Positions 1 to 64,000 of a stretch of DNA of 64,000 bases are shown piece after piece (position 1 is the first letter of the stretch; each line of letters begins with the position of its first letter). The notes under the pieces are model-generated. The model did no database searches, had not been told where the DNA came from, and saw only the letters and a program-made list of their open reading frames with translations. The stretch comes from an uncultured delta proteobacterium (lineage in GTDB: Bacteria; Myxococcota; UBA727; VGSZ01), in the NCBI GenBank assembly GCA_963775425.1, contig CAVZJB010000016.1, positions 736,001 to 800,000 on the forward strand, read 5' to 3'. The translations under genes and the position numbers were made by a program.

Positions 1-492
1 CTCGCCACGGGCACGCAGAAGCTGCGCCTGCTGCGCGACGACTACGAGCCCGTCGAGGTCGACGTCCCCGTCTACCCGGGCGGCGTCACCAAGGTGAACG
101 CCCAGATGCGCATCCTGCGCAAGCTCGCCGAGCAGAACCTCGAGGCGCGGCGAACGGCGTGGCGCGACAAGAACCAATGGCACACCGTCGGCGCGTGGAC
201 CAAGATCGCCGGCGGCGGCGTCATCGGCACCGCCGGCGTCCTCTACGGCGTCGGCAACGGCGTCGACAAGCTCCTGACCGGCAAGGGCGCCAACGGCGCC
301 GCCGTCGCCGGCCTCGTCGTCGGCGGCGTCGGCGCCGCCGTGCTCGCCTGGGGCGTCATCGACCTGTTGAACCCGCCGCCGCCGCCGGTGCCCGAGTGGG
401 AGATGGAGCGCAAGGTGACGGTGACGCCGCCCGACGGGAAGGGCGACGAGCAGGTGCACGTCATCCAGGAGGCGCCCGCCACGCGCGAGTGA
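1..492 (+). CDS. PEGA-domain protein with C-terminal hydrophobic segments (5'-partial)
   Basis: Frame 1 is open from base 1: LATGTQKLRLLRDDYEPVEVDVPVYPGGVTKVN resembles the end of a PEGA domain, followed by Gly-rich hydrophobic helices. Confidence 0.55.
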   Translation, partial: LATGTQKLRLLRDDYEPVEVDVPVYPGGVTKVNAQMRILRKLAEQNLEARRTAWRDKNQWHTVGAWTKIAGGGVIGTAGVLYGVGNGVDKLLTGKGANGAAVAGLVVGGVGAAVLAWGVIDLLNPPPPPVPEWEMERKVTVTPPDGKGDEQVHVIQEAPATRE

Positions 493-501
493 GGCGGGCG
501 C

Positions 502-1203
502 TCAATTGGCGTTGCCGCCGGCCGCGCTCCGGCCCGAGCGGCCGCCGAGGAACCGGGAGCGCTCGTCGTCGCGCATCTTCTGGAAGGCGGCGCGCTGATC
601 GTCGTCGTCGAGCACGGCGTCGGCGTTCTCGTCGGTCTTGTCGCGGACGGCGCGCAGCTTGTCGCGCAGGCCGGACCACTCGCCGCTGTCCCGCGCGTCG
701 GCGAAGAGCTGCCGCATCTCGACGAGCTCGGCCTGGAGCATGGTCCCGAGCTGCGCGCGCTGATCGTCCGAGAGCTTGGCGTCGTCCTTGAGGGCGTCGA
801 GCTCGCGATCCACGCGGGCCCGCTGCCGCTCCTCTCGCGCCTGCTGCCGCTCGTCGTCGATGCGCTTGAGCTCGCTGCGGACGAGGTCGGGGACGCGCCC
901 CTCGGCCTCCTCCTCGGCGTCGCTCCCCGCGGCCGCCGCCGCGCCCGGAGCCTGTGGCGGGGCGGCGGCGGAGCCGACCGCGCCGGGCCTGCGCGCGGGG
1001 AAGAAGCGCGCCCCCGGGTCCGCGTCGTCGTCGGCGCGCTCGGCGGCCTGGCCGCGCTCCCGGTCCGCGCGCGCGGGCTGTGCCGCCGCGGGGGGCGCCT
1101 GCTCGAGCGCGGTGATGCGCTTTTGGGCGTTGTAGACCTGCATGGTGAGCGCGGCCACGGCGACGGCGAGAACGGCAGAGGCGACGGAGATGAGACGGAG
1201 CAT
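502..1203 (-). CDS. Hypothetical membrane-anchored or secreted coiled-coil protein
   Basis: ATG at 1203 gives MLRLISVASAVLAVAVAALTM (N-terminal hydrophobic), then a charged helical region. The upstream part of the 502..2568 ORF is shadow. Confidence 0.7.
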   Translation of the reverse strand: MLRLISVASAVLAVAVAALTMQVYNAQKRITALEQAPPAAAQPARADRERGQAAERADDDADPGARFFPARRPGAVGSAAAPPQAPGAAAAAGSDAEEEAEGRVPDLVRSELKRIDDERQQAREERQRARVDRELDALKDDAKLSDDQRAQLGTMLQAELVEMRQLFADARDSGEWSGLRDKLRAVRDKTDENADAVLDDDDQRAAFQKMRDDERSRFLGGRSGRSAAGGNAN

Positions 1204-1365
1204 GCGAGACGACACCCGGCGGCGAGGCCGCGCAAAAAGGACCGGAAAGCCCGGCCGGCGCGCGTGAGGATGCGCGAGGCCGCGGCCGGCGTCCACCGGA
1301 TCCACGTGGCGGCGTGAATCGCACCTGTGGCAGCCGCGTCTTGAGCGGCCATCACAGGAGCTCCT

Positions 1366-2063
1366 TTGACAACCACCCGCGCCGTCGTCGTCACCGCCCT
1401 CGCCACCGCCGTCCTCGTCCTCGGCGGCTGCTTCTCCCCCTGGCTCAAGCGCGCGTCGGGGACGCCGCCGCAGAAGCCCTCGCCGGTGCTCGTCGCCGGC
1501 TTCGTCGTGCACTTCGACGACAACGGCGAAAAGAAGTCGCTCCTCGAGGCCGCCACCGACGTCGCGCAGAACGCGGGCCTCGACGAGCTCGGCAAGAAGG
1601 CCACCGGCCTGCTCGCCGACGCCCTCGCCTCCCGCGGCTACACCGCCAGCTACGACGGCGCGCGGGCGAGGAAGCTCGACGCCGTCGAGATCTCGAGCAA
1701 CGCCGGCACCGCCGCGCTCACGGGCCAGTGGCGCCACCCCGACGCGTCGTATTGGACGCCGCAGCAGGTGGACTCGCTGTTCGTGAAGCCCGCCGACATC
1801 GTCGGCAAGCTCAGGGTCGAGGGGCAAAAGGAGTACTTCGCCTTCGCCGACATCAGCATCGCCGACGCGGGCATCCTCTTCAAAGACCCCGTCGTCATCG
1901 TGCGCACCGCCGTCTACGATCAGGACGCGAACAAGGTGCTCGACCTCGGCGGCCTCGGCGAGGGCAAGAGCGGCTTGTTCATCTCGGATCGCTCGCCGCA
2001 GAACCTCGAGGCGGCGCTGCAAAGGGCGTTCGACTCGGTCACCGCCGCGGCCGAACAGCCCAT

Positions 2064-2067
<4 letters not shown>
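1366..2067 (+). CDS. Hypothetical lipoprotein
   Basis: TTG start after AGGAG; signal peptide with lipobox LVLGGC. Confidence 0.75.
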
Positions 2068-3446
<1,379 letters not shown>

Positions 3447-3547
3447 ACCTGGATGTAGCGTTCGCGCGCGCCGCCGTCTTCGCACGTCGTGCGCCCGCGG
3501 GGGGGCGCGCTCGGCGACGGCCCTTGGCACCCCGAGGTGCGCCGCGA

Positions 3548-6331
3548 TCACTCGTCGCGGGCGTCGTCGACGAGGGCGGCGAGGGTGTTCATGGCCTCGA
3601 GGGGCGTCATGCGCAGGACGTCGAGCTCCTTGAGCCGCGCCCGCAGGTGCAAGGCGGCTTCGCTGCCGGGCGGCGCGCGGTCCTCGGGGGCGGACGGCGG
3701 CGAAAACAGCGACATCTGCGGCGCCGCGCGGCCCGGGCCGGCAGCGTGCGGGCGCGGGACCGGCGCGGCCGCGTCGACGACGAGCGTTCCCTCGAGCGAC
3801 GCGAGCACCTCGCGCGCCCGCTTCAACACCGCCGGCGGAAGCCCCGCCAGCCGCGCGACCTGGATGCCGTAGCTCTGCTCGGCCGGTCCGTCGGCGAGGG
3901 TGCGGACGAAGACGATCTCGTCGTTCCACTCTTTGACGACGATGTGCACGTTCTTCAGGCGCGGCAGGTGCTCCTCGAGCTGCACGAGCTCGTGGTAGTG
4001 CGTGGCGAACAGCGTTCGGCTGCCGGTGACCTCGTGGATGTGCTCCGCCACCGCCCACGCGATGGACAAGCCGTCGTAGGTGCTCGTCCCGCGGCCGATC
4101 TCGTCGAGGAGCACCAGCGAATGCGGGGTGGCCGCGCGCAGGATGTGGCTGGTCTCCGTCATCTCCACCATGAAGGTCGAGCGTCCCTGAGCGAGGTCGT
4201 CGCTGGCGCCGACGCGCGTGAAGATGCGATCGCACACGGACAGCTCCGCGCTCCGGGCCGGGACGAAGGAGCCCGCCTGCGCGAGCAACTGGATGAGCGC
4301 CACCTGCCGCATCATCGTCGACTTGCCCGCCATGTTCGGCCCGGTGACGACGAGGATCTGCCGTTCATCTCCGGACAGCTCCACGCTCGAAGGCACGTAC
4401 GGCTCGCCGCGCTTCTGCGCCGCGCGCTCCACCACGGGGTGGCGCGCGTCCACCAGCGCCAGCCGCCGCTCTTCCTTCTTCACCAGCGAGGGCCGGCACC
4501 AACGCTCGGCGGCGGCCACCTCGGCGAGGGAGACGGAGCAGTCGACGTCGGCGACGCGCTCGGCGAGCGACAACAGGCGCTTGCTCTCCGCGGCGACGCG
4601 CGCGAGCAGGTCCTCGAAGAGCTCCGCCTCGCGCGCCGCGTGCCTCGCCTCCGCCCCCTCCACCTGGTCCTCGAGGGCCGCGAGCTCCTCGGTGACGTAG
4701 CGCTCGCCGTTGGCCACCGTCTGCTTGCGCTTGTACCGCTCGGGGACCTTCTGCAGGTGCGAGCGCGTGACCTCGATGTAGTAGCCGAAGACGCTCGTGT
4801 AGCGGACCTTGAGCGTCGGGATGCCCGTCGCCTTGCGCTCCTCCTCCTCGAGCGCGGCGATGCGTCCGCGGCCGCCGCCGGCGGCGTCGCCGAGCTCGTC
4901 GAGCGCGGCGTCGTGGCCCTTGGCGACGACGGGGCCGGCGCCGAGCGACGTCGCCGGCTCGTCGACGAGGGCGCGGTCGAGGAGCGCGCGCAGGTCATCG
5001 AGGGCGGCGCCCCAGCCGTCCCCGACGCTGTCGTCGGCCGCGCCCCACGCGGCGATGTCCGGCGCGGCGCGGAGCGCGGCGCGCAGGCGCATCAGATCGC
5101 GCGGCGAGGCGCGCCGTGCGGCGGCGCGGGCGACGAGGCGCTCGACGTCGGGAAACCCGGTGAGCGTATCGAGCAGCGCGGCGCGCCGGGCGGGATCGTC
5201 GACGAACGCCTGCACGCGATCGAGCCGCGTCTGCACGACGTCGAGGTCCGCCGACGGCGCGACGAGAGTGCGCAGGAGGCGGCGGCCGCCGGCGGCGGTC
5301 CTCGTGCGGTCGACGACGTGAAGGAGCGTCCCGTCCTTGCGCAGCTCGCCGGGCGGCCCGGTGACCGCGAGGTGCGCGCGCGTGACGGGATCGAGCAGGA
5401 GCTGGTCGTCGACGACGAACGCGCGCGGCGGCAGGAGGTGCGACGGCAGCTTGCCCTGCCCCGTCTCGCGCACGTACTCGAGCGCGAGCTCGCACGCGAG
5501 GAGCGCGTGGCGCTTTCCGGCGAGCCACGCGTCGGGGGCGCCCAGGGCGTCGACGAGCGGGTGCCGCGCGGGCGCCGCGCGGCTCTCGGTGCGCACGCCC
5601 GGCAGCCTGCCGTCGAGGGCGGCGCGCACGGGGGCGAGCATGGTGTCGTCGACGACGACCTCGCGAGGCGACAGGCGCGACAGCTCGTCGACGAGGGCCT
5701 GCTCACCCGGGACGAGGGTGGCGAGCATCTCGCCGGTGGAGACGTCGAGCGCGCACAGCCCGAAGCCGTCGTCGACGCTGCCGGCGACGACGACGCCGGC
5801 GAGGAAGTTGTTGGCGCGCGCCTCGAGGCTCTCGTCCTCGAGCACCATGCCGGGGGTGACGATGCGGGTGACGTCGCGCTTGACGATGCCCTTGGCGAGC
5901 GCGGGGTCCTCGAGCTGATCGCAGACGGCGACCTTGAGGCCGGCGGCGATGAGCTTGGCGATGTAGACGGGCGCCTGCGGGTGCGGGAAGCCCGCCATGG
6001 GCATGGCGTCGTCACCCTTGTCGCGATCGCGGGTGGTGACGGCGAGGTCGAGCACCCGGCCGCCGAGCACGGCGTCGTCGTGGAACAGCTCGTAGAAGTC
6101 TCCCATGCGAAACAGCAGCACCGCGTCCTTGGCCTTGGCCTTGGCCTCGAGCCACTGCTTGAGCATGGGCGTGACGCGCGCCGACGGCGGCAGGCTGACG
6201 CCGGCGGCGGCGATGAGGGCGGCGTCCTCCGCCTTCTCCGCCCCGTTGGCGCCGCGCGGGCGGCGGCGGCCCCCCTTGTCGGGCGCCGCGGTGCCACCGG
6301 GAGGTGCGGCCGCGCCGCGATCGTCCGCCAT
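3548..6331 (-). CDS. mutS: DNA mismatch repair protein MutS
   Basis: [10 protein letters not shown] mismatch-binding motif, [10 protein letters not shown] Walker [28 protein letters not shown]. Confidence 0.97.
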
Positions 6332-6387
6332 CGCGCTCGACCGTTAGTGCATTGCAGCGGCCGCGTCGACGCGGCATCGGCGCGACG

Positions 6388-6723
6388 ATGACCTCGTTGA
6401 CCCCGAAGCAGCGCACGTTCCTCCAGGCCCTGGCGCACGACAAGAAGCCCATCGTGCTCGTCGGGCACAAGGGGATCTCCGACGCCGTCGTGAAGGAGAC
6501 ACAGGGGGCGCTCCTCGCGCACGAGCTCATCAAGGTCCGCCTCGCGGCGGCGGAGGAGGGCGGCAGCCTCGACGACGACGCCACCGCGCTCGCCGAACGC
6601 TCCGGCGCCGCGCTCGTCGCCCGCCTCGGCCGCGTCGTCATCCTCTATCGGCGGCACCCCGACACGCCGCGGATCAAGCTGCCGAAGCCGAAGAAGGGCT
6701 TGTTCGACGTCACCGGCGGGTGA
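6388..6723 (+). CDS. yhbY: YhbY/CRM-domain RNA-binding protein
   Basis: LTPKQRTFLQALAH..KPIVLVGHKG...HELIKV...GRVVILYR. Confidence 0.9.
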   Translation: MTSLTPKQRTFLQALAHDKKPIVLVGHKGISDAVVKETQGALLAHELIKVRLAAAEEGGSLDDDATALAERSGAALVARLGRVVILYRRHPDTPRIKLPKPKKGLFDVTGG

Positions 6724-6859
6724 GGCCGCCCGGAACGCACGACGACGCTCCACGCAGCGCCTAGGGCGGGTGTCGTAGCGCGACGCGGGGACGGCGAAGC
6801 GACGACGGCGGCGGCGGCGGGGCGCCCCGATAACGCACTCGACACACACGAGGTGCCCG

Positions 6860-8449
6860 GTGCGCATCGCCATCGTCTTCGCCGTCGTCGCGCTCGCCGC
6901 CTGCCAGGGCGAACCCCTGCAAGCGCTCGTCCCCGCCATCGCCATCGGCGACCCCATCGACCCGGCGGCGTCCGTCTGCGCCACCGCCCGCGTCCGCGAC
7001 TGCCGCGCGGACCTGGGCGACGTCGTCGCCGGCGCCTCCGCGCTGCTCTCGTTCACGATCGAGGACCCCTCGCGCACGGGCCTCCGCGTGCAGAGCGTCA
7101 CGATCACCGGCTCGCCGAGCTTCGCCCTCGAGGGCGTCATCCCCGGCGACGTCGAGCCCGGCGAGCACGCCGTCGTCACCGTGCGCTTCACCCCCGCCGC
7201 CGCCACCGACGAGAGCGCCGAGATCGTCGTCAAGAGCGACGCCGGCAACCTCGATCCCGGTGCGGACGTCGTCATCGACGTCGCCGGCCGCGGCGTGGAC
7301 GCCGGCGCCCCCGCCGTCGCCGTCGAGCCCGGCGCCTGCGACTTCGGCCCGGTCGGCCTCGGCGCCCGCGCCTTGTGCGCGCTCTCGATCGCCAACACCG
7401 GCACCCGGGCGCTCCGCGTCAGCGGGCTCGACCTCGACGACGGCGGCGTCTTCAGCGTCGACGCCGCGCCGACGCTCCCCGCCGACATCCAACCGGGCAC
7501 CGCGGTGACCGCCAGCTTCGCCGCCGTCCCCGTCGACGTGGACGCGCGAACGGGCACCCTCCACGTCGCGAGCGACGACCCCGAGCGTCCCGTCGTCGAC
7601 GTCCCCTTCGTCGTGCGCGGCGCCGAAGCGCCCACCGCCGTCGCGCGGGTCGCGCGCATCAACGGCACCGACAACGCGTCGAGCACGCCCGCGGTGGAGC
7701 CGCTCGACGACGTGGTGCTGAGCGGCGACCAGAGCGCCGGCTACGGCGGGGCCCTCGTGACCGCCTGGCACTGGACGCTCCTCGAAAAGCCCGCGGAGTC
7801 GTCGGTGGTCCTGTCCGCGCCGGACGCCGTGGAGACCGGCTTCGTGTTCTCGAGCGCCGCGGGCGACGTCTCCGGCGTCGACGTCGCCGGCACCTTCCGC
7901 GTCGGCCTCACCGTCACCGACTCCACCGGCGCCGTCTCCCAAAACGACGCCGCCGTCACCCTCAACGCGGTGCCCACCGAGGGGCTGCACCTCCAGCTCA
8001 CCTGGAGCGTGGACGAGGACGATCTCGACCTGCACCTCGGGCGCGACATCCCCGTGGACTGGTGCGGCCACGACGACTGCTACTACGGCAACTGCGAGGG
8101 CTCGGCGCTCGACTGGGACGGCCCCGGCAGCCACGCGGGCGACCCCACCCTCGACATCGACGACACCCGCGGCTTCGGCCCCGAGAACATCAGCATCGAC
8201 GCCCCCGTCGACGGCAACTACGTCATCGTCGTTCACGCCTACGACGGCAATGGCGGCGCACCCGGCTTCGCGCCCGCGGACGTGACGGTGAAGGTCTTCG
8301 TGGGCGGCGCCCTGGTGCAACAGTTCCTCGGCCACCTCGACGCGAGGAACCAGTTCTGGCACGTGGCCCGCATCGACGTCGCCGGCGGCCAGGTCTCGAT
8401 CACGCCCGTCGATCATATCGGCGGAACGCCGTCGGCGTGCGCGAGCTGA
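6860..8449 (+). CDS. Lipoprotein with two Ig-like (choice-of-anchor D/ASH) domains, a PKD-like domain and a C-terminal YfaP/DUF2135-like domain
   Basis: Lipobox ALAAC; CDFGPV..IANTGTRALRVS; ASDDPERP; LQLTW..DDLDLH..LDIDDTRGFGPENI. Confidence 0.75.
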   Translation: MRIAIVFAVVALAACQGEPLQALVPAIAIGDPIDPAASVCATARVRDCRADLGDVVAGASALLSFTIEDPSRTGLRVQSVTITGSPSFALEGVIPGDVEPGEHAVVTVRFTPAAATDESAEIVVKSDAGNLDPGADVVIDVAGRGVDAGAPAVAVEPGACDFGPVGLGARALCALSIANTGTRALRVSGLDLDDGGVFSVDAAPTLPADIQPGTAVTASFAAVPVDVDARTGTLHVASDDPERPVVDVPFVVRGAEAPTAVARVARINGTDNASSTPAVEPLDDVVLSGDQSAGYGGALVTAWHWTLLEKPAESSVVLSAPDAVETGFVFSSAAGDVSGVDVAGTFRVGLTVTDSTGAVSQNDAAVTLNAVPTEGLHLQLTWSVDEDDLDLHLGRDIPVDWCGHDDCYYGNCEGSALDWDGPGSHAGDPTLDIDDTRGFGPENISIDAPVDGNYVIVVHAYDGNGGAPGFAPADVTVKVFVGGALVQQFLGHLDARNQFWHVARIDVAGGQVSITPVDHIGGTPSACAS

Positions 8450-8467
8450 CCCCACGTCGGGATCGGC

Positions 8468-9658
8468 TCAGTGGCGGTGCTCCATCAGGCGCTTGGCCTG
8501 GATCTGCACCTGCGAGGGGATCTGCTTGGAGCGCGCGAGCGAGCGGAGATCGTTCTGGCGCAGCAGGGGCAGCCAACGCATCACCAGCGTCGGCGGCGTC
8601 TTGGGGTTCTGCACGAGGTTGTATTTGACGGCGTAGCTCTTGGTCCAATCGCCGTTGTTGCAGATGAAGCGGATGACGTCTTCGTGCATGGACCGCGAAC
8701 GGGAGATCTTGACGACGTCGTTGTCCTTGATCTTCGGGTTGCGGATGCCGGCGCCGGCCACCATGCGGTTGGGTGAGGTGAGCGCCTCCACCGCGCGGGC
8801 GTGGCTGCCCGTGAGGGCCAGCTTGATCTGCACGGGGAGCTTGTACGCGAACAGCGAGCCGCCCACGTCGTCGACGGAGTGCTCCGGGCTCTTGCCCTCG
8901 GCGATGGCGTCGAGGAGCTCTTCGTTGGCCTCCGCCTCGTCACCGAAGATGAGCTGCTCGGGCGTGAGCCCCTGCGCGTCGAGCTTGGCCTGCTGCTTGG
9001 GGGTGAGGTCGTCGCGGGTGACCCTCACCTTCTTGATGGCCTCGAGCATCTCGCTCTTGCCGAGGCGCAGGAAGCTGTCCTCGAACTCGGACATGTCGTC
9101 GAGGAAGACGCCTTCGCGGACGAGGAAGTCGATGGCGCGGTCGAGGTCGGAGCGCAGGCACTTGGGGTTCTTCTGGAGCCCGCGGACGATGTCGTGCTCG
9201 CGGAGCAGGCGCTCCTGGTTCTCCAGGACGACGTTGATGATCTTCTCGTCGGACGCGTGGCGCGCGACGTAGACGAAGCCCTTGTCCGGCGTGGCCTTGT
9301 TGAGCAGCAGCCGCTCGACGGCGGCGAACTTGTCGACGAGCGTGTGGCAGAGCGCCTGCAGGAGCTGCGGCGGCGTCTGGGCGTCGGCGAGGAGGGGCGC
9401 GAGGAGCTTGTCGTCGAGGGTCCGGAAGGTCTTGGTGGCCGCCGCCGCGATCTTGGGGTCGGGGTCCATCATCAACTGGTAGATGATGGGCACGAGGTTC
9501 TTGGGGGGGATCGGCGCCATGGCCCGCGCCGCCATCATGCGCATGGGCGGCGGGCTGTTCGGGTCCATGCTCTTCGCGAACTGCTCCGGCACGGCGCCGG
9601 CGGGCAGCGGTTCGAGCGGAAGATCGTCCTGCGGGGCTGGTGCCGGCGCGTCGCTCAT
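8468..9658 (-). CDS. Conserved alpha-helical repeat protein of unknown function
   Basis: Clean high-GC3 ORF with repeated NKATP/NPKI/NPKTP helical motifs; start MSDAPAP inferred. Confidence 0.75.
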   Translation of the reverse strand: MSDAPAPAPQDDLPLEPLPAGAVPEQFAKSMDPNSPPPMRMMAARAMAPIPPKNLVPIIYQLMMDPDPKIAAAATKTFRTLDDKLLAPLLADAQTPPQLLQALCHTLVDKFAAVERLLLNKATPDKGFVYVARHASDEKIINVVLENQERLLREHDIVRGLQKNPKCLRSDLDRAIDFLVREGVFLDDMSEFEDSFLRLGKSEMLEAIKKVRVTRDDLTPKQQAKLDAQGLTPEQLIFGDEAEANEELLDAIAEGKSPEHSVDDVGGSLFAYKLPVQIKLALTGSHARAVEALTSPNRMVAGAGIRNPKIKDNDVVKISRSRSMHEDVIRFICNNGDWTKSYAVKYNLVQNPKTPPTLVMRWLPLLRQNDLRSLARSKQIPSQVQIQAKRLMEHRH

Positions 9659-9719
9659 GGTGAGAGGATGTACCGCGACGTGCGGCGAGGGCAATGCCGG
9701 CCGAGCGGCTCTCGAGACC

Positions 9720-10994
9720 TCACGTCCACTTCAAGTGGCTGTGCAAAAGGTCGCGCGCGATCTGATCAACGGTCGTGTTCTTCGCGTCCGCGAGGCGCCG
9801 GAGGGCCTCCAGGTCCGAGGCGCTGAGCTTGACGCGCAGCTCGCCGCCCTTGCCGGGGCGGCCGGGCGAAGTGCCGTGACCGTTTCCGTTCCGCGCGGAC
9901 GGCATCGCGCTGTCGGTGAGCGCGCGGCCGCCCACCTCCTCGAGCTCGAGGATCTCGTCCTCGTGGTCGACGCCGACGTCGCCCTCCGGCGGCCGCTGCG
10001 CGCGCGCCGAGCTCTCGCGCTGCTCCTTGTCCCGGATGAGCAGCTCCTTTTCGCGCTCGATCTCGTCGCCGAAGATCTGCTTGAGGAAGTTGGAGAGGTG
10101 GATGTTCGACGGGGTGAACTCGGACGACGCCAGGTACGTGTCGATGTCGAACTGCATCTCCCACGCCGACTGGTAGCGCTTCTCCTTGTCCTTCTCGAGC
10201 GATTTCATCAAAATACGTTCGACGGACTCGGGGACGTCTTCCTTGAAATAAGAAGGCGGGTAGATCTTGCCGTCAATGATTGACTTCAAGATGGCCATCT
10301 CGTTCTCGCCGGTGAACAGCTTGTACCCGGTGATCCACTCGTACACGACGGAGCCGAGGGCGAAGATGTCGCTGCGGGCGTCGAGCGGCGCGCCCATCGC
10401 CTGCTCGGGCGACATATAGCTCAGCTTCCCCTTGATCTCGCCGGCGCGCGTCTGCTCGATCTGCGTGTTGGCCTTGGCGATGCCGAAGTCGACGATCTTC
10501 ACCGTGCCGTTGAAGCCGACCAGGATGTTCTCGGGCGTGACGTCGCGGTGGACGACGTGCAGCGGGTTGCCGTAGGCGTCGGACTTGGTGTGCGCGTAGA
10601 ACAGGCCCTCGCAGACGTTGGACGCGATGCGCAGCGCGTAGATCATCGGGAACGGGATGCCCGCCTTTTCGGCCTTGGGGATGATGCGGGACATGTCGCG
10701 CCCGGAGATATACTCCATCGCGATGAAATATGAGTCATTGATGCGGCCCAAATCATAGATTTGGACGATATTTGGATGATTCAGTTGCGCCGCGAGCTTG
10801 GCCTCGTTGAGGAACATGCGCACGAAGTTCGGCTGCGACGAGAGGTGCGGCCGGATGCGCTTGATGCAGATGGTCTTCTCGAAGCCCTCGAGACCCTCCT
10901 GCCTCGCGAGGAAGATCTCGGCCATGCCGCCGACCGCGATGCGGTTCAGCAGGCTGTATTTGCCGAAGCGGGTGCCGCGGGGGCCCGTGCTCAC
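9720..10994 (-). CDS. Cytoplasmic Hanks-type Ser/Thr protein kinase with a C-terminal ribbon-helix-helix-like domain
   Basis: GGMAEIF, ICIKR, HRDVTPEN, DFG, GKLSYMSPEQ; no TM segment; tail ELRVKLSASDLEALRRLADAKNTTVDQIARDLL; GTG start at 10994. Confidence 0.9.
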   Translation of the reverse strand: MSTGPRGTRFGKYSLLNRIAVGGMAEIFLARQEGLEGFEKTICIKRIRPHLSSQPNFVRMFLNEAKLAAQLNHPNIVQIYDLGRINDSYFIAMEYISGRDMSRIIPKAEKAGIPFPMIYALRIASNVCEGLFYAHTKSDAYGNPLHVVHRDVTPENILVGFNGTVKIVDFGIAKANTQIEQTRAGEIKGKLSYMSPEQAMGAPLDARSDIFALGSVVYEWITGYKLFTGENEMAILKSIIDGKIYPPSYFKEDVPESVERILMKSLEKDKEKRYQSAWEMQFDIDTYLASSEFTPSNIHLSNFLKQIFGDEIEREKELLIRDKEQRESSARAQRPPEGDVGVDHEDEILELEEVGGRALTDSAMPSARNGNGHGTSPGRPGKGGELRVKLSASDLEALRRLADAKNTTVDQIARDLLHSHLKWT

Positions 10995-11001
10995 GCGGCG
11001 C

Positions 11002-11010
11002 AGCCTAGCA
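11002..11010 (-). promoter_or_regulatory. Extended -10 (TGcTAGGCT), putative leaderless promoter of the kinase
   Basis: TAnnnT hexamer 7 nt before GTG 10994, no Shine-Dalgarno. Confidence 0.5.
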
Positions 11011-11098
11011 GACCCGAGGCGCCGCGAGGGGCGCGGGGCCCCTCCCCGCCTGCGCCGGGGGATTGCACAGCGCCGCCGGGGCAAGAAGGCTGCGGGCC

Positions 11099-12391
11099 AT
11101 GGATCCCCTTCACGAGGCGCCGCTCGACGACGGCCGCCGGCCGCCGCACCCCTTCGTGTACACGCTGCTCATCGTGCCGTTCGGGGCGTCGAGCGGGTTC
11201 GTCACCGTGGCGCTCGCCTTCCTGGCCACCAAGAACGGCCTGACCGTCGAGCAGGGCGCCGGCCTCGTCGCCGCCAGCATCTTCCCCAACGTGTGGAAGT
11301 TCTTCTGGGCACCCATCGCCGACAAGACGCTCACGCGCAAGCGCTGGTACCTCATCGCCAACACCGTGGTCTCGGCGGCCATGTTCGGCATGGCCGTCGT
11401 CCCGCTCAAGGCGGAGACGCTGCCCCTCATCACCGTCATCGTCCTGGTGTCGAGCTTCGCGGCCACGTTCGTCGGCTTCTCGGTGGAGTCGCTCGTCGCG
11501 CACATCACGCCGGAGGCGCAGCGCGGCACCGTGAGCGGCTGGTTTCAGGCCGGCAACCTCGGCGGCGCCGGCATCGGCGGCGGGCTCGGCCTGTGGCTCC
11601 TCGAGGAGATGCCCGCGCCCTGGATCGGCGGCGTCGTCATCGCCGGCTTCTGCCTCGTCTGCTGCGCCGCCCTGCCCTTCGTGCGCGACGTGGGGGCCAC
11701 CCGCAGCGAGGGCAGCGTCCTGGCCTCGGTCAAGCACATCGGCGTCGACCTGTGGCAAGTCGTCAAGTCCCCGAACGGCATCCTCTGCGGCGTCCTGTGC
11801 ATCGTCCCCGTCGGCACCGGCGCGGCGCAGGCGGTGCTCGCGCAGGCGGAGGTCGCCAAGCACTGGGGCGCCGGCGCCCACGAGGTGGAGCTCGTGCAGG
11901 GCTTCCTCACCGGCACCATCTCCATGGTGGGCTGCCTCGCCGGCGGCACCGTGTGCTCCCGGTGGCTCAACGCCCGCGCCGCCTACGCCGTCTTCGGCGG
12001 GCTCATGGCCGCGTCCACGTTGGTGATGGCCTTCCTCCCCGCCACGGTCGGCGTCTACATCGGCTTCAACATCGTCTACGCGTTCATCGTCGGCCTCTGC
12101 TACGCCGCGTTCTCCGCGTTCGTGCTCGACGCCATCGGCGCCGGCCACGCCGCCACCAAGTACAACGGCTTCGCGTCGCTCTCGAACACACCCATCTGGT
12201 ACACCGGGCTCGTGCTCGCGGCGGCGCAGACCCACTTCGGCTCGCGCGGCATGCTCCTCACCGAGAGCGTCATGGGCGCCGCCGGCATCGCGGTCTTCGT
12301 CGTGGCAGCCACGGTGGTCTCGCGCTTCATCGCGGGGCGTCCGCCGGCGGTGACGCCGGACGGGACGCCGCCCATCAGCGCTGCGCCGTGA
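11099..12391 (+). CDS. MFS transporter, AmpG-like
   Basis: About 12 hydrophobic segments, WKFFWAPIADK motif typical of the AmpG family. Confidence 0.85.
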   Translation: MDPLHEAPLDDGRRPPHPFVYTLLIVPFGASSGFVTVALAFLATKNGLTVEQGAGLVAASIFPNVWKFFWAPIADKTLTRKRWYLIANTVVSAAMFGMAVVPLKAETLPLITVIVLVSSFAATFVGFSVESLVAHITPEAQRGTVSGWFQAGNLGGAGIGGGLGLWLLEEMPAPWIGGVVIAGFCLVCCAALPFVRDVGATRSEGSVLASVKHIGVDLWQVVKSPNGILCGVLCIVPVGTGAAQAVLAQAEVAKHWGAGAHEVELVQGFLTGTISMVGCLAGGTVCSRWLNARAAYAVFGGLMAASTLVMAFLPATVGVYIGFNIVYAFIVGLCYAAFSAFVLDAIGAGHAATKYNGFASLSNTPIWYTGLVLAAAQTHFGSRGMLLTESVMGAAGIAVFVVAATVVSRFIAGRPPAVTPDGTPPISAAP

Positions 12392-13259
12392 CGCCGGCGC
12401 CGAACTTCTCGTAGTTCACCAGCCACGCGGCGGCGTTCTTCACGTAGCGCGCGGTCCCCGCGGTCTCCCAGCCGAGGTACAGGCGCGTGAAGCCGCCGTC
12501 GAAGATGGCGCGCTTGCCGTCCTTCTCGTACACGGCGGTGACGAGGTTGCCGGCGCTGCCGTAGATGAGCGGCTTCAGCGACTGGTTCCGGTCGATGGTG
12601 GCGATGGTGACGCCCTCGAAGACGTTCTCGAGCCCCGTCGACAACAGGTGGTTCGCCAGCACGCCGACGTGGCCGCCCTTGTGCTGGACCGCCACGTTTT
12701 GGCCCCCGGGCACGTTGCCGTGCATCTGCACCCCGAGCAGCGCTTTGCCGACGGCGTTGGCGTCGCCGTAGTACGGGTCGTTGTCGCCCCAGATGTACAC
12801 GCCGTGGCCGGCGTCGAAGAACTCCTTGATGACCTTGATGTGCTCGTCGCTCAGGCGCCGATCGGCGTTGGAGATGATCCACAGCTCGCACGCCTTTTGG
12901 AGCTTCTCCTTCAGCTCCGCCGGCGACGGCGGCGTGTCGATCCAGCGGTACGTCGAGAAGCCCTTGTGCGCGAGCGCCGCCCGCGGCAGGTGGAAGTCGA
13001 AGCGCTCGCCCGTGTACAGCTGCAGGACCGCCACCGTCTGGCCGTCGAAGGCGCCGTCCACGGCGAGATCGTACTGGCTTCCCTGGGCGTTGCCGTAGGC
13101 GTCGTTCGCGGGCCGCACCCAGGTGGTGCGGGTCTCGATGGTGCCGTCCTCGAGCACCACCGTCTTGAGCGCGGGCGCCGGCGCCGGCGTGTTGTGGCCG
13201 GCGGTGGCGGTGTAGGGACCGGACGTCGCGAGGACGGCGAGGAGGGCGAGGGCGTGCAT
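12375..13259 (-). CDS. Secreted hypothetical protein, possibly class I glutamine amidotransferase-like fold
   Basis: Signal peptide MHALALLAVLATS; IKEFFDAGHGVYIWGDNDP; RAIFDGGFTRL..YVKNAAAWL. Confidence 0.65.
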   Translation of the reverse strand: MHALALLAVLATSGPYTATAGHNTPAPAPALKTVVLEDGTIETRTTWVRPANDAYGNAQGSQYDLAVDGAFDGQTVAVLQLYTGERFDFHLPRAALAHKGFSTYRWIDTPPSPAELKEKLQKACELWIISNADRRLSDEHIKVIKEFFDAGHGVYIWGDNDPYYGDANAVGKALLGVQMHGNVPGGQNVAVQHKGGHVGVLANHLLSTGLENVFEGVTIATIDRNQSLKPLIYGSAGNLVTAVYEKDGKRAIFDGGFTRLYLGWETAGTARYVKNAAAWLVNYEKFGAGVTAQR

Positions 13260-13312
13260 GGCCTCACGAAACGTCCCGCCCGGCGAGACGATCTGCGCGC
13301 GCGCATGCGGGA

Positions 13313-14410
13313 TCAGGCGACCGGAGGGGCGGCGGCGCTCAATTCGGCGCCGTCGGCGTACTTGTGCCGGTTGAGCGCGCCCCACAAGGCGCCCGCCGCG
13401 AAGCCGCCGACGTGGGCCCACCAGGCGACGCCGCCGGTCTGGTGGACCTGGAGCTCGTGGAAGCCCCACCAGGCCTGCAGGCCGAGCCACGCGAGCAGGT
13501 AGAACCAGACGGGCACCTTGAAGCGGATGAAGAAGAGCACCTGATACACGCGCGCGCGCGGGAACAGCACGAGATACGCGCCCATGACGCCGGCGATGGC
13601 GCCGGACGCACCGAGGAGCGGCAGGTCACTGTCGAGCGAGAAGATCAGCTGCGACGTCATCGCGCACAGGCCGAACACGAGGTAGAGCACGAGGAACCGG
13701 AGGCGGCCCACGCGGTCCTCGACGTTGTCGCCGAAGGTGTAGAGGAAATACATGTTGAACGCGAGGTGCGCGACGCCGCCGTGCAGGAACATGTGCGTCA
13801 CCACGGACCACCGGTGGCGCCCGGCGAGCAGATCGCTCGGCACCACGCCGTACAAGCGCGTGAACGCCTCGGGGCTCCTCGACGCGAGCTCGAGGACGAA
13901 CACCACCGTGCACGCCGCGATGAGCGCGTAGCAGACCAGCGGGCGGCGGCGCACGGGCTGGTACTCCTCGACGGGCAACGACGTCAGCAACTGGAACGCG
14001 TACCAGCCGGCGCCCGTGCGCTTGTCGCCCGCGGGCACGGCGCCCGAGCGCGCGAGATCCCGCGTGGCCTGCGCCAGCCGCGCCCCCTCCCACGCGTCGA
14101 GCCACATGCCGAGGCAGACCGGACAGACGTCGACCTCGACCTCGGTGCCCGTCTCCGGCGGCGCCTTCAGCGCGTACGCGGTGAGGCGCCCGTGGCCCGC
14201 GGGACAGAGCAGCCGGCGCCGGCCCACGAAGCGCGCCGCGCTCGTGCGCTCCCACGTCGACGGCTCGGCGTTTTCGCCGAGCAGCGCGCGCGCCTCGCCG
14301 GCGTCGAAGAACGCACCCTGGCAGCGGGGGCAGACGTCGACGGTGACGTCGTTTCTCTGCTGTGGCACCAGCGTGAAGGTGCAGCGGGGACAGCGACGCC
14401 CCGCGCTCAC
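13313..14410 (-). CDS. Rhomboid intramembrane serine protease with two N-terminal TFIIB-like zinc ribbons
   Basis: CPRC..DVCPRCQGAFFD and CPAGH..DVCPVCLGMWLD; HMFLHGGVAHLAFNM, GASG, AHVGG. Confidence 0.9.
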   Translation of the reverse strand: MSAGRRCPRCTFTLVPQQRNDVTVDVCPRCQGAFFDAGEARALLGENAEPSTWERTSAARFVGRRRLLCPAGHGRLTAYALKAPPETGTEVEVDVCPVCLGMWLDAWEGARLAQATRDLARSGAVPAGDKRTGAGWYAFQLLTSLPVEEYQPVRRRPLVCYALIAACTVVFVLELASRSPEAFTRLYGVVPSDLLAGRHRWSVVTHMFLHGGVAHLAFNMYFLYTFGDNVEDRVGRLRFLVLYLVFGLCAMTSQLIFSLDSDLPLLGASGAIAGVMGAYLVLFPRARVYQVLFFIRFKVPVWFYLLAWLGLQAWWGFHELQVHQTGGVAWWAHVGGFAAGALWGALNRHKYADGAELSAAAPPVA

Positions 14411-15747
14411 GCGCGCCTCGAGCCGCCCGCGCGCTCGAGCACGTCATCGACGGCGCGCTCGGCGGCGGCGAGCACGTCCTCGATCTCCCAGCGCGCGAGC
14501 GCGTGATCGCGCACGAGCCACTCCCCGTCGACGAACACGTGGCGGACGTCGCCGGCTTCGGCGCCGTATACGAGCGTGGTGAACGGGTCGGTGCGCGGGC
14601 GCATGTGCGGCGCGCTGGTGTCGACGACCGTGACGTCGGCGCGCTTGCCGGGCTCCAGGCTGCCGACCTCGGCGTCGATGCCGAGCACGCGCGCGCCCCC
14701 GAGCGTGGCGAGCTTGACGACGTCGCGCGCAGGCATCGACGCCGCCCCGAGCCGCGGCTTCTGCAAGAGCGCGCACAAGCGCATCTCGGTGAACGCGCTC
14801 ATGCGGTTGTTGCACGGCGCGCCGTCGGCGCCGATGCCGAGGGTGACGCCCTGCTCGAGGAGCTCCGGCACCTTGGCGACGCCGGAGGCGAGCTTGAGGT
14901 TGGCGGACGGACAGTGCGCCACCTTGGTGCCGGCCTCGCGCAGGATGCGCTGCTCCTCGGACGTGAGCCATACGCAGTGGGCGAGGACGACGTCCTTGCC
15001 GCTGACGCCGAGATCGGCCAGCGCGACGACGTTGTCCTTGCCGGTGGCCGCGCGCACGGCGTCGAGCTCGCCGGGGTTCTCGCTCGAGTGCGTGTGCACG
15101 AGGCAGCCGCGCTTGCGCGCGAGCGACGCCGCCTGGCGCAGCGCCGTGTCCGTGCACGACAGGATGAAGCGCGGCGAAAAAGCATAGCGCAGCCGGCCGT
15201 TCCCCTTGCCGTGCCACCGCGCCGCGACGTCGTCGCTGTGCTTGAGGCTGTCGTCGGTGGACTCCTTCAAGCCGCCGGGCCGGCTGTGACCCTTGTCCAT
15301 CATGGCCTTGCCCGACGTGAGCCGGATGCCGCTCTCCTCGGCCACCTGGAAGATGACGTCGGTGTGGCGGACGCTCCCCATGTCGAGCGCGGCCGTGGTG
15401 CCGCCGAGGAGCAGCTCGGAGATGCCGAGCCGCGCCGAGGCCGCCATGCTCTCGGGCGTGTGCGCGCCCTCGTAGGGCCAGATGTGCTGCGTGAGCCAGT
15501 CCAGGAGCGGCAGGTCCTCGGCGAAGCCGCGAAAGAGCGCCTGGCACAGGTGAAGGTGGGCCTGCACGAAGCCGGGCATCACGATGCAGCCGCGCACGTC
15601 CACCGTGCGCGCGCCGGGCGCCGCCTGGATGGCGCCGACGCCGACGATGCGGCCGTCGCGGATGTGGACGTCGCCCTCGACGACGCGGTCGTCGCCGTCG
15701 CAGGTGACGACGGTGCCGCCCTGGAGGACCAGGTCGAGCGCGCTCAC
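14407..15747 (-). CDS. Amidohydrolase, 5'-deoxyadenosine/MTA-SAH deaminase family
   Basis: PGFVQAHLH, HTHSSE, LAHCVW, HCPSANLKLASG, GADGAPCNN. Confidence 0.88.
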   Translation of the reverse strand: MSALDLVLQGGTVVTCDGDDRVVEGDVHIRDGRIVGVGAIQAAPGARTVDVRGCIVMPGFVQAHLHLCQALFRGFAEDLPLLDWLTQHIWPYEGAHTPESMAASARLGISELLLGGTTAALDMGSVRHTDVIFQVAEESGIRLTSGKAMMDKGHSRPGGLKESTDDSLKHSDDVAARWHGKGNGRLRYAFSPRFILSCTDTALRQAASLARKRGCLVHTHSSENPGELDAVRAATGKDNVVALADLGVSGKDVVLAHCVWLTSEEQRILREAGTKVAHCPSANLKLASGVAKVPELLEQGVTLGIGADGAPCNNRMSAFTEMRLCALLQKPRLGAASMPARDVVKLATLGGARVLGIDAEVGSLEPGKRADVTVVDTSAPHMRPRTDPFTTLVYGAEAGDVRHVFVDGEWLVRDHALARWEIEDVLAAAERAVDDVLERAGGSRRA

Positions 15748-16184
15748 GCCGGCCCCGGACGCCGCCGGCGGCCGCTGTCGAGGAGCGCCGGCGTGAAGCT
15801 TCCCGGGAACAGCTTCTTGAGCGTGGTTCGGACGCGGGCGCCGGCGGGGTTGACGAGGACGATCTCGAGGCCCGGAGCGAACTCGGCGAGCACCTGGCGG
15901 CACATCCCGCAGGGCGGCGACGGCGGGGTGCTGGCGGTGGCGATGGCGATGGCGCGAAACGCGCGCCGGCCCGAGGTCACGGCGGTGGAGACCGCCGAGC
16001 GCTCGGCGCAGACGCACAAGCCGTAGCTCGCGTTTTCGACGTTGCAGCCCGGGATCACGGTGCCGTCCTCGCACAACAGCCCTGCGCCCACGCGAAAGCG
16101 CGAGTAGGGCGCGTACGCTTTGTCTCGCGCGCGGAGGGCTTCCTCGACGAGCGCGTCCTCGATCTGCCGCCCGAGCTTCACCAC
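15744..16184 (-). CDS. cdd: Cytidine deaminase
   Basis: AYAPYSRFRVGA, GCNVENASYGLCVCAERSA, PCGMCRQ. Confidence 0.95.
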   Translation of the reverse strand: MVKLGRQIEDALVEEALRARDKAYAPYSRFRVGAGLLCEDGTVIPGCNVENASYGLCVCAERSAVSTAVTSGRRAFRAIAIATASTPPSPPCGMCRQVLAEFAPGLEIVLVNPAGARVRTTLKKLFPGSFTPALLDSGRRRRPGPA

Positions 16185-16428
16185 GGGGCATCCTAGGTGC
16201 GATTCCGACGCCGGCGCCACAAATCGCCCACGCCGGCGCCCGCGCCCGCGTCCGCGCGCTGCAGGGGCGCCCCACGAGGAAGGGCCATGACGACAGGAGC
16301 GGCCGGCGGCGCGACGGGCGGCGAGTCGCTAGCGTCCGCGAGTCACCACGAGCGATGCGCCCCCGTCGGCTGCGTGCACGCAGTCAGCAATTGCCGCTTC
16401 GCGTCGAATGTGCTTTGGGAGACGGACT

Positions 16429-19392
16429 GTGAAGTATGCGCCACTGCCTTGGGTCCACCTCGCCGACGCACTCCGGCCCTCCGTCCGCAAGCTCCGCATC
16501 GTCCTCGAAGAGCCCGCGTTTGGCGGGGAGCGCTGCTTCGTCCGCCTCCACGACGGGCCACGCTCGGAGTCCATCGTCGACACCCGCGCCCTCCTCACCG
16601 GGCAGACGCCGCTGTCGGCGCGCGAGCGCGCCGCCGTGGAGATCCTCCACGAGGCGGGCCCGAGCCACGCCAAGAAGGGCCGCTTCTCGCTCACCAAGGC
16701 GCAGGTGGGGCGGCTGCTCGCGTTCGCCCAGGACGTCCCGCTCGAGGTCGAAGGCAAGGGCGGGATCGCCGTCATGTCGAGGCCCGCGCGCATCACGGGC
16801 CGGGTGAGAGACCTCGAGGGCGGCACCGCCCTCGTGTTCGAGGCCGTCGACGCCGACGGCGGCACCGTCGAGAAGCCGCAGATCCTCGGTGAGCGGGAGG
16901 CCTTCCTCCTCGACGAGCAGCTCAAGCTCTTCCGCGTGGCGCCGCCGCTGCTCCCGGGCGAGGCGGGCGCGCTGCTCGGCTGCGAGCCCTTGATGCTCCA
17001 GGGGCTCACCACCGACGAGGGCAAGGGCGGGTTCGAGGCGGTGGTCGGCCTCGGCGCCGACCTCGCCGATCTCGTCGAGGTCGCGCGCCAGTCCGATCCC
17101 GCCCCGCACATCGTGCTGCGCGCCATGCTCACGCGCGCCGACGACGGGCCCGGCTTCGCCCTGCGCGTCCACCTCGTCACCGAGCTTCATTGCGCGGGCC
17201 TCGACGACGAGGTCGAGGTCAGCTCGCGCGGCGCCCTGCCGCCGGTCCACGCCATCGAGGTCCCGGCCCAGAAGCCCAACGGCCGCGCCAGGACCAAGGC
17301 CAAGGCGGCGGCCGAGGAGGAGGAGGGCTCGGCGATCCTGGTCGCACGCCCGTCCACCGACGAGGAGATCGCCCGGCGCGCCCTGTTCGACATCGGCCTG
17401 CACGCCGCGGCGTCGCACCGCGGCTTCACGGCCGTGGGCGAGCCCTCGCTCGACATGCTCGTGAAGATCGCGGGCCGCGAGGGCCTCCCCGACTTCGTCC
17501 ACGTCGACGCCGACGCCCTGCCCCGCATCGTGCGCCTGCCCTCGGTGCCCATGCTCAACGTGCGCCGCATCCCCGGCGACAAGCGCGGCCTGTTGTCGGT
17601 GCGGCTCGACCTCGGCGAAGAGGCGCGCAAGCTCGCGCTTCAGTTCGACGACATCGTGCGCGCCGTCGTCGCCGGCCGCCGCTCGCTGCTCCTCGACGAG
17701 GACACCGTGCTCGGCTTCACGCCCGAGGCCGGCACCTCGCTCGAGCTCATCGCGGACACCCTCGAGCTCAAGGACGCGTCGTCGGCCCGCGAGCTCGGGC
17801 CGGCGGAGCTCGCCATGCTCGTCGCCGGCCTCGAGGGCCGCGTCCACATCGACGCCGACGACCCGTCCATCCAAAAGCGCGTCGAGGAGTTCCTCAAGGC
17901 GCCCGACGAGGCCGACCGCGCCTTGCCGAAGACCCTGAACGCCAGGCTGCGGCCCTACCAGGAGGAGGGCGTCGCCTGGCTGTCCCAACTGCACCGCCTC
18001 GGCGTCGGCCGCATCCTCGCCGACGACATGGGCCTCGGAAAGACGCTGATGGCGCTCACCCTCGTGGCCAAGGCCAAGGAGGGAGAGGGCAAGAAGCCGT
18101 CGCTGGTGGTCGCGCCCACCAGCGTGCTCGACGTCTGGGTGGACGAGGCCCGCCGCCACGTGCCCGATCTCGACGTCCTGAAGTGGCACGGCCGCGATCG
18201 CCGCGGCCTCGATCAAAAGGCGCTCGACGCCGACGTGGTGGTCACGTCGTACGCGCTCCTGCGGCGCGACGTCGAGGGCGCCCTCGGCGCCGTCGACTTC
18301 CGCTATATGATGCTCGACGAAGCGCAGAACGTGAAGAACAGCTCCACCGAGGCGTGGAAGGCCGCGCGACAGGTGAAGAGCGACCAGCGCATGGCGCTCA
18401 CCGGTACGCCCATCGAGAACCGCGTCGAGGAGCTGTGGTCCATCCTCGACCTCGTCGCGCCCGGCCTCCTCGGCAGCGAGCGCAGCTTCGAGCGCCGCTA
18501 CGGCCGCCCCATCGCCAAGGGCGACGTCGTCCGCCTCGACGAGCTGCGCCGCCGCACGCGGCCTGTGATCCTGCGGCGCAAGAAGGAGGACGTGGCCAAG
18601 GACCTCCCGCCCAAGATCGAGACCATCCTGCGCTGCGAGATGGATCCCGAACAGCGCTCGCTCTATCTGCGCGTGCTCGCCGAGGTGCGCGCCGACGTGC
18701 AGAAGGCGCTGCAGGTGCACACGAGGGCCCGCGCCCGCGCCCCCATCCTCGCGGCGCTCATGCGCCTGCGCCAGGTGTGCTGCGACCCGCGCCTCGTGCT
18801 CGCCAACGCCGACGAGGAGGCCAAGGCCGCCGACCGCCTCAACGCCGCCGGCGTCCCCTCCGCCAAGCTCGACCTCTTCGAAGAGGTGATGACGGAGGCG
18901 CTGGCGGAGCCGGAGCGCAAGGTCATCGTGTTTTCGCAGTTCGTGGAGATGCAGAAGCTCATCCACGAGGTGCTGAGGACCGTCGGCGCCGACAACGCCC
19001 TGTGGCTCCACGGCGGCACCAAGAACCGCGGCGACGTCGTGGCGCAGTTCCAGGACAAAAACGGCCCGCGCGTCATCGTGGTCTCGCTGAAGGCCGGCGG
19101 CACCGGCGTCACCCTCACCGCCGCCGACACCGTCGTCCACTACGACCCATGGTGGAACCCAGCCGTCGAGGACCAGGCCACCGACCGCGCCCACCGCATC
19201 GGCCAGGAGAAGACGGTCCACGTCATCAAGCTCGCCTGCGAGGACACCATCGAGGAGCGCATGCTGCTGCTCGGCGAGGACAAGCGCGCCGCGGCCGAGA
19301 GCGTGCTCGGCAAGGACGGCCCCGGACCCAAGGCGCTCTCGCTCGAGGAGATCGAGGGCATGCTCGAGGCCGAAGCCACCCGCGGCTATTGA
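16429..19392 (+). CDS. SNF2-family (DEAD/DEAH-like) helicase/ATPase
   Basis: LRPYQ, LADDMGLGKT, LDEAQ, LTGTPIEN, SLKAGGTG, DPWWNPAVEDQATDRAHRIGQ; GTG start after GGGAGA (ORF also open from 16408). Confidence 0.93.
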   Translation: MKYAPLPWVHLADALRPSVRKLRIVLEEPAFGGERCFVRLHDGPRSESIVDTRALLTGQTPLSARERAAVEILHEAGPSHAKKGRFSLTKAQVGRLLAFAQDVPLEVEGKGGIAVMSRPARITGRVRDLEGGTALVFEAVDADGGTVEKPQILGEREAFLLDEQLKLFRVAPPLLPGEAGALLGCEPLMLQGLTTDEGKGGFEAVVGLGADLADLVEVARQSDPAPHIVLRAMLTRADDGPGFALRVHLVTELHCAGLDDEVEVSSRGALPPVHAIEVPAQKPNGRARTKAKAAAEEEEGSAILVARPSTDEEIARRALFDIGLHAAASHRGFTAVGEPSLDMLVKIAGREGLPDFVHVDADALPRIVRLPSVPMLNVRRIPGDKRGLLSVRLDLGEEARKLALQFDDIVRAVVAGRRSLLLDEDTVLGFTPEAGTSLELIADTLELKDASSARELGPAELAMLVAGLEGRVHIDADDPSIQKRVEEFLKAPDEADRALPKTLNARLRPYQEEGVAWLSQLHRLGVGRILADDMGLGKTLMALTLVAKAKEGEGKKPSLVVAPTSVLDVWVDEARRHVPDLDVLKWHGRDRRGLDQKALDADVVVTSYALLRRDVEGALGAVDFRYMMLDEAQNVKNSSTEAWKAARQVKSDQRMALTGTPIENRVEELWSILDLVAPGLLGSERSFERRYGRPIAKGDVVRLDELRRRTRPVILRRKKEDVAKDLPPKIETILRCEMDPEQRSLYLRVLAEVRADVQKALQVHTRARARAPILAALMRLRQVCCDPRLVLANADEEAKAADRLNAAGVPSAKLDLFEEVMTEALAEPERKVIVFSQFVEMQKLIHEVLRTVGADNALWLHGGTKNRGDVVAQFQDKNGPRVIVVSLKAGGTGVTLTAADTVVHYDPWWNPAVEDQATDRAHRIGQEKTVHVIKLACEDTIEERMLLLGEDKRAAAESVLGKDGPGPKALSLEEIEGMLEAEATRGY

Positions 19393-19463
19393 TCGGGGGG
19401 CGTCCTGTCTCGCCCGCATCAATCGCGTTGGCACCGACCGCCGTTGCCGCTACCTTCGGCGGC

Positions 19464-20033
19464 ATGACTCGTCTCTTCGTCGTCGCCACCCTCAGCGCGT
19501 CCGCCCTCCTCCTCACCGCCTGCCCGCCGAAGGCCAAGCCCGAGCAGCTCCCGCCCGCCGGCCTCGCCGGCGCGCCCGCCACGGGTCAGCCGCTCACGCT
19601 GCCGGGCGCGGGCGTCCCCGTCGCCACGCCGTCCGGAGGCACGCCGTCGACGCAGCTCCCGCCCGGGCACCCGCCCATCCCCGGCGCCAACAGCGGCGGC
19701 GACGCGGACAGCGGCGCCATGCCTGCGGGCCACCCGGCGATGCCGGGCGCCATGGGCGCCATGCCCGGCGCCGGCGACCCCAGCGGCGGCGCCAACGTCG
19801 TGCTCAGCGGCCCGGTCCTCGAGACCATGGACGTCACCGAGTACACGTACATGCGCGTGAAGACCGGCGACGGCGACACCTGGGTCGCCGTCACCAAGAC
19901 GCCCGTGGCCGTCGGCGACGTCGTCACCGTGAACCAGTCGCTGGTGATGACGGACTTCCACTCGAAGAGCCTCAACCGCACGTTCCCCAAGCTCGTGATG
20001 GGGATGATGGTCGGCGCGCCGAAGAAGCCCTGA
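19464..20033 (+). CDS. Lipoprotein with Pro/Met/His-rich linker and C-terminal OB-fold-like (NrfJ-like) domain
   Basis: Lipobox LLLTAC; LPPGHPPI and MPAGHPAM; GPVLETMDVTEYTYMRV..WVAV..MTDFHSKSLNRTF. Confidence 0.7.
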   Translation: MTRLFVVATLSASALLLTACPPKAKPEQLPPAGLAGAPATGQPLTLPGAGVPVATPSGGTPSTQLPPGHPPIPGANSGGDADSGAMPAGHPAMPGAMGAMPGAGDPSGGANVVLSGPVLETMDVTEYTYMRVKTGDGDTWVAVTKTPVAVGDVVTVNQSLVMTDFHSKSLNRTFPKLVMGMMVGAPKKP

Positions 20034-21838
20034 TGTCCCCCGGCGGCGGACGAGCCGCCGCGCCGCGGCACGCGGGGGGCGGCGGCGCTTGGCTCGTCGT
20101 CGTCGCCGCCGCCGCCGCTGTCGCTATCGCCCTGGCGGCGGACGCGGTGCTCGCGGCCCCGCTGTTTTTCTCCAACGACGGCTTCCACCACATCTTCTCG
20201 GCGTGGGGCCGGGCGCACCTCGACGATCCCGCGCTCGGCTACGCGCGCTACTTCCACGGCAACCTCCCGCCGAGCGCCAACGGCGTCGCCGACCTCTTCG
20301 CGTGGCTCGCGCCCGCGGTCGGCTGGCGCCTCGCCCACCAGCTCACCGTCGTCGTCATCGCCGCGGTCTGGATCGCCGGCAGCGTCGCGTTGGCGGCGTC
20401 TGTGCACCCGCGCCGCGCGCTCGTCGGCCTCGTCGCCGGCGCGTGCGCGCTCGGCTTCAACCTCTACCTCGGCTTCTTCGAGTTCGCGCTCGCCACCGGC
20501 ATCGGCTTCTTCGCGCTGGCGCTCGCGATCCGCTCGCCCGTCGCGCCGCCGGCGACGTCGCGGCGGGTGGTGGTGGCCGCGCTCCTGCTCGGCGCGAGCT
20601 TCGTGCACTTCCTCGCGGCGGCGCTGACGGGCTTCACGGTCGCCGTCGTTTGGCTCGCGCGCGTCGAACGAGGCGCGGGGCCGCGCGCGTGGCTCCGCGA
20701 GCTCGTCGCCGTCGCCGCCGTCGGTCTGCCGGCGGCGATCCCCGCCGTGCTCGCCGCCGGCGCCGTCGGCGGCCTCCCCGACGTCGACGAGAGCGCGCCG
20801 CTCGCCGTCCGCCTCGGCGCGCTCGGGATGTGCACCGTCGGGGGACCCTGGTGGCGTCAGCTCCCCGTGTTCGCCGCCGCCGGCGCCGCCGGCGTCGCGC
20901 TCGTCGTCACCCGCCGCGATCGCGGCCGCGTGGAGATCGCGCTCGGCGCGCTCGCGGCGGCGTTCGCCGTCGTCCCGTGGGTGGTGCCTTGGAGCGTCTT
21001 CGGCTGGCAAAACGTCGCGTCGCGGCCGCTGCCCCTCGCCGTGGCGCTCTTCGCGGCGCTCCTGCCGGTGGAGCGCCTGCCGCGCGCGGGCCGCGCCGTC
21101 GCCGCCGCCGCCGCCTGCGCGTTCTTCGCCGCCGCGACGTTGTGGGCGCGCGCCCTCGACGTCGAGGTCGCGCGCGAGTCCGCCGACGTCTTGCGCGTCC
21201 TCGCGCGCGCGCCGCCGAACACCGGCTACCGCTGGCCGTTCATCCTCACGGCGCTGCCGGCCGTGGAGCGCGCGGGGATGGTGCGCTGGGATCCGCAGCG
21301 CGGGCTCGGCTCGCTCTTCGCGCTCGTGCAGGGGGGCTTCGTCGCGTACGCGCACGTGGTGAGCCCGCAGGCGCACACGCTCTTGCTGAAGCCGGAGGTG
21401 AAGGAGGCCCTGCCCCCGCCGCCGCTGCGATCGCGGTGGGTGACGCCGCTGAGAGCCGACGACGATCCGGTCGAGCGCCGCCGCGCGCTCGCCGTGCTCA
21501 TGAGCCAGGCGATGCAGGTCGACGGCGTGATCGTGATCGAGCGCCCCGCGGATCACCCCCAATGGAAGGCGCGCGGGTTCACGGTGGACCTCGAGGACGG
21601 CCGCGTGCTGCTCGCCCGGTTCACGGGCTGCTCGCTCACCGTCGACAGCGCTGCGCCCCGCGACGTCTCGATCGCGATGGCCCCGGAGAGCCCGGCGCTG
21701 TTGCGGCGGGTGGCCCACGTCGACGGCCCCACCAGGGTCGACCGCGTCCCCTGCGGCGCCGTCACCGTCGCCGGCTGCGGCTCCGCCGTCCTGTCGCCCG
21801 ACGCGGCGCCCCTGGTGCGGTGCGGGCCCGGGTCGTGA
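20033..21838 (+). CDS. Polytopic membrane protein, possible GT-C-fold glycosyltransferase
   Basis: About 10-12 TM segments, acidic NDGFHH loop after TM1, soluble C-terminus. Confidence 0.55.
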   Translation: MSPGGGRAAAPRHAGGGGAWLVVVAAAAAVAIALAADAVLAAPLFFSNDGFHHIFSAWGRAHLDDPALGYARYFHGNLPPSANGVADLFAWLAPAVGWRLAHQLTVVVIAAVWIAGSVALAASVHPRRALVGLVAGACALGFNLYLGFFEFALATGIGFFALALAIRSPVAPPATSRRVVVAALLLGASFVHFLAAALTGFTVAVVWLARVERGAGPRAWLRELVAVAAVGLPAAIPAVLAAGAVGGLPDVDESAPLAVRLGALGMCTVGGPWWRQLPVFAAAGAAGVALVVTRRDRGRVEIALGALAAAFAVVPWVVPWSVFGWQNVASRPLPLAVALFAALLPVERLPRAGRAVAAAAACAFFAAATLWARALDVEVARESADVLRVLARAPPNTGYRWPFILTALPAVERAGMVRWDPQRGLGSLFALVQGGFVAYAHVVSPQAHTLLLKPEVKEALPPPPLRSRWVTPLRADDDPVERRRALAVLMSQAMQVDGVIVIERPADHPQWKARGFTVDLEDGRVLLARFTGCSLTVDSAAPRDVSIAMAPESPALLRRVAHVDGPTRVDRVPCGAVTVAGCGSAVLSPDAAPLVRCGPGS

Positions 21839-21932
21839 GCGCGACGAGGGGCGCGCTCACGGCCGGCTTGGTTACATAGGAGACAAAATAACGACGAGCG
21901 GGTGGAGGAACGGACGACATCGGGAGAAGCGG

Positions 21933-21941
21933 TGCTAGGGT
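21933..21941 (+). promoter_or_regulatory. Extended -10 (TGcTAGGGT), putative leaderless promoter of the nuo operon
   Basis: Hexamer 7 nt upstream of the nuoA GTG, no adjacent SD. Confidence 0.5.
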
Positions 21942-21948
21942 CCGCCGC

Positions 21949-22314
21949 GTGGAAGGCTACGCGGCTCAGTACGGCTCCCTCGTCGTGTTCATCGTCGTCG
22001 GAGCGCTCTTTCCGATCGCACCCCTGGTCGCGGCTTCGATCATCGCGCCGAAGAAGCCGTCGCAGACCAAGGAAGACACCTACGAGTGCGGCCTGGAGTC
22101 CAAGGGCGACCCGTGGGTGGCGCTCAAGGTGCAGTATTACGTGTACGCGCTCGCCTTCGTGGCCTTCGACCTCGAGGCGCCGTTCCTCTACGCGTGGGCC
22201 GTGGTGTTCCACAAGCTCTCGGTCTTCGCGTTCGTGGAGATGATGATCTTCATCGCGGTGCTCGTCGTCGGGCTGGCGTGGGCGTGGAAGAAGGGGGCGC
22301 TGGAGTGGAGGTGA
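21949..22314 (+). CDS. nuoA: NADH-quinone oxidoreductase subunit A
   Basis: K.DTYECG, YYVYALAFVAFDLE, WKKGALEW. Confidence 0.96.
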   Translation: MEGYAAQYGSLVVFIVVGALFPIAPLVAASIIAPKKPSQTKEDTYECGLESKGDPWVALKVQYYVYALAFVAFDLEAPFLYAWAVVFHKLSVFAFVEMMIFIAVLVVGLAWAWKKGALEWR

Positions 22315-22317
22315 CCG

Positions 22318-23004
22318 GTGCCCATCGATGAAGGACTGAAGAGCGAGCTGGCCAAGTCCGGCATCGTCGCCACGACGTTCGAGCAGCTCTACAACTGGGG
22401 CCGCAAGAGCTCGATCTGGCCGTTGCAGTTCGGCCTCGCCTGCTGCGCCATCGAGATGATCGCCACCGCCGCCGCGCGCTTCGACCTGTCGCGCTTCGGC
22501 GCCGAGGTCTTCCGCGCGTCGCCGCGCCAGGCGGACCTCATGATCGTCGCCGGCACGGTGACCAAGAAGATGGCCCCGCAGGTGGTGCGCCTGTGGAACC
22601 AGATGCCGGAGCCCAAGTACTGCATCGCCATGGGCGCCTGCGCCATCGCCGGCGGCCCGTTCAAGCAGGGCTACAACGTCCTCAAGGGCATCGACCGCTT
22701 CATCCCCGTCGACGTCCACATCCCCGGCTGCCCGCCGCGGCCCGAGGCGCTCCTGCACGCGCTCATCACGCTGCAGAAGAAGATGGACGCGCAGCGCTTC
22801 AAGAAGCTCAGCGAGCCGGTGCCCACGCACATCGCCGACCGCCCCGCCGAGTACCCCATCCCCGAGCTCGGCGCGCACGACCTCACGCCGGCGTCGAACC
22901 CCGCGGTCTGGCACCCGCCCAAGCTCGGCCGCACGCTGCCCATCGTCGAGGACGTGCCGCCCGCGCCGGCGCCGCCGGGCGAAAAGGCCAAGGAGCCCGC
23001 ATGA
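22318..23004 (+). CDS. nuoB: NADH-quinone oxidoreductase subunit B
   Basis: [28 protein letters not shown]. Confidence 0.97.
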
Positions 23005-23552
23005 GCGAGCCATCCACCCTCGGCACGCTCGAGGAGATCAAGGCGCGCATCGAGGCCGCCGTCCCCGCCGCCGCCGGCAAGGTGAGCGTGGAGGCGCCGG
23101 CGCTGGTGATCGAGCGGGACGCGCTCGTCGAGGTCTGCCGCTTCCTCAAGACGGACGACGCGCTTCGCCTGAATTTTCTCTCGAACCTGTGCGCCGTCGA
23201 CTGGCTCAAGCCCGCGCCGCGGCTCGAGGTCGTCTACCACCTGTTCTCCGTCGAGAAGCGCCACGGGCCCCTCACGCTCAAGTGCCGCACCGGCGACCGC
23301 GGCGAGGACGTCCACGTGCCGTCCGTGACCCCGGTGTGGCGCAGCGCCGAGTACCAGGAGCGCGAGGCCTTCGACCTGTACGGCGTCATCTTCGACGGGC
23401 ACCCGGACCTCCGCCGCATCCTCATGTGGGACGGCTTCGAGGACCACCCCATGCGCAAGGACTACGCACCTCCCGACGACTACGAGTGGGAGCCCACCGC
23501 GCACGACCACGTCCTCGACAAGGCGCGCGACCACCACAAGGTGTCGTCATGA
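23001..23552 (+). CDS. nuoC: NADH-quinone oxidoreductase subunit C
   Basis: [28 protein letters not shown]. Confidence 0.95.
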
Positions 23553-24706
23553 GCGGCGCCGAGGAGCACGAGCGCTACAAGCTCGCGCCCGTCGAGAATT
23601 CTCTGGAGGGCCAGCAGCTCGAGATCGCCATCGGGCCCCAGCACCCGAGCACGCACGGCGTGTTCCGCATGGACGTCACGCTCGACGGCGAGGTGGTCAC
23701 CAAGCTCAAGCCCGTGATGGGCTACCTGCACAGGAACCACGAGCAGATCGCCGAGCACACCACCTACCTCGGCAGCATGCCGTTCACCGATCGCCTCGAC
23801 TACTTCAACTCGATGGCGAACAACTGGGGCTTCGCGCTCACCGTCGAGAAGCTCGCAGGCATCAAGGTGCCCGAGCGCGCGGAGTACATCCGCGTGATCA
23901 TGTGCGAGCTCACGCGCATCCTCAACCACACCTGCGTCGCCGGCTTCCTCCTGAACGACTGCGGCGCGTGGATGACGCCGCTTTTGTACGCGTTCCGCGA
24001 GCGCGAGAAGATCCTCGACATCTTCGAGGCCGTCAGCGGCGCGCGGCTGATGTGCAACTACTTCCGCTTCGGCGGCGTCCGCGCCGACATGACCGACGCG
24101 GACCTCCAGGCCGTGCGCGACCTGGTCGACGGGCTGCCCGAGTTCCTCGAGGAATTCGAAAAGCTCATGACGGAGAACGAGATCCTGATGGAGCGCACGC
24201 AGGGCGTGGGCACGCTCCCGCGGGAGCTCGCCATCGACGCCGGCGTCACCGGTCCCATGGCCCGCGCCAGCGGCGTCGAGTACGACGTGCGCAAGATCGA
24301 CAAGTACGGCATCTACGACCGCTTCGACTTCAAGGTGCCCCTCGGGGACCACGGCGACGTCTACGACCGCTACTACGTCCGCCTCCTCGAGGTGCACGAG
24401 AGCCTGAAGATCCTGAGGCAGGCGTTGAAGGACATCCCGGCGGGGCCGCACATGGACCCGAAGGCGCGGCTGCGGAACTTCCGGCCGCCCAAGGGTGAGG
24501 CGTACGGCCGCGTGGAGAGCCCCAAGGGCGAGCTCGGCTTCTACATCGTGAGCACCGGCGAGAAGAACCCGTACCGCTACCACGTGCGTCCGCCGAGCTT
24601 CATCAACCTCACCATCCTCGAAGATATGTGCATCGGGCAAAAGGTCGCCGACGTCGTCGTCATCCTCGGCGCCGTCGACATCGTGCTCGGCGAGGTGGAC
24701 CGATGA
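23549..24706 (+). CDS. nuoD: NADH-quinone oxidoreductase subunit D
   Basis: [37 protein letters not shown]; no NiFe CxxC motifs. Confidence 0.97.
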
Positions 24707-25647
24707 GCGCCGGACGAGGGCTCTTGAAGGGCCTGATGGTCACCGCCCGCAACTTCGTCGGCAGCTACTTCGAGGCCGACCGCCTGGTGACGCAGCAGTA
24801 CCCGGAGGAGAAGGCGCACACGAAGGAGAACTTCAGGAACGTGCCGTTCCTGCTCTACGACGGCGCCGACGCCATCCAGGGCATGCGCTGCGTGGCGTGC
24901 AAGATCTGCGAGCAGGAGTGCCCGCCGCAGTGCATCTACATCGAAGGCACCTTCGACGCCGAGGGCAACTCGCTGAAGACCCCCAAGGTCTTCGACATCG
25001 ACTTCACCGTGTGCATGAACTGCGGCATCTGCGCCGAGGCCTGCCCCTTCGACGCCATCAAGATGGACAACGAGTTCGAGCTCGCGAGCACCGACCGCTT
25101 CAACGGACAGCTCGCCGACCTCCACCGGCTCCTGAAGTCCAACGAGTACTACCACCAGATCAAGCCCACCGAGGCCGGCGACGTCGACGAGCGCCTCGCC
25201 GCCAAGGCCAAGAAGTCCGCCGCCAAGAAGGCGCCGGCGCCCGCGGCGACGCCGCCGACCTCGCCGGTGCCCGCGGCCAAGGCCGCGCCGGCCCCGGCGG
25301 GGGACAAGGCCCCGCGCCCCGACGCCAAGCCCGCCGCGGGGCCGCCGCCCCCGCCCCCGCCGCCGTCGGGGCCGGCGGAGGTCATCGCGCTCCCGAGCGC
25401 CGATGCGCCGCCGCTGCCGCCGCCGCCGGGCTCCGGCGCGCCCACCGCGGCCGCGCCGCCTCCGCCGCCGCCGCCGCCGCCGGGGGAGCAGGAGGTCATC
25501 GCGCCGCCGAGCGCCGATGCGCCGCCGCTGCCGCCGCCGCCGGCGTCGAACCCGCCTGTGAGCGCGGCGCCTCCGCCGCCGCCAGCTCCGGCCGCGGGGC
25601 CGCCCGGCCAGGCCGGCGGTGACGCGAAGGATGGGTCGAAGACATGA
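24703..25647 (+). CDS. nuoI: NADH-quinone oxidoreductase subunit I with long Pro/Ala-rich C-terminal extension
   Basis: [31 protein letters not shown]. Confidence 0.93.
25340..25555 (+). repeat. Internal duplication (period 114 bp) in the nuoI tail
   Basis: gaggtcatcgcg..ccgagcgccgatgcgccgccgctgccgccgccgccg at about 25378 and 25492. Confidence 0.8.
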
Positions 25648-26849
25648 GCGAGACGCTCGATCAGATCTTCGTGCTCGCGCACGACAAGCTCGTGGCGCTC
25701 GTGGCCATGCTCGGCCTGCCCTGGCTCGCCGTGATCGTCTCGCTGCTGTTGCCGGCGGCGCTGTGCCTGATGGTGTGGCCGCTGTTCTTCGCGTTCCTCA
25801 CCTGGCTCGAGCGCAAGGTGCTCGGGCGCATCCAGAACCGCTACGGGCCGAACCGCGTGGGGCCCTTCGGCCTGCTGCAGCCCATCGCCGACGGCATCAA
25901 GATGCTCACCAAGGAGGACATCGTCCCGCGGCTGGCCGACCACGTCCTCCACCGGCTCGCCCCCGCGCTCATCGTCATCCCCGCGTTCTCCGTGTTCGCG
26001 CTCCTGCCGTTCGGAAAGAACATGACGCCGGCGGACATCGACGTCTCGCTGCTCCTGTTCTTCGCCGTCAGCTCCGTGTCCACGCTCGCGCTCTTCATCG
26101 CCGGCTGGGGCAGCCGCAACAAGTACTCGCTGCTCGGCGCCATGCGCGCGGTGGCGCAGATGGTGAGCTACGAGCTCCCCGTGGTCATGGCCGCGGTCCC
26201 GGTGGTGATGATCGTCGGCTCCTTGCGCATCGGCGCCGTGGTCGCCGCCCAGGGCCCACGCGTCCCCGGGGAGGCCTTCGGCAGCATCTCGCACTGGTTC
26301 ATCTGGACGCCCTGGGGCCTGTTCGGCTTCGCGCTCTTCTTCGTCGCGGGCATGGCCGAGCTCAACCGCTCGCCGTTCGACATCGCCGAGGGCGAGAGCG
26401 AGATCGTGGCCGGCTTCCACACCGAGTACTCCGGCTTCAAGTTCGCGCTCTTCTTCCTCGCCGAGTACCTGAGCGCCATCGCGTTCGCGGGCCTGGCGTC
26501 GTCGCTGTTCCTCGGCGGCTTCGAGGGGCCCGCGCCCATCCCGTCGTGGCTGTGGTTCTTCGGCAAGATGTTCTTTCTCATAGCGCTGATGATGTGGGCC
26601 CGTGGCACCCTGCCGCGCCTGCGCGTCGATCAGCTCATGGGTTTCTCGTGGAAGTTCCTCCTGCCGCTCACCCTCGTGAACATCGTGGCCACCGCGCTGT
26701 GGTCCGTCTGGCACGAGGGCGACGTGCTGCATCGGGCCGCGGGCTGGCTCGGGTCGGCCGCGCTCCTCGTGGCGGCATACTTCCTCTTCGCCAAGCTCAA
26801 CGCCGGCCCCGCCGTCAAAAAGCGCGTCTACCGCTACGCGGACCTGTGA
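25644..26849 (+). CDS. nuoH: NADH-quinone oxidoreductase subunit H
   Basis: ERKVLGRIQNRYGPNRVG, QPIADGIK, NRSPFDIAEGESE, PRLRVDQ. Confidence 0.97.
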   Translation: MSETLDQIFVLAHDKLVALVAMLGLPWLAVIVSLLLPAALCLMVWPLFFAFLTWLERKVLGRIQNRYGPNRVGPFGLLQPIADGIKMLTKEDIVPRLADHVLHRLAPALIVIPAFSVFALLPFGKNMTPADIDVSLLLFFAVSSVSTLALFIAGWGSRNKYSLLGAMRAVAQMVSYELPVVMAAVPVVMIVGSLRIGAVVAAQGPRVPGEAFGSISHWFIWTPWGLFGFALFFVAGMAELNRSPFDIAEGESEIVAGFHTEYSGFKFALFFLAEYLSAIAFAGLASSLFLGGFEGPAPIPSWLWFFGKMFFLIALMMWARGTLPRLRVDQLMGFSWKFLLPLTLVNIVATALWSVWHEGDVLHRAAGWLGSAALLVAAYFLFAKLNAGPAVKKRVYRYADL

Positions 26850-26850
26850 C

Positions 26851-27366
26851 ATGACCCCCGCGCACATCGGCTTCCTCGTGCTCTCCGCCGTCTGCGTCGC
26901 AGGCGCGCTCGGCGCCGTCATCATCAAGAACATCGCGCGCGCGCTCCTGAGCGTGGTGACGTTCTTCTTCGGCGTGGCCGGGCTGTTCTTCATGATGCAC
27001 GCCGAGTTCGTCGGCGTCGTGCAGCTCCTGGTCTACGTCGGCGCCATCGCCGTGCTCATCATCTTCGCCATCGTCCTCACGCGCGCCATGGAGACGCCCG
27101 CCGACGTCGCGCGCATCGCGGGGTGGCGGCCGCTCGGCATCGCCACCGCCGTCGCCGTCGCCGCCGTCATCATCGGCGTCATCTTGAAGAACCCGGACGT
27201 CGCCGCACCGCCCGCCCCCGGACAGACGGCCGGCGCAGAGGAGATCGGGCAGGCCCTGATGACCCGCTACGTGGTGCCCTTCGAGGTGGCCTCGGTGCTC
27301 CTGACTGCGACGCTCATCGGCGCCGTCGTCATCGCGCTCGACGAGACCCGGCGGAGGAAGCGGTGA
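26851..27366 (+). CDS. nuoJ: NADH-quinone oxidoreductase subunit J
   Basis: AEFVGVVQLLVYVGAIAVL, YVVPFEVASVLL. Confidence 0.95.
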   Translation: MTPAHIGFLVLSAVCVAGALGAVIIKNIARALLSVVTFFFGVAGLFFMMHAEFVGVVQLLVYVGAIAVLIIFAIVLTRAMETPADVARIAGWRPLGIATAVAVAAVIIGVILKNPDVAAPPAPGQTAGAEEIGQALMTRYVVPFEVASVLLTATLIGAVVIALDETRRRKR

Positions 27367-27665
27367 GCCTCAACGAAGTCCTCATCCTGTCCGCGCTCCT
27401 CTTCGCCATCGGCGTGGCGGGGGCGCTCACGCGGCGCAACGCCATCCTGCTCCTCGTCAGCATCGAGATCATGATGAACGCCGCCAACATCAACTTCGTG
27501 GCGTTCTGGAGGTACGGTGCGCTGCCCATCAGCGCCAACCTCTTCGCCCTCTTCATCATCATCATCGCCGGCGCCGAGTCCACCGTGGGCCTCGCGCTCG
27601 TCATCAGCATCTATCGCCAGCTCAAGAGCGTCGACGTCGAGAAGATCGACTCGCTGAGCGGCTGA
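27363..27665 (+). CDS. nuoK: NADH-quinone oxidoreductase subunit K
   Basis: GTG start; RRNAI..SIEIMMNAAN..AGAESTVGLA. Confidence 0.95.
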   Translation: MSLNEVLILSALLFAIGVAGALTRRNAILLLVSIEIMMNAANINFVAFWRYGALPISANLFALFIIIIAGAESTVGLALVISIYRQLKSVDVEKIDSLSG

Positions 27666-27687
27666 CGACAACGAGGAGCTCTTCGCC

Positions 27688-29705
<2,018 letters not shown>

Positions 29706-29709
<4 letters not shown>

Positions 29710-31382
29710 CCTTCATCGACGCCCACCTGCTCTCTCTCCTGGTGCTGGTGCCCGCGGCCACCGCCATCCTCGTGCTCGTCCTCGGCGAGCGCGCCCCCGC
29801 CAGCGTGGACGCCGCCGCCCCTGACGCGCCGCCCGGCAGCCGCGCGCGCACCGTCGCCCTCGCGGGGTGCGCGGTGGCGCTCGCGCTCGCGCTGCGCGCC
29901 GCGTCGCTGTTCGACCCGCACGACGCCGCCCGGCAGCTCTCCGAGCGCGTCTCGTGGATCCCCACGCTTCACGCCGACTACTCCGTCGGCGTCGACGGCC
30001 TGAGCATCCTGCTGCTCATCCTCACGGCGGTGATCGTGCCGCTGTCGCTGGTGGCGTCGTGGCCCGCGGGCGTCGACAAGCGGCGCACCTTCGCCCTCGT
30101 GATGCTGTTGCAGGCCGGCATGTTCGGCGTGTTCACCGCCGAGAGCTTCTTTCACTGGTTCGTGTTCTGGGAGATGGTGCTCATCCCCGCCTTCTTCCTC
30201 ATCAAGAGCGGCGGCGCCGCCGGCCACGACGCGCGCCGCGCCGCCCTCAAGTTCCTGCTGTACACGCTCGTCGGCAGCGTCGCGATGCTGCTCGCGTTCC
30301 AGGCCATCTTCTGGGCCACGGGCAGCATGGACTTCATCGAGCTCGCGCGCCTCGGCACCGCCGGCACCCTCGACGAGAAGCTCGCGGCCGTCGCCGCCCA
30401 CGCCCACATCGGCTGGACCGCCAGGACCTGCGGCGCCGTCGCCTTCTCCTGCATCGTCCTCGCGTGCGCGGTGAAGACGCCGCTGTGGCCGTTTCACACC
30501 TGGCTGCCCGACGCGTACGGCGAGGCGCCCACGCCGGCCACGCTCCTGCTCACCGCGGGCATGTCCAAGATGGGCGTCTATGCGCTGCTGCGCATCGCGT
30601 TGCCGCTGTTTCCGTCGAGCGCCGCGCGCTTGGCGCCCGTGCTCGTCGGCCTCGCCCTCGTCACCGTGGTGGCGGCGGCGTTCTCGGCGCTCGCGCAGAC
30701 GGACCTCAAGCGCATGATGGCGTACTCGTCCATCAACCACGTCGGCCTCTGCCTGCTCGCGCTCTTCGCCGCCGCCAGCGCCTCCGTCGACATCACCGCC
30801 GACGACCGCGCCGCCGCGCTCGACGGCGCCGTCCTGCAGATGTTCGTGCACGGCATCGAGGCGGCCCTGATGTTCTTCCTGCTCGCGGCCCTCGAAAGAC
30901 GCGTCGCCGCGCGCGCGCAGGCCGCGGGCGACCGGCCCCCGCGCCCCTCCGAGGGCGGCGCCGCCGTCCTCGGGCTCAACGACTTCGGCGGGCTGCGCAA
31001 GGTCGCGCCGTGGTTCTGCGGCGTCTTCGGCGTCGTCACGTTCGCGTCGATCGGCCTCCCAGGCCTCGCCGGCTTCGTCAGCGAGATCCTCGTGCTGCGC
31101 GGCACCTTCGCGCTCGCCCCCGCCGCGGCCGCCGTCGCCCTCGTCGGCGTGATGATCACCGCGGTGTTCCTCCTCAGCGTCATCCAGCGCGTGTGGTGGG
31201 GCCCGCTCAACGAGCGCTTCCGCGACATGCGCGACCTCTCCTGGCGCGAGCTCGTCCCCGCGGGCGTGTTCGTGCTCCTCATCGTCGCCGTCGGCGTCCT
31301 GCCCGCGTGGTTCACCGCGCAGGGCAACGGCGCCGTCGAAGCGCTCGGCGCGCTGCTCGCGCAGGGAGCCAACGTCCCATGA
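29706..31382 (+). CDS. nuoM: NADH-quinone oxidoreductase subunit M (copy 1)
   Basis: FWEMVLIP, VKTPLWPFHTWLPDA, SKMGVY, AYSSINH, GFVSE. Confidence 0.93.
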
Positions 31383-32908
31383 GCGCGCTCTTCTCCCTCT
31401 CGCGGCTCGACTGGACCATCTACCTGTCGTGGCTGGGGGTCCTCGCTATCCTCTTCATCCCGAGCGGCAACAAGGGCGCCATCCGCGTCACAGCCCTCGC
31501 CTCCGCCCTCGCCGGCCTCGTCGTCGCCCTCTACGGCTTCCTCACCTACCGCATCGATCCCGGCAGCGCCGCGAGCGGCGCCGATGCCTTGCACGCGTCG
31601 TTCGCGCAGTTCGAGGTGCAGGCGCCGTGGATCCCGGCCATCGGGGCTTCGTTTCACCTGGGCGCCGACGGCGTGAGCCTCCCGCTCCTCGTGTTGAACG
31701 GCGTGGTCGCCGTCACCGGCGTGCTGTTCTCGTGGAACGTCGAGCATCGCACCAAGGAGTTCTTCGTCTTCCTGCTCCTGCTCGTGAGCGGCGTCTACGG
31801 CGTGTTCCTCTCGCTGGACCTCCTGCTTCTATTTGCGTTCTACGAGCTGGCCATCATCCCGAAGTACTTCATCATCGCCATCTGGGGCTCCACCCGGCGC
31901 GAGTACGCGGCCATGAAGCTCGTGCTCTACAGCTTCGCGGGCAGCGCGCTCGTGTTCGCCGGCATCGTCATCCTCTACGCCGGTGCCGGCGCCAAGACCT
32001 TCGACCTGCTCGCGCTCAGAGACGCGCTGCCGGCCGAGATGCAGTTCTTCTGCTTCCCGCTCATCTTCGCCGGCTTCGGCGTGCTCGCCGGCATGTGGCC
32101 GTTCCACACGTGGGCGCCCACCGGCCACTCGGCCGCGCCCACCGCCGCGTCGATGCTCCTCGCGGGCGTGGTGATGAAGCTCGGCGCCTACGGCTGCCTG
32201 CGCGTGGGCCTGCTCCTGCTGCCGCAGGGTCTCTCCGCGTACGGTGGCATGTGGCAGTGGTTCTTCGCGCTCCTCGCCGTCGCCGGCATCATCTGGGGCG
32301 CCGGCGTGGCGCTCGTGCAGAAGGACTTCAAGTTCGTCATCGGCAACTCCAGCGTGAGCCACATGGGCTTCGTGCTGCTGGGCCTGATGACGCTCGACAG
32401 CATCGGCATCGACGGCGCCGTCCTGCAGATGTTCTCGCACGGCATCGTGGCGAGCCTCCTGTTCGCCGTCGTCGGCCGCATGGTCTACGACCGCGCCCAC
32501 ACCCGCCAGCTCGACGAGCTCGGACCCATGCGCCTCGCGCGCCGCATGCCGTTCGTGGCCGCCGTGTTCATCATCGGCGGCCTGGCCTCCATGGGCTTGC
32601 CGGGTCTGTCGGGCTTCGTCGCCGAGCTCCACGTCCTGGTGGGCGCCTGGGACGTGTTCCCCTGGCTGGCCGTCGCCGCCGGCGGCGGGATCGTGATCAC
32701 CGTCTGGTACACCTTCCGCACCATCCTCGCCGCCTTCTACGGTGACCCGGCCGCGCCCGACAAAACGCAGGATCCGCTGCCCCCCATCACGTGGCAGGAG
32801 CGCGTGGCGTCGCTGGCCCTGGTCGCGCTCCTCTTCGTCGTCGGCCTCGCGCCGGCCACCCTGCTCGACATGATCGATCACAGCGTGCGGCTGATGGTGA
32901 ACCGATGA
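31379..32908 (+). CDS. nuoM: NADH-quinone oxidoreductase subunit M (copy 2)
   Basis: FYELAIIP, WPFHTWAP, MKLGAYG, SSVSHMG, GFVAE. Confidence 0.92.
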   Translation: MSALFSLSRLDWTIYLSWLGVLAILFIPSGNKGAIRVTALASALAGLVVALYGFLTYRIDPGSAASGADALHASFAQFEVQAPWIPAIGASFHLGADGVSLPLLVLNGVVAVTGVLFSWNVEHRTKEFFVFLLLLVSGVYGVFLSLDLLLLFAFYELAIIPKYFIIAIWGSTRREYAAMKLVLYSFAGSALVFAGIVILYAGAGAKTFDLLALRDALPAEMQFFCFPLIFAGFGVLAGMWPFHTWAPTGHSAAPTAASMLLAGVVMKLGAYGCLRVGLLLLPQGLSAYGGMWQWFFALLAVAGIIWGAGVALVQKDFKFVIGNSSVSHMGFVLLGLMTLDSIGIDGAVLQMFSHGIVASLLFAVVGRMVYDRAHTRQLDELGPMRLARRMPFVAAVFIIGGLASMGLPGLSGFVAELHVLVGAWDVFPWLAVAAGGGIVITVWYTFRTILAAFYGDPAAPDKTQDPLPPITWQERVASLALVALLFVVGLAPATLLDMIDHSVRLMVNR

Positions 32909-34455
32909 GCGCCGTCGACGTCGCCCAGACCCTCGCGCCCGAAAGCATCATCATCGGCACGGCGCTCGTGTTCCTCATCGTCGACGTGGCGCTGCTGCGC
33001 GGCCGCGAGGTCCGCACCCGCGCGCTCGTGTGCGGCTTCGGCGCCGTCGCCGGCCTCATCGCCGCCGGCGCCGTGCTGTTGCAGCAGCTCTCGGTGACGT
33101 TCGACATCTATTACCGGGACGCCGACCGCATCCTCGTCGTCGATCGCTTGAGCCTCACGCTGCGGCTGGTGCTCGTCGGCCTCGCCGCCGGCGTGTGCCT
33201 GCTGTCCATCCGCTACGAGTTCACCAAACACGTCGGCGAGTACTTCGCCGTCACCCTGTTCGGCCTCGTCGGCATGGACCTCCTCGTGTCCACCGAGAAC
33301 CTCCTGATGTTCGTGGTGGCGCTCGAGCTCCTCAGCGTGTGCCTGTTCATCCTCACGGCCTTCCACAAAGGCGTCCCGCGCTCGGCGGAGGGTGCCGCCA
33401 AGTACTTCCTCATCGGCGCGCTGAGCTCCGCGTTCCTCTTGTTCGGCATGAGCTACGTCGTGGGCACCACCGGCGCCATGGACATCCCGCACCTCGCGGG
33501 CGCCGTCGCGCGCGCCGCCGGCGGCGGCGGCCACCCCGCGCTGTTGATCCTCGGCCTGGTGTTCGTGGTGGTCGGCCTCGGCTTCAAGCTCGCCGCCGTG
33601 CCCTTCCACGCGTGGGCCCCCGACGCGTACCAGGGCGCGCCCACGCCCGTGACCGCGTTCATCGCCACCGGCTCCAAGGTCGCGAGCTTCGCCATCGCCG
33701 CCAAGCTGCTCGTCGTCGGCTTCGGCGGGCTCAAGGGCAGCGTGTCCTGGGACTGGCACGACTTGATGTACGGCTGGCTGGGCGCTCTGCACGTCGAGCC
33801 CGGCTGGATACTCGTCCTCGCGCCCATGGCGGCCGCGAGCATGATCTGGGGCAACGTCGCCGCCATCGGCCAGAAGAACATCAAGCGCATGCTCGCGTAC
33901 TCGAGCATCGCGCACGGCGGCTACACCCTCATCGGCCTCCTCGCCGCCGACGAGGCCGGCCTCACCGCGATGTTCACGTACCTCGTGCTCTACTCGCTCA
34001 CCAACCTGGGCGCCTTCGGCGTTGTCGCGGCGCTCACGCGCAAGGCGGGCGGCGACAATCTCGAGGACTTCGACGGCATGGTGCAGCGGGCGCCGCTGCT
34101 GTCGGTGCTGTTGATGCTGTTCGTGCTCTCCCTCGCGGGGGTCCCGCCGCTCGCCGGTTTCTTCGGCAAGTTCTACCTGTTTTCGACCGCCGTCTCCGCG
34201 GACAGCGGCATGGGCCTGCTGTGGCTCGTCATCGTCGCCCTCGTGACGAGCGTGGTGTCCCTCTATTACTACCTGGTGCTCTTGAAGCACGTGCTCGTTG
34301 ACCCGCCGCGCCACACGGAGCGGATCCGCGCAGGCGCGCTGTGGACGCTGCCGCTCGTCGTCATCGCCCTGCTGGTGGTGGGCCTCGGGGTCTATCCGCA
34401 GCCGCTCGTGCACATGTTCGCGGGGCTCGTTCACATCGGCGGGTTCGTGCGCTGA
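32905..34455 (+). CDS. nuoN: NADH-quinone oxidoreductase subunit N
   Basis: ALELLS, EGAAKYF, FKLAAVPFHAWAPDAYQGAPTP, KRMLAYSSIAH, GFFGKF. Confidence 0.96.
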   Translation: MSAVDVAQTLAPESIIIGTALVFLIVDVALLRGREVRTRALVCGFGAVAGLIAAGAVLLQQLSVTFDIYYRDADRILVVDRLSLTLRLVLVGLAAGVCLLSIRYEFTKHVGEYFAVTLFGLVGMDLLVSTENLLMFVVALELLSVCLFILTAFHKGVPRSAEGAAKYFLIGALSSAFLLFGMSYVVGTTGAMDIPHLAGAVARAAGGGGHPALLILGLVFVVVGLGFKLAAVPFHAWAPDAYQGAPTPVTAFIATGSKVASFAIAAKLLVVGFGGLKGSVSWDWHDLMYGWLGALHVEPGWILVLAPMAAASMIWGNVAAIGQKNIKRMLAYSSIAHGGYTLIGLLAADEAGLTAMFTYLVLYSLTNLGAFGVVAALTRKAGGDNLEDFDGMVQRAPLLSVLLMLFVLSLAGVPPLAGFFGKFYLFSTAVSADSGMGLLWLVIVALVTSVVSLYYYLVLLKHVLVDPPRHTERIRAGALWTLPLVVIALLVVGLGVYPQPLVHMFAGLVHIGGFVR

Positions 34456-34499
34456 GGGCGTTGCCGGCCGCGCGCTGGCAGCTCGCACAGGGGGGGCTC

Positions 34500-35444
34500 A
34501 TGGACTATCGACGGCTCGGTGCCTCCGGCTTGCACGTGAGCGCGATCGGCCTCGGCGGCTGGACCACGTTCGGCTCGGGTGCGCTGGCTCCCGAGGACGG
34601 CGAGCACATCGTGCGCGCGGCCTTCGACGCCGGCATCAACTTCTTCGACATCGCCGACGTCTACGCGCAGGGGGAGTGCGAGCGGAGCATGGGGCGCGTG
34701 CTGAAGACGCTGCCGCGCCACCGGCTGGTCATCGCGTCCAAGGTGTACTGGCCCATGTCCGACGACGTGAACGACCGCGGGCTGAGCCGGAAGCACATCG
34801 TGGAGAGCGTGGACAAGAGCCTCGCACGCATCGGCGTCGACTACCTCGACCTCTACTTCTGCCACCGCTACGACGACGACGTCCGCCTCGACGAGACATT
34901 GCGCGCCATGGACGACCTCGTCCGCGCCGGCAAGATCCTCTACTGGGGAACGAGCTGCTGGACGGGGGCGCACCTCAAGGAGGCGCACGCCCTCGCCGAC
35001 GCCCGCTCGCAGGCGGCGCCGGTGGCCGAGCAGCCGGAGTACGGCCTGATGTGTCGCGACATCGAGCGCGCGCTGATGCGGGCGGCGCAGGAGGCGGGCA
35101 TGGGGCTGCTCGTCTGGGGCGCGCTCGCGTCGGGCGTGCTCACCGGCAAGTACAAGGACGGCATCCCCAAGGGCTCGCGCCTCGATCGCATCGAGTGGCT
35201 CCGGGACACGGTGCTCACCGACGAGCACCGCGCCCAGGTCGACGCGTTCGTCGCGCTCGCCGCCGAGCTCGGCGCGCCGCCGGCGCGGGTGGCCCTCGCG
35301 TGGGCGCTGTCGCGCCCGGGCGTCTCGAGCGTGATCACCGGGGCGTCGAGCGTGGCGCAGCTCGAGGAGAACCTGACGGCGCTGTCGCTGCCCATCGACG
35401 ACGCCCTCGGCGCGAAGCTCGACGCCATCTTCCCAGCCGCGTAA
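34500..35444 (+). CDS. Aldo/keto reductase (Kv-beta/YajO-like)
   Basis: YRRLGASGLHVSAIGLG, FFDIADVY, GLSRKHI, DLYFCHR, GKILYWGTS. Confidence 0.93.
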   Translation: MDYRRLGASGLHVSAIGLGGWTTFGSGALAPEDGEHIVRAAFDAGINFFDIADVYAQGECERSMGRVLKTLPRHRLVIASKVYWPMSDDVNDRGLSRKHIVESVDKSLARIGVDYLDLYFCHRYDDDVRLDETLRAMDDLVRAGKILYWGTSCWTGAHLKEAHALADARSQAAPVAEQPEYGLMCRDIERALMRAAQEAGMGLLVWGALASGVLTGKYKDGIPKGSRLDRIEWLRDTVLTDEHRAQVDAFVALAAELGAPPARVALAWALSRPGVSSVITGASSVAQLEENLTALSLPIDDALGAKLDAIFPAA

Positions 35445-35448
35445 CCGG

Positions 35449-35917
35449 CCGCCTCACGCGCCGTACAGCAGCCATCCCTGAGCGCCGATCGAAGCGACGC
35501 TGCGTGGCAAGCGGCGTGAGGTGGCGACGACATCAAGCCCCGATTCGAGCGCGGCGGAGGCCGCCGGAGTCGCGCGCTGTACGCCGTATCGACCCGCGAA
35601 CGCCGCCTCACGGGCCCACCGTACAGCAGCCATCCCTGAGCGCCGATCGAAGCGACGCTGCGTGGCAAGCGGCGTGAGGTGGCGACGACATCAAGCCCCG
35701 ATTCGAGCGCGGCGGAGGCCGCCGGAGTCGCGCGCCGTACGCCGTATCGACCCGCGAACGCCGCCTCACGGGCCCACCGTACAGCAGCCATCCCTGAGCG
35801 CCGATCGAAGCGACGCTGCGTGGCAAGCGGCGCGAGGTGGCGACGACATCAAGCCCCGATTCGAGCGCGGCGGAGGCCGCCGGAGTCGCGCGCTGTACGC
35901 CGTATCGACCCGCGAAC
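35449..35917. repeat. Three tandem near-identical 158-bp structured intergenic repeats (REP/BIME-like)
   Basis: ccgtacagcagccatccctgagc begins at 35461, 35619 and 35777; only a few substitutions between copies; internal inverted repeats. Confidence 0.95.
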
Positions 35918-35985
35918 AACGCCGCCGCGCGACGCACGGCGGGCTCCGCCGCCCGCGCGCGGAGCGCGCCGCGCCGAGAGGCGCC

Positions 35986-36011
35986 GTGAGGTCGCCGACA
36001 GGCGACCTCAC
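35986..36011. terminator. Perfect 11-bp hairpin immediately after the lon stop codon
   Basis: GTGAGGTCGCC-gaca-GGCGACCTCAC between convergent genes; no clear U-tract. Confidence 0.55.
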
Positions 36012-36013
36012 AA

Positions 36014-38434
<2,421 letters not shown>

Positions 38435-38571
38435 GTCACTCCTTGGCCCGTGGGCCTCGCATCAATATATGCGGAGACGACCTGGCGACAAGCCGAGCAC
38501 GCCAAAGGCGCGCGCCGGCTTGCTCGGCGGTCGGCCGGAGCCACAGGCGGAGGGCGGCCCAGGGGCCCTCA

Positions 38572-40203
38572 TCACGGGGGCGTCGGGTTCTGCACGCCGC
38601 TGCCGACGAAGTCCGGGACCACCATCTCGAACGCGCCGTCCGACCCGGAGACGGCCTCGCCCACGAGGATGGCGGAGCCCTGCTCGTCGAGGAGGAAGTC
38701 CGAGAACACCCGCACATACGCGTTGTCCACGGGAGCCCCCGACGACAGGACGGTGCCGGCGACGACGGCGCGGGCGGGCAGCCGGACGTCGGCCTGGAGC
38801 CCGCCGTCCGGCACGGTGACCAGCTCCGACGAGGCCGGCGCGTTCTTGCCGCGCGGCGGCCGCGTCGACACCCGGTAGCGGCCGGGGTCCACGGAGACCT
38901 CGAAGGTGCCGTCGTCGCCGCTCTGCGTCGTAAAGGACACGAAGGTGTGGGCCAGGGGGGCGTCGGGGCCGGCCGGATCGACGACCCGCGTGATGGTGAG
39001 CTGGGCGCCCGGCAGCGTGGCGCCGTCGGGGTCGAGGACGGCGCCCGCGAAGCGCACCCGGGCGGGGAGCGTGAGCTCGAGGTCGGCGTTGGTGGAAGGG
39101 ACGTCCACGTCGCCCTGCACGAGCAAGCCCGCCGCCGAGGTCTCGGGAGCCACGACCACGACCGTGTAGGTGCCCGGGGGGAGCTGCGCGTCGAGGACAC
39201 CGGCGCCATCCGCCTGCACCAGCGTCTGAAAGGCGCCGTTGCCGACCTCCGCCTGCAGGGTCGCCGTGGCCCCCGGGACGCCGTGCCCGGCCTCGTCGAC
39301 GACGCGGGCGACGAAGTGGGCGGGCGTGAGGACGACGCCGAGGCTGACGACGCCGGCGTCGAGGACGCCCTCGTGCGCCTTGTCGGGGTCCACGGGGACG
39401 CCGAGGCTCGGGAAGGACGGGTTGTCGCTCGTGGGGCTCACGGTGAGCGTGAGGGGGTCGCCGGCGGTGCCGGCGACGCCTGAGAGGACCACGGTGAACG
39501 AGCCGTCCGCCGCGGTCCGCGCCGTCGACGAGACGCGCCGGCCGGCCTGGTTTTCGACGTGGAGCGCGAGCTGGGGGATCCCCTGCTCCGCCGCGCCCTC
39601 GCCGGCCTTGACGAAGCCCCGCACGCGGATGCCCGCGGCGTCGTCGACGAAGGGGGGATCGAGCGTGACGCGCCCCGACGAGTCGCCGTTGGCGACGAAG
39701 CCGGCGTCGTCGTACGCGGGGGGCAGCGCGGCGTCCCCGGGGACCACGGTGACGCCGTAGCGCTCGCCGTCGACGAGGAGCACCGAGAAGTTGCCGGCGT
39801 CGTCGGTCTGCGCGTTGGGGGCGAGCGCGCGCCCCGCGATGAACTCCTCGGGGCGCGCCAGGACCTGGGCGGCGACCCCGGGCCCGCCGTCGCCGTGGCG
39901 GACCCGGCCGCTCCAGGTGACACCGGAGGCCAGGGAGACGTCGACGCGCGGGTTGTCGCGCAGGTTGAGCGCCAGCCGGCTCTGCACGGGGAGGCCGGCG
40001 GCGCTCGGATCGATCTCGACGTCGACGGCGCCGAGCCTCTGGTCGGCGGGGTTCACGCACGAGCCGAGCGCGCAGACGTCGGCCCGCGGGCAGTCCGCGT
40101 CCCCGCTGCAGGAGGTCGCCTGCGGCAGCGGGAGCGAGCACGCCACGCACAGCGCCAAAGCGGCGCCGATCGCGAGCAAGCCGGGGGCAAAGCGGCGGAT
40201 CAT
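38572..40203 (-). CDS. Lipoprotein with a Cys-rich N-terminus and tandem carboxypeptidase-regulatory-like beta-sandwich domains
   Basis: Lipobox LCVAC; CSGDADCPRADVCALGSC; repeated TDDAGNF/TAADGSF/GDDGTF/GSDGAF motifs. Confidence 0.75.
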   Translation of the reverse strand: MIRRFAPGLLAIGAALALCVACSLPLPQATSCSGDADCPRADVCALGSCVNPADQRLGAVDVEIDPSAAGLPVQSRLALNLRDNPRVDVSLASGVTWSGRVRHGDGGPGVAAQVLARPEEFIAGRALAPNAQTDDAGNFSVLLVDGERYGVTVVPGDAALPPAYDDAGFVANGDSSGRVTLDPPFVDDAAGIRVRGFVKAGEGAAEQGIPQLALHVENQAGRRVSSTARTAADGSFTVVLSGVAGTAGDPLTLTVSPTSDNPSFPSLGVPVDPDKAHEGVLDAGVVSLGVVLTPAHFVARVVDEAGHGVPGATATLQAEVGNGAFQTLVQADGAGVLDAQLPPGTYTVVVVAPETSAAGLLVQGDVDVPSTNADLELTLPARVRFAGAVLDPDGATLPGAQLTITRVVDPAGPDAPLAHTFVSFTTQSGDDGTFEVSVDPGRYRVSTRPPRGKNAPASSELVTVPDGGLQADVRLPARAVVAGTVLSSGAPVDNAYVRVFSDFLLDEQGSAILVGEAVSGSDGAFEMVVPDFVGSGVQNPTPP

Positions 40204-40820
40204 GGGTTGATGCAGCTCTCTGACTTGAGCCGGATAGGCCAGGCCACGGTGGTGACGGCGAAACCCTCGGGGGCCGCCGTGTCGTCGCCCTTGAAGCCGC
40301 CGTCGCTGATGCTCAGCTCGAAGATTTGCCCGAGCTTCGAGTGGTCCGCGTCGACCTGCTCGTCGAGGACGGCGGCCGGCAGGATGTCGGTCACGGTCGC
40401 CTGGTCGAGCTGAAAGGGCGGGAAGTCGTAAAACGAGCCGTCGACGGGCTCCGCGCTCGGATCGATCTCCGTGTCGGACAGGCGCAGCCTCTTGGGAGCG
40501 TCCTCGACGCCGTTGGCGAAGATGATGGACTTGCGCACCGTGAGCGGATCGAGGTCCGCGTCCTCGAGGCGATCGGCGGCGAAGGTGGTCAACGGCGCGC
40601 ACCCGTCACCGACGTTGACGTCGAGCCGACCGAAGGGCGCCGTACACGCCGTGGACCCCAGCGGGCACTGGGCGACGTTCACGTTGGGCGGCGGCTGCAT
40701 GTTCACCAGCACGGGCGCGTGATCGGCGTCGGGCACCGCGCGGTCGAGGAACAAGGGGTTCAAACAGCCCGCCATCACGACGGGGGAGAGCAACCCGAGT
40801 GCCACTCGGCAAGCCCGCAT
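40200..40820 (-). CDS. Hypothetical lipoprotein
   Basis: AGGGG before ATG; lipobox VMAGC; overlaps the next gene by 4 bp. Confidence 0.65.
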   Translation of the reverse strand: MRACRVALGLLSPVVMAGCLNPLFLDRAVPDADHAPVLVNMQPPPNVNVAQCPLGSTACTAPFGRLDVNVGDGCAPLTTFAADRLEDADLDPLTVRKSIIFANGVEDAPKRLRLSDTEIDPSAEPVDGSFYDFPPFQLDQATVTDILPAAVLDEQVDADHSKLGQIFELSISDGGFKGDDTAAPEGFAVTTVAWPIRLKSESCINP

Positions 40821-40980
40821 CCCCTGTGGCTCTCCCACGCTCGTCACGCCCCCGAGCCTCCCACACCGCGACACCGGCGTCGTGGGGTCCTGTCTCCGCC
40901 AATCCGGGGCGCGGGACAAGCCCCCGCCCTCCGGCGCGTCGTGGGGAGCCCCCGCGCCACCGGGGTCGGCGGCGGGCCCC

Positions 40981-42798
<1,818 letters not shown>

Positions 42799-42897
42799 GG
42801 GCTGGTGTGTACACCACCGACACGCGATCGCCAGCGGGGGCCGGCCACGGCAGGCCGATCCGGAGGCGCCGTCAAGGGACGCCGTGCGCGCACACGG

Positions 42898-43881
42898 CTA
42901 CCGGCTCGCGTCGTCAGGGGTGGCCTTCGGCGTGGGCGCGATCTTGTCCGCGTGGCGCAGCTCTTCGGGTGTGAGCCGGCGGCGGGTCTGCTTGGTGTCC
43001 ACGACGCCGCCGTCGTCACGGTCGTAGAGCGCGTCGCCGACGCCGTAGACGTACAGGCCCGCGAAGGCGAGCGCGCTGATGAACTGGGCGTCGAGGACGG
43101 CGTGGTACACGTCCTGCTCCGGCTGGTCCGTGCGCACCTTGTCGTCGAGCAGGAGCATGAGGATGCTCGTCCAGAACAGCGCCACCGTCGACGCCGCCGT
43201 CACCCCCTCCGCGGCCCCGACGATGACGGCCTTCGTCGTGGAGCCGTTGGCTGCCTGGGCGAGGCCGAAGGGCATGAACGCCACCGCGAGCGGCACCTCT
43301 TTGACGACGGTGGTGCGCTCGATGAGCACGCCGCCGTGCTCGTCGACGGCGTCGGCCTTGGCGCGCTCGCGGGCGCGGCGGAGCTCCTCGAGCTGCACCT
43401 TCATCGCGGCCTTCTGCCGATCGAAGATCTCGATGGCCGCCGGCGGCGTCAGGAACGGATCGAGCGCGAAGTCCGGGTTGATGCTCAGAAGCGACGAGAA
43501 CTCGCGCGCGGCCTCGAGCGGCTTGGGCTTGTCGGCGAGCGCGTAGCAGATGCCGAGCATGCGGTGGACGTCGAGCTGCTCGTCCTCGTCCTGGAGCTGA
43601 CCGGGCACCGCGAGCGGCGCGAGCGTCTCGATTGTCCCCGGGCAGTCCTGGTACTCGAACAGGTTCTTGCCGTGCTTGTAGATCTGCTCCGGCGTCATCG
43701 GCTTCGACGCCGGCTCCGCCCTGGGGGCAGCCGGCGTCGTCGCGGGCGTCGCGGCAGGGGGCGGCGCGGCAGGGGGCGTCGCCGCCGGGGGTGTCGCCGC
43801 AGGTGTCGTCGAGGGCGCGGGCGCATCGACCGCGGGCGCCAGGAGCGCGAGCGCGGTGAGGACGGCGGCGACGGCGGGCAT
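42898..43881 (-). CDS. Secreted TPR-like protein with C-terminal hydrophobic segments
   Basis: Signal peptide, Pro/Ala linker, helical repeat ending LDPFLTPP. Confidence 0.7.
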   Translation of the reverse strand: MPAVAAVLTALALLAPAVDAPAPSTTPAATPPAATPPAAPPPAATPATTPAAPRAEPASKPMTPEQIYKHGKNLFEYQDCPGTIETLAPLAVPGQLQDEDEQLDVHRMLGICYALADKPKPLEAAREFSSLLSINPDFALDPFLTPPAAIEIFDRQKAAMKVQLEELRRARERAKADAVDEHGGVLIERTTVVKEVPLAVAFMPFGLAQAANGSTTKAVIVGAAEGVTAASTVALFWTSILMLLLDDKVRTDQPEQDVYHAVLDAQFISALAFAGLYVYGVGDALYDRDDGGVVDTKQTRRRLTPEELRHADKIAPTPKATPDDASR

Positions 43882-43986
43882 GCGCCTTCGCTTCTACCAC
43901 GAGCGCTCGCACGCCCAACCGAGACCGGCCCGGCGCGCCGACGGTGGCGCCGTCCGCCACGCGCCGGGCCCGACCGACGACGAGGG

Positions 43987-46230
43987 TCACGGCACGGGGG
44001 CGGGCGCGGGGCGGGCCACTTCGGGCTCGAGCTTGACGGTGAGCGGCAGGGTCTGGCCCGCCTGGAAGTTCACCTTGCGGTACAGCGGCCGGAAGCCCTT
44101 CTTGTACACGGTGACGTCGAGCCGCTCCTGGAAGTGCTTGCCGAGCGGGACGACCAGCGCGCCGGAGTGGACCGTCTCCCCCGCCGTCTTTCCGCCCTTG
44201 CCGCCCACCGAGACGAACGCGTCGGGCTCGCTGCAGGTGACGATGAGCAGCGCGGGGCGCGGCTCGATCTCCACCGCGACGTCGGGGACGCCTCCCTCCG
44301 CGGGCACGTCGACGGGGACGTCGACGTCCTTCCCGAAGGGGTTGCGGAAGCCGACGGTGTGCTTGCCGACGGCGAGATCGCCGTCCCACAGGGGCTTGCC
44401 GGCGGCCACGCGCTTTCCGTCGACGTAGATGTCCGCGTACGGCTTGGCGCGCAGCGTCACCTTGCGGGTGGCGACCACGGCGGGCGTCGCGCCCGCGTCG
44501 GCCGGCGGCGTCACCCGCGGCGGCGCCACGGCGACGATGCGGGTGGTCCCCTTGCCGTCGTGCTTGTCCTCGTGCGCCTTGTGGGAGCGCGCGTCGCCGG
44601 CGACGTCCGCCGCCGGGAGCGCGGGCTTGCCAAGCTCGATGTCGTCGGGGCCGATGGCGGGGCGCTCCTCCCCGGGGGCCCCTGCGCCGCTCCGGGCGTC
44701 ACGGGCGTCACGGGCGTCACGGGCGTCACGGGCGTCACGGGCGTCACGGGCGTCACGGGCGTCACGGGCGTCACGGGCGTCGCGGTCCGCGACGACGTCG
44801 TCGCGCGCGCCGTGCGCGCCGTTTTCGGCGACCACGGCCCGGTCGTCGTCGAACCGGCGCGCGACCAGGAACGCGCCGGCGATGAGGACGACGGCGACGA
44901 CGACGAGCGCGGCCTGCTGAAGGACGCGCCCGACCGCCGGCCGCTCCACCCCCGTCGTCGTCGGCGGCACCAGCCCCGCCACCGTGGGCGCCGTCTGCGG
45001 CTCGGCGAGGGGCTCCGCCGGCGCCTCCCCCGCGGGCAACGGCGCGTCGTCGCCGGTGATGTCGTCGCAGGCGTTGGCCCTCTCGATGAGGGCCTGCGCG
45101 GCGCCGTCGGACTTGTCCTCGGCGAGCACGCGGTTCAGGCACGCGAGCGCCCGCGCCGGCGCACCCTCGGCGATGTGCTGCTCGGCGCGCGCGAGGAACG
45201 CGGCGCGCACCTCGGCGGTGGCGCGCGGCAGCTCGGCGTCCGGATCGGCCAGGAGCTCGCGCAGCCGCACGGGGTCCGCGGGCAGCCCGGAGCGCTCGAG
45301 GACGTCCTCGAGGGCGGCGGCGAGGGCGCCGGCGTCTTCGAAGCGATCCTTGGGCTTGGTGGCCATCGCCTTCTGGATGACGCGGGCGAGATCGTCCGAG
45401 ACCTTGGGCGAGCGCTGCTGCGCCGGCAGCGCCTTCCCCTCGACGATCTGCTTCAGGAGCGCGTGCGGCGTGAGCGCCTCGAAGGGCAAGGCGCCGGTGA
45501 CGATCCAGTACAAGACCGTCCCCAGCGAGAACAGGTCGGAGCGCTCGTCGGCGGCGTGGCCGTCGATGCACTCGGGCGCCATGTGCGCCGGCGAGCCCAG
45601 CAGCGTGCCCGTGATGGTCAGCCCCTTCTGGTCGGCGACGTGCGCGATGCCGAAGTCCATCAGCTTCAGCCAGCCGTCCTCGCGGACCATCACGTTTTCG
45701 GGCTTGATGTCTCGGTGCACGACCCCGTGCTCGTGGGCGTGCTCGAGGGCCCGCGCCACCTGCCAGACCACCATGGCGCCGGCCTCGGGGCAGCGCCACA
45801 GCTCGTGCTCCTCGACGAACCGCTTGAGCGTCGGCCCCTTGACGAGCTCGGCGATGATGAAGCCCTCGGCGAAGCCCCGCACCCGCCCGTGCTTGCCCAC
45901 GGGGCCGGGGCGCTCGTCGATGGTGTCGGGGTCGCCCGAGAAGTCGAAGACCTTGAGGACGTGCGGGTGCTCGAGGCGCGCCACCGCCCGCGCCTCCCGC
46001 GCCAGCCGCTGGCGGCACTCGGACTTCTCCGCCAGGAACGGGTGCAGGACCTTGATGGCGACGTCGCGGTGCAGGTGCTCGTCGTGGCCACGGTACACGA
46101 CGCTCATGCCGCCCTGCCCGATGACCTCGACGACCCTGTAGTGCAGCAGCGACTGGCCGATCAGCGGGTCGGGCCCGGGCCCGGGCCCCCGCGCGTCATC
46201 GGTTTTGCCCAGCTCGACGGTCTGCGCCAC
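43987..46230 (-). CDS. Transmembrane Ser/Thr kinase with TPR and extracytoplasmic PEGA-like domains
   Basis: GQGGMS, VAIK, HRDIKPEN, DFG, GSPAHMAPE; TM ALVVVAVVLIAGAFLV; PYADIYVDG. Confidence 0.92.
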   Translation of the reverse strand: MAQTVELGKTDDARGPGPGPDPLIGQSLLHYRVVEVIGQGGMSVVYRGHDEHLHRDVAIKVLHPFLAEKSECRQRLAREARAVARLEHPHVLKVFDFSGDPDTIDERPGPVGKHGRVRGFAEGFIIAELVKGPTLKRFVEEHELWRCPEAGAMVVWQVARALEHAHEHGVVHRDIKPENVMVREDGWLKLMDFGIAHVADQKGLTITGTLLGSPAHMAPECIDGHAADERSDLFSLGTVLYWIVTGALPFEALTPHALLKQIVEGKALPAQQRSPKVSDDLARVIQKAMATKPKDRFEDAGALAAALEDVLERSGLPADPVRLRELLADPDAELPRATAEVRAAFLARAEQHIAEGAPARALACLNRVLAEDKSDGAAQALIERANACDDITGDDAPLPAGEAPAEPLAEPQTAPTVAGLVPPTTTGVERPAVGRVLQQAALVVVAVVLIAGAFLVARRFDDDRAVVAENGAHGARDDVVADRDARDARDARDARDARDARDARDARDARDARSGAGAPGEERPAIGPDDIELGKPALPAADVAGDARSHKAHEDKHDGKGTTRIVAVAPPRVTPPADAGATPAVVATRKVTLRAKPYADIYVDGKRVAAGKPLWDGDLAVGKHTVGFRNPFGKDVDVPVDVPAEGGVPDVAVEIEPRPALLIVTCSEPDAFVSVGGKGGKTAGETVHSGALVVPLGKHFQERLDVTVYKKGFRPLYRKVNFQAGQTLPLTVKLEPEVARPAPAPVP
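44693..44782. repeat. 9-bp VNTR (cgggcgtca)x10 encoding (DAR)10 in the kinase
   Basis: Nine perfect units plus one with a single mismatch. Confidence 0.95.
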
Positions 46231-46236
46231 GGGCCC

Positions 46237-46245
46237 AGGCTAGCA
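46237..46245 (-). promoter_or_regulatory. Extended -10 (TGcTAGCCT), putative leaderless promoter of the kinase operon
   Basis: Hexamer 6 nt before GTG 46230. Confidence 0.5.
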
Positions 46246-46345
46246 GAACGCGCCGGAGCCAGGCCTCGGCAAACGGAACGATCCCGGCTCGACGACGAGC
46301 CCCCTTGACGAGCCGCGCAGAGGGTCCCCGAAGTCGCTCCGCACG

Positions 46346-46375
46346 TTGACAGACGTCGTCGAGGCCCCGTAAACC
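46346..46375 (+). promoter_or_regulatory. Putative sigma-70 promoter of the acyl-CoA ligase gene
   Basis: TTGACA-18 nt-TAAACC, then AAGGGG SD before ATG 46401. Confidence 0.45.
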
Positions 46376-46400
46376 CGCGACGTCTCACAAGGGGAACGGC

Positions 46401-48203
46401 ATGGCCAAGAGCGTCTACGAGCTTTTCCAGAACACTGTCGCCACGCGGAAGGACAAGGTCGCCGCGCAGGTCAAGGCCGGCGGCGCCTGGCGCGACATCA
46501 CCTGGGGGGAGCTCGACAAGCAGGCGCGCGCCGTCGCCGCCGGCCTCGTCAAGATCGGGGTGCAGCCCAAGCAGATGGTGTCGGTCATGTCCAACACCTG
46601 CATCGAGTGGATCGCCGCCGACCTCGGCATCCTCGGCGCCGGCGCCACCACGGTGCCGGTCTACCAATCCAACACCCCCGAGGACGTCGCGTACATCCTG
46701 AACGACGCCGGCAGCGTCGCGATCATCGTCGAGGACGACGTCCAGCTCAAAAAGATGCGGAACATCAAAGCCGAGGTTCCCCAGATCAAGAAGGTCATCG
46801 CCTTCAAGGGCACCGTCGAGGGGCCCGACGAGATCTCGTGGGAGCAGTTCCTGAAGGACGGCGAGGCGTACCTCGCGGAGCACGAGGCCGAGGTCAAGAC
46901 GCGCGCCGACACGCTCACCCCCGACGACGTGCTCACGCTCATCTACACCTCGGGCACCACGGGCAAGCCCAAGGGCGCCATCATCACCCACGACAACATG
47001 CTCTACGAGAGCGACGCCACGCAGAAGATCGGCATCATCTCGCCCGACGACATCGAGTACTTCTTCCTGCCCATGGCCCACGTCTTCGCCAAGGTGCTCG
47101 AGGCCGCGTGGCTGCGCGCGGGCCACACCATGTCGTTTTGGGAGGGCGACCTGAAGAAGATCGTGGACAACCTCGGCGAGGTGCGGCCCACGGTGATGTG
47201 CGCGGTGCCGCGCATCTTCGAGAAGGTCTACGCCAAGGTCGTCAGCGACGTCGACGCCACCCCCGGCCTCGCGGGCAAGATCGCCCGGTGGGGCCTCGAG
47301 CAGGGCGCGCGCGCGGCCAAGGTGGAGCAGGCGGGCGGCAGGCCCGGCGGCCTCGGCTGGTCGCTGGCGCAGAAGCTCGTGTTCGCCAAGCTCCACCAAA
47401 AGCTCGACGCGCGCTTCGGCGGGCGCATGCGCTTCTTCATCTCCGGCGGCGCGCCGCTGTCCAAGGACATCGCGTTCTTCTTCAAGTACGCGGGCTTCAA
47501 GATCTGCGAGGGCTACGGCCTCACGGAGACGTCGGCGGCGAGCTGCGTCAACCTGCCCGACGACCTCCGCATCGGCACCGTCGGCCGGGCCATCCCCGGC
47601 ACCGAGGTGAAGATCGCGGGCGACGGCGAGATCCTCATTCGCGGCCGCGGCGTGATGAAGGGCTACCACAACAAGCCCGAGGCCACCGCCGACGCCATCG
47701 ACGGCGACGGCTGGTTCCACTCCGGCGACATCGGCGTCATCGACAAGGACGGCTTCGTCAAGATCACCGACCGCAAGAAGGACATCATCGTCACCGCGGG
47801 CGGGAAGAACGTCGCGCCGCAGAACCTCGAGAACCTGCTCAAGTCCAAGAGCCCGCTCATCTCGCAGGCGGTGGTGCACGGTGACAAGCGCAAGTTCCTC
47901 TCGGTGCTCATCACCGTCGACGAAGAGGGCGTCACCAAGTGGGCGAAGGACAAGGGGCTCGGCGGCGACTACAAGGCCGTGACGCAGTCCAAGGAGCTGA
48001 ATGCCGCCATCGGCGGCGTCGTCAAGGACGTGAATTCGTCGTTGGCGAGCTACGAGACGTTGAAGAAGTTCAAGATCCTCGACCACGACTTCATCGTGGG
48101 CGACCAGCTCACGCCGAGCCTCAAGGTGAAGCGCAAGCTGTGCAACGAGCGCTACAAGGACATCTTCGACGACTTCTACGCCGAAGCGGGAGGTGCCGGT
48201 TGA
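46401..48203 (+). CDS. fadD: Long-chain fatty acid-CoA ligase (AMP-forming)
   Basis: IYTSGTTGKPKG, EGYGLTET, FHSGDIG, ITDRKKDIIVTAGGKNVAP. Confidence 0.92.
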   Translation: MAKSVYELFQNTVATRKDKVAAQVKAGGAWRDITWGELDKQARAVAAGLVKIGVQPKQMVSVMSNTCIEWIAADLGILGAGATTVPVYQSNTPEDVAYILNDAGSVAIIVEDDVQLKKMRNIKAEVPQIKKVIAFKGTVEGPDEISWEQFLKDGEAYLAEHEAEVKTRADTLTPDDVLTLIYTSGTTGKPKGAIITHDNMLYESDATQKIGIISPDDIEYFFLPMAHVFAKVLEAAWLRAGHTMSFWEGDLKKIVDNLGEVRPTVMCAVPRIFEKVYAKVVSDVDATPGLAGKIARWGLEQGARAAKVEQAGGRPGGLGWSLAQKLVFAKLHQKLDARFGGRMRFFISGGAPLSKDIAFFFKYAGFKICEGYGLTETSAASCVNLPDDLRIGTVGRAIPGTEVKIAGDGEILIRGRGVMKGYHNKPEATADAIDGDGWFHSGDIGVIDKDGFVKITDRKKDIIVTAGGKNVAPQNLENLLKSKSPLISQAVVHGDKRKFLSVLITVDEEGVTKWAKDKGLGGDYKAVTQSKELNAAIGGVVKDVNSSLASYETLKKFKILDHDFIVGDQLTPSLKVKRKLCNERYKDIFDDFYAEAGGAG

Positions 48204-49537
48204 AACGTCTCCACATGGGCGGCGCCTGGGCCCTCGTGGTGGCATGCGGCGTCGTCGGCGCCTCGGGCGTACACGCGGAGAAGTCACGGCGCATGACGGC
48301 GGACGCCGTCAAGCTCAAGGGCCTCACGCTGCAAAAGACCGTCGACGCCGACCTCGACGGGGACGGCCGCAAGGAGCTCCTCGGCGTCTGCACCGGACCC
48401 AAGGGCGTGCAGGTCGTGCTCATCGGCGAAGACGACGAGGGCGCGGTGGTCACGCAGGTGATGCCGCCGGCCCTCGGCAAGACGCTCGGCAGGGTGTGGG
48501 TGAAGTCGCTGGTGCCGCCCAAAGACAGCGCGCAGCTCCTCGTCGAGGTCTACGACGAGACCCCCGACGAGAAGGTCAAGCGCATCCGCATCTACGGCGG
48601 CGACGGCGGCGGCAAGGACGTGAAGATCAAGGAGATCTTCACGGCCAAGATCGAGCGCAGCAAGAGCGTCGACGACCGGCCCGAGTGGGAGACGGACAAG
48701 GACGTCATCCAGTACGGCGACGCGCGCGCGGGCTGGGTGTTCGAGGACCTCCAGGACGACGGCGTCATGGAGATCGCGGTGCGCCGCAACAGCAGCGCGC
48801 AGATCATCCGCATCCCCAAAGAGGGCGGCGGCGCCGTCAAGCTGCTCACCGGCGTGCGCGAGCGCGTCTGGTCGTGGGACGTCGACAAGGGCCGGTACAC
48901 CGAGGGCGCCGAGCGCCTGTACGACTTCCTCCCCGCGTACACCGTGACGAGCGTGGCGGCGTCGTCGGCGTGGGTGGAGCCGCATACGCTGAAGGAGCTC
49001 AAGGCGCAGGCGCTGTCGGACGCCCTGTCGACGGCGGCGGCGACGGACGCCACCGGCAAGGGCCCCGCCAAGAAGCTCACCGACGATCCCAAGGTGGACC
49101 TCACGCCGTTCATCCAGCCCGCCGCCGACGGCAAGCTCGAGACCGCGTGGATCGAGGACGCCAAGAACGACGGCAAGGGCGAGTGGGTCGACGTCACGCT
49201 CGACGGCGTCCACCCCATCCACATGGTTCGGCTGGTGCTCGGTTGTGTGAACACCAAGCGCGACTTTCGCTCGCACAACGTGCCGGAGAGCTTCCACATC
49301 CAGCTCGACAACGGCGCCGAGCAGGAGGTCGACCGCAGGAAGCGCGGCCACTTCGACGGGGAGATTCGCGCCTTCAGCGACAACCTGGTGAAGCTCTCCG
49401 ATCGCCCGTGGGCCAAGACCACGCTGGTGTTTTTCGACGGCAAAGAGGAAGCGAAGAAGGTACGAGTCATCCTCGGGAAGGCGATCCGTCAAGGCAGGGG
49501 CAACCAGACGTGCATCTCGGAGATCAGCGTGCATTGA
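48200..49537 (+). CDS. Secreted protein with an FG-GAP-like motif and a C-terminal discoidin-like (NADase-type glycan-binding) domain
   Basis: GGAGGT SD then TTG; signal peptide; DLDGDGRKEL; ADGKLETAWIE..GKGEW..TCISEI. Confidence 0.65.
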   Translation: MKRLHMGGAWALVVACGVVGASGVHAEKSRRMTADAVKLKGLTLQKTVDADLDGDGRKELLGVCTGPKGVQVVLIGEDDEGAVVTQVMPPALGKTLGRVWVKSLVPPKDSAQLLVEVYDETPDEKVKRIRIYGGDGGGKDVKIKEIFTAKIERSKSVDDRPEWETDKDVIQYGDARAGWVFEDLQDDGVMEIAVRRNSSAQIIRIPKEGGGAVKLLTGVRERVWSWDVDKGRYTEGAERLYDFLPAYTVTSVAASSAWVEPHTLKELKAQALSDALSTAAATDATGKGPAKKLTDDPKVDLTPFIQPAADGKLETAWIEDAKNDGKGEWVDVTLDGVHPIHMVRLVLGCVNTKRDFRSHNVPESFHIQLDNGAEQEVDRRKRGHFDGEIRAFSDNLVKLSDRPWAKTTLVFFDGKEEAKKVRVILGKAIRQGRGNQTCISEISVH

Positions 49538-49646
49538 GCGGCCACCACCGTCGTGGCGCGGCGGCTTGCCCGCCGCGGGGGACGAGCCCCCGCGCCACGC
49601 CGGAGTTGCCCGCTGCCATCCCTGACGGGCGCGGGGCGGTCATCGG

Positions 49647-50648
49647 GTGAACGACGTCGACGTGGCCGCGCGGCGCAAGCTCGACGAGATCCTGGTCTCG
49701 CGCCAGGTGATCCTCGTGACGGGCAAGGGCGGCGTCGGCAAGTCCGTCATCACGGCGGCGCTCGCCTTGCGCGCGCGCGCGCTCGGGCTGCGCCCGCTGT
49801 TGTTCGAGTGCGACGCCCCCGCGCGCCAGAGCCTCTTGCCCAAGGGGCGCCCGGCGTCCGACGAGGTCGAAGAGGTCGCGCCGGGCATCCTCGGCATCAA
49901 CCAGAAGAGCGACGACGCCATCCGCGACTACGCCGCCGCCACGCTGCCCTCGCGCGCCGTGGCCGACCTGCTCTTCGAAAACCGCATCGCGCGCATGTTC
50001 CTGCGCGCGTCGCCGTCGGTGAGCGAGATGGCGCTCGTCGGCCGCATCGCCATCCTGGCGGAGAAGTACGGCGCCGACGGCCCCATCGTCGTCGACCTGC
50101 ACGCCACCGGCCACGCGGTCTCGCTCCTGCGCGCGCCCGGCGGCATCATGAAGGTGCTGCGCACCGGCATCCTCTACGACCGCGCCAAGAAGATCGAAGA
50201 GCTGCTGCAGGACCCGCTGCGGACGGCGTTCGTCACCGTGGCGCTCCCCGAGGAGCTGCCCGTCACCGAGCTCCTCGAGCTGCACGAGACGTTGCGCGAG
50301 CTGTCGGCGCCCGAGGGCCCGGTGATCCTCAACGGGATGTTCGACGATCCCGCGCCCGACGTCGCCGACGACCTCCTCGAGCACGTCGGCAAAGGGCCGG
50401 CGCTCGCGAGGAACGCCGTCCGCGACCTGCAGGCGTTGCGCGCGTGGGCGCGGCGGTCGACGCGCGAGCACGATCGCCTGCTGCACGCGCTCGCAGAGAC
50501 GCGCGGCGCACCCGAGATGATCACGGTCCCCTTCTTCATCGACGACGGCGCCGCCAACGACCTGGTTCAGCGCATCGCCGACCACCTCGCGCGCCACACG
50601 GCGCCCCGGCCGGCCGCCGACAGAGCCGCGGGGGGGAAGCGCCCGTGA
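49647..50648 (+). CDS. ArsA/Get3-family ATPase, subunit 1 of a pair
   Basis: TGKGGVGKS, VDLHATGH, VALPEELPVTE. Confidence 0.85.
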   Translation: MNDVDVAARRKLDEILVSRQVILVTGKGGVGKSVITAALALRARALGLRPLLFECDAPARQSLLPKGRPASDEVEEVAPGILGINQKSDDAIRDYAAATLPSRAVADLLFENRIARMFLRASPSVSEMALVGRIAILAEKYGADGPIVVDLHATGHAVSLLRAPGGIMKVLRTGILYDRAKKIEELLQDPLRTAFVTVALPEELPVTELLELHETLRELSAPEGPVILNGMFDDPAPDVADDLLEHVGKGPALARNAVRDLQALRAWARRSTREHDRLLHALAETRGAPEMITVPFFIDDGAANDLVQRIADHLARHTAPRPAADRAAGGKRP

Positions 50649-51808
50649 CCACGTCGGAGGCCGCGGTCCACCACCTCGAGCGGCTGCTCTCCACGAGCCG
50701 GCTGCTCGTCGCCGTCGGCTCCGGCGGCGTCGGCAAGACCACCACCGCCGCCGCCCTCGCCATCGCGGCGGCGCGGCGCGGACGCAAGGCCGCCGTGTTG
50801 ACCATCGACCCCGCGCGACGGCTGGCGCAGGCGCTCGGCGTCGAGAAGATGGGCAACGAGCCGCGGCCCTTGGCGGCGGAGCTCGTGTCCCCCGGCTCCT
50901 GCGACGCCATGATGCTCGAGGCCCCCGAGGCCCTCGACGACCTCGTCGCCCGCCTGGTCCCGGACGAGCAGCGGCGCCAGCGGCTGTTCGAAAACCGCCT
51001 CTACCAGGTGATCGCGCGGCAGCTCGGCGGCACGCACGAGTACATGGCGGTGGAGCGGCTCTACGCGCTCATCACCGACGCCCGCTACGACATCGTGGTG
51101 CTCGACACGCCGCCCACGGTGAACGCCCTCGACTTCCTGGACGCCCCGGCCCGCATCGCCGCCTTCTTCTCGGACCGCATCACGCGCTTCTTCGTCCGCC
51201 ACAGCGAGGAGAAGAAAGGGATCATCCAGCGCATCCGCGACCGCGCCGGCGAGCTCGCGCTGAGCGTCCTCGGCAAGGCGCTCGGCGAGGGCTTCGTCGA
51301 GGAGCTCACCGACTTCGCCACCGCGTTTCAGGGCCTGTTCGCGGCGTTTCAGGAGCGCGGCCTCGCGGCGGAGAAGATCCTGCGCGACCCGCAGACCGCG
51401 TTCCTCGTCGTCAGCGGCGCCGACCCGGTGCGCGTCGCCGAGGCCGAGGAGTTCGCGCGCACCCTCACGAGCCTCGGCATCACCGCCCGCGGCTTCGTGG
51501 CCAACCGCGTTCACGGCTCGGCGAGCGTGGACGCGCAAGCGCACCTCGACGGCGGCGTGTTGAACGAGGCGTTGGTCGGCTTCCCCGGCGCGGCGTCCGT
51601 CGACAAGCTCGCCCTCGCGGAGGCGCTTCAGCGCGCCCAACGCCTGCGCGCGGCGCTCGCCCGGCGCGACCGCAAGGGGCTCGCGCGGCTCGCGGAGATC
51701 GCGGGCAAGGAGAAGCTGCTCGTGGTGCCCGAGCTCGACGACGAGGTCGGCGACCGCGGCGCCATCGAGCACCTGCTCGAAGCCATGCTCAAGCCGCGCG
51801 GACCGTAG
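50645..51808 (+). CDS. ArsA/Get3-family ATPase, subunit 2 of a pair
   Basis: GSGGVGKTT, TIDPARRLA, GTHEYMAVE, LDTPPT. Confidence 0.88.
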   Translation: MTTSEAAVHHLERLLSTSRLLVAVGSGGVGKTTTAAALAIAAARRGRKAAVLTIDPARRLAQALGVEKMGNEPRPLAAELVSPGSCDAMMLEAPEALDDLVARLVPDEQRRQRLFENRLYQVIARQLGGTHEYMAVERLYALITDARYDIVVLDTPPTVNALDFLDAPARIAAFFSDRITRFFVRHSEEKKGIIQRIRDRAGELALSVLGKALGEGFVEELTDFATAFQGLFAAFQERGLAAEKILRDPQTAFLVVSGADPVRVAEAEEFARTLTSLGITARGFVANRVHGSASVDAQAHLDGGVLNEALVGFPGAASVDKLALAEALQRAQRLRAALARRDRKGLARLAEIAGKEKLLVVPELDDEVGDRGAIEHLLEAMLKPRGP

Positions 51809-52965
51809 CCAGGCCGCGCCCCGCAGGCAGGCGGCGCGCGCGCCTGCGCTGCGAGAGCAACGCGAGCGACGCGAACAGCGACGCGAGGAGCGCGGCGTCG
51901 CCGAGCCTCGGCGGCCGCGACGCCGGCGGCGCGGTCACGCCGGCGAACGCGATGGGCGCCGCCAGAATCCGAGGGCGCCTTGGACGTGAAGGTGACGTCG
52001 GCGTCGAGGTCGGCGGGGGCCGCCACCGAGGACATCCGCGTGATGGTGTGCCCGTCGGGCACGAGGCCGGCGAGGACGCCGTCACCGAAGAGGTCGCCCG
52101 CCTTCGCCTTGGTCTCGACGACGAAGGCCTTGCCGCCCACCGCCGCCACGCCCTTCTTCACGGCGGCGGCGTAGTCGCTGTGCAGGAGGCCCGCGTCGAG
52201 CTGGGCGACGGTGAGCGCGGCGTAGGGGCTGTCGGGCGCGGTGCCGTCGGGGTCGTCGGTCGCGACGAAGATGGTGAACGCCATGGCGTCCGCGGCGCCG
52301 AGCGTGCTCATCTGCAGCGCGTACGCGCGGTGATCGCCGTCGAGCGTGAAGTGCACGCCGACGCGGGCGGCGCCGCTCGCGGTGTCGTTGCGCGTGAACG
52401 CGAGGAACGACAGGCCGCCGTTCACGTAGCCGTCGACGATCGCCTGGCCGCCGGCGGGGAGGACGAAGCCCTCCTGCGCGAGCCAGTCGGACACCGCGGC
52501 GCCCGTCTCCCCCGACACCCACTGCGCGCTCACCGGCCCGACGGCCACACGGTCACCGACGAGGACGCCGGTGTCTTCGGCCGCGAAGTCGCGCGAGCCG
52601 GACAGCGGGAGGCCGCAGCCGAAGCCGGGGTCGCCGCCGCCGTCGTCGCGGACGCCGACGACGGGGCGCGTGCGCGCCTCGAGCGCCGTGAGGGCCTCGT
52701 CGGACACCGGCTGCGGGTCGATGTCGGGCTCGCCGGGGACGGGCACGAGCACGCCGAAGGCGTTTCCGGCGTCGGGGACGTCGAGCGTGAGGACCACGCC
52801 CGTCTTTCCCCGGTCGACCACGAGGAGCGCCACCTGCCCGGCCTGCGCCACCGTCCCCGCCTCCGGCTGGAGCAGGCCCCCGCAGGCGCGCGCGCGGGCG
52901 GCGGGCCCGAGGACGGTGGCGGTGACGGCGACGACGGCGACGGCGGCAAAGGAGGAGGAGCGCAT
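51789..52965 (-). CDS. DUF2330-like secreted protein with a C-terminal membrane anchor (apparent one-base insertion near 51966)
   Basis: Signal peptide ending ARACGG; FGVLVPVP; DWLAQEGF; the TM plus basic tail LGDAALLASLFASLALLSQRRRARR lies in the adjacent frame. Confidence 0.7.
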
Positions 52966-53037
52966 GGCGTCCGTTCTTGCACCCCGCGGGCCACCGGCGC
53001 GAGCCCGGGCGGGCGGGCGGGGCCGCGGCGCGAGGGC

Positions 53038-54914
53038 TCAGTTTCCCGAGGCGTGCGATCCCGGCGCCGACAAATCCTCACCGAAGCGCGCCCGGTAGCG
53101 CGCGCGCAGGTCGGCGAGCGCGGGTCGGTCGTGTGCGCGTTCGAGCACGGCGGCGAGCGCCGTCCAGGTCGCGCGGGTCTCGGGGTCGAGCGCCAGGGCG
53201 CGCTCGAGCTCGGCCACCGCGGGCTTCATCCTGCCGCGCACGGCGTGGAGGAGCCCGGTGAGCGCGTGCGCCGCGACGACCTCGTCGTCCTTGGCGAGCG
53301 CGGCCGCGCAGGCGGCCTCGGCGTCCCCGAAGCGGCGCGCGACGAAGGCGACGTCGCAGCGCGCGGCGAGCAGGCCGGCGACGGCGCCCCAGCGCGCGAT
53401 GTCGTCGTCGATGCGCTTGCGCGCCGCGGCGGAGGTGTCGCCGGCGGCGCGCTCGACGGCGAGCACCTCCCGGGCGACGGCGGGCTCGTCGGCGGGCGCC
53501 ACCGCGCCGCGCGGCAGACCGGCGCGGCGCCGGCGAGGCGCACCCGCTCGCGCTCGTCGTCGCCCGCCGCGCCTGTGAGCGCGAGCGCGTCCTCGGCGAG
53601 GGTGAGGCGCCCGCGCACCCGCGCGACGGAGGCGACGTCGAGGAGCCCGTCGACGTCATGACCGGCAGGCGCCGGCCGCGCCGTGAGGACGGCGACGCGC
53701 GCGGCGGCGGTGTCGAACGCCTGCGCCTCCTCCGCGCCGTCTCCGCTGCGCACGGCGAAGCGCGCGGCGGCGGCGGCGGCGGCGAGGTCGTCGGGGCGGG
53801 CGGCGAGCGCGCGATCGCAGCGGGCCTTGCCGTCGAGCATGAAGACGCCGTCGCGGGAGGCGAGCGCGCACGCGAAGCGCAGCACGCGAGGGTCGGCGCC
53901 GTCCTCGTCGGCGAGCGGCCGGAGGGTGCGCCACGCGCCGGCGACGTCGCCGCTGCGGGCGGCGGCGACGGCCTCGTTGAACGCGCGCGCGGCGTCGGGG
54001 GCGAGGACGAGCACATCGGCGGGCGCCTGCCGCGCCTCGAAGACCTGGACGGCCTCGTCGACGCCGGCGGCATCGAGGCGATCGCGCCGCATCTTCACCT
54101 GCTCCTCGAGCTCCTTGGCGAGCGCGACGCGGGCGCCGTCGTCCGTGGCGCGCAGCCAGGCGAGGCCGCGCTCGAGGAGCGCGAGCGCGTCTTCGTCGAG
54201 GCGGTTCTGGTCGATGGAGTACGACGGGAACAGCACCACCTCGGGGTCGGTGACGTGGACGCCGCCGAGGTCGTGCGCGATCTCGTGCAAGAGGACGATG
54301 GCCGCCTTGTGACGCCGGCGGCGCGCGAGGAGCCCGGCCACCTCGTCGTCCGGCATGCGGTTGAGCGCGTCGGCGATGGCGCGCGCCTCGGCCGCGTCGT
54401 CGAGGGCGCGGACCACGGCGTAGCGCCCGAGGACGTCGGCGTAGCCGAGGCGGTGGAGGGCGTTGGTGACGACGGGGGCGGCGCCGATGAAGCCGACGAC
54501 GAGGTCGACACCGGCGGCGTCGTCGAGCCCGCGGAGCGCCTCGAGCGCGGCGGGGAGCTCCTCGCCGGCCGGGTCGCGCCCGGGCGGGAACGGCCGGATC
54601 TGGGCGAGCTCGAGCGACGCGCCGAGCTGCGCCTCGAGGATGGCGGAGGCGTCGTCGACGGTCTGGCGCAGCCGCGCGTCGGGGTCGCGGGTCGCCGAGC
54701 GGTACGCGTCGTCGACGTACGCGCGGATGCGGATGACGCCCCGGCGGGCGAGGGCCGCGGGGCGCGCCGGCGGCGCGAGGGACTCCGGCTCGAGGACGCG
54801 CGCGAACTCCCGCTGCTGGTCGACCGGCGACGCCGGCGTCGAGGCGCAGCCCGCCGCGAGGATCGCGAGCGCGACGCTCGCGGGCCTCCGTGCTCGGCGT
54901 CGTTCGCTCCCCAT
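53038..54914 (-). CDS. Metzincin-type zinc metalloprotease lipoprotein with TPR repeats (apparent one-base deletion near 53532)
   Basis: Lipobox LAAGC; HEIAHDLGGVH (HExxHxxGxxH); the TPR C-terminus continues in ORF 53038..53502. Confidence 0.75.
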
Positions 54915-54976
54915 TCCACCCCCTCGCCCCACCTTGACAGCCCACGCGGCACCGGACACGCTGCCGTCGACCACGT

Positions 54977-55052
54977 GGGGTCGTAGCTCAGCTGGGAGAG
55001 CGCTAGAATCGCACTCTAGAGGTCACGGGTTCGATCCCCGTCGGCTCCACCA
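54977..55052 (+). tRNA. tRNA-Ala (anticodon CGC)
   Basis: 76-nt cloverleaf, G3:U70 identity pair, CTAGA-ATCGCAC-TCTAG anticodon arm, GGTTCGATCC T-arm, encoded CCA. Confidence 0.97.
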
Positions 55053-55345
55053 ACGTTGATAGCCCGCCGGAGACGGCGGGCTTTCTTGTAAGCCAAAGCG
55101 CCGGCGGGCTTGCTCGCAGGCAAGTGCCAGAAATCCTGGCGCAAGATGCGGAGCAGCGGCTTCGATCCCTATCGCGCGCGGTTCGATCCCCGTCGGCTCC
55201 ACCAACGTTGATAGCCCGCCGGAGACGGCGGGCTTTCTTGTAAGCCAAAGCGCCGGCGGGCTTGCTCGCAGGCAAGTGCCAGAAATCCTGGCGCAAGATG
55301 CGGAGCAGCGGCTTCGATCCCTATCGCGCGCGGTTCGATCCCCGT
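55028..55345 (+). repeat. tRNA-linked tandem repeat: 152-bp unit x2 plus a 14-bp remnant
   Basis: ggttcgatccccgt begins at 55028, 55180 and 55332; each full unit holds the tRNA 3' 25 nt, the terminator and further hairpins. Confidence 0.93.
55061..55087 (+). terminator. Rho-independent terminator after tRNA-Ala (second copy at 55213-55239)
   Basis: AGCCCGCC-ggagac-GGCGGGCT-TTCTT. Confidence 0.8.
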
Positions 55346-55391
55346 GCGACGACGGGCGGGAACGCGCATCCAAGCGCCCAGAGGTGACGCC

Positions 55392-55607
55392 ATGGGCTAT
55401 TCGATGATCCCCCTGCTCATGCACAGCGATTCGATTTCCGCCGAAGCCCGCGACGCCGCGCGCGCCGTCTGTGACGCCCCCGCCACGGGGCGCACCGACA
55501 AGCGCATGGAGGCCGCGCGCGTGCTCTTCGAGGAGCTGCGCGGTGAGGGCCTCGACTGCGGCGAGGTGCTCGACCTCGTCGGGCTCCCCCGGGGCGCCTG
55601 CCCGTAG
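55392..55607 (+). CDS. Small hypothetical protein (71 aa)
   Basis: GAGGTG SD 5 nt before ATG; high GC3 codon usage. Confidence 0.6.
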   Translation: MGYSMIPLLMHSDSISAEARDAARAVCDAPATGRTDKRMEAARVLFEELRGEGLDCGEVLDLVGLPRGACP

Positions 55608-55617
55608 CCGTGGAGCG

Positions 55618-56914
55618 TCACGGGCTCTGTCGCATGAGCGTCGAGTAGATCCACCCATGCCACCCATGCTGCGGACGTGACCCGCTCACCCAGCTCTCCC
55701 AGTCGGGCTGCTGGTAGCGATCCGACATCACCTCGAACAGGCTGCCCGGCCATCCGCTCGGCGTGGGCATCTGAACGGTGTCGTCGCAGGGATACACGAG
55801 CCTCCAGGCGTCACCCGCGATCCCCGCCGGCAGGTGGTAGGGCCACTCGTCCGGGTGCTCTGCGTAGTGAAACTCCCGCGCGAGCGCGAGCGCAAAGCTG
55901 CGGCCCTCCGGAGACGTGTACGAAAAGAGGTCTTGTCCTGTCGCGTTCTCGATGATCTGCGCCGCCGTCGTCATCGAGGTGAGCGCGAAGAACGTGTACC
56001 ACATGCCGCTGTTGGTCCTCTTGTTCTCCTCGGGCAGCTCGCCGGCCGCGTTGATGTTGTTCCCGATGCGCACCTTGATGCGCTCGGCTTCGCTCGCAAG
56101 CGCGGCAGCGTCGCCGTGCAGCGCGTCCGCGGCCACCACGCCGAGCGTGCCCCAGTCGCCCCAGTTGTTGACGTGGTCCTTGATGGAGCTCGCGCTCGGA
56201 GAGAACACCTCATCGACCCACGCGAGGAACGCCGCGCGGCTCGCGGCGTCGAAGGCGTCGTCGTTGGCGACGAGGTCCGCCGCGTAGAGCAAAGGGATGC
56301 CGGTGTAGATGACGACCAGCGGGCCGTCGCTGCCGGAGACGCTGTGGTTCACGCCGGCCCAGGCGCTCAGGATCTCGACCGACTTGGCCGCGTACGCCTC
56401 TCTCTGCTCGCGCGTGCCCGCGAGCTGATAGCCGAGGGCGCAGGCGTATGCCGCCATCGCGTCCTGGCGCAGGCCCTCCTTGGCCGCCTGTGAGGCCGCA
56501 GGGTCCCCGTAATAAAACGGGATGTCGAAGTCCTCCGTCGCCGTCGGCGTCCGCGCGAGGGCGGCTTCGGCCTCGTCGAGGACCTGGTGGACGGCGCTCG
56601 CCCAAGGCTCCACACCGGCGTGCGCGCGCATGAAATCGAGCTGGGCCTCCGTGTGCAGCAGGCCGACGCCGGGGGCCCGCGGCGCATCGATCCCCTCCGG
56701 CGTCGCCGCCGGCGTCGCGCGTGTCGCCGCCGGCGTCGCGCGTGTCGCTGCCGGCGTCGCGCGTGTCGCCGCCCGCGTCCGCGGGCTCCGCGGCGCCCGC
56801 GTCGCGCGCATCGGGAGGCCCCGCGTCGTCGGCCGCGGCCGCGCTCGGCAGCGTCGCTGCAGAGGGACACGCCGCGCCGCCGGCGACGAGGGCGAAGACC
56901 CACGGAAAGACCAT
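55618..56914 (-). CDS. Alginate lyase-family (alpha/alpha toroid) secreted protein (apparent one-base insertion near 56693)
   Basis: AAYACALGY..YAAKSVEILSAWA, NNWGDWG, GMWYTFFAL; the signal peptide and DAG linker are in the adjacent frame. Confidence 0.75.
56702..56772. repeat. 21-bp tandem repeat (about 3 copies) encoding a DAGGDTR linker
   Basis: gtcgccgccggcgtcgcgcgt repeated. Confidence 0.8.
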
Positions 56915-57019
56915 CAAGTGCCGCACGGCCACCCCCGGCCGCCGGCTAACCCGTCCGTTTCCCCGGGTAAAGACATTCGTGACCATCCGGTCACCGTTCG
57001 TTCGCCCGGGCGCGACGCG

Positions 57020-58852
57020 TCAGCGGACGCTGAGCGCGGCGGCCGTGCCGTCGGGGACGCTCACCCACACGGCGCGGCCGGCGACGTCGTCGAAGCGGGC
57101 GGCGGCGCCGCCGCCGAGCTCGTCGAGGGCCGCGGCGGCGGGGACGACGGCGCCGTCGAGCTCCACGGAGCGCGACGCGGGGTCGGCCATGCGCACGCGC
57201 AGGATCACGCGGCCGGAGACGCCGTCGAGCGTGACCGCGCCGCCGTCGACAGAGACGGTGCCGGTGCTGTCGTCGTCGGCGTGCACGGTGAACGACGTCG
57301 GCGACGGCCCCGGGAAGCACAGCACCGTGAGCGCGTCCGCGAAGGCGCGCGGGTCCTCCGGCGCGAGCGGCGCGAGCGGCGCCAACGCGTCGCTGTCGAC
57401 GACCATGGGCACGATGGCGCCCTCGACGACGTACAGCGGCATGCGGCGCGCCGCGTCGTCGGCCGGCGCCGTGAACGACACCGTGGTCCCGCCGGCGAGC
57501 GCGTCGCCGCCGAGGTCCCACCAGTCGACGTAGCCCGCGCCGTCGTCGCGCACGGGCAACGCCACGTCGCGCGCCGCCCCCGGCGCGAGCAGCGGCGCCA
57601 CGAAGAAGGCGTCGCCGGCGAAGAAGCGGTAGTCGTTCGCCCACTGCTCCGGGCCGTCGCCGACGACGTGCAGCACGGGCACCGCGCCCTCGTTCGCCCG
57701 CGCCCGCGCCGGCGTCTGCAACTGCGCCTCCCGCACCGCCGAGAAGAAGAAGGGCGTGAGCGCGTGGTGCAGCGTTGCCCAGTAGCGATACTGCGCGACG
57801 GTCTCGTCGACGACGGTGGCGTCGCCCGGCACGGTCCACGGCGCCAGGTTCGCCCGCCCGTGCAACTGGAACAGCGGCGTGAGCGCGCTCATGGCCGTCC
57901 AGCGCCAGAACACCTCGGCGTCGAACGGCAGCGACTGACCGGAGCGCTCGTCGAGGTAGCCGCCGATGTCGCTGCCCATCACGGCGTAGCCCGCCTGCGC
58001 GGAGTGGAAGATGTGATCGAGGGCGTCCTGCATGCCGCCCCAGTCGCGGTGTTGATCGCCGACCCAGGTCACGGGCGCGTCGCCCGGGCGCGCGTAGAAG
58101 CGAGGGGCGAAGCCGTAGCTCTCGTCGTACGGCCTCGGCATGATCACGAACTCCTGCGTGCCGGCGGTGCGAACGCCGTTCTCCAGGAAATCCCGGTAGT
58201 AGGCCTCGCTGTACTCCTGCAGCGTCTTCTTCCCCGCCGCGGTGTCGATGGTGTCGCCGGTGACGTACTGCTCGCCGAAGTCGAGCTTGAAGCCGGCGAC
58301 GCCCGCGTCGAGGAGCGACCGCTGCTGCGCGTGCCACCAGGCGCGCGCGTCCTTGTTGAAGAAGTCGACGGCGGCGCCGGTGCCTTTCCACCACAGGTAC
58401 GTGTCGCCGTCGTTGACGAAGTAGTGGTGGTCTTCGCCGTCGATGAAGTTGGCGGCGGCGCCGTCGTAGCTGTCGCCGCCCTGCTCGATGTCGAAGCTCG
58501 ACTCGTTCACCATCTGCGTGGTCCACAGGACGGTGCGGATGCCCTCGGCGCGCCAGTCGGCGACCATCTGCGCGAAGCCGGGGTAGCGGCCCTCGTTGGG
58601 GATGAACGTGTTGTAGTTGGTCTCCCAGGGCGAATCGAGCACGGCGACGCCGACGGGGATGTCGCGCTCCTGAAAGCCCGCGATGAATTCCTGCATGTCG
58701 TCGCCGGTGGAGATGTCCTTGGAGATCCACGGCTCGAAGGCCCAGCGCGGCGTGAACAGCGGGACGTCGGCGGCGGCGGCGCCCTTCTTCTCGGCGGGGG
58801 CGCACCCGAGGGCGCACGACACGGCGACGGCGGCGGCGAGGACGAAGCGCAT
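57020..58852 (-). CDS. Glycoside hydrolase family 31 lipoprotein
   Basis: Lipobox ALGC; LDSPW, VDFFN..ARAWW, GFKLDFGE, WVGD, GSDIGG. Confidence 0.88.
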   Translation of the reverse strand: MRFVLAAAVAVSCALGCAPAEKKGAAAADVPLFTPRWAFEPWISKDISTGDDMQEFIAGFQERDIPVGVAVLDSPWETNYNTFIPNEGRYPGFAQMVADWRAEGIRTVLWTTQMVNESSFDIEQGGDSYDGAAANFIDGEDHHYFVNDGDTYLWWKGTGAAVDFFNKDARAWWHAQQRSLLDAGVAGFKLDFGEQYVTGDTIDTAAGKKTLQEYSEAYYRDFLENGVRTAGTQEFVIMPRPYDESYGFAPRFYARPGDAPVTWVGDQHRDWGGMQDALDHIFHSAQAGYAVMGSDIGGYLDERSGQSLPFDAEVFWRWTAMSALTPLFQLHGRANLAPWTVPGDATVVDETVAQYRYWATLHHALTPFFFSAVREAQLQTPARARANEGAVPVLHVVGDGPEQWANDYRFFAGDAFFVAPLLAPGAARDVALPVRDDGAGYVDWWDLGGDALAGGTTVSFTAPADDAARRMPLYVVEGAIVPMVVDSDALAPLAPLAPEDPRAFADALTVLCFPGPSPTSFTVHADDDSTGTVSVDGGAVTLDGVSGRVILRVRMADPASRSVELDGAVVPAAAALDELGGGAAARFDDVAGRAVWVSVPDGTAAALSVR

Positions 58853-59042
58853 CTCGCGATGCTCGCGCGCGCGCCCGAGGGCGCAAGAGGGCCGCGCGAG
58901 AAACGCGCACTTGCAGTCAGGGCTGCCGGTCGTCGGCGGCGGTGGTCGCCGGCGCCGCGACCGTGATCCGCACGCGTTCGCCCGACACGCGCACGCTTGC
59001 CCCTCCCGTTGCGCGCCCGGAGCGCCGGACTAGCATCGCCTC

Positions 59043-60137
59043 GTGCCCCTCGGCCCCCTCCCCGTCGTCGACGACGCCCGCTTCGCGCCCGCCCCCGAGC
59101 GCGCCGCGCCGCCGTCGTTGTGGGCGCTGTTGCCGGAGGATCTCGCGCGCCTCGGCCACCGCGGCGACCCGGGCGCGCTCTTCTCCCGCATCCAGCGCGT
59201 CGCCGCGTGGGAAGGCGGCGCCCCCGCCGTCGGCCGCGCCGCCCGCGCGCTGCTGGCGTCGTGCGACGCGTCGCTGCCGCGCATCACCGAGCGGCACGGC
59301 GCCGCCGACGGCGCCACGCGCGTCGTGCTCGACGTCGACGGCGCCGCCGCGGCGCGCGTGGAGTGCGTCCACATGCCCCGCGCGGTGAAGAACCCCCGCG
59401 TGACCTTCTGTGTCTCGTCGCAGGTGGGCTGCGCCATGGGCTGCACCTTCTGCGCGACGGGCACCATGGGCATCGTGCGCAACCTGTCCGCCGGCGAGAT
59501 CGTCGGCGAGGTGCTCGCGCTCATGCACGCCCTCGGGCCGCGCACGGGCCACGCGCTCAACCTCGTGTTCATGGGCATGGGCGAGCCGCTGCACAACCTC
59601 GACCACGTCGCCCGCGCCGTCGAGGTGCTCTGCCACCCGCGAGGCGTGGGCATGAGCCCCAACCGCATCACGGTGTCGACGTCGGGGCTCGTGCCCGGCA
59701 TCGATCGCCTCGCGCGCTTGAAGGTGCGCCCGCTGCTCGCGCTCTCGGTGAACGCCACCACCGACGCCGCGCGCTCGCGCATCATGCCGGTCAACCGCGC
59801 GTACCCGCTGGCGGCGCTGCGGGCGGCGCTCGAGCGCTTCCCGCTCCGGCGCGCCGAGAAGATCCTCCTCGAGTACGTCCTCCTGCGCGGCGAGAACGAC
59901 ACCGACGACGACGCCCGCCGCCTCGCGGACTTCGCGCGCGGCCTCCGGCACAACGTCAACGTCATCCCGCTCAACGAGCACGACGGCACCGCCCACCGCG
60001 CGCCCGACGACGACCACGTGATGCGCTTCGCCCGCCGCCTCACCGAGCTCGGCTGCCTGTGCACGGTCCGCAACAACCGCGCCCGCGACGTCCGCGGGGC
60101 CTGCGGCCAGCTCGTCACCGCCGACGACGCGCCCTAG
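59043..60137 (+). CDS. rlmN: RlmN/Cfr-family radical SAM RNA methyltransferase
   Basis: CVSSQVGCAMGCTFCATG, VFMGMGEPLHN, TVSTSG, GACGQL; short divergent N-terminus. Confidence 0.8.
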   Translation: MPLGPLPVVDDARFAPAPERAAPPSLWALLPEDLARLGHRGDPGALFSRIQRVAAWEGGAPAVGRAARALLASCDASLPRITERHGAADGATRVVLDVDGAAAARVECVHMPRAVKNPRVTFCVSSQVGCAMGCTFCATGTMGIVRNLSAGEIVGEVLALMHALGPRTGHALNLVFMGMGEPLHNLDHVARAVEVLCHPRGVGMSPNRITVSTSGLVPGIDRLARLKVRPLLALSVNATTDAARSRIMPVNRAYPLAALRAALERFPLRRAEKILLEYVLLRGENDTDDDARRLADFARGLRHNVNVIPLNEHDGTAHRAPDDDHVMRFARRLTELGCLCTVRNNRARDVRGACGQLVTADDAP

Positions 60138-60377
60138 GTCAGCGACGAGTCCCGCGGGGAGCGGACAGCGGGAACGGGAAAAGGCGAGCGGGAGCGTGGA
60201 CGGGCGGCGCGTGCGACTCGCGGTCGCCGGTGACCGCGCACGTGCGCCGCACGCGCTTGCCGTACACGTGACCGCTCCCCGCTCGCCCATCATGCTGAGC
60301 CGCACTACGTGAAGGAGCGCGGCGCGTGGCTGCGCGACGGCAACGAGGCGTGACGGGCGCGCCTGCGGGGCCGCGCC

Positions 60378-61964
60378 CTATGCGCCCACGCGGCGAAAGA
60401 CCACCGTGGTGCCCTCCTCGAAGGCCACCGTCCACGCGGGGCTCGCCCGCAGCTCGTCGACGAGCGCCCGCACGTAGCGCGCGTCGTTCGGCCACGGCGA
60501 CGCGCGCGGATCGAGGATGACGAAGTCGGCGCGGTCGACGAAGCGGCGCTGGGGCTGCCAGATGAACTGACGAAAGGCGAGGTGCGGCAGGAAGTGGTTC
60601 TGCGCCACCACCTTGGCGGCGTCGGGGATGACGGCGAGCGCGCGGCGGTAGCGCGCCACCTCCTCCGGCTTGGCCATGTACGGCTTTTGCAGCGACGAAA
60701 ATTCCGGCGGCGCGGGCGATGCCGCGTTCGACAGCGCGCAGCCGGCGACGACGACGACGGCGGCGGCGACCTCGAACGCGCGCGCGAGCACCGCCGGCGA
60801 CAGCGCGCTCAGGCGCCGCGCGGCGAACGAGAGCACGCGACGCTCGAGGCGCGCGAGCGCGTCGACGGCGCCGAAGGCGAAGCATCCCACCAGGGGGAGC
60901 GAGTAGTGGAAGCCGAGTCCCCACATCTCGCGCTTGTCCGAGAGGAAGCGCGCGGCGAGCGTGGGCGCCGCGAGCAGCAGCGACTGCGGTGACAGGAGCG
61001 GCAGAAACGAGAAGCCGCCGGCGGTGACGGCGAGCGTGCGCGCCTTTTGCGCGGGCGAGAACAGCAAGCCCACGGTGTGCAGCGGGTGCTCCACGATGGA
61101 GCGGGCGATGTCCGCGGGCGACGCGCCGAGCTGCTTGAAGCGCGCGACGTGCATCATGGTGGCGCCGGGCTCGAGGAGCGCCGGCTGGATCACGGCGGTG
61201 ACGACGAAGAACCACGCCATGAAGCCCGCGAAGATGCCCGCGCCCTCGATGCGTCTCTTCCACGTCGCCGTCCCCGGAGGGAACAGCGCGAGCCACAGGC
61301 CGACGGCGGCGGCGTAGACGATGGCCGACTCCTTGGTGCCGGCGAGCACCACGAGCGCGGCGTACGCCCCCACGCGCGCCCACCGCGCGCGGCGGGAGCC
61401 CGGAGCGTCCGCCGCCGTCTCGAGCCCGAGGAGCGCGCAGAACGTCAGCAGCGGGACCGGAGCGGTCTCGTGCACGTCGAACTCGATGAACGTCTGCGTC
61501 CCCACGGCGAAGAGATACGCGAGCGACACGGCGGCGACCGCGAGCGGACCAAGCCCGCGCCGGCGCGCGAGCGCCGCGAGCGGCAGCACCGCCGCGGCCA
61601 CCAGCGCCGCCTGCAGCACCAGCAGCGACGATGTGACGCCCGTCCACGCCAGCGGCGCCGCCAGGTAGAGCGAGGGCATGAAGTGGTTGGTGCCGCCCCA
61701 GAAGTTGGCGTCGCCGAGCACGCTCGACACCGGCGGCTTGGCGTACGCGAGCAGGAAGAGGTTGTGCACATGGCAGCCCATGTCCCACGAGCCGCTGCCG
61801 AAGCGCTCGTGGCGCGCGACGGAGAACACGCAGTAGACGACGAACGCCACGAGCCCGGGGACGCCTGCGGCGAGGAGGACGCGGGCGCCCGCCGCGCCCG
61901 GGCCCGTCGACGTCGAGGGTGTCGACGCAGCGGACGTCGACGAGGGCCGGGAGGTGCTCGTCAC
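60378..61964 (-). CDS. DUF2079-family membrane protein (predicted GT-C glycosyltransferase)
   Basis: RHERFGSGSWDMG, NHFMP, FDVHE, KE, HYS motifs; many TM segments; start either GTG 61964 or ATG 61973. Confidence 0.8.
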   Translation of the reverse strand: MTSTSRPSSTSAASTPSTSTGPGAAGARVLLAAGVPGLVAFVVYCVFSVARHERFGSGSWDMGCHVHNLFLLAYAKPPVSSVLGDANFWGGTNHFMPSLYLAAPLAWTGVTSSLLVLQAALVAAAVLPLAALARRRGLGPLAVAAVSLAYLFAVGTQTFIEFDVHETAPVPLLTFCALLGLETAADAPGSRRARWARVGAYAALVVLAGTKESAIVYAAAVGLWLALFPPGTATWKRRIEGAGIFAGFMAWFFVVTAVIQPALLEPGATMMHVARFKQLGASPADIARSIVEHPLHTVGLLFSPAQKARTLAVTAGGFSFLPLLSPQSLLLAAPTLAARFLSDKREMWGLGFHYSLPLVGCFAFGAVDALARLERRVLSFAARRLSALSPAVLARAFEVAAAVVVVAGCALSNAASPAPPEFSSLQKPYMAKPEEVARYRRALAVIPDAAKVVAQNHFLPHLAFRQFIWQPQRRFVDRADFVILDPRASPWPNDARYVRALVDELRASPAWTVAFEEGTTVVFRRVGA

Positions 61965-61971
61965 GCCCGAC

Positions 61972-61981
61972 ATGCTATCAC
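61972..61981. promoter_or_regulatory. Putative bidirectional overlapping -10 elements
   Basis: TATCAC (+) 6 nt before ATG 61988 and TAGCAT (-) 7 nt before GTG 61964. Confidence 0.45.
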
Positions 61982-61987
61982 CAGGCA

Positions 61988-62980
61988 ATGCGCGTCTCTC
62001 TCGTCGTGCCCTGCTTCAACGAGGCGGAGAACATCCCCCGCCTCATCGAAGAGATCGACGCGGTCATCGGCGAGCACCAGCTCGACGCCGAGGTCATCCT
62101 CGTCGACGACGGCAGCCGCGACGGCACGCGCGACCTCGTGGTCGCCCAGGCCGAGAAGGACCCGCGCTACAAGGCGGTCGTGTTCCGGCGCAACTTCGGG
62201 CAGACCGCCGCCATGGTCGCGGGCATCGACCACGCCGCCGGCGAGGTCATCATCCCGCTCGACGCCGACCTGCAGAACGACCCCGCGGACATCCCGCGCC
62301 TCCTCGCCGAGATCGACAAGGGCTACGACGTCGTCAGCGGCTGGCGGAAGAACCGCCAGGACAAGCTCTTGTCGCGGCGCTTCCCGTCGGTCATCGCCAA
62401 CCGGCTCATCGCGAAGGTCGGCGGGGTCGACATCCACGACTACGGCTGCACGCTCAAGGCGTATCGCAAGAGCGTCATCGAGCACGTGCGCCTCTACGGC
62501 GAGATGCATCGCTTCATCCCGATCTACGCCTCGTGGGCCGGCGGCCGCGTCGCCGAGATCGTCGTCAACCACCGCCCGCGCACCGCCGGCGTATCCAAGT
62601 ACGGCATCGGCCGCACGTTCAAGGTCATCCTCGACCTGCTGACCGTGAAGCTCCTCGGCAGCTACGCCACCAAGCCCATCTACTTCTTCGGCTTCATCGG
62701 CTTCGTGCTGCTGTCGGCGGGCGGCCTGTGCGGGCTCGGCGTCGTCGCCATCAAGCTCGCCGGCATCGTCTGGCAGCACACCTTCTCGCTCGGGCTGCTC
62801 GGCGCGTTCCTCATCCTCGTCGGCATGCAGTCGGTGATGATGGGGCTCCTCGCCGAGCTGCAGGTGCGCACCTACCACGAGAGCCAACAGAAGCCGATCT
62901 ACCTCGTCAAGGAGACCGTCGGGCTCCCCGTCCCCGCGCCGCCGCTGCCGCTCGCGGCCGGCACCGCGAAGCGCGCGTAG
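61988..62980 (+). CDS. Family 2 glycosyltransferase (polyprenyl-phosphate glycosyltransferase, ArnC/DPM1-like)
   Basis: VPCFNE, VDDGSRDGT, RNFGQTAA, LDADLQNDP, two C-terminal TM segments. Confidence 0.92.
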   Translation: MRVSLVVPCFNEAENIPRLIEEIDAVIGEHQLDAEVILVDDGSRDGTRDLVVAQAEKDPRYKAVVFRRNFGQTAAMVAGIDHAAGEVIIPLDADLQNDPADIPRLLAEIDKGYDVVSGWRKNRQDKLLSRRFPSVIANRLIAKVGGVDIHDYGCTLKAYRKSVIEHVRLYGEMHRFIPIYASWAGGRVAEIVVNHRPRTAGVSKYGIGRTFKVILDLLTVKLLGSYATKPIYFFGFIGFVLLSAGGLCGLGVVAIKLAGIVWQHTFSLGLLGAFLILVGMQSVMMGLLAELQVRTYHESQQKPIYLVKETVGLPVPAPPLPLAAGTAKRA

Positions 62981-62997
62981 CCCGGGGGCGCTCCGTC

Positions 62998-64000
62998 GTG
63001 TGCGGCATCGCCGGCCTGATCGAAGCTCCCGGCGCCGCCGTAGACGAGGCCTCGCTCGGCCGCATGGCGGACGCGCTCGTGCACCGCGGCCCCGACGACG
63101 GGCGCACCTGGCGCGGCCCGTCGACGTCGGGCCTCGCGCACGTCGGGCTCGCGCACCGCCGGCTCTCGGTGCTCGACCACCGAGGCGGCGCGCAGCCCAT
63201 GCACGGCAGCGACGTCGTCGTCGTGTTCAACGGACAGATCTACAACCACCTCGCGCTGCGCACCGAGCTCGCCGCGCTCGGCGCCGCGTTCGCCAGCGAC
63301 CACAGCGACACCGAGGTGCTGGTGCACGGCGTCCGCTTCTGGGGCGTGACCGCGGCGCAGGCGTCGAACGGCAACGGCGACGGCGACGCGGCCGCCTCCT
63401 TCTGCGCGCGGCTGTCGGGCATGTTCGCCTTCGCCGCCGTCGACACGCGCCGGCGCACGCTGCTCCTCGCGCGCGATCCCATGGGGCAAAAGCCGCTGTA
63501 CGTCGCCGGCCCCGGCTTCTTCGACGACGGCAAGCCGCGGCTCGCCTTCGCCTCCGAGCTCTCTGCGCTCGAGCGGCTGCCCCGCGCGCGCCGCGCCGTC
63601 GACCCGGCGGCGCTCGCGCGCTACTTCGCCTTCGACTTCGTCCCCGACCCCGACTGCATCTACCAGGGCGTCATCAAGCTCCCTCCCGGAACGCTGCTCG
63701 AGCTCCCCCTCGACGACACGAGCGCCTGGTCCAATCTCGCGGGCCGCGCCCGCCCCTACCGCGCGCTGAGCTTCCTGCGCGGCGCCGCGGCCCTGCCCCG
63801 CACGCACCACGAGCGCGTCGAGCGCCTGCGCGCCGTGCTCGTACAGGCCGTCGCCAAGCGGATGGTGGCCGACGTCCCCGTCGGCATCTTCCTGTCGGGA
63901 GGCGTCGACTCGTCGCTCGTGGCCGCGCTCGCGGCGCGGCGCTCCTCCAAGGTGGAGACGTTTTCGATCGCGTTTCGCGAGGCGAGCTACGACGAGAGCC
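62998..64000 (+). CDS. asnB: Asparagine synthase (glutamine-hydrolysing) family amidotransferase, 3'-partial
   Basis: GTG-CGIAG Ntn N-terminus, HRGPD, HRRL, FNGQIYN, SDTEV, ARDPMGQKPLY, FLSGGVDSS; runs off the window end, so absent from the ORF track. Confidence 0.92.
   Translation, partial: MCGIAGLIEAPGAAVDEASLGRMADALVHRGPDDGRTWRGPSTSGLAHVGLAHRRLSVLDHRGGAQPMHGSDVVVVFNGQIYNHLALRTELAALGAAFASDHSDTEVLVHGVRFWGVTAAQASNGNGDGDAAASFCARLSGMFAFAAVDTRRRTLLLARDPMGQKPLYVAGPGFFDDGKPRLAFASELSALERLPRARRAVDPAALARYFAFDFVPDPDCIYQGVIKLPPGTLLELPLDDTSAWSNLAGRARPYRALSFLRGAAALPRTHHERVERLRAVLVQAVAKRMVADVPVGIFLSGGVDSSLVAALAARRSSKVETFSIAFREASYDES

What the first reader, a model, noticed from the sequence alone, without database searches (positions are those of the whole stretch)
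21949..34455. Headless '2M' complex I: nuoABCD-I-H-JKL-M-M-N with no nuoEFG
Seen: 12 tightly coupled nuo genes with two divergent NuoM paralogs, nuoI placed before nuoH, and no NADH-input module. Known: complex I homologs with an extra NuoM ('2M') have been described in a few lineages and are proposed to move an extra proton per electron pair or aid reverse electron transfer. Inferred: in a Myxococcota-like genome this is probably a second, possibly horizontally acquired, complex fed by an unknown donor such as ferredoxin, flavodoxin or nuoEFG encoded elsewhere.
Basis: partly seen in the sequence, partly recalled or inferred. Interest (0 to 1): 0.8.

Follow-up and report, generated by a model that had tools for sequence, protein, structure and literature searches.

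The report
Headless two-NuoM complex I operon
This is a real 12-gene operon for a respiratory complex I variant that lacks the NADH-binding head and has a fourth proton-pumping-type subunit, a type already described in other bacteria and here found in an uncultured myxobacterial relative.

Summary
Window 21949-34455 (+) encodes nuoA-B-C-D-I-H-J-K-L-M1-M2-N, and 8 of 11 gene junctions are 4-nt overlaps. No NuoE/F/G homologue lies anywhere in the 64 kb.

Both extra genes are true NuoM-type proteins. They are about 30% identical and fall in one NuoM clade (SH-aLRT 100), apart from NuoN, NuoL, MrpD-like and Hyf proteins.

NuoL carries a 24-28-residue insertion in its lateral helix, the published hallmark of '2M' complex I (PMC6606698, PMC9040806).

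The cassette is not rare. A capped scan of species-representative genomes confirmed 599 of 608 matched stretches as relatives. The 80 loci kept, all labelled Verrucomicrobiota or Acidobacteriota apart from a few doubtful labels, show the same layout and none has nuoEFG. It is therefore a new member of a known kind.

Two further points emerged:
- M1 and M2 are not recent duplicates. M2 is sister to the single NuoM of the headless Bacteroides complex.
- M2 has Leu in place of the TM7 lysine that E. coli NuoM and the other single-copy NuoM references except Bacteroides keep. It has a conserved Lys six residues after the TM5 Glu instead.

The electron donor, a possible second nuo operon, and horizontal origin remain untested.

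The parts
21949..22314 (+). nuoA (121 aa)
   Evidence: PF00507, 123.5 bits. NuoA NCBIfam models are the top hits.
22318..23004 (+). nuoB (228 aa), carries cluster N2
   Evidence: PF01058. NF011394 338.7 bits, above its cut-off of 312. C42, C43, C108 and C138 align with E. coli NuoB C63, C64, C129 and C158.
23001..23552 (+). nuoC (183 aa), separate from nuoD
   Evidence: PF00329 144.8 bits. TIGR01961 128.2 bits, cut-off 122.45.
23549..24706 (+). nuoD (385 aa), quinone-site subunit
   Evidence: PF00346 317.3 bits. NF004739 453.4 bits, cut-off 360. H36, Y85 and D137 align with E. coli NuoCD H224, Y273 and D325.
24703..25647 (+). nuoI (314 aa): a two-[4Fe-4S] ferredoxin-like core of about 160 aa, then a Pro/Ala-rich C-terminal tail of about 150 aa
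   Evidence: Fer4 families. TIGR01971 NuoI is the top NCBIfam hit at 90.3 bits, below its cut-off of 113. Two CxxCxxCxxxCP motifs are visible in the translation. The tail holds a 114-bp tandem repeat, 2.2 copies, at 25341-25583.
25644..26849 (+). nuoH (401 aa)
   Evidence: PF00146 381.1 bits. NF004741 339.7 bits, cut-off 305.
26851..27366 (+). nuoJ (171 aa)
   Evidence: PF00499 118.5 bits.
27363..27665 (+). nuoK (100 aa)
   Evidence: PF00420. NF004320 106.8 bits, cut-off 57.
27688..29709 (+). nuoL (673 aa) with a lengthened lateral (HL) helix
   Evidence: NF005141 644.5 bits, cut-off 556. The span between conserved anchors D571 and Y651 is 81 residues, against 53 in E. coli, 57 in Bacteroides and 58 in S. 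meliloti NuoL. It is 82 in 73 of 74 related loci. AF2 model: helices 559-567, 570-620 and 626-644, then TM16 at 648-672.
29706..31382 (+). nuoM1 (558 aa): NuoM-type with the full set of channel residues
   Evidence: TIGR01972 404.6 bits, cut-off 263.8. E156, K257, K288 and E460 align with E. coli NuoM E144, K234, K265 and E407. It forms a deep separate clade inside NuoM.
31379..32908 (+). nuoM2 (509 aa): NuoM-type with Leu at the TM7 lysine position
   Evidence: TIGR01972 430.2 bits. It has E156, L236 (in place of Lys), K267 and E416, plus a conserved K162. It is sister to Bacteroides NuoM, SH-aLRT 100.
32905..34455 (+). nuoN (516 aa)
   Evidence: TIGR01770 368.7 bits, cut-off 332.6. It sits in the NuoN clade.

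Best explanation
The operon encodes a complex I-like quinone oxidoreductase without the NADH-oxidising N-module. Its membrane arm holds four antiporter-like subunits instead of three.

Shown by sequence:
- An intact Q-module: the four N2 cysteines in NuoB, the His/Tyr/Asp of the NuoD quinone site, and two 4Fe-4S motifs in NuoI.
- The membrane core H, A, J and K.
- NuoL, two NuoM-type proteins and NuoN.
- A NuoL lateral helix lengthened by 24-28 residues.

Inferred:
- Both Ms assemble side by side in the physical order N-M2-M1-L (the reverse of gene order, as in canonical complex I), clamped by the longer helix.
- M2 is the lineage's original NuoM, shared with headless 11-subunit enzymes of the Bacteroides type. 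M1 is an added, anciently diverged NuoM placed between M2 and L.
- Electrons enter at NuoI from a soluble low-potential carrier such as ferredoxin or flavodoxin, or from a docking partner encoded elsewhere. They pass through the NuoI clusters and N2 to quinone.
- The extra module raises the number of ions moved per electron pair. Running backwards, it would let the membrane potential push electrons from quinol up to a low-potential acceptor.
For: - Family assignments of all 12 genes, and translational coupling at 8 of 11 junctions.
- No NuoE/F/G homologue in the window.
- No E. coli NuoE/F/G-like ORF in 0 of 80 related loci, each with up to 10 kb of flank.
- Q-module residues are conserved in the window and in 46-52 of 54 (NuoD) and 48-49 of 50 (NuoB) related loci.
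- Both Ms lie inside the NuoM clade: 34 rows, SH-aLRT 100, in a 72-row tree with NuoL, NuoN, Hyf and MrpD-like references.
- HL helix anchor span: 81 residues in the window; 82 in 73 of 74 loci; 53-58 in three single-M references. The alignment shows a clean 26-residue gap in NuoL of Bacteroides, whose NuoM is sister to M2.
- The M1-then-M2 order recurs: both types in 78 of 80 loci, M1 directly upstream of M2 in 67 of those 78.
- M2 + Bacteroides NuoM, SH-aLRT 100. M1+M2 as one clade is rejected by the AU test (dlnL 53.2, p 1e-6); the group was named after the tree was seen.
- No flanking gene family is conserved: at most 8 of 73 loci downstream and 6 of 39 upstream. This fits a self-contained cassette.
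[quoted passage not shown] The Nitrospira form lacks N-module genes; the two papers list NuoE, NuoF and 'NuoH'. It is proposed to link quinol and ferredoxin (PMC6606698, PMC8115632, PMC12342949, PMC9040806). The donor of 11-subunit enzymes is unresolved, with ferredoxin/PFOR as candidates (PMC11238625).
Against: - No protein-level or expression evidence exists.
- The donor is purely inferred, and no ferredoxin or flavodoxin gene was found next to the operon.
- M2 lacks the TM7 lysine that E. coli NuoM and 4 of the 5 other single-copy NuoM references keep, and that the 4 PDB alignments printed, from three different enzymes, also show. It may not pump like a normal module, so 'one more proton' is not secure.
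- Only 64 kb of a 1.33-Mb contig was visible, so nuoEFG may lie elsewhere.
- The HL part of the NuoL model has low confidence: pLDDT below 50 at 620-630 and 636-656.
- Two divergent plasmid-borne L-like proteins from single-M operons gave spans of 78 and 82, but their first anchor is not conserved, so the alignment there is unreliable.
Confidence: 0.75

Rival explanations
1. It is an NADH-dependent 2M complex I. Its NuoE, NuoF and NuoG are encoded elsewhere in the genome, alone or shared with a canonical nuo operon, and dock onto this Q-module.
For: Only 64 kb of a 1.33-Mb contig could be read (contig length). Spero et al. note a genome with one nuoEFG set and two copies of the other genes (PMC4453560, table footnote). 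In N. moscoviensis a lone nuoF is highly expressed (PMC6606698 passage).
Against: None of 80 related loci has a NuoE/F/G-like ORF within up to 10 kb. M2 groups with NuoM of the Bacteroides 11-subunit operon, which also lacks nuoEFG. The nuoD-nuoI-nuoH order, with 4-nt overlaps, leaves no place for E, F and G.
Confidence: 0.15
2. The complex assembles with four modules, but M2 is an altered or non-pumping connector because it lacks the TM7 lysine. M1 then restores, rather than adds to, the usual pumping capacity, and the stoichiometry is no higher than in canonical complex I.
For: M2 has L236 at the E. coli NuoM K234 position, as do 75 of 76 related M2 proteins (the remaining one has a gap there). 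M1 keeps all four residues in 80 of 80. The 4 PDB alignments printed (three different enzymes) show Lys there. Among the 150 best cluster representatives hit by M2, 54 lack Lys at this position.
Against: The single NuoM of Bacteroides also has Leu there, so this residue is apparently dispensable in a working single-M lineage. M2 keeps the TM5 Glu, TM8 Lys, TM12 Glu and the conserved histidines. A Lys at TM5+6 occurs in 23 of the 150 representatives, and all 23 lack the TM7 Lys, which suggests relocation rather than loss.
Confidence: 0.2
3. M1 and M2 are alternative subunits that yield two different three-module complexes and never co-assemble.
For: None directly. Sequence alone cannot show assembly.
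Against: The NuoL helix insertion of fixed length (82-residue span in 73 of 74 loci) accompanies the two-M layout and is absent from the single-M Bacteroides operon whose NuoM is sister to M2. M1/M2 and M2/N overlap by 4 nt, which implies co-translation.
Confidence: 0.04

Closest known systems
2M complex I (Chadwick et al. 2018, ISME J; Nitrospira 'clade 3' form)
   Same: A second NuoM gene between nuoL and nuoN. A lengthened NuoL with an insertion of about 26 residues in the lateral helix. Separate nuoC and nuoD. No N-module genes in the cluster. (Window. Literature passages: PMC6606698, PMC9040806, PMC12342949, PMC8115632.)
   Different: The host is an uncultured Myxococcota-like lineage with no sign of nitrifier genes in the window. 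Placement among the published clades could not be tested: the primary paper is not held and no Nitrospira sequence was available. Whether the TM7 Lys-to-Leu change in M2 occurs in Nitrospira is unknown.
11-subunit 'headless' complex I-like enzyme (Bacteroides, Desulfitobacterium; Moparthi & Hagerhall 2011)
   Same: No nuoEFG, a conserved Q-module and an unknown donor (PMC11238625 passages; PMC3144371 search listing only). M2 is sister to Bacteroides finegoldii NuoM and shares its Leu at the TM7 lysine position.
   Different: This operon has 12 genes, not 11. It has an extra NuoM (M1), and its NuoL helix span is 24 residues longer than in Bacteroides (81 against 57; the alignment shows a 26-residue gap). 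Gene order is D-I-H here and CD-H-I in Bacteroides, where nuoC and nuoD are fused.
Rhizobial 'green' complex I (pSymA) and 'Ca. Manganitrophus' Complex_I_3
   Same: Complex I variants with more than three antiporter-like modules (PMC9040806 passage; pSymA locus).
   Different: Those use two MrpD-like subunits in place of NuoL. Here NuoL is a normal NuoL type and the extra module is NuoM-type. The pSymA MrpD-like proteins fall outside the NuoM clade. pSymA also carries nuoE and nuoF.
Cyanobacterial/chloroplast NDH-1 (ferredoxin-dependent)
   Same: No N-module. NdhF1 (6hum_F) is the best PDB match of the window's NuoL (466.8 bits), and NdhD1 (6hum_D) is among the best matches of M2.
   Different: NDH-1 has three antiporter-like subunits in its respiratory form and dedicated ferredoxin-docking subunits (recalled, not tested here). 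No such extra genes flank this operon.

Membership tests
2M complex I | Two NuoM-type genes adjacent, between nuoL and nuoN | tested here: met
   TIGR01972 scores 404.6 and 430.2 bits against a cut-off of 263.8. Both lie in the NuoM clade, SH-aLRT 100.
2M complex I | Lengthened NuoL with an insertion of about 26 residues in the amphipathic lateral helix | tested here: met
   Anchor span of 81 residues against 53 (E. coli), 57 (Bacteroides) and 58 (S. meliloti). Clean 26-residue gap in Bacteroides. Feature as stated in PMC9040806 and PMC6606698 passages.
2M complex I | Falls in one of the published 2M clades (e.g. clade 3 with Nitrospira) | not testable with these tools
   The primary paper is not held.
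2M complex I | Each antiporter-like module keeps the proton-channel residues (TM5 Glu, TM7 Lys, TM8 Lys, TM12 Glu/Lys). This is my expectation for a pumping module, recalled, not a published criterion. | tested here: inconclusive
   M1 has all four. M2 has Leu at the TM7 Lys position and a conserved Lys at TM5+6. At the three aligned positions that E. coli NuoL and NuoN share (TM5 Glu, TM7 Lys, TM12 Lys), the window's L and N match them; the TM8 Lys of L and N was not compared.
11-subunit headless complex I-like enzyme | nuoEFG absent from the operon; Q-module intact | tested here: met
   No E/F/G hit in the window. NuoB cysteines and NuoD H36/Y85/D137 present.
11-subunit headless complex I-like enzyme | Exactly three antiporter-like subunits (11 genes) | tested here: not met
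   Four antiporter-like genes, 12 genes in all.
Canonical 14-subunit NADH:quinone oxidoreductase | NuoE, NuoF and NuoG present with the other subunits | tested here: not met
   Absent from the operon and from the 64-kb window. The rest of the genome was not visible.
Mrp antiporter / MrpD-containing 'green' complex I | The extra module is of MrpD or MrpA type | tested here: not met
   MrpD-type NCBIfam scores are 128-162 bits, against 405-430 for NuoM. The pSymA MrpD-like and Hyf proteins fall outside the NuoM clade.

The most novel reading that the evidence does not exclude
In this cassette lineage, the NuoM next to NuoN (M2, together with the single NuoM of Bacteroides-type headless enzymes) has given up the TM7 lysine of the Glu-Lys pair that current complex I models treat as essential. 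In M2 a lysine has moved to TM5, six residues after the Glu. The second, fully canonical NuoM (M1) was recruited from a deeply diverged NuoM lineage, not made by duplication. If so, these enzymes are natural experiments on how charge is passed between antiporter-like modules, and '2M' need not simply mean one more proton.
Probability: 0.25. Interest if true: 0.6.

Novelty: new member of a known kind. Interest (0 to 1): 0.35.

Why it matters
This adds an uncultured Myxococcota-like lineage to the hosts of N-module-less, four-module complex I. It also shows that the same cassette is common in the genomes the scan returned, nearly all labelled Verrucomicrobiota or Acidobacteriota. The 2M form should therefore not be read only as an adaptation of nitrifiers to reverse electron flow.

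The open questions are general ones for bioenergetics. What feeds headless complex I? Does a fourth module really raise the H+/e- ratio? The conserved loss of the TM7 lysine in M2, and its apparent relocation, gives a concrete residue-level handle for testing coupling models in a relative that can be cultured.

Tried and rejected
- **Primary paper.** Chadwick et al. 2018 could not be read by DOI or PMC id. Its clade definitions and host list come only from passages in papers that cite it.
- **Literature searches.** Searches for 2M in Myxococcota, Verrucomicrobia or Acidobacteria gave noise or nothing relevant. A search for NuoM1/NuoM2 gave 5 papers, none on these phyla. One narrow search for a missing TM7 lysine gave 0 papers. 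This does not show the point is unpublished.
- **Conserved neighbour as donor.** No gene family recurs beside the cassette: at most 8 of 73 loci downstream and 6 of 39 upstream. The aldo/keto reductase 45 nt downstream of nuoN recurs, at 31% identity, in only 1 of 73 loci, so I do not count it as part of the system.
- **Promoters and terminators.** The scan found no promoter-like site. Its terminator-like sites lie inside genes: 10 found against 5.3 expected by chance.
- **Recent duplication of nuoM.** Rejected by the trees and the AU test.
- **Own genome and closest relatives.** The genome scan did not return the window's own genome or its closest (>60% identity) relatives.
- **Complex prediction.** Not run. 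M1+M2 (1067 aa) exceeds the 1000-residue limit, and a pass would mostly reflect likeness to solved M-N and L-M interfaces.
- **Model coordinates.** These were not available, so the distance between K162 and the usual TM7 lysine site could not be measured.


Full report
**1. What is there**

The window is about 71% G+C, so raw ORF lists are crowded with spurious frames. Third-position GC plots and start-codon inspection resolve twelve co-directional genes between 21949 and 34455 on the + strand.

Pfam and NCBIfam assign them to NuoA, B, C, D, I, H, J, K, L, M, M and N. Eight of the eleven junctions are 4-nt overlaps.

nuoI lies before nuoH, and nuoC and nuoD are separate genes.

- tblastn with E. 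coli NuoE, NuoF and NuoG finds nothing in the 64 kb at E<=1e-3. The other seven E. coli subunits queried (B, CD, H, I, L, M, N) hit only inside the operon.
- Pfam scans of 28 further ORFs show housekeeping and signalling genes (MutS, Lon, SNF2 helicase, two Ser/Thr kinases, a sigma-54 activator and others) but no N-module domain.

**2. Are both extra genes really NuoM?**

- M1 (558 aa) and M2 (509 aa) are 30% identical to each other.
- Each matches E. coli NuoM (203 and 229 bits) far better than E. coli NuoL or NuoN (95 bits or less).
- Their best NCBIfam model is NDH_I_M (404.6 and 430.2 bits, cut-off 263.8). NuoN, MrpD-type and HyfB models score 120-163 bits.
- I built a 72-row maximum-likelihood tree with references from E. 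coli (NuoL/M/N, HyfB/D/F), Bacteroides, S. meliloti (chromosomal-type and pSymA 'green' complex I) and two plasmid operons. All NuoM, M1 and M2 rows form one clade with SH-aLRT 100. That clade excludes NuoN, NuoL, the MrpD-like proteins and Hyf.

**3. Do the two Ms belong to one complex?**

The papers I could read describe 2M complex I as having a second NuoM and a lengthened NuoL. The NuoL insertion of about 26 residues in the lateral amphipathic helix is thought to let the helix reach across four modules (PMC9040806, PMC6606698 passages).

I measured the span between two conserved anchors of that helix, window D571 and Y651:

| NuoL | Span (residues) |
|---|---|
| Window | 81 |
| Related loci (73 of 74 with both anchors) | 82 |
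| E. coli | 53 |
| Bacteroides | 57 |
| S. meliloti | 58 |

The alignment shows a clean 26-residue gap in Bacteroides. At 1.5 Å per helical residue (textbook value), the 24-28 extra residues are 36-42 Å. From recall, that is roughly one module's width.

An AF2 model of NuoL (30-sequence alignment, mean pLDDT 78.4, pTM 0.79) predicts helices at 559-567, 570-620 and 626-644, followed by the terminal transmembrane helix at 648-672. The distal part has low confidence, as expected for a helix modelled without its partners.

Two divergent plasmid L-like proteins gave spans of 78 and 82. Their first anchor is not conserved, so I do not rely on them.

The fixed-length insertion that accompanies the two-M layout, plus the 4-nt overlaps, is the main argument for co-assembly. 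It remains an inference.

**4. How common is it, and in whom?**

M1's closest database relatives reach only 64% identity. The only named one among them is 'Deltaproteobacteria bacterium RBG_16_71_12' at 62%. Below that come proteins at 45-50%, those with names being Verrucomicrobia.

The best 80 loci were kept. They are labelled Verrucomicrobiota or Acidobacteriota, apart from one unclassified 'bacterium' and a few doubtful labels (see section 8). Among these 80 loci:

| Feature | Count |
|---|---|
| Both an M1-type and an M2-type gene | 78 of 80 |
| M1 directly upstream of M2 | 67 of those 78 |
| Fully colinear A-B-C-D-I-H-J-K-L-M1-M2-N in my ORF-order test | 25 of 80 (many loci are truncated, and overlapping spurious ORFs disturb the order) |
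| nuoI before nuoH, of the 54 loci with both | 47 |
| nuoH before nuoI | 0 |
| ABCDI and HJKLM1M2N as divergent units | 7 |
| A NuoE/F/G-like ORF | 0 of 80 |

The I-before-H order simply groups nuoA and the peripheral-arm genes (B, C, D, I) ahead of the remaining membrane genes. The cassette is a conserved, widespread unit.

**5. Host and origin**

The Lon protease downstream has relatives at up to 95% identity. Its named hits are 'Deltaproteobacteria bacterium' (91%, 80%), 'Myxococcota bacterium' (81%, 77%), 'Myxococcaceae bacterium' (79%) and 'Myxococcales bacterium' (79%). 'Myxococcota-like' is therefore reasonable.

NuoD's best relative is 81% identical, and proteins named Verrucomicrobia follow at 70-76%.

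In the L, M2 and N clades the window branches just outside the sampled Verrucomicrobiota/Acidobacteriota group. Its M1 joins a small clade of mostly unnamed proteins that is sister to that group's M1. The operon's GC (0.68-0.725) is unremarkable for the window.

I see no evidence of recent transfer. The high cross-phylum identity is compatible with older lateral spread, but I did not test this against a species tree. Whether the genome also has a canonical nuo operon could not be examined.

**6. Function of the parts**

- NuoB keeps the four cysteines that align with E. coli C63, C64, C129 and C158.
- NuoD keeps H36, Y85 and D137, which align with E. coli NuoCD H224, Y273 and D325. The residue numbers were recalled and then checked against the fetched E. 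coli sequence. One recalled position (228) turned out to be Arg in E. coli and in the window.
- NuoI has both CxxCxxCxxxCP motifs.

The enzyme should therefore still move electrons between a cluster chain and quinone.

With no N-module and no conserved neighbour gene, the donor or acceptor is unknown. The literature on 11-subunit enzymes and on Nitrospira points to ferredoxin or several docking partners (PMC11238625, PMC6606698, PMC12342949 passages).

From standard potentials (my own knowledge, not computed here), ferredoxin-to-quinone offers more driving force than NADH-to-quinone. That would fit a higher ion/electron ratio in the forward direction. The same gearing would help quinol-to-ferredoxin reverse flow.

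**7. Details that may be new**

First, M1 and M2 are not recent duplicates. With a site-heterogeneous model, M2 is sister to the single NuoM of the Bacteroides headless operon (SH-aLRT 100), while M1 is a separate deep NuoM lineage. An AU test rejects M1+M2 as one clade (dlnL 53.2, p 1e-6); the group was defined after the tree was seen. By gene order M1 lies on the NuoL side. The simplest reading is that an extra NuoM was inserted between the original M and L of a headless enzyme, together with the helix extension.

Second, M1 keeps all four channel residues of E. coli NuoM: E144, K234, K265 and E407 correspond to E156, K257, K288 and E460. M2 has Leu236 at the K234 position, as do 75 of 76 related M2 proteins (the remaining one has a gap there). 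Bacteroides NuoM also has Leu there. The 4 PDB alignments printed, from three different enzymes, show Lys at this site.

M2 instead has a conserved Lys162, six residues after the TM5 Glu, in 99% of 77 M2 rows.

Among the 150 best 50%-identity cluster representatives hit by M2 (a sample biased toward M2-like proteins), the residues are:

| Position | Residues found |
|---|---|
| TM7 lysine site | Lys 95; Leu 43; other residues 11; gap 1 |
| TM5+6 | Lys 23, and all 23 lack the TM7 Lys |

This pattern suggests relocation of the charge rather than simple loss, but no structure-based distance could be computed. One narrow literature search found no mention of it. That is not proof of novelty.

**8. 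Other observations**

- NuoI carries a Pro/Ala-rich tail of about 150 residues with a 38-residue tandem repeat. Relatives have shorter extensions: median 206 aa from the aligned start, maximum 301.
- M1 has two window-specific insertions, in its N-terminal region and at about residues 403-421.
- A Kv-beta-type aldo/keto reductase follows nuoN after 45 nt, with no terminator-like site between them. An AKR recurs in only 1 of 73 loci, at 31% identity.
- Several MAG loci carry implausible organism labels for this gene set (see Noticed in passing).

**9. Verdict**

This is a genuine, well-formed operon for a headless, four-module ('2M') complex I-like enzyme. The kind is already described, and the cassette is widespread in the scanned genomes. 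The Myxococcota-like host is a modest extension.

The donor, the direction of operation, the true stoichiometry and the existence of a second nuo operon remain open. The M2 lysine pattern is the most interesting lead.

Noticed in passing
window 25180-25647 (C-terminal part of nuoI): NuoI ends in a Pro/Ala-rich low-complexity tail of about 150 residues. It holds a 114-bp (38-aa) tandem repeat of 2.2 copies at 25341-25583 (82% matches). Related NuoI proteins also have C-terminal extensions, but shorter ones (median 206 aa from the aligned start, maximum 301). The function is unknown. It sits on the subunit where an electron donor would dock.
   Followed up: partly
window 31379-32908 (nuoM2), residues L236 and K162: M2 has Leu where E. 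coli NuoM has K234 (TM7), and a conserved Lys six residues after the TM5 Glu. The pattern holds in 75 of 76 related M2 proteins. Bacteroides NuoM also has the Leu. In 150 cluster representatives, Lys at TM5+6 occurs in 23, and all 23 lack the TM7 Lys.
   Followed up: partly
window 34500-35444 (+): An aldo/keto reductase of the Kv-beta subfamily (TIGR01293 253.3 bits, below its cut-off of 365.4; PF00248 233.5 bits) starts 45 nt after nuoN on the same strand, with no terminator-like site between. An AKR (31% identical) follows nuoN in only one related locus, L068.
   Followed up: partly
window 20033-21838 (+): A 601-aa, very GC-rich (GC3 0.96) predicted multi-pass membrane protein with no Pfam hit ends 110 nt upstream of nuoA. 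No relation to the operon was found.
   Followed up: no
window 29706-31382 (nuoM1), residues about 30-42 and 403-421: The window's M1 has two insertions (13 and 19 residues, Ala/Pro/Arg-rich) that are absent from all 14 aligned relatives, including the closest at 64% identity.
   Followed up: no
L005, L013, L014, L058, L063: Several MAG records carrying this cassette have organism labels that do not fit its relatives. L005 is labelled 'uncultured Bifidobacterium sp.' and L014 'Klebsiella pneumoniae' (tblastn identities only). L058, labelled 'Candidatus Limnocylindria' (Chloroflexota), sits at short distance inside a Chthoniobacterales group in the trees. L013 and L063 are labelled 'Akkermansia muciniphila'; L013 groups with environmental Verrucomicrobiota rows in the trees. 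Probably mis-binning or mislabelling.
   Followed up: no
L051, L054, L056, L067, L069, L072, L073, L076, L077 (Chthoniobacterales/Spartobacteria-type loci): In these loci the cassette is split into two divergently transcribed units, nuoA-B-C-D-I on one strand and nuoH-J-K-L-M1-M2-N on the other. This explains why nuoI sits with the peripheral-arm genes ahead of nuoH in the colinear form.
   Followed up: partly
window 9720-11084, 40981-42798, 43987-46230: Two Ser/Thr protein kinases and a GAF-domain sigma-54 activator lie in the window. Together with the named Lon hits, this gene content fits a Myxococcota-type genome.
   Followed up: no
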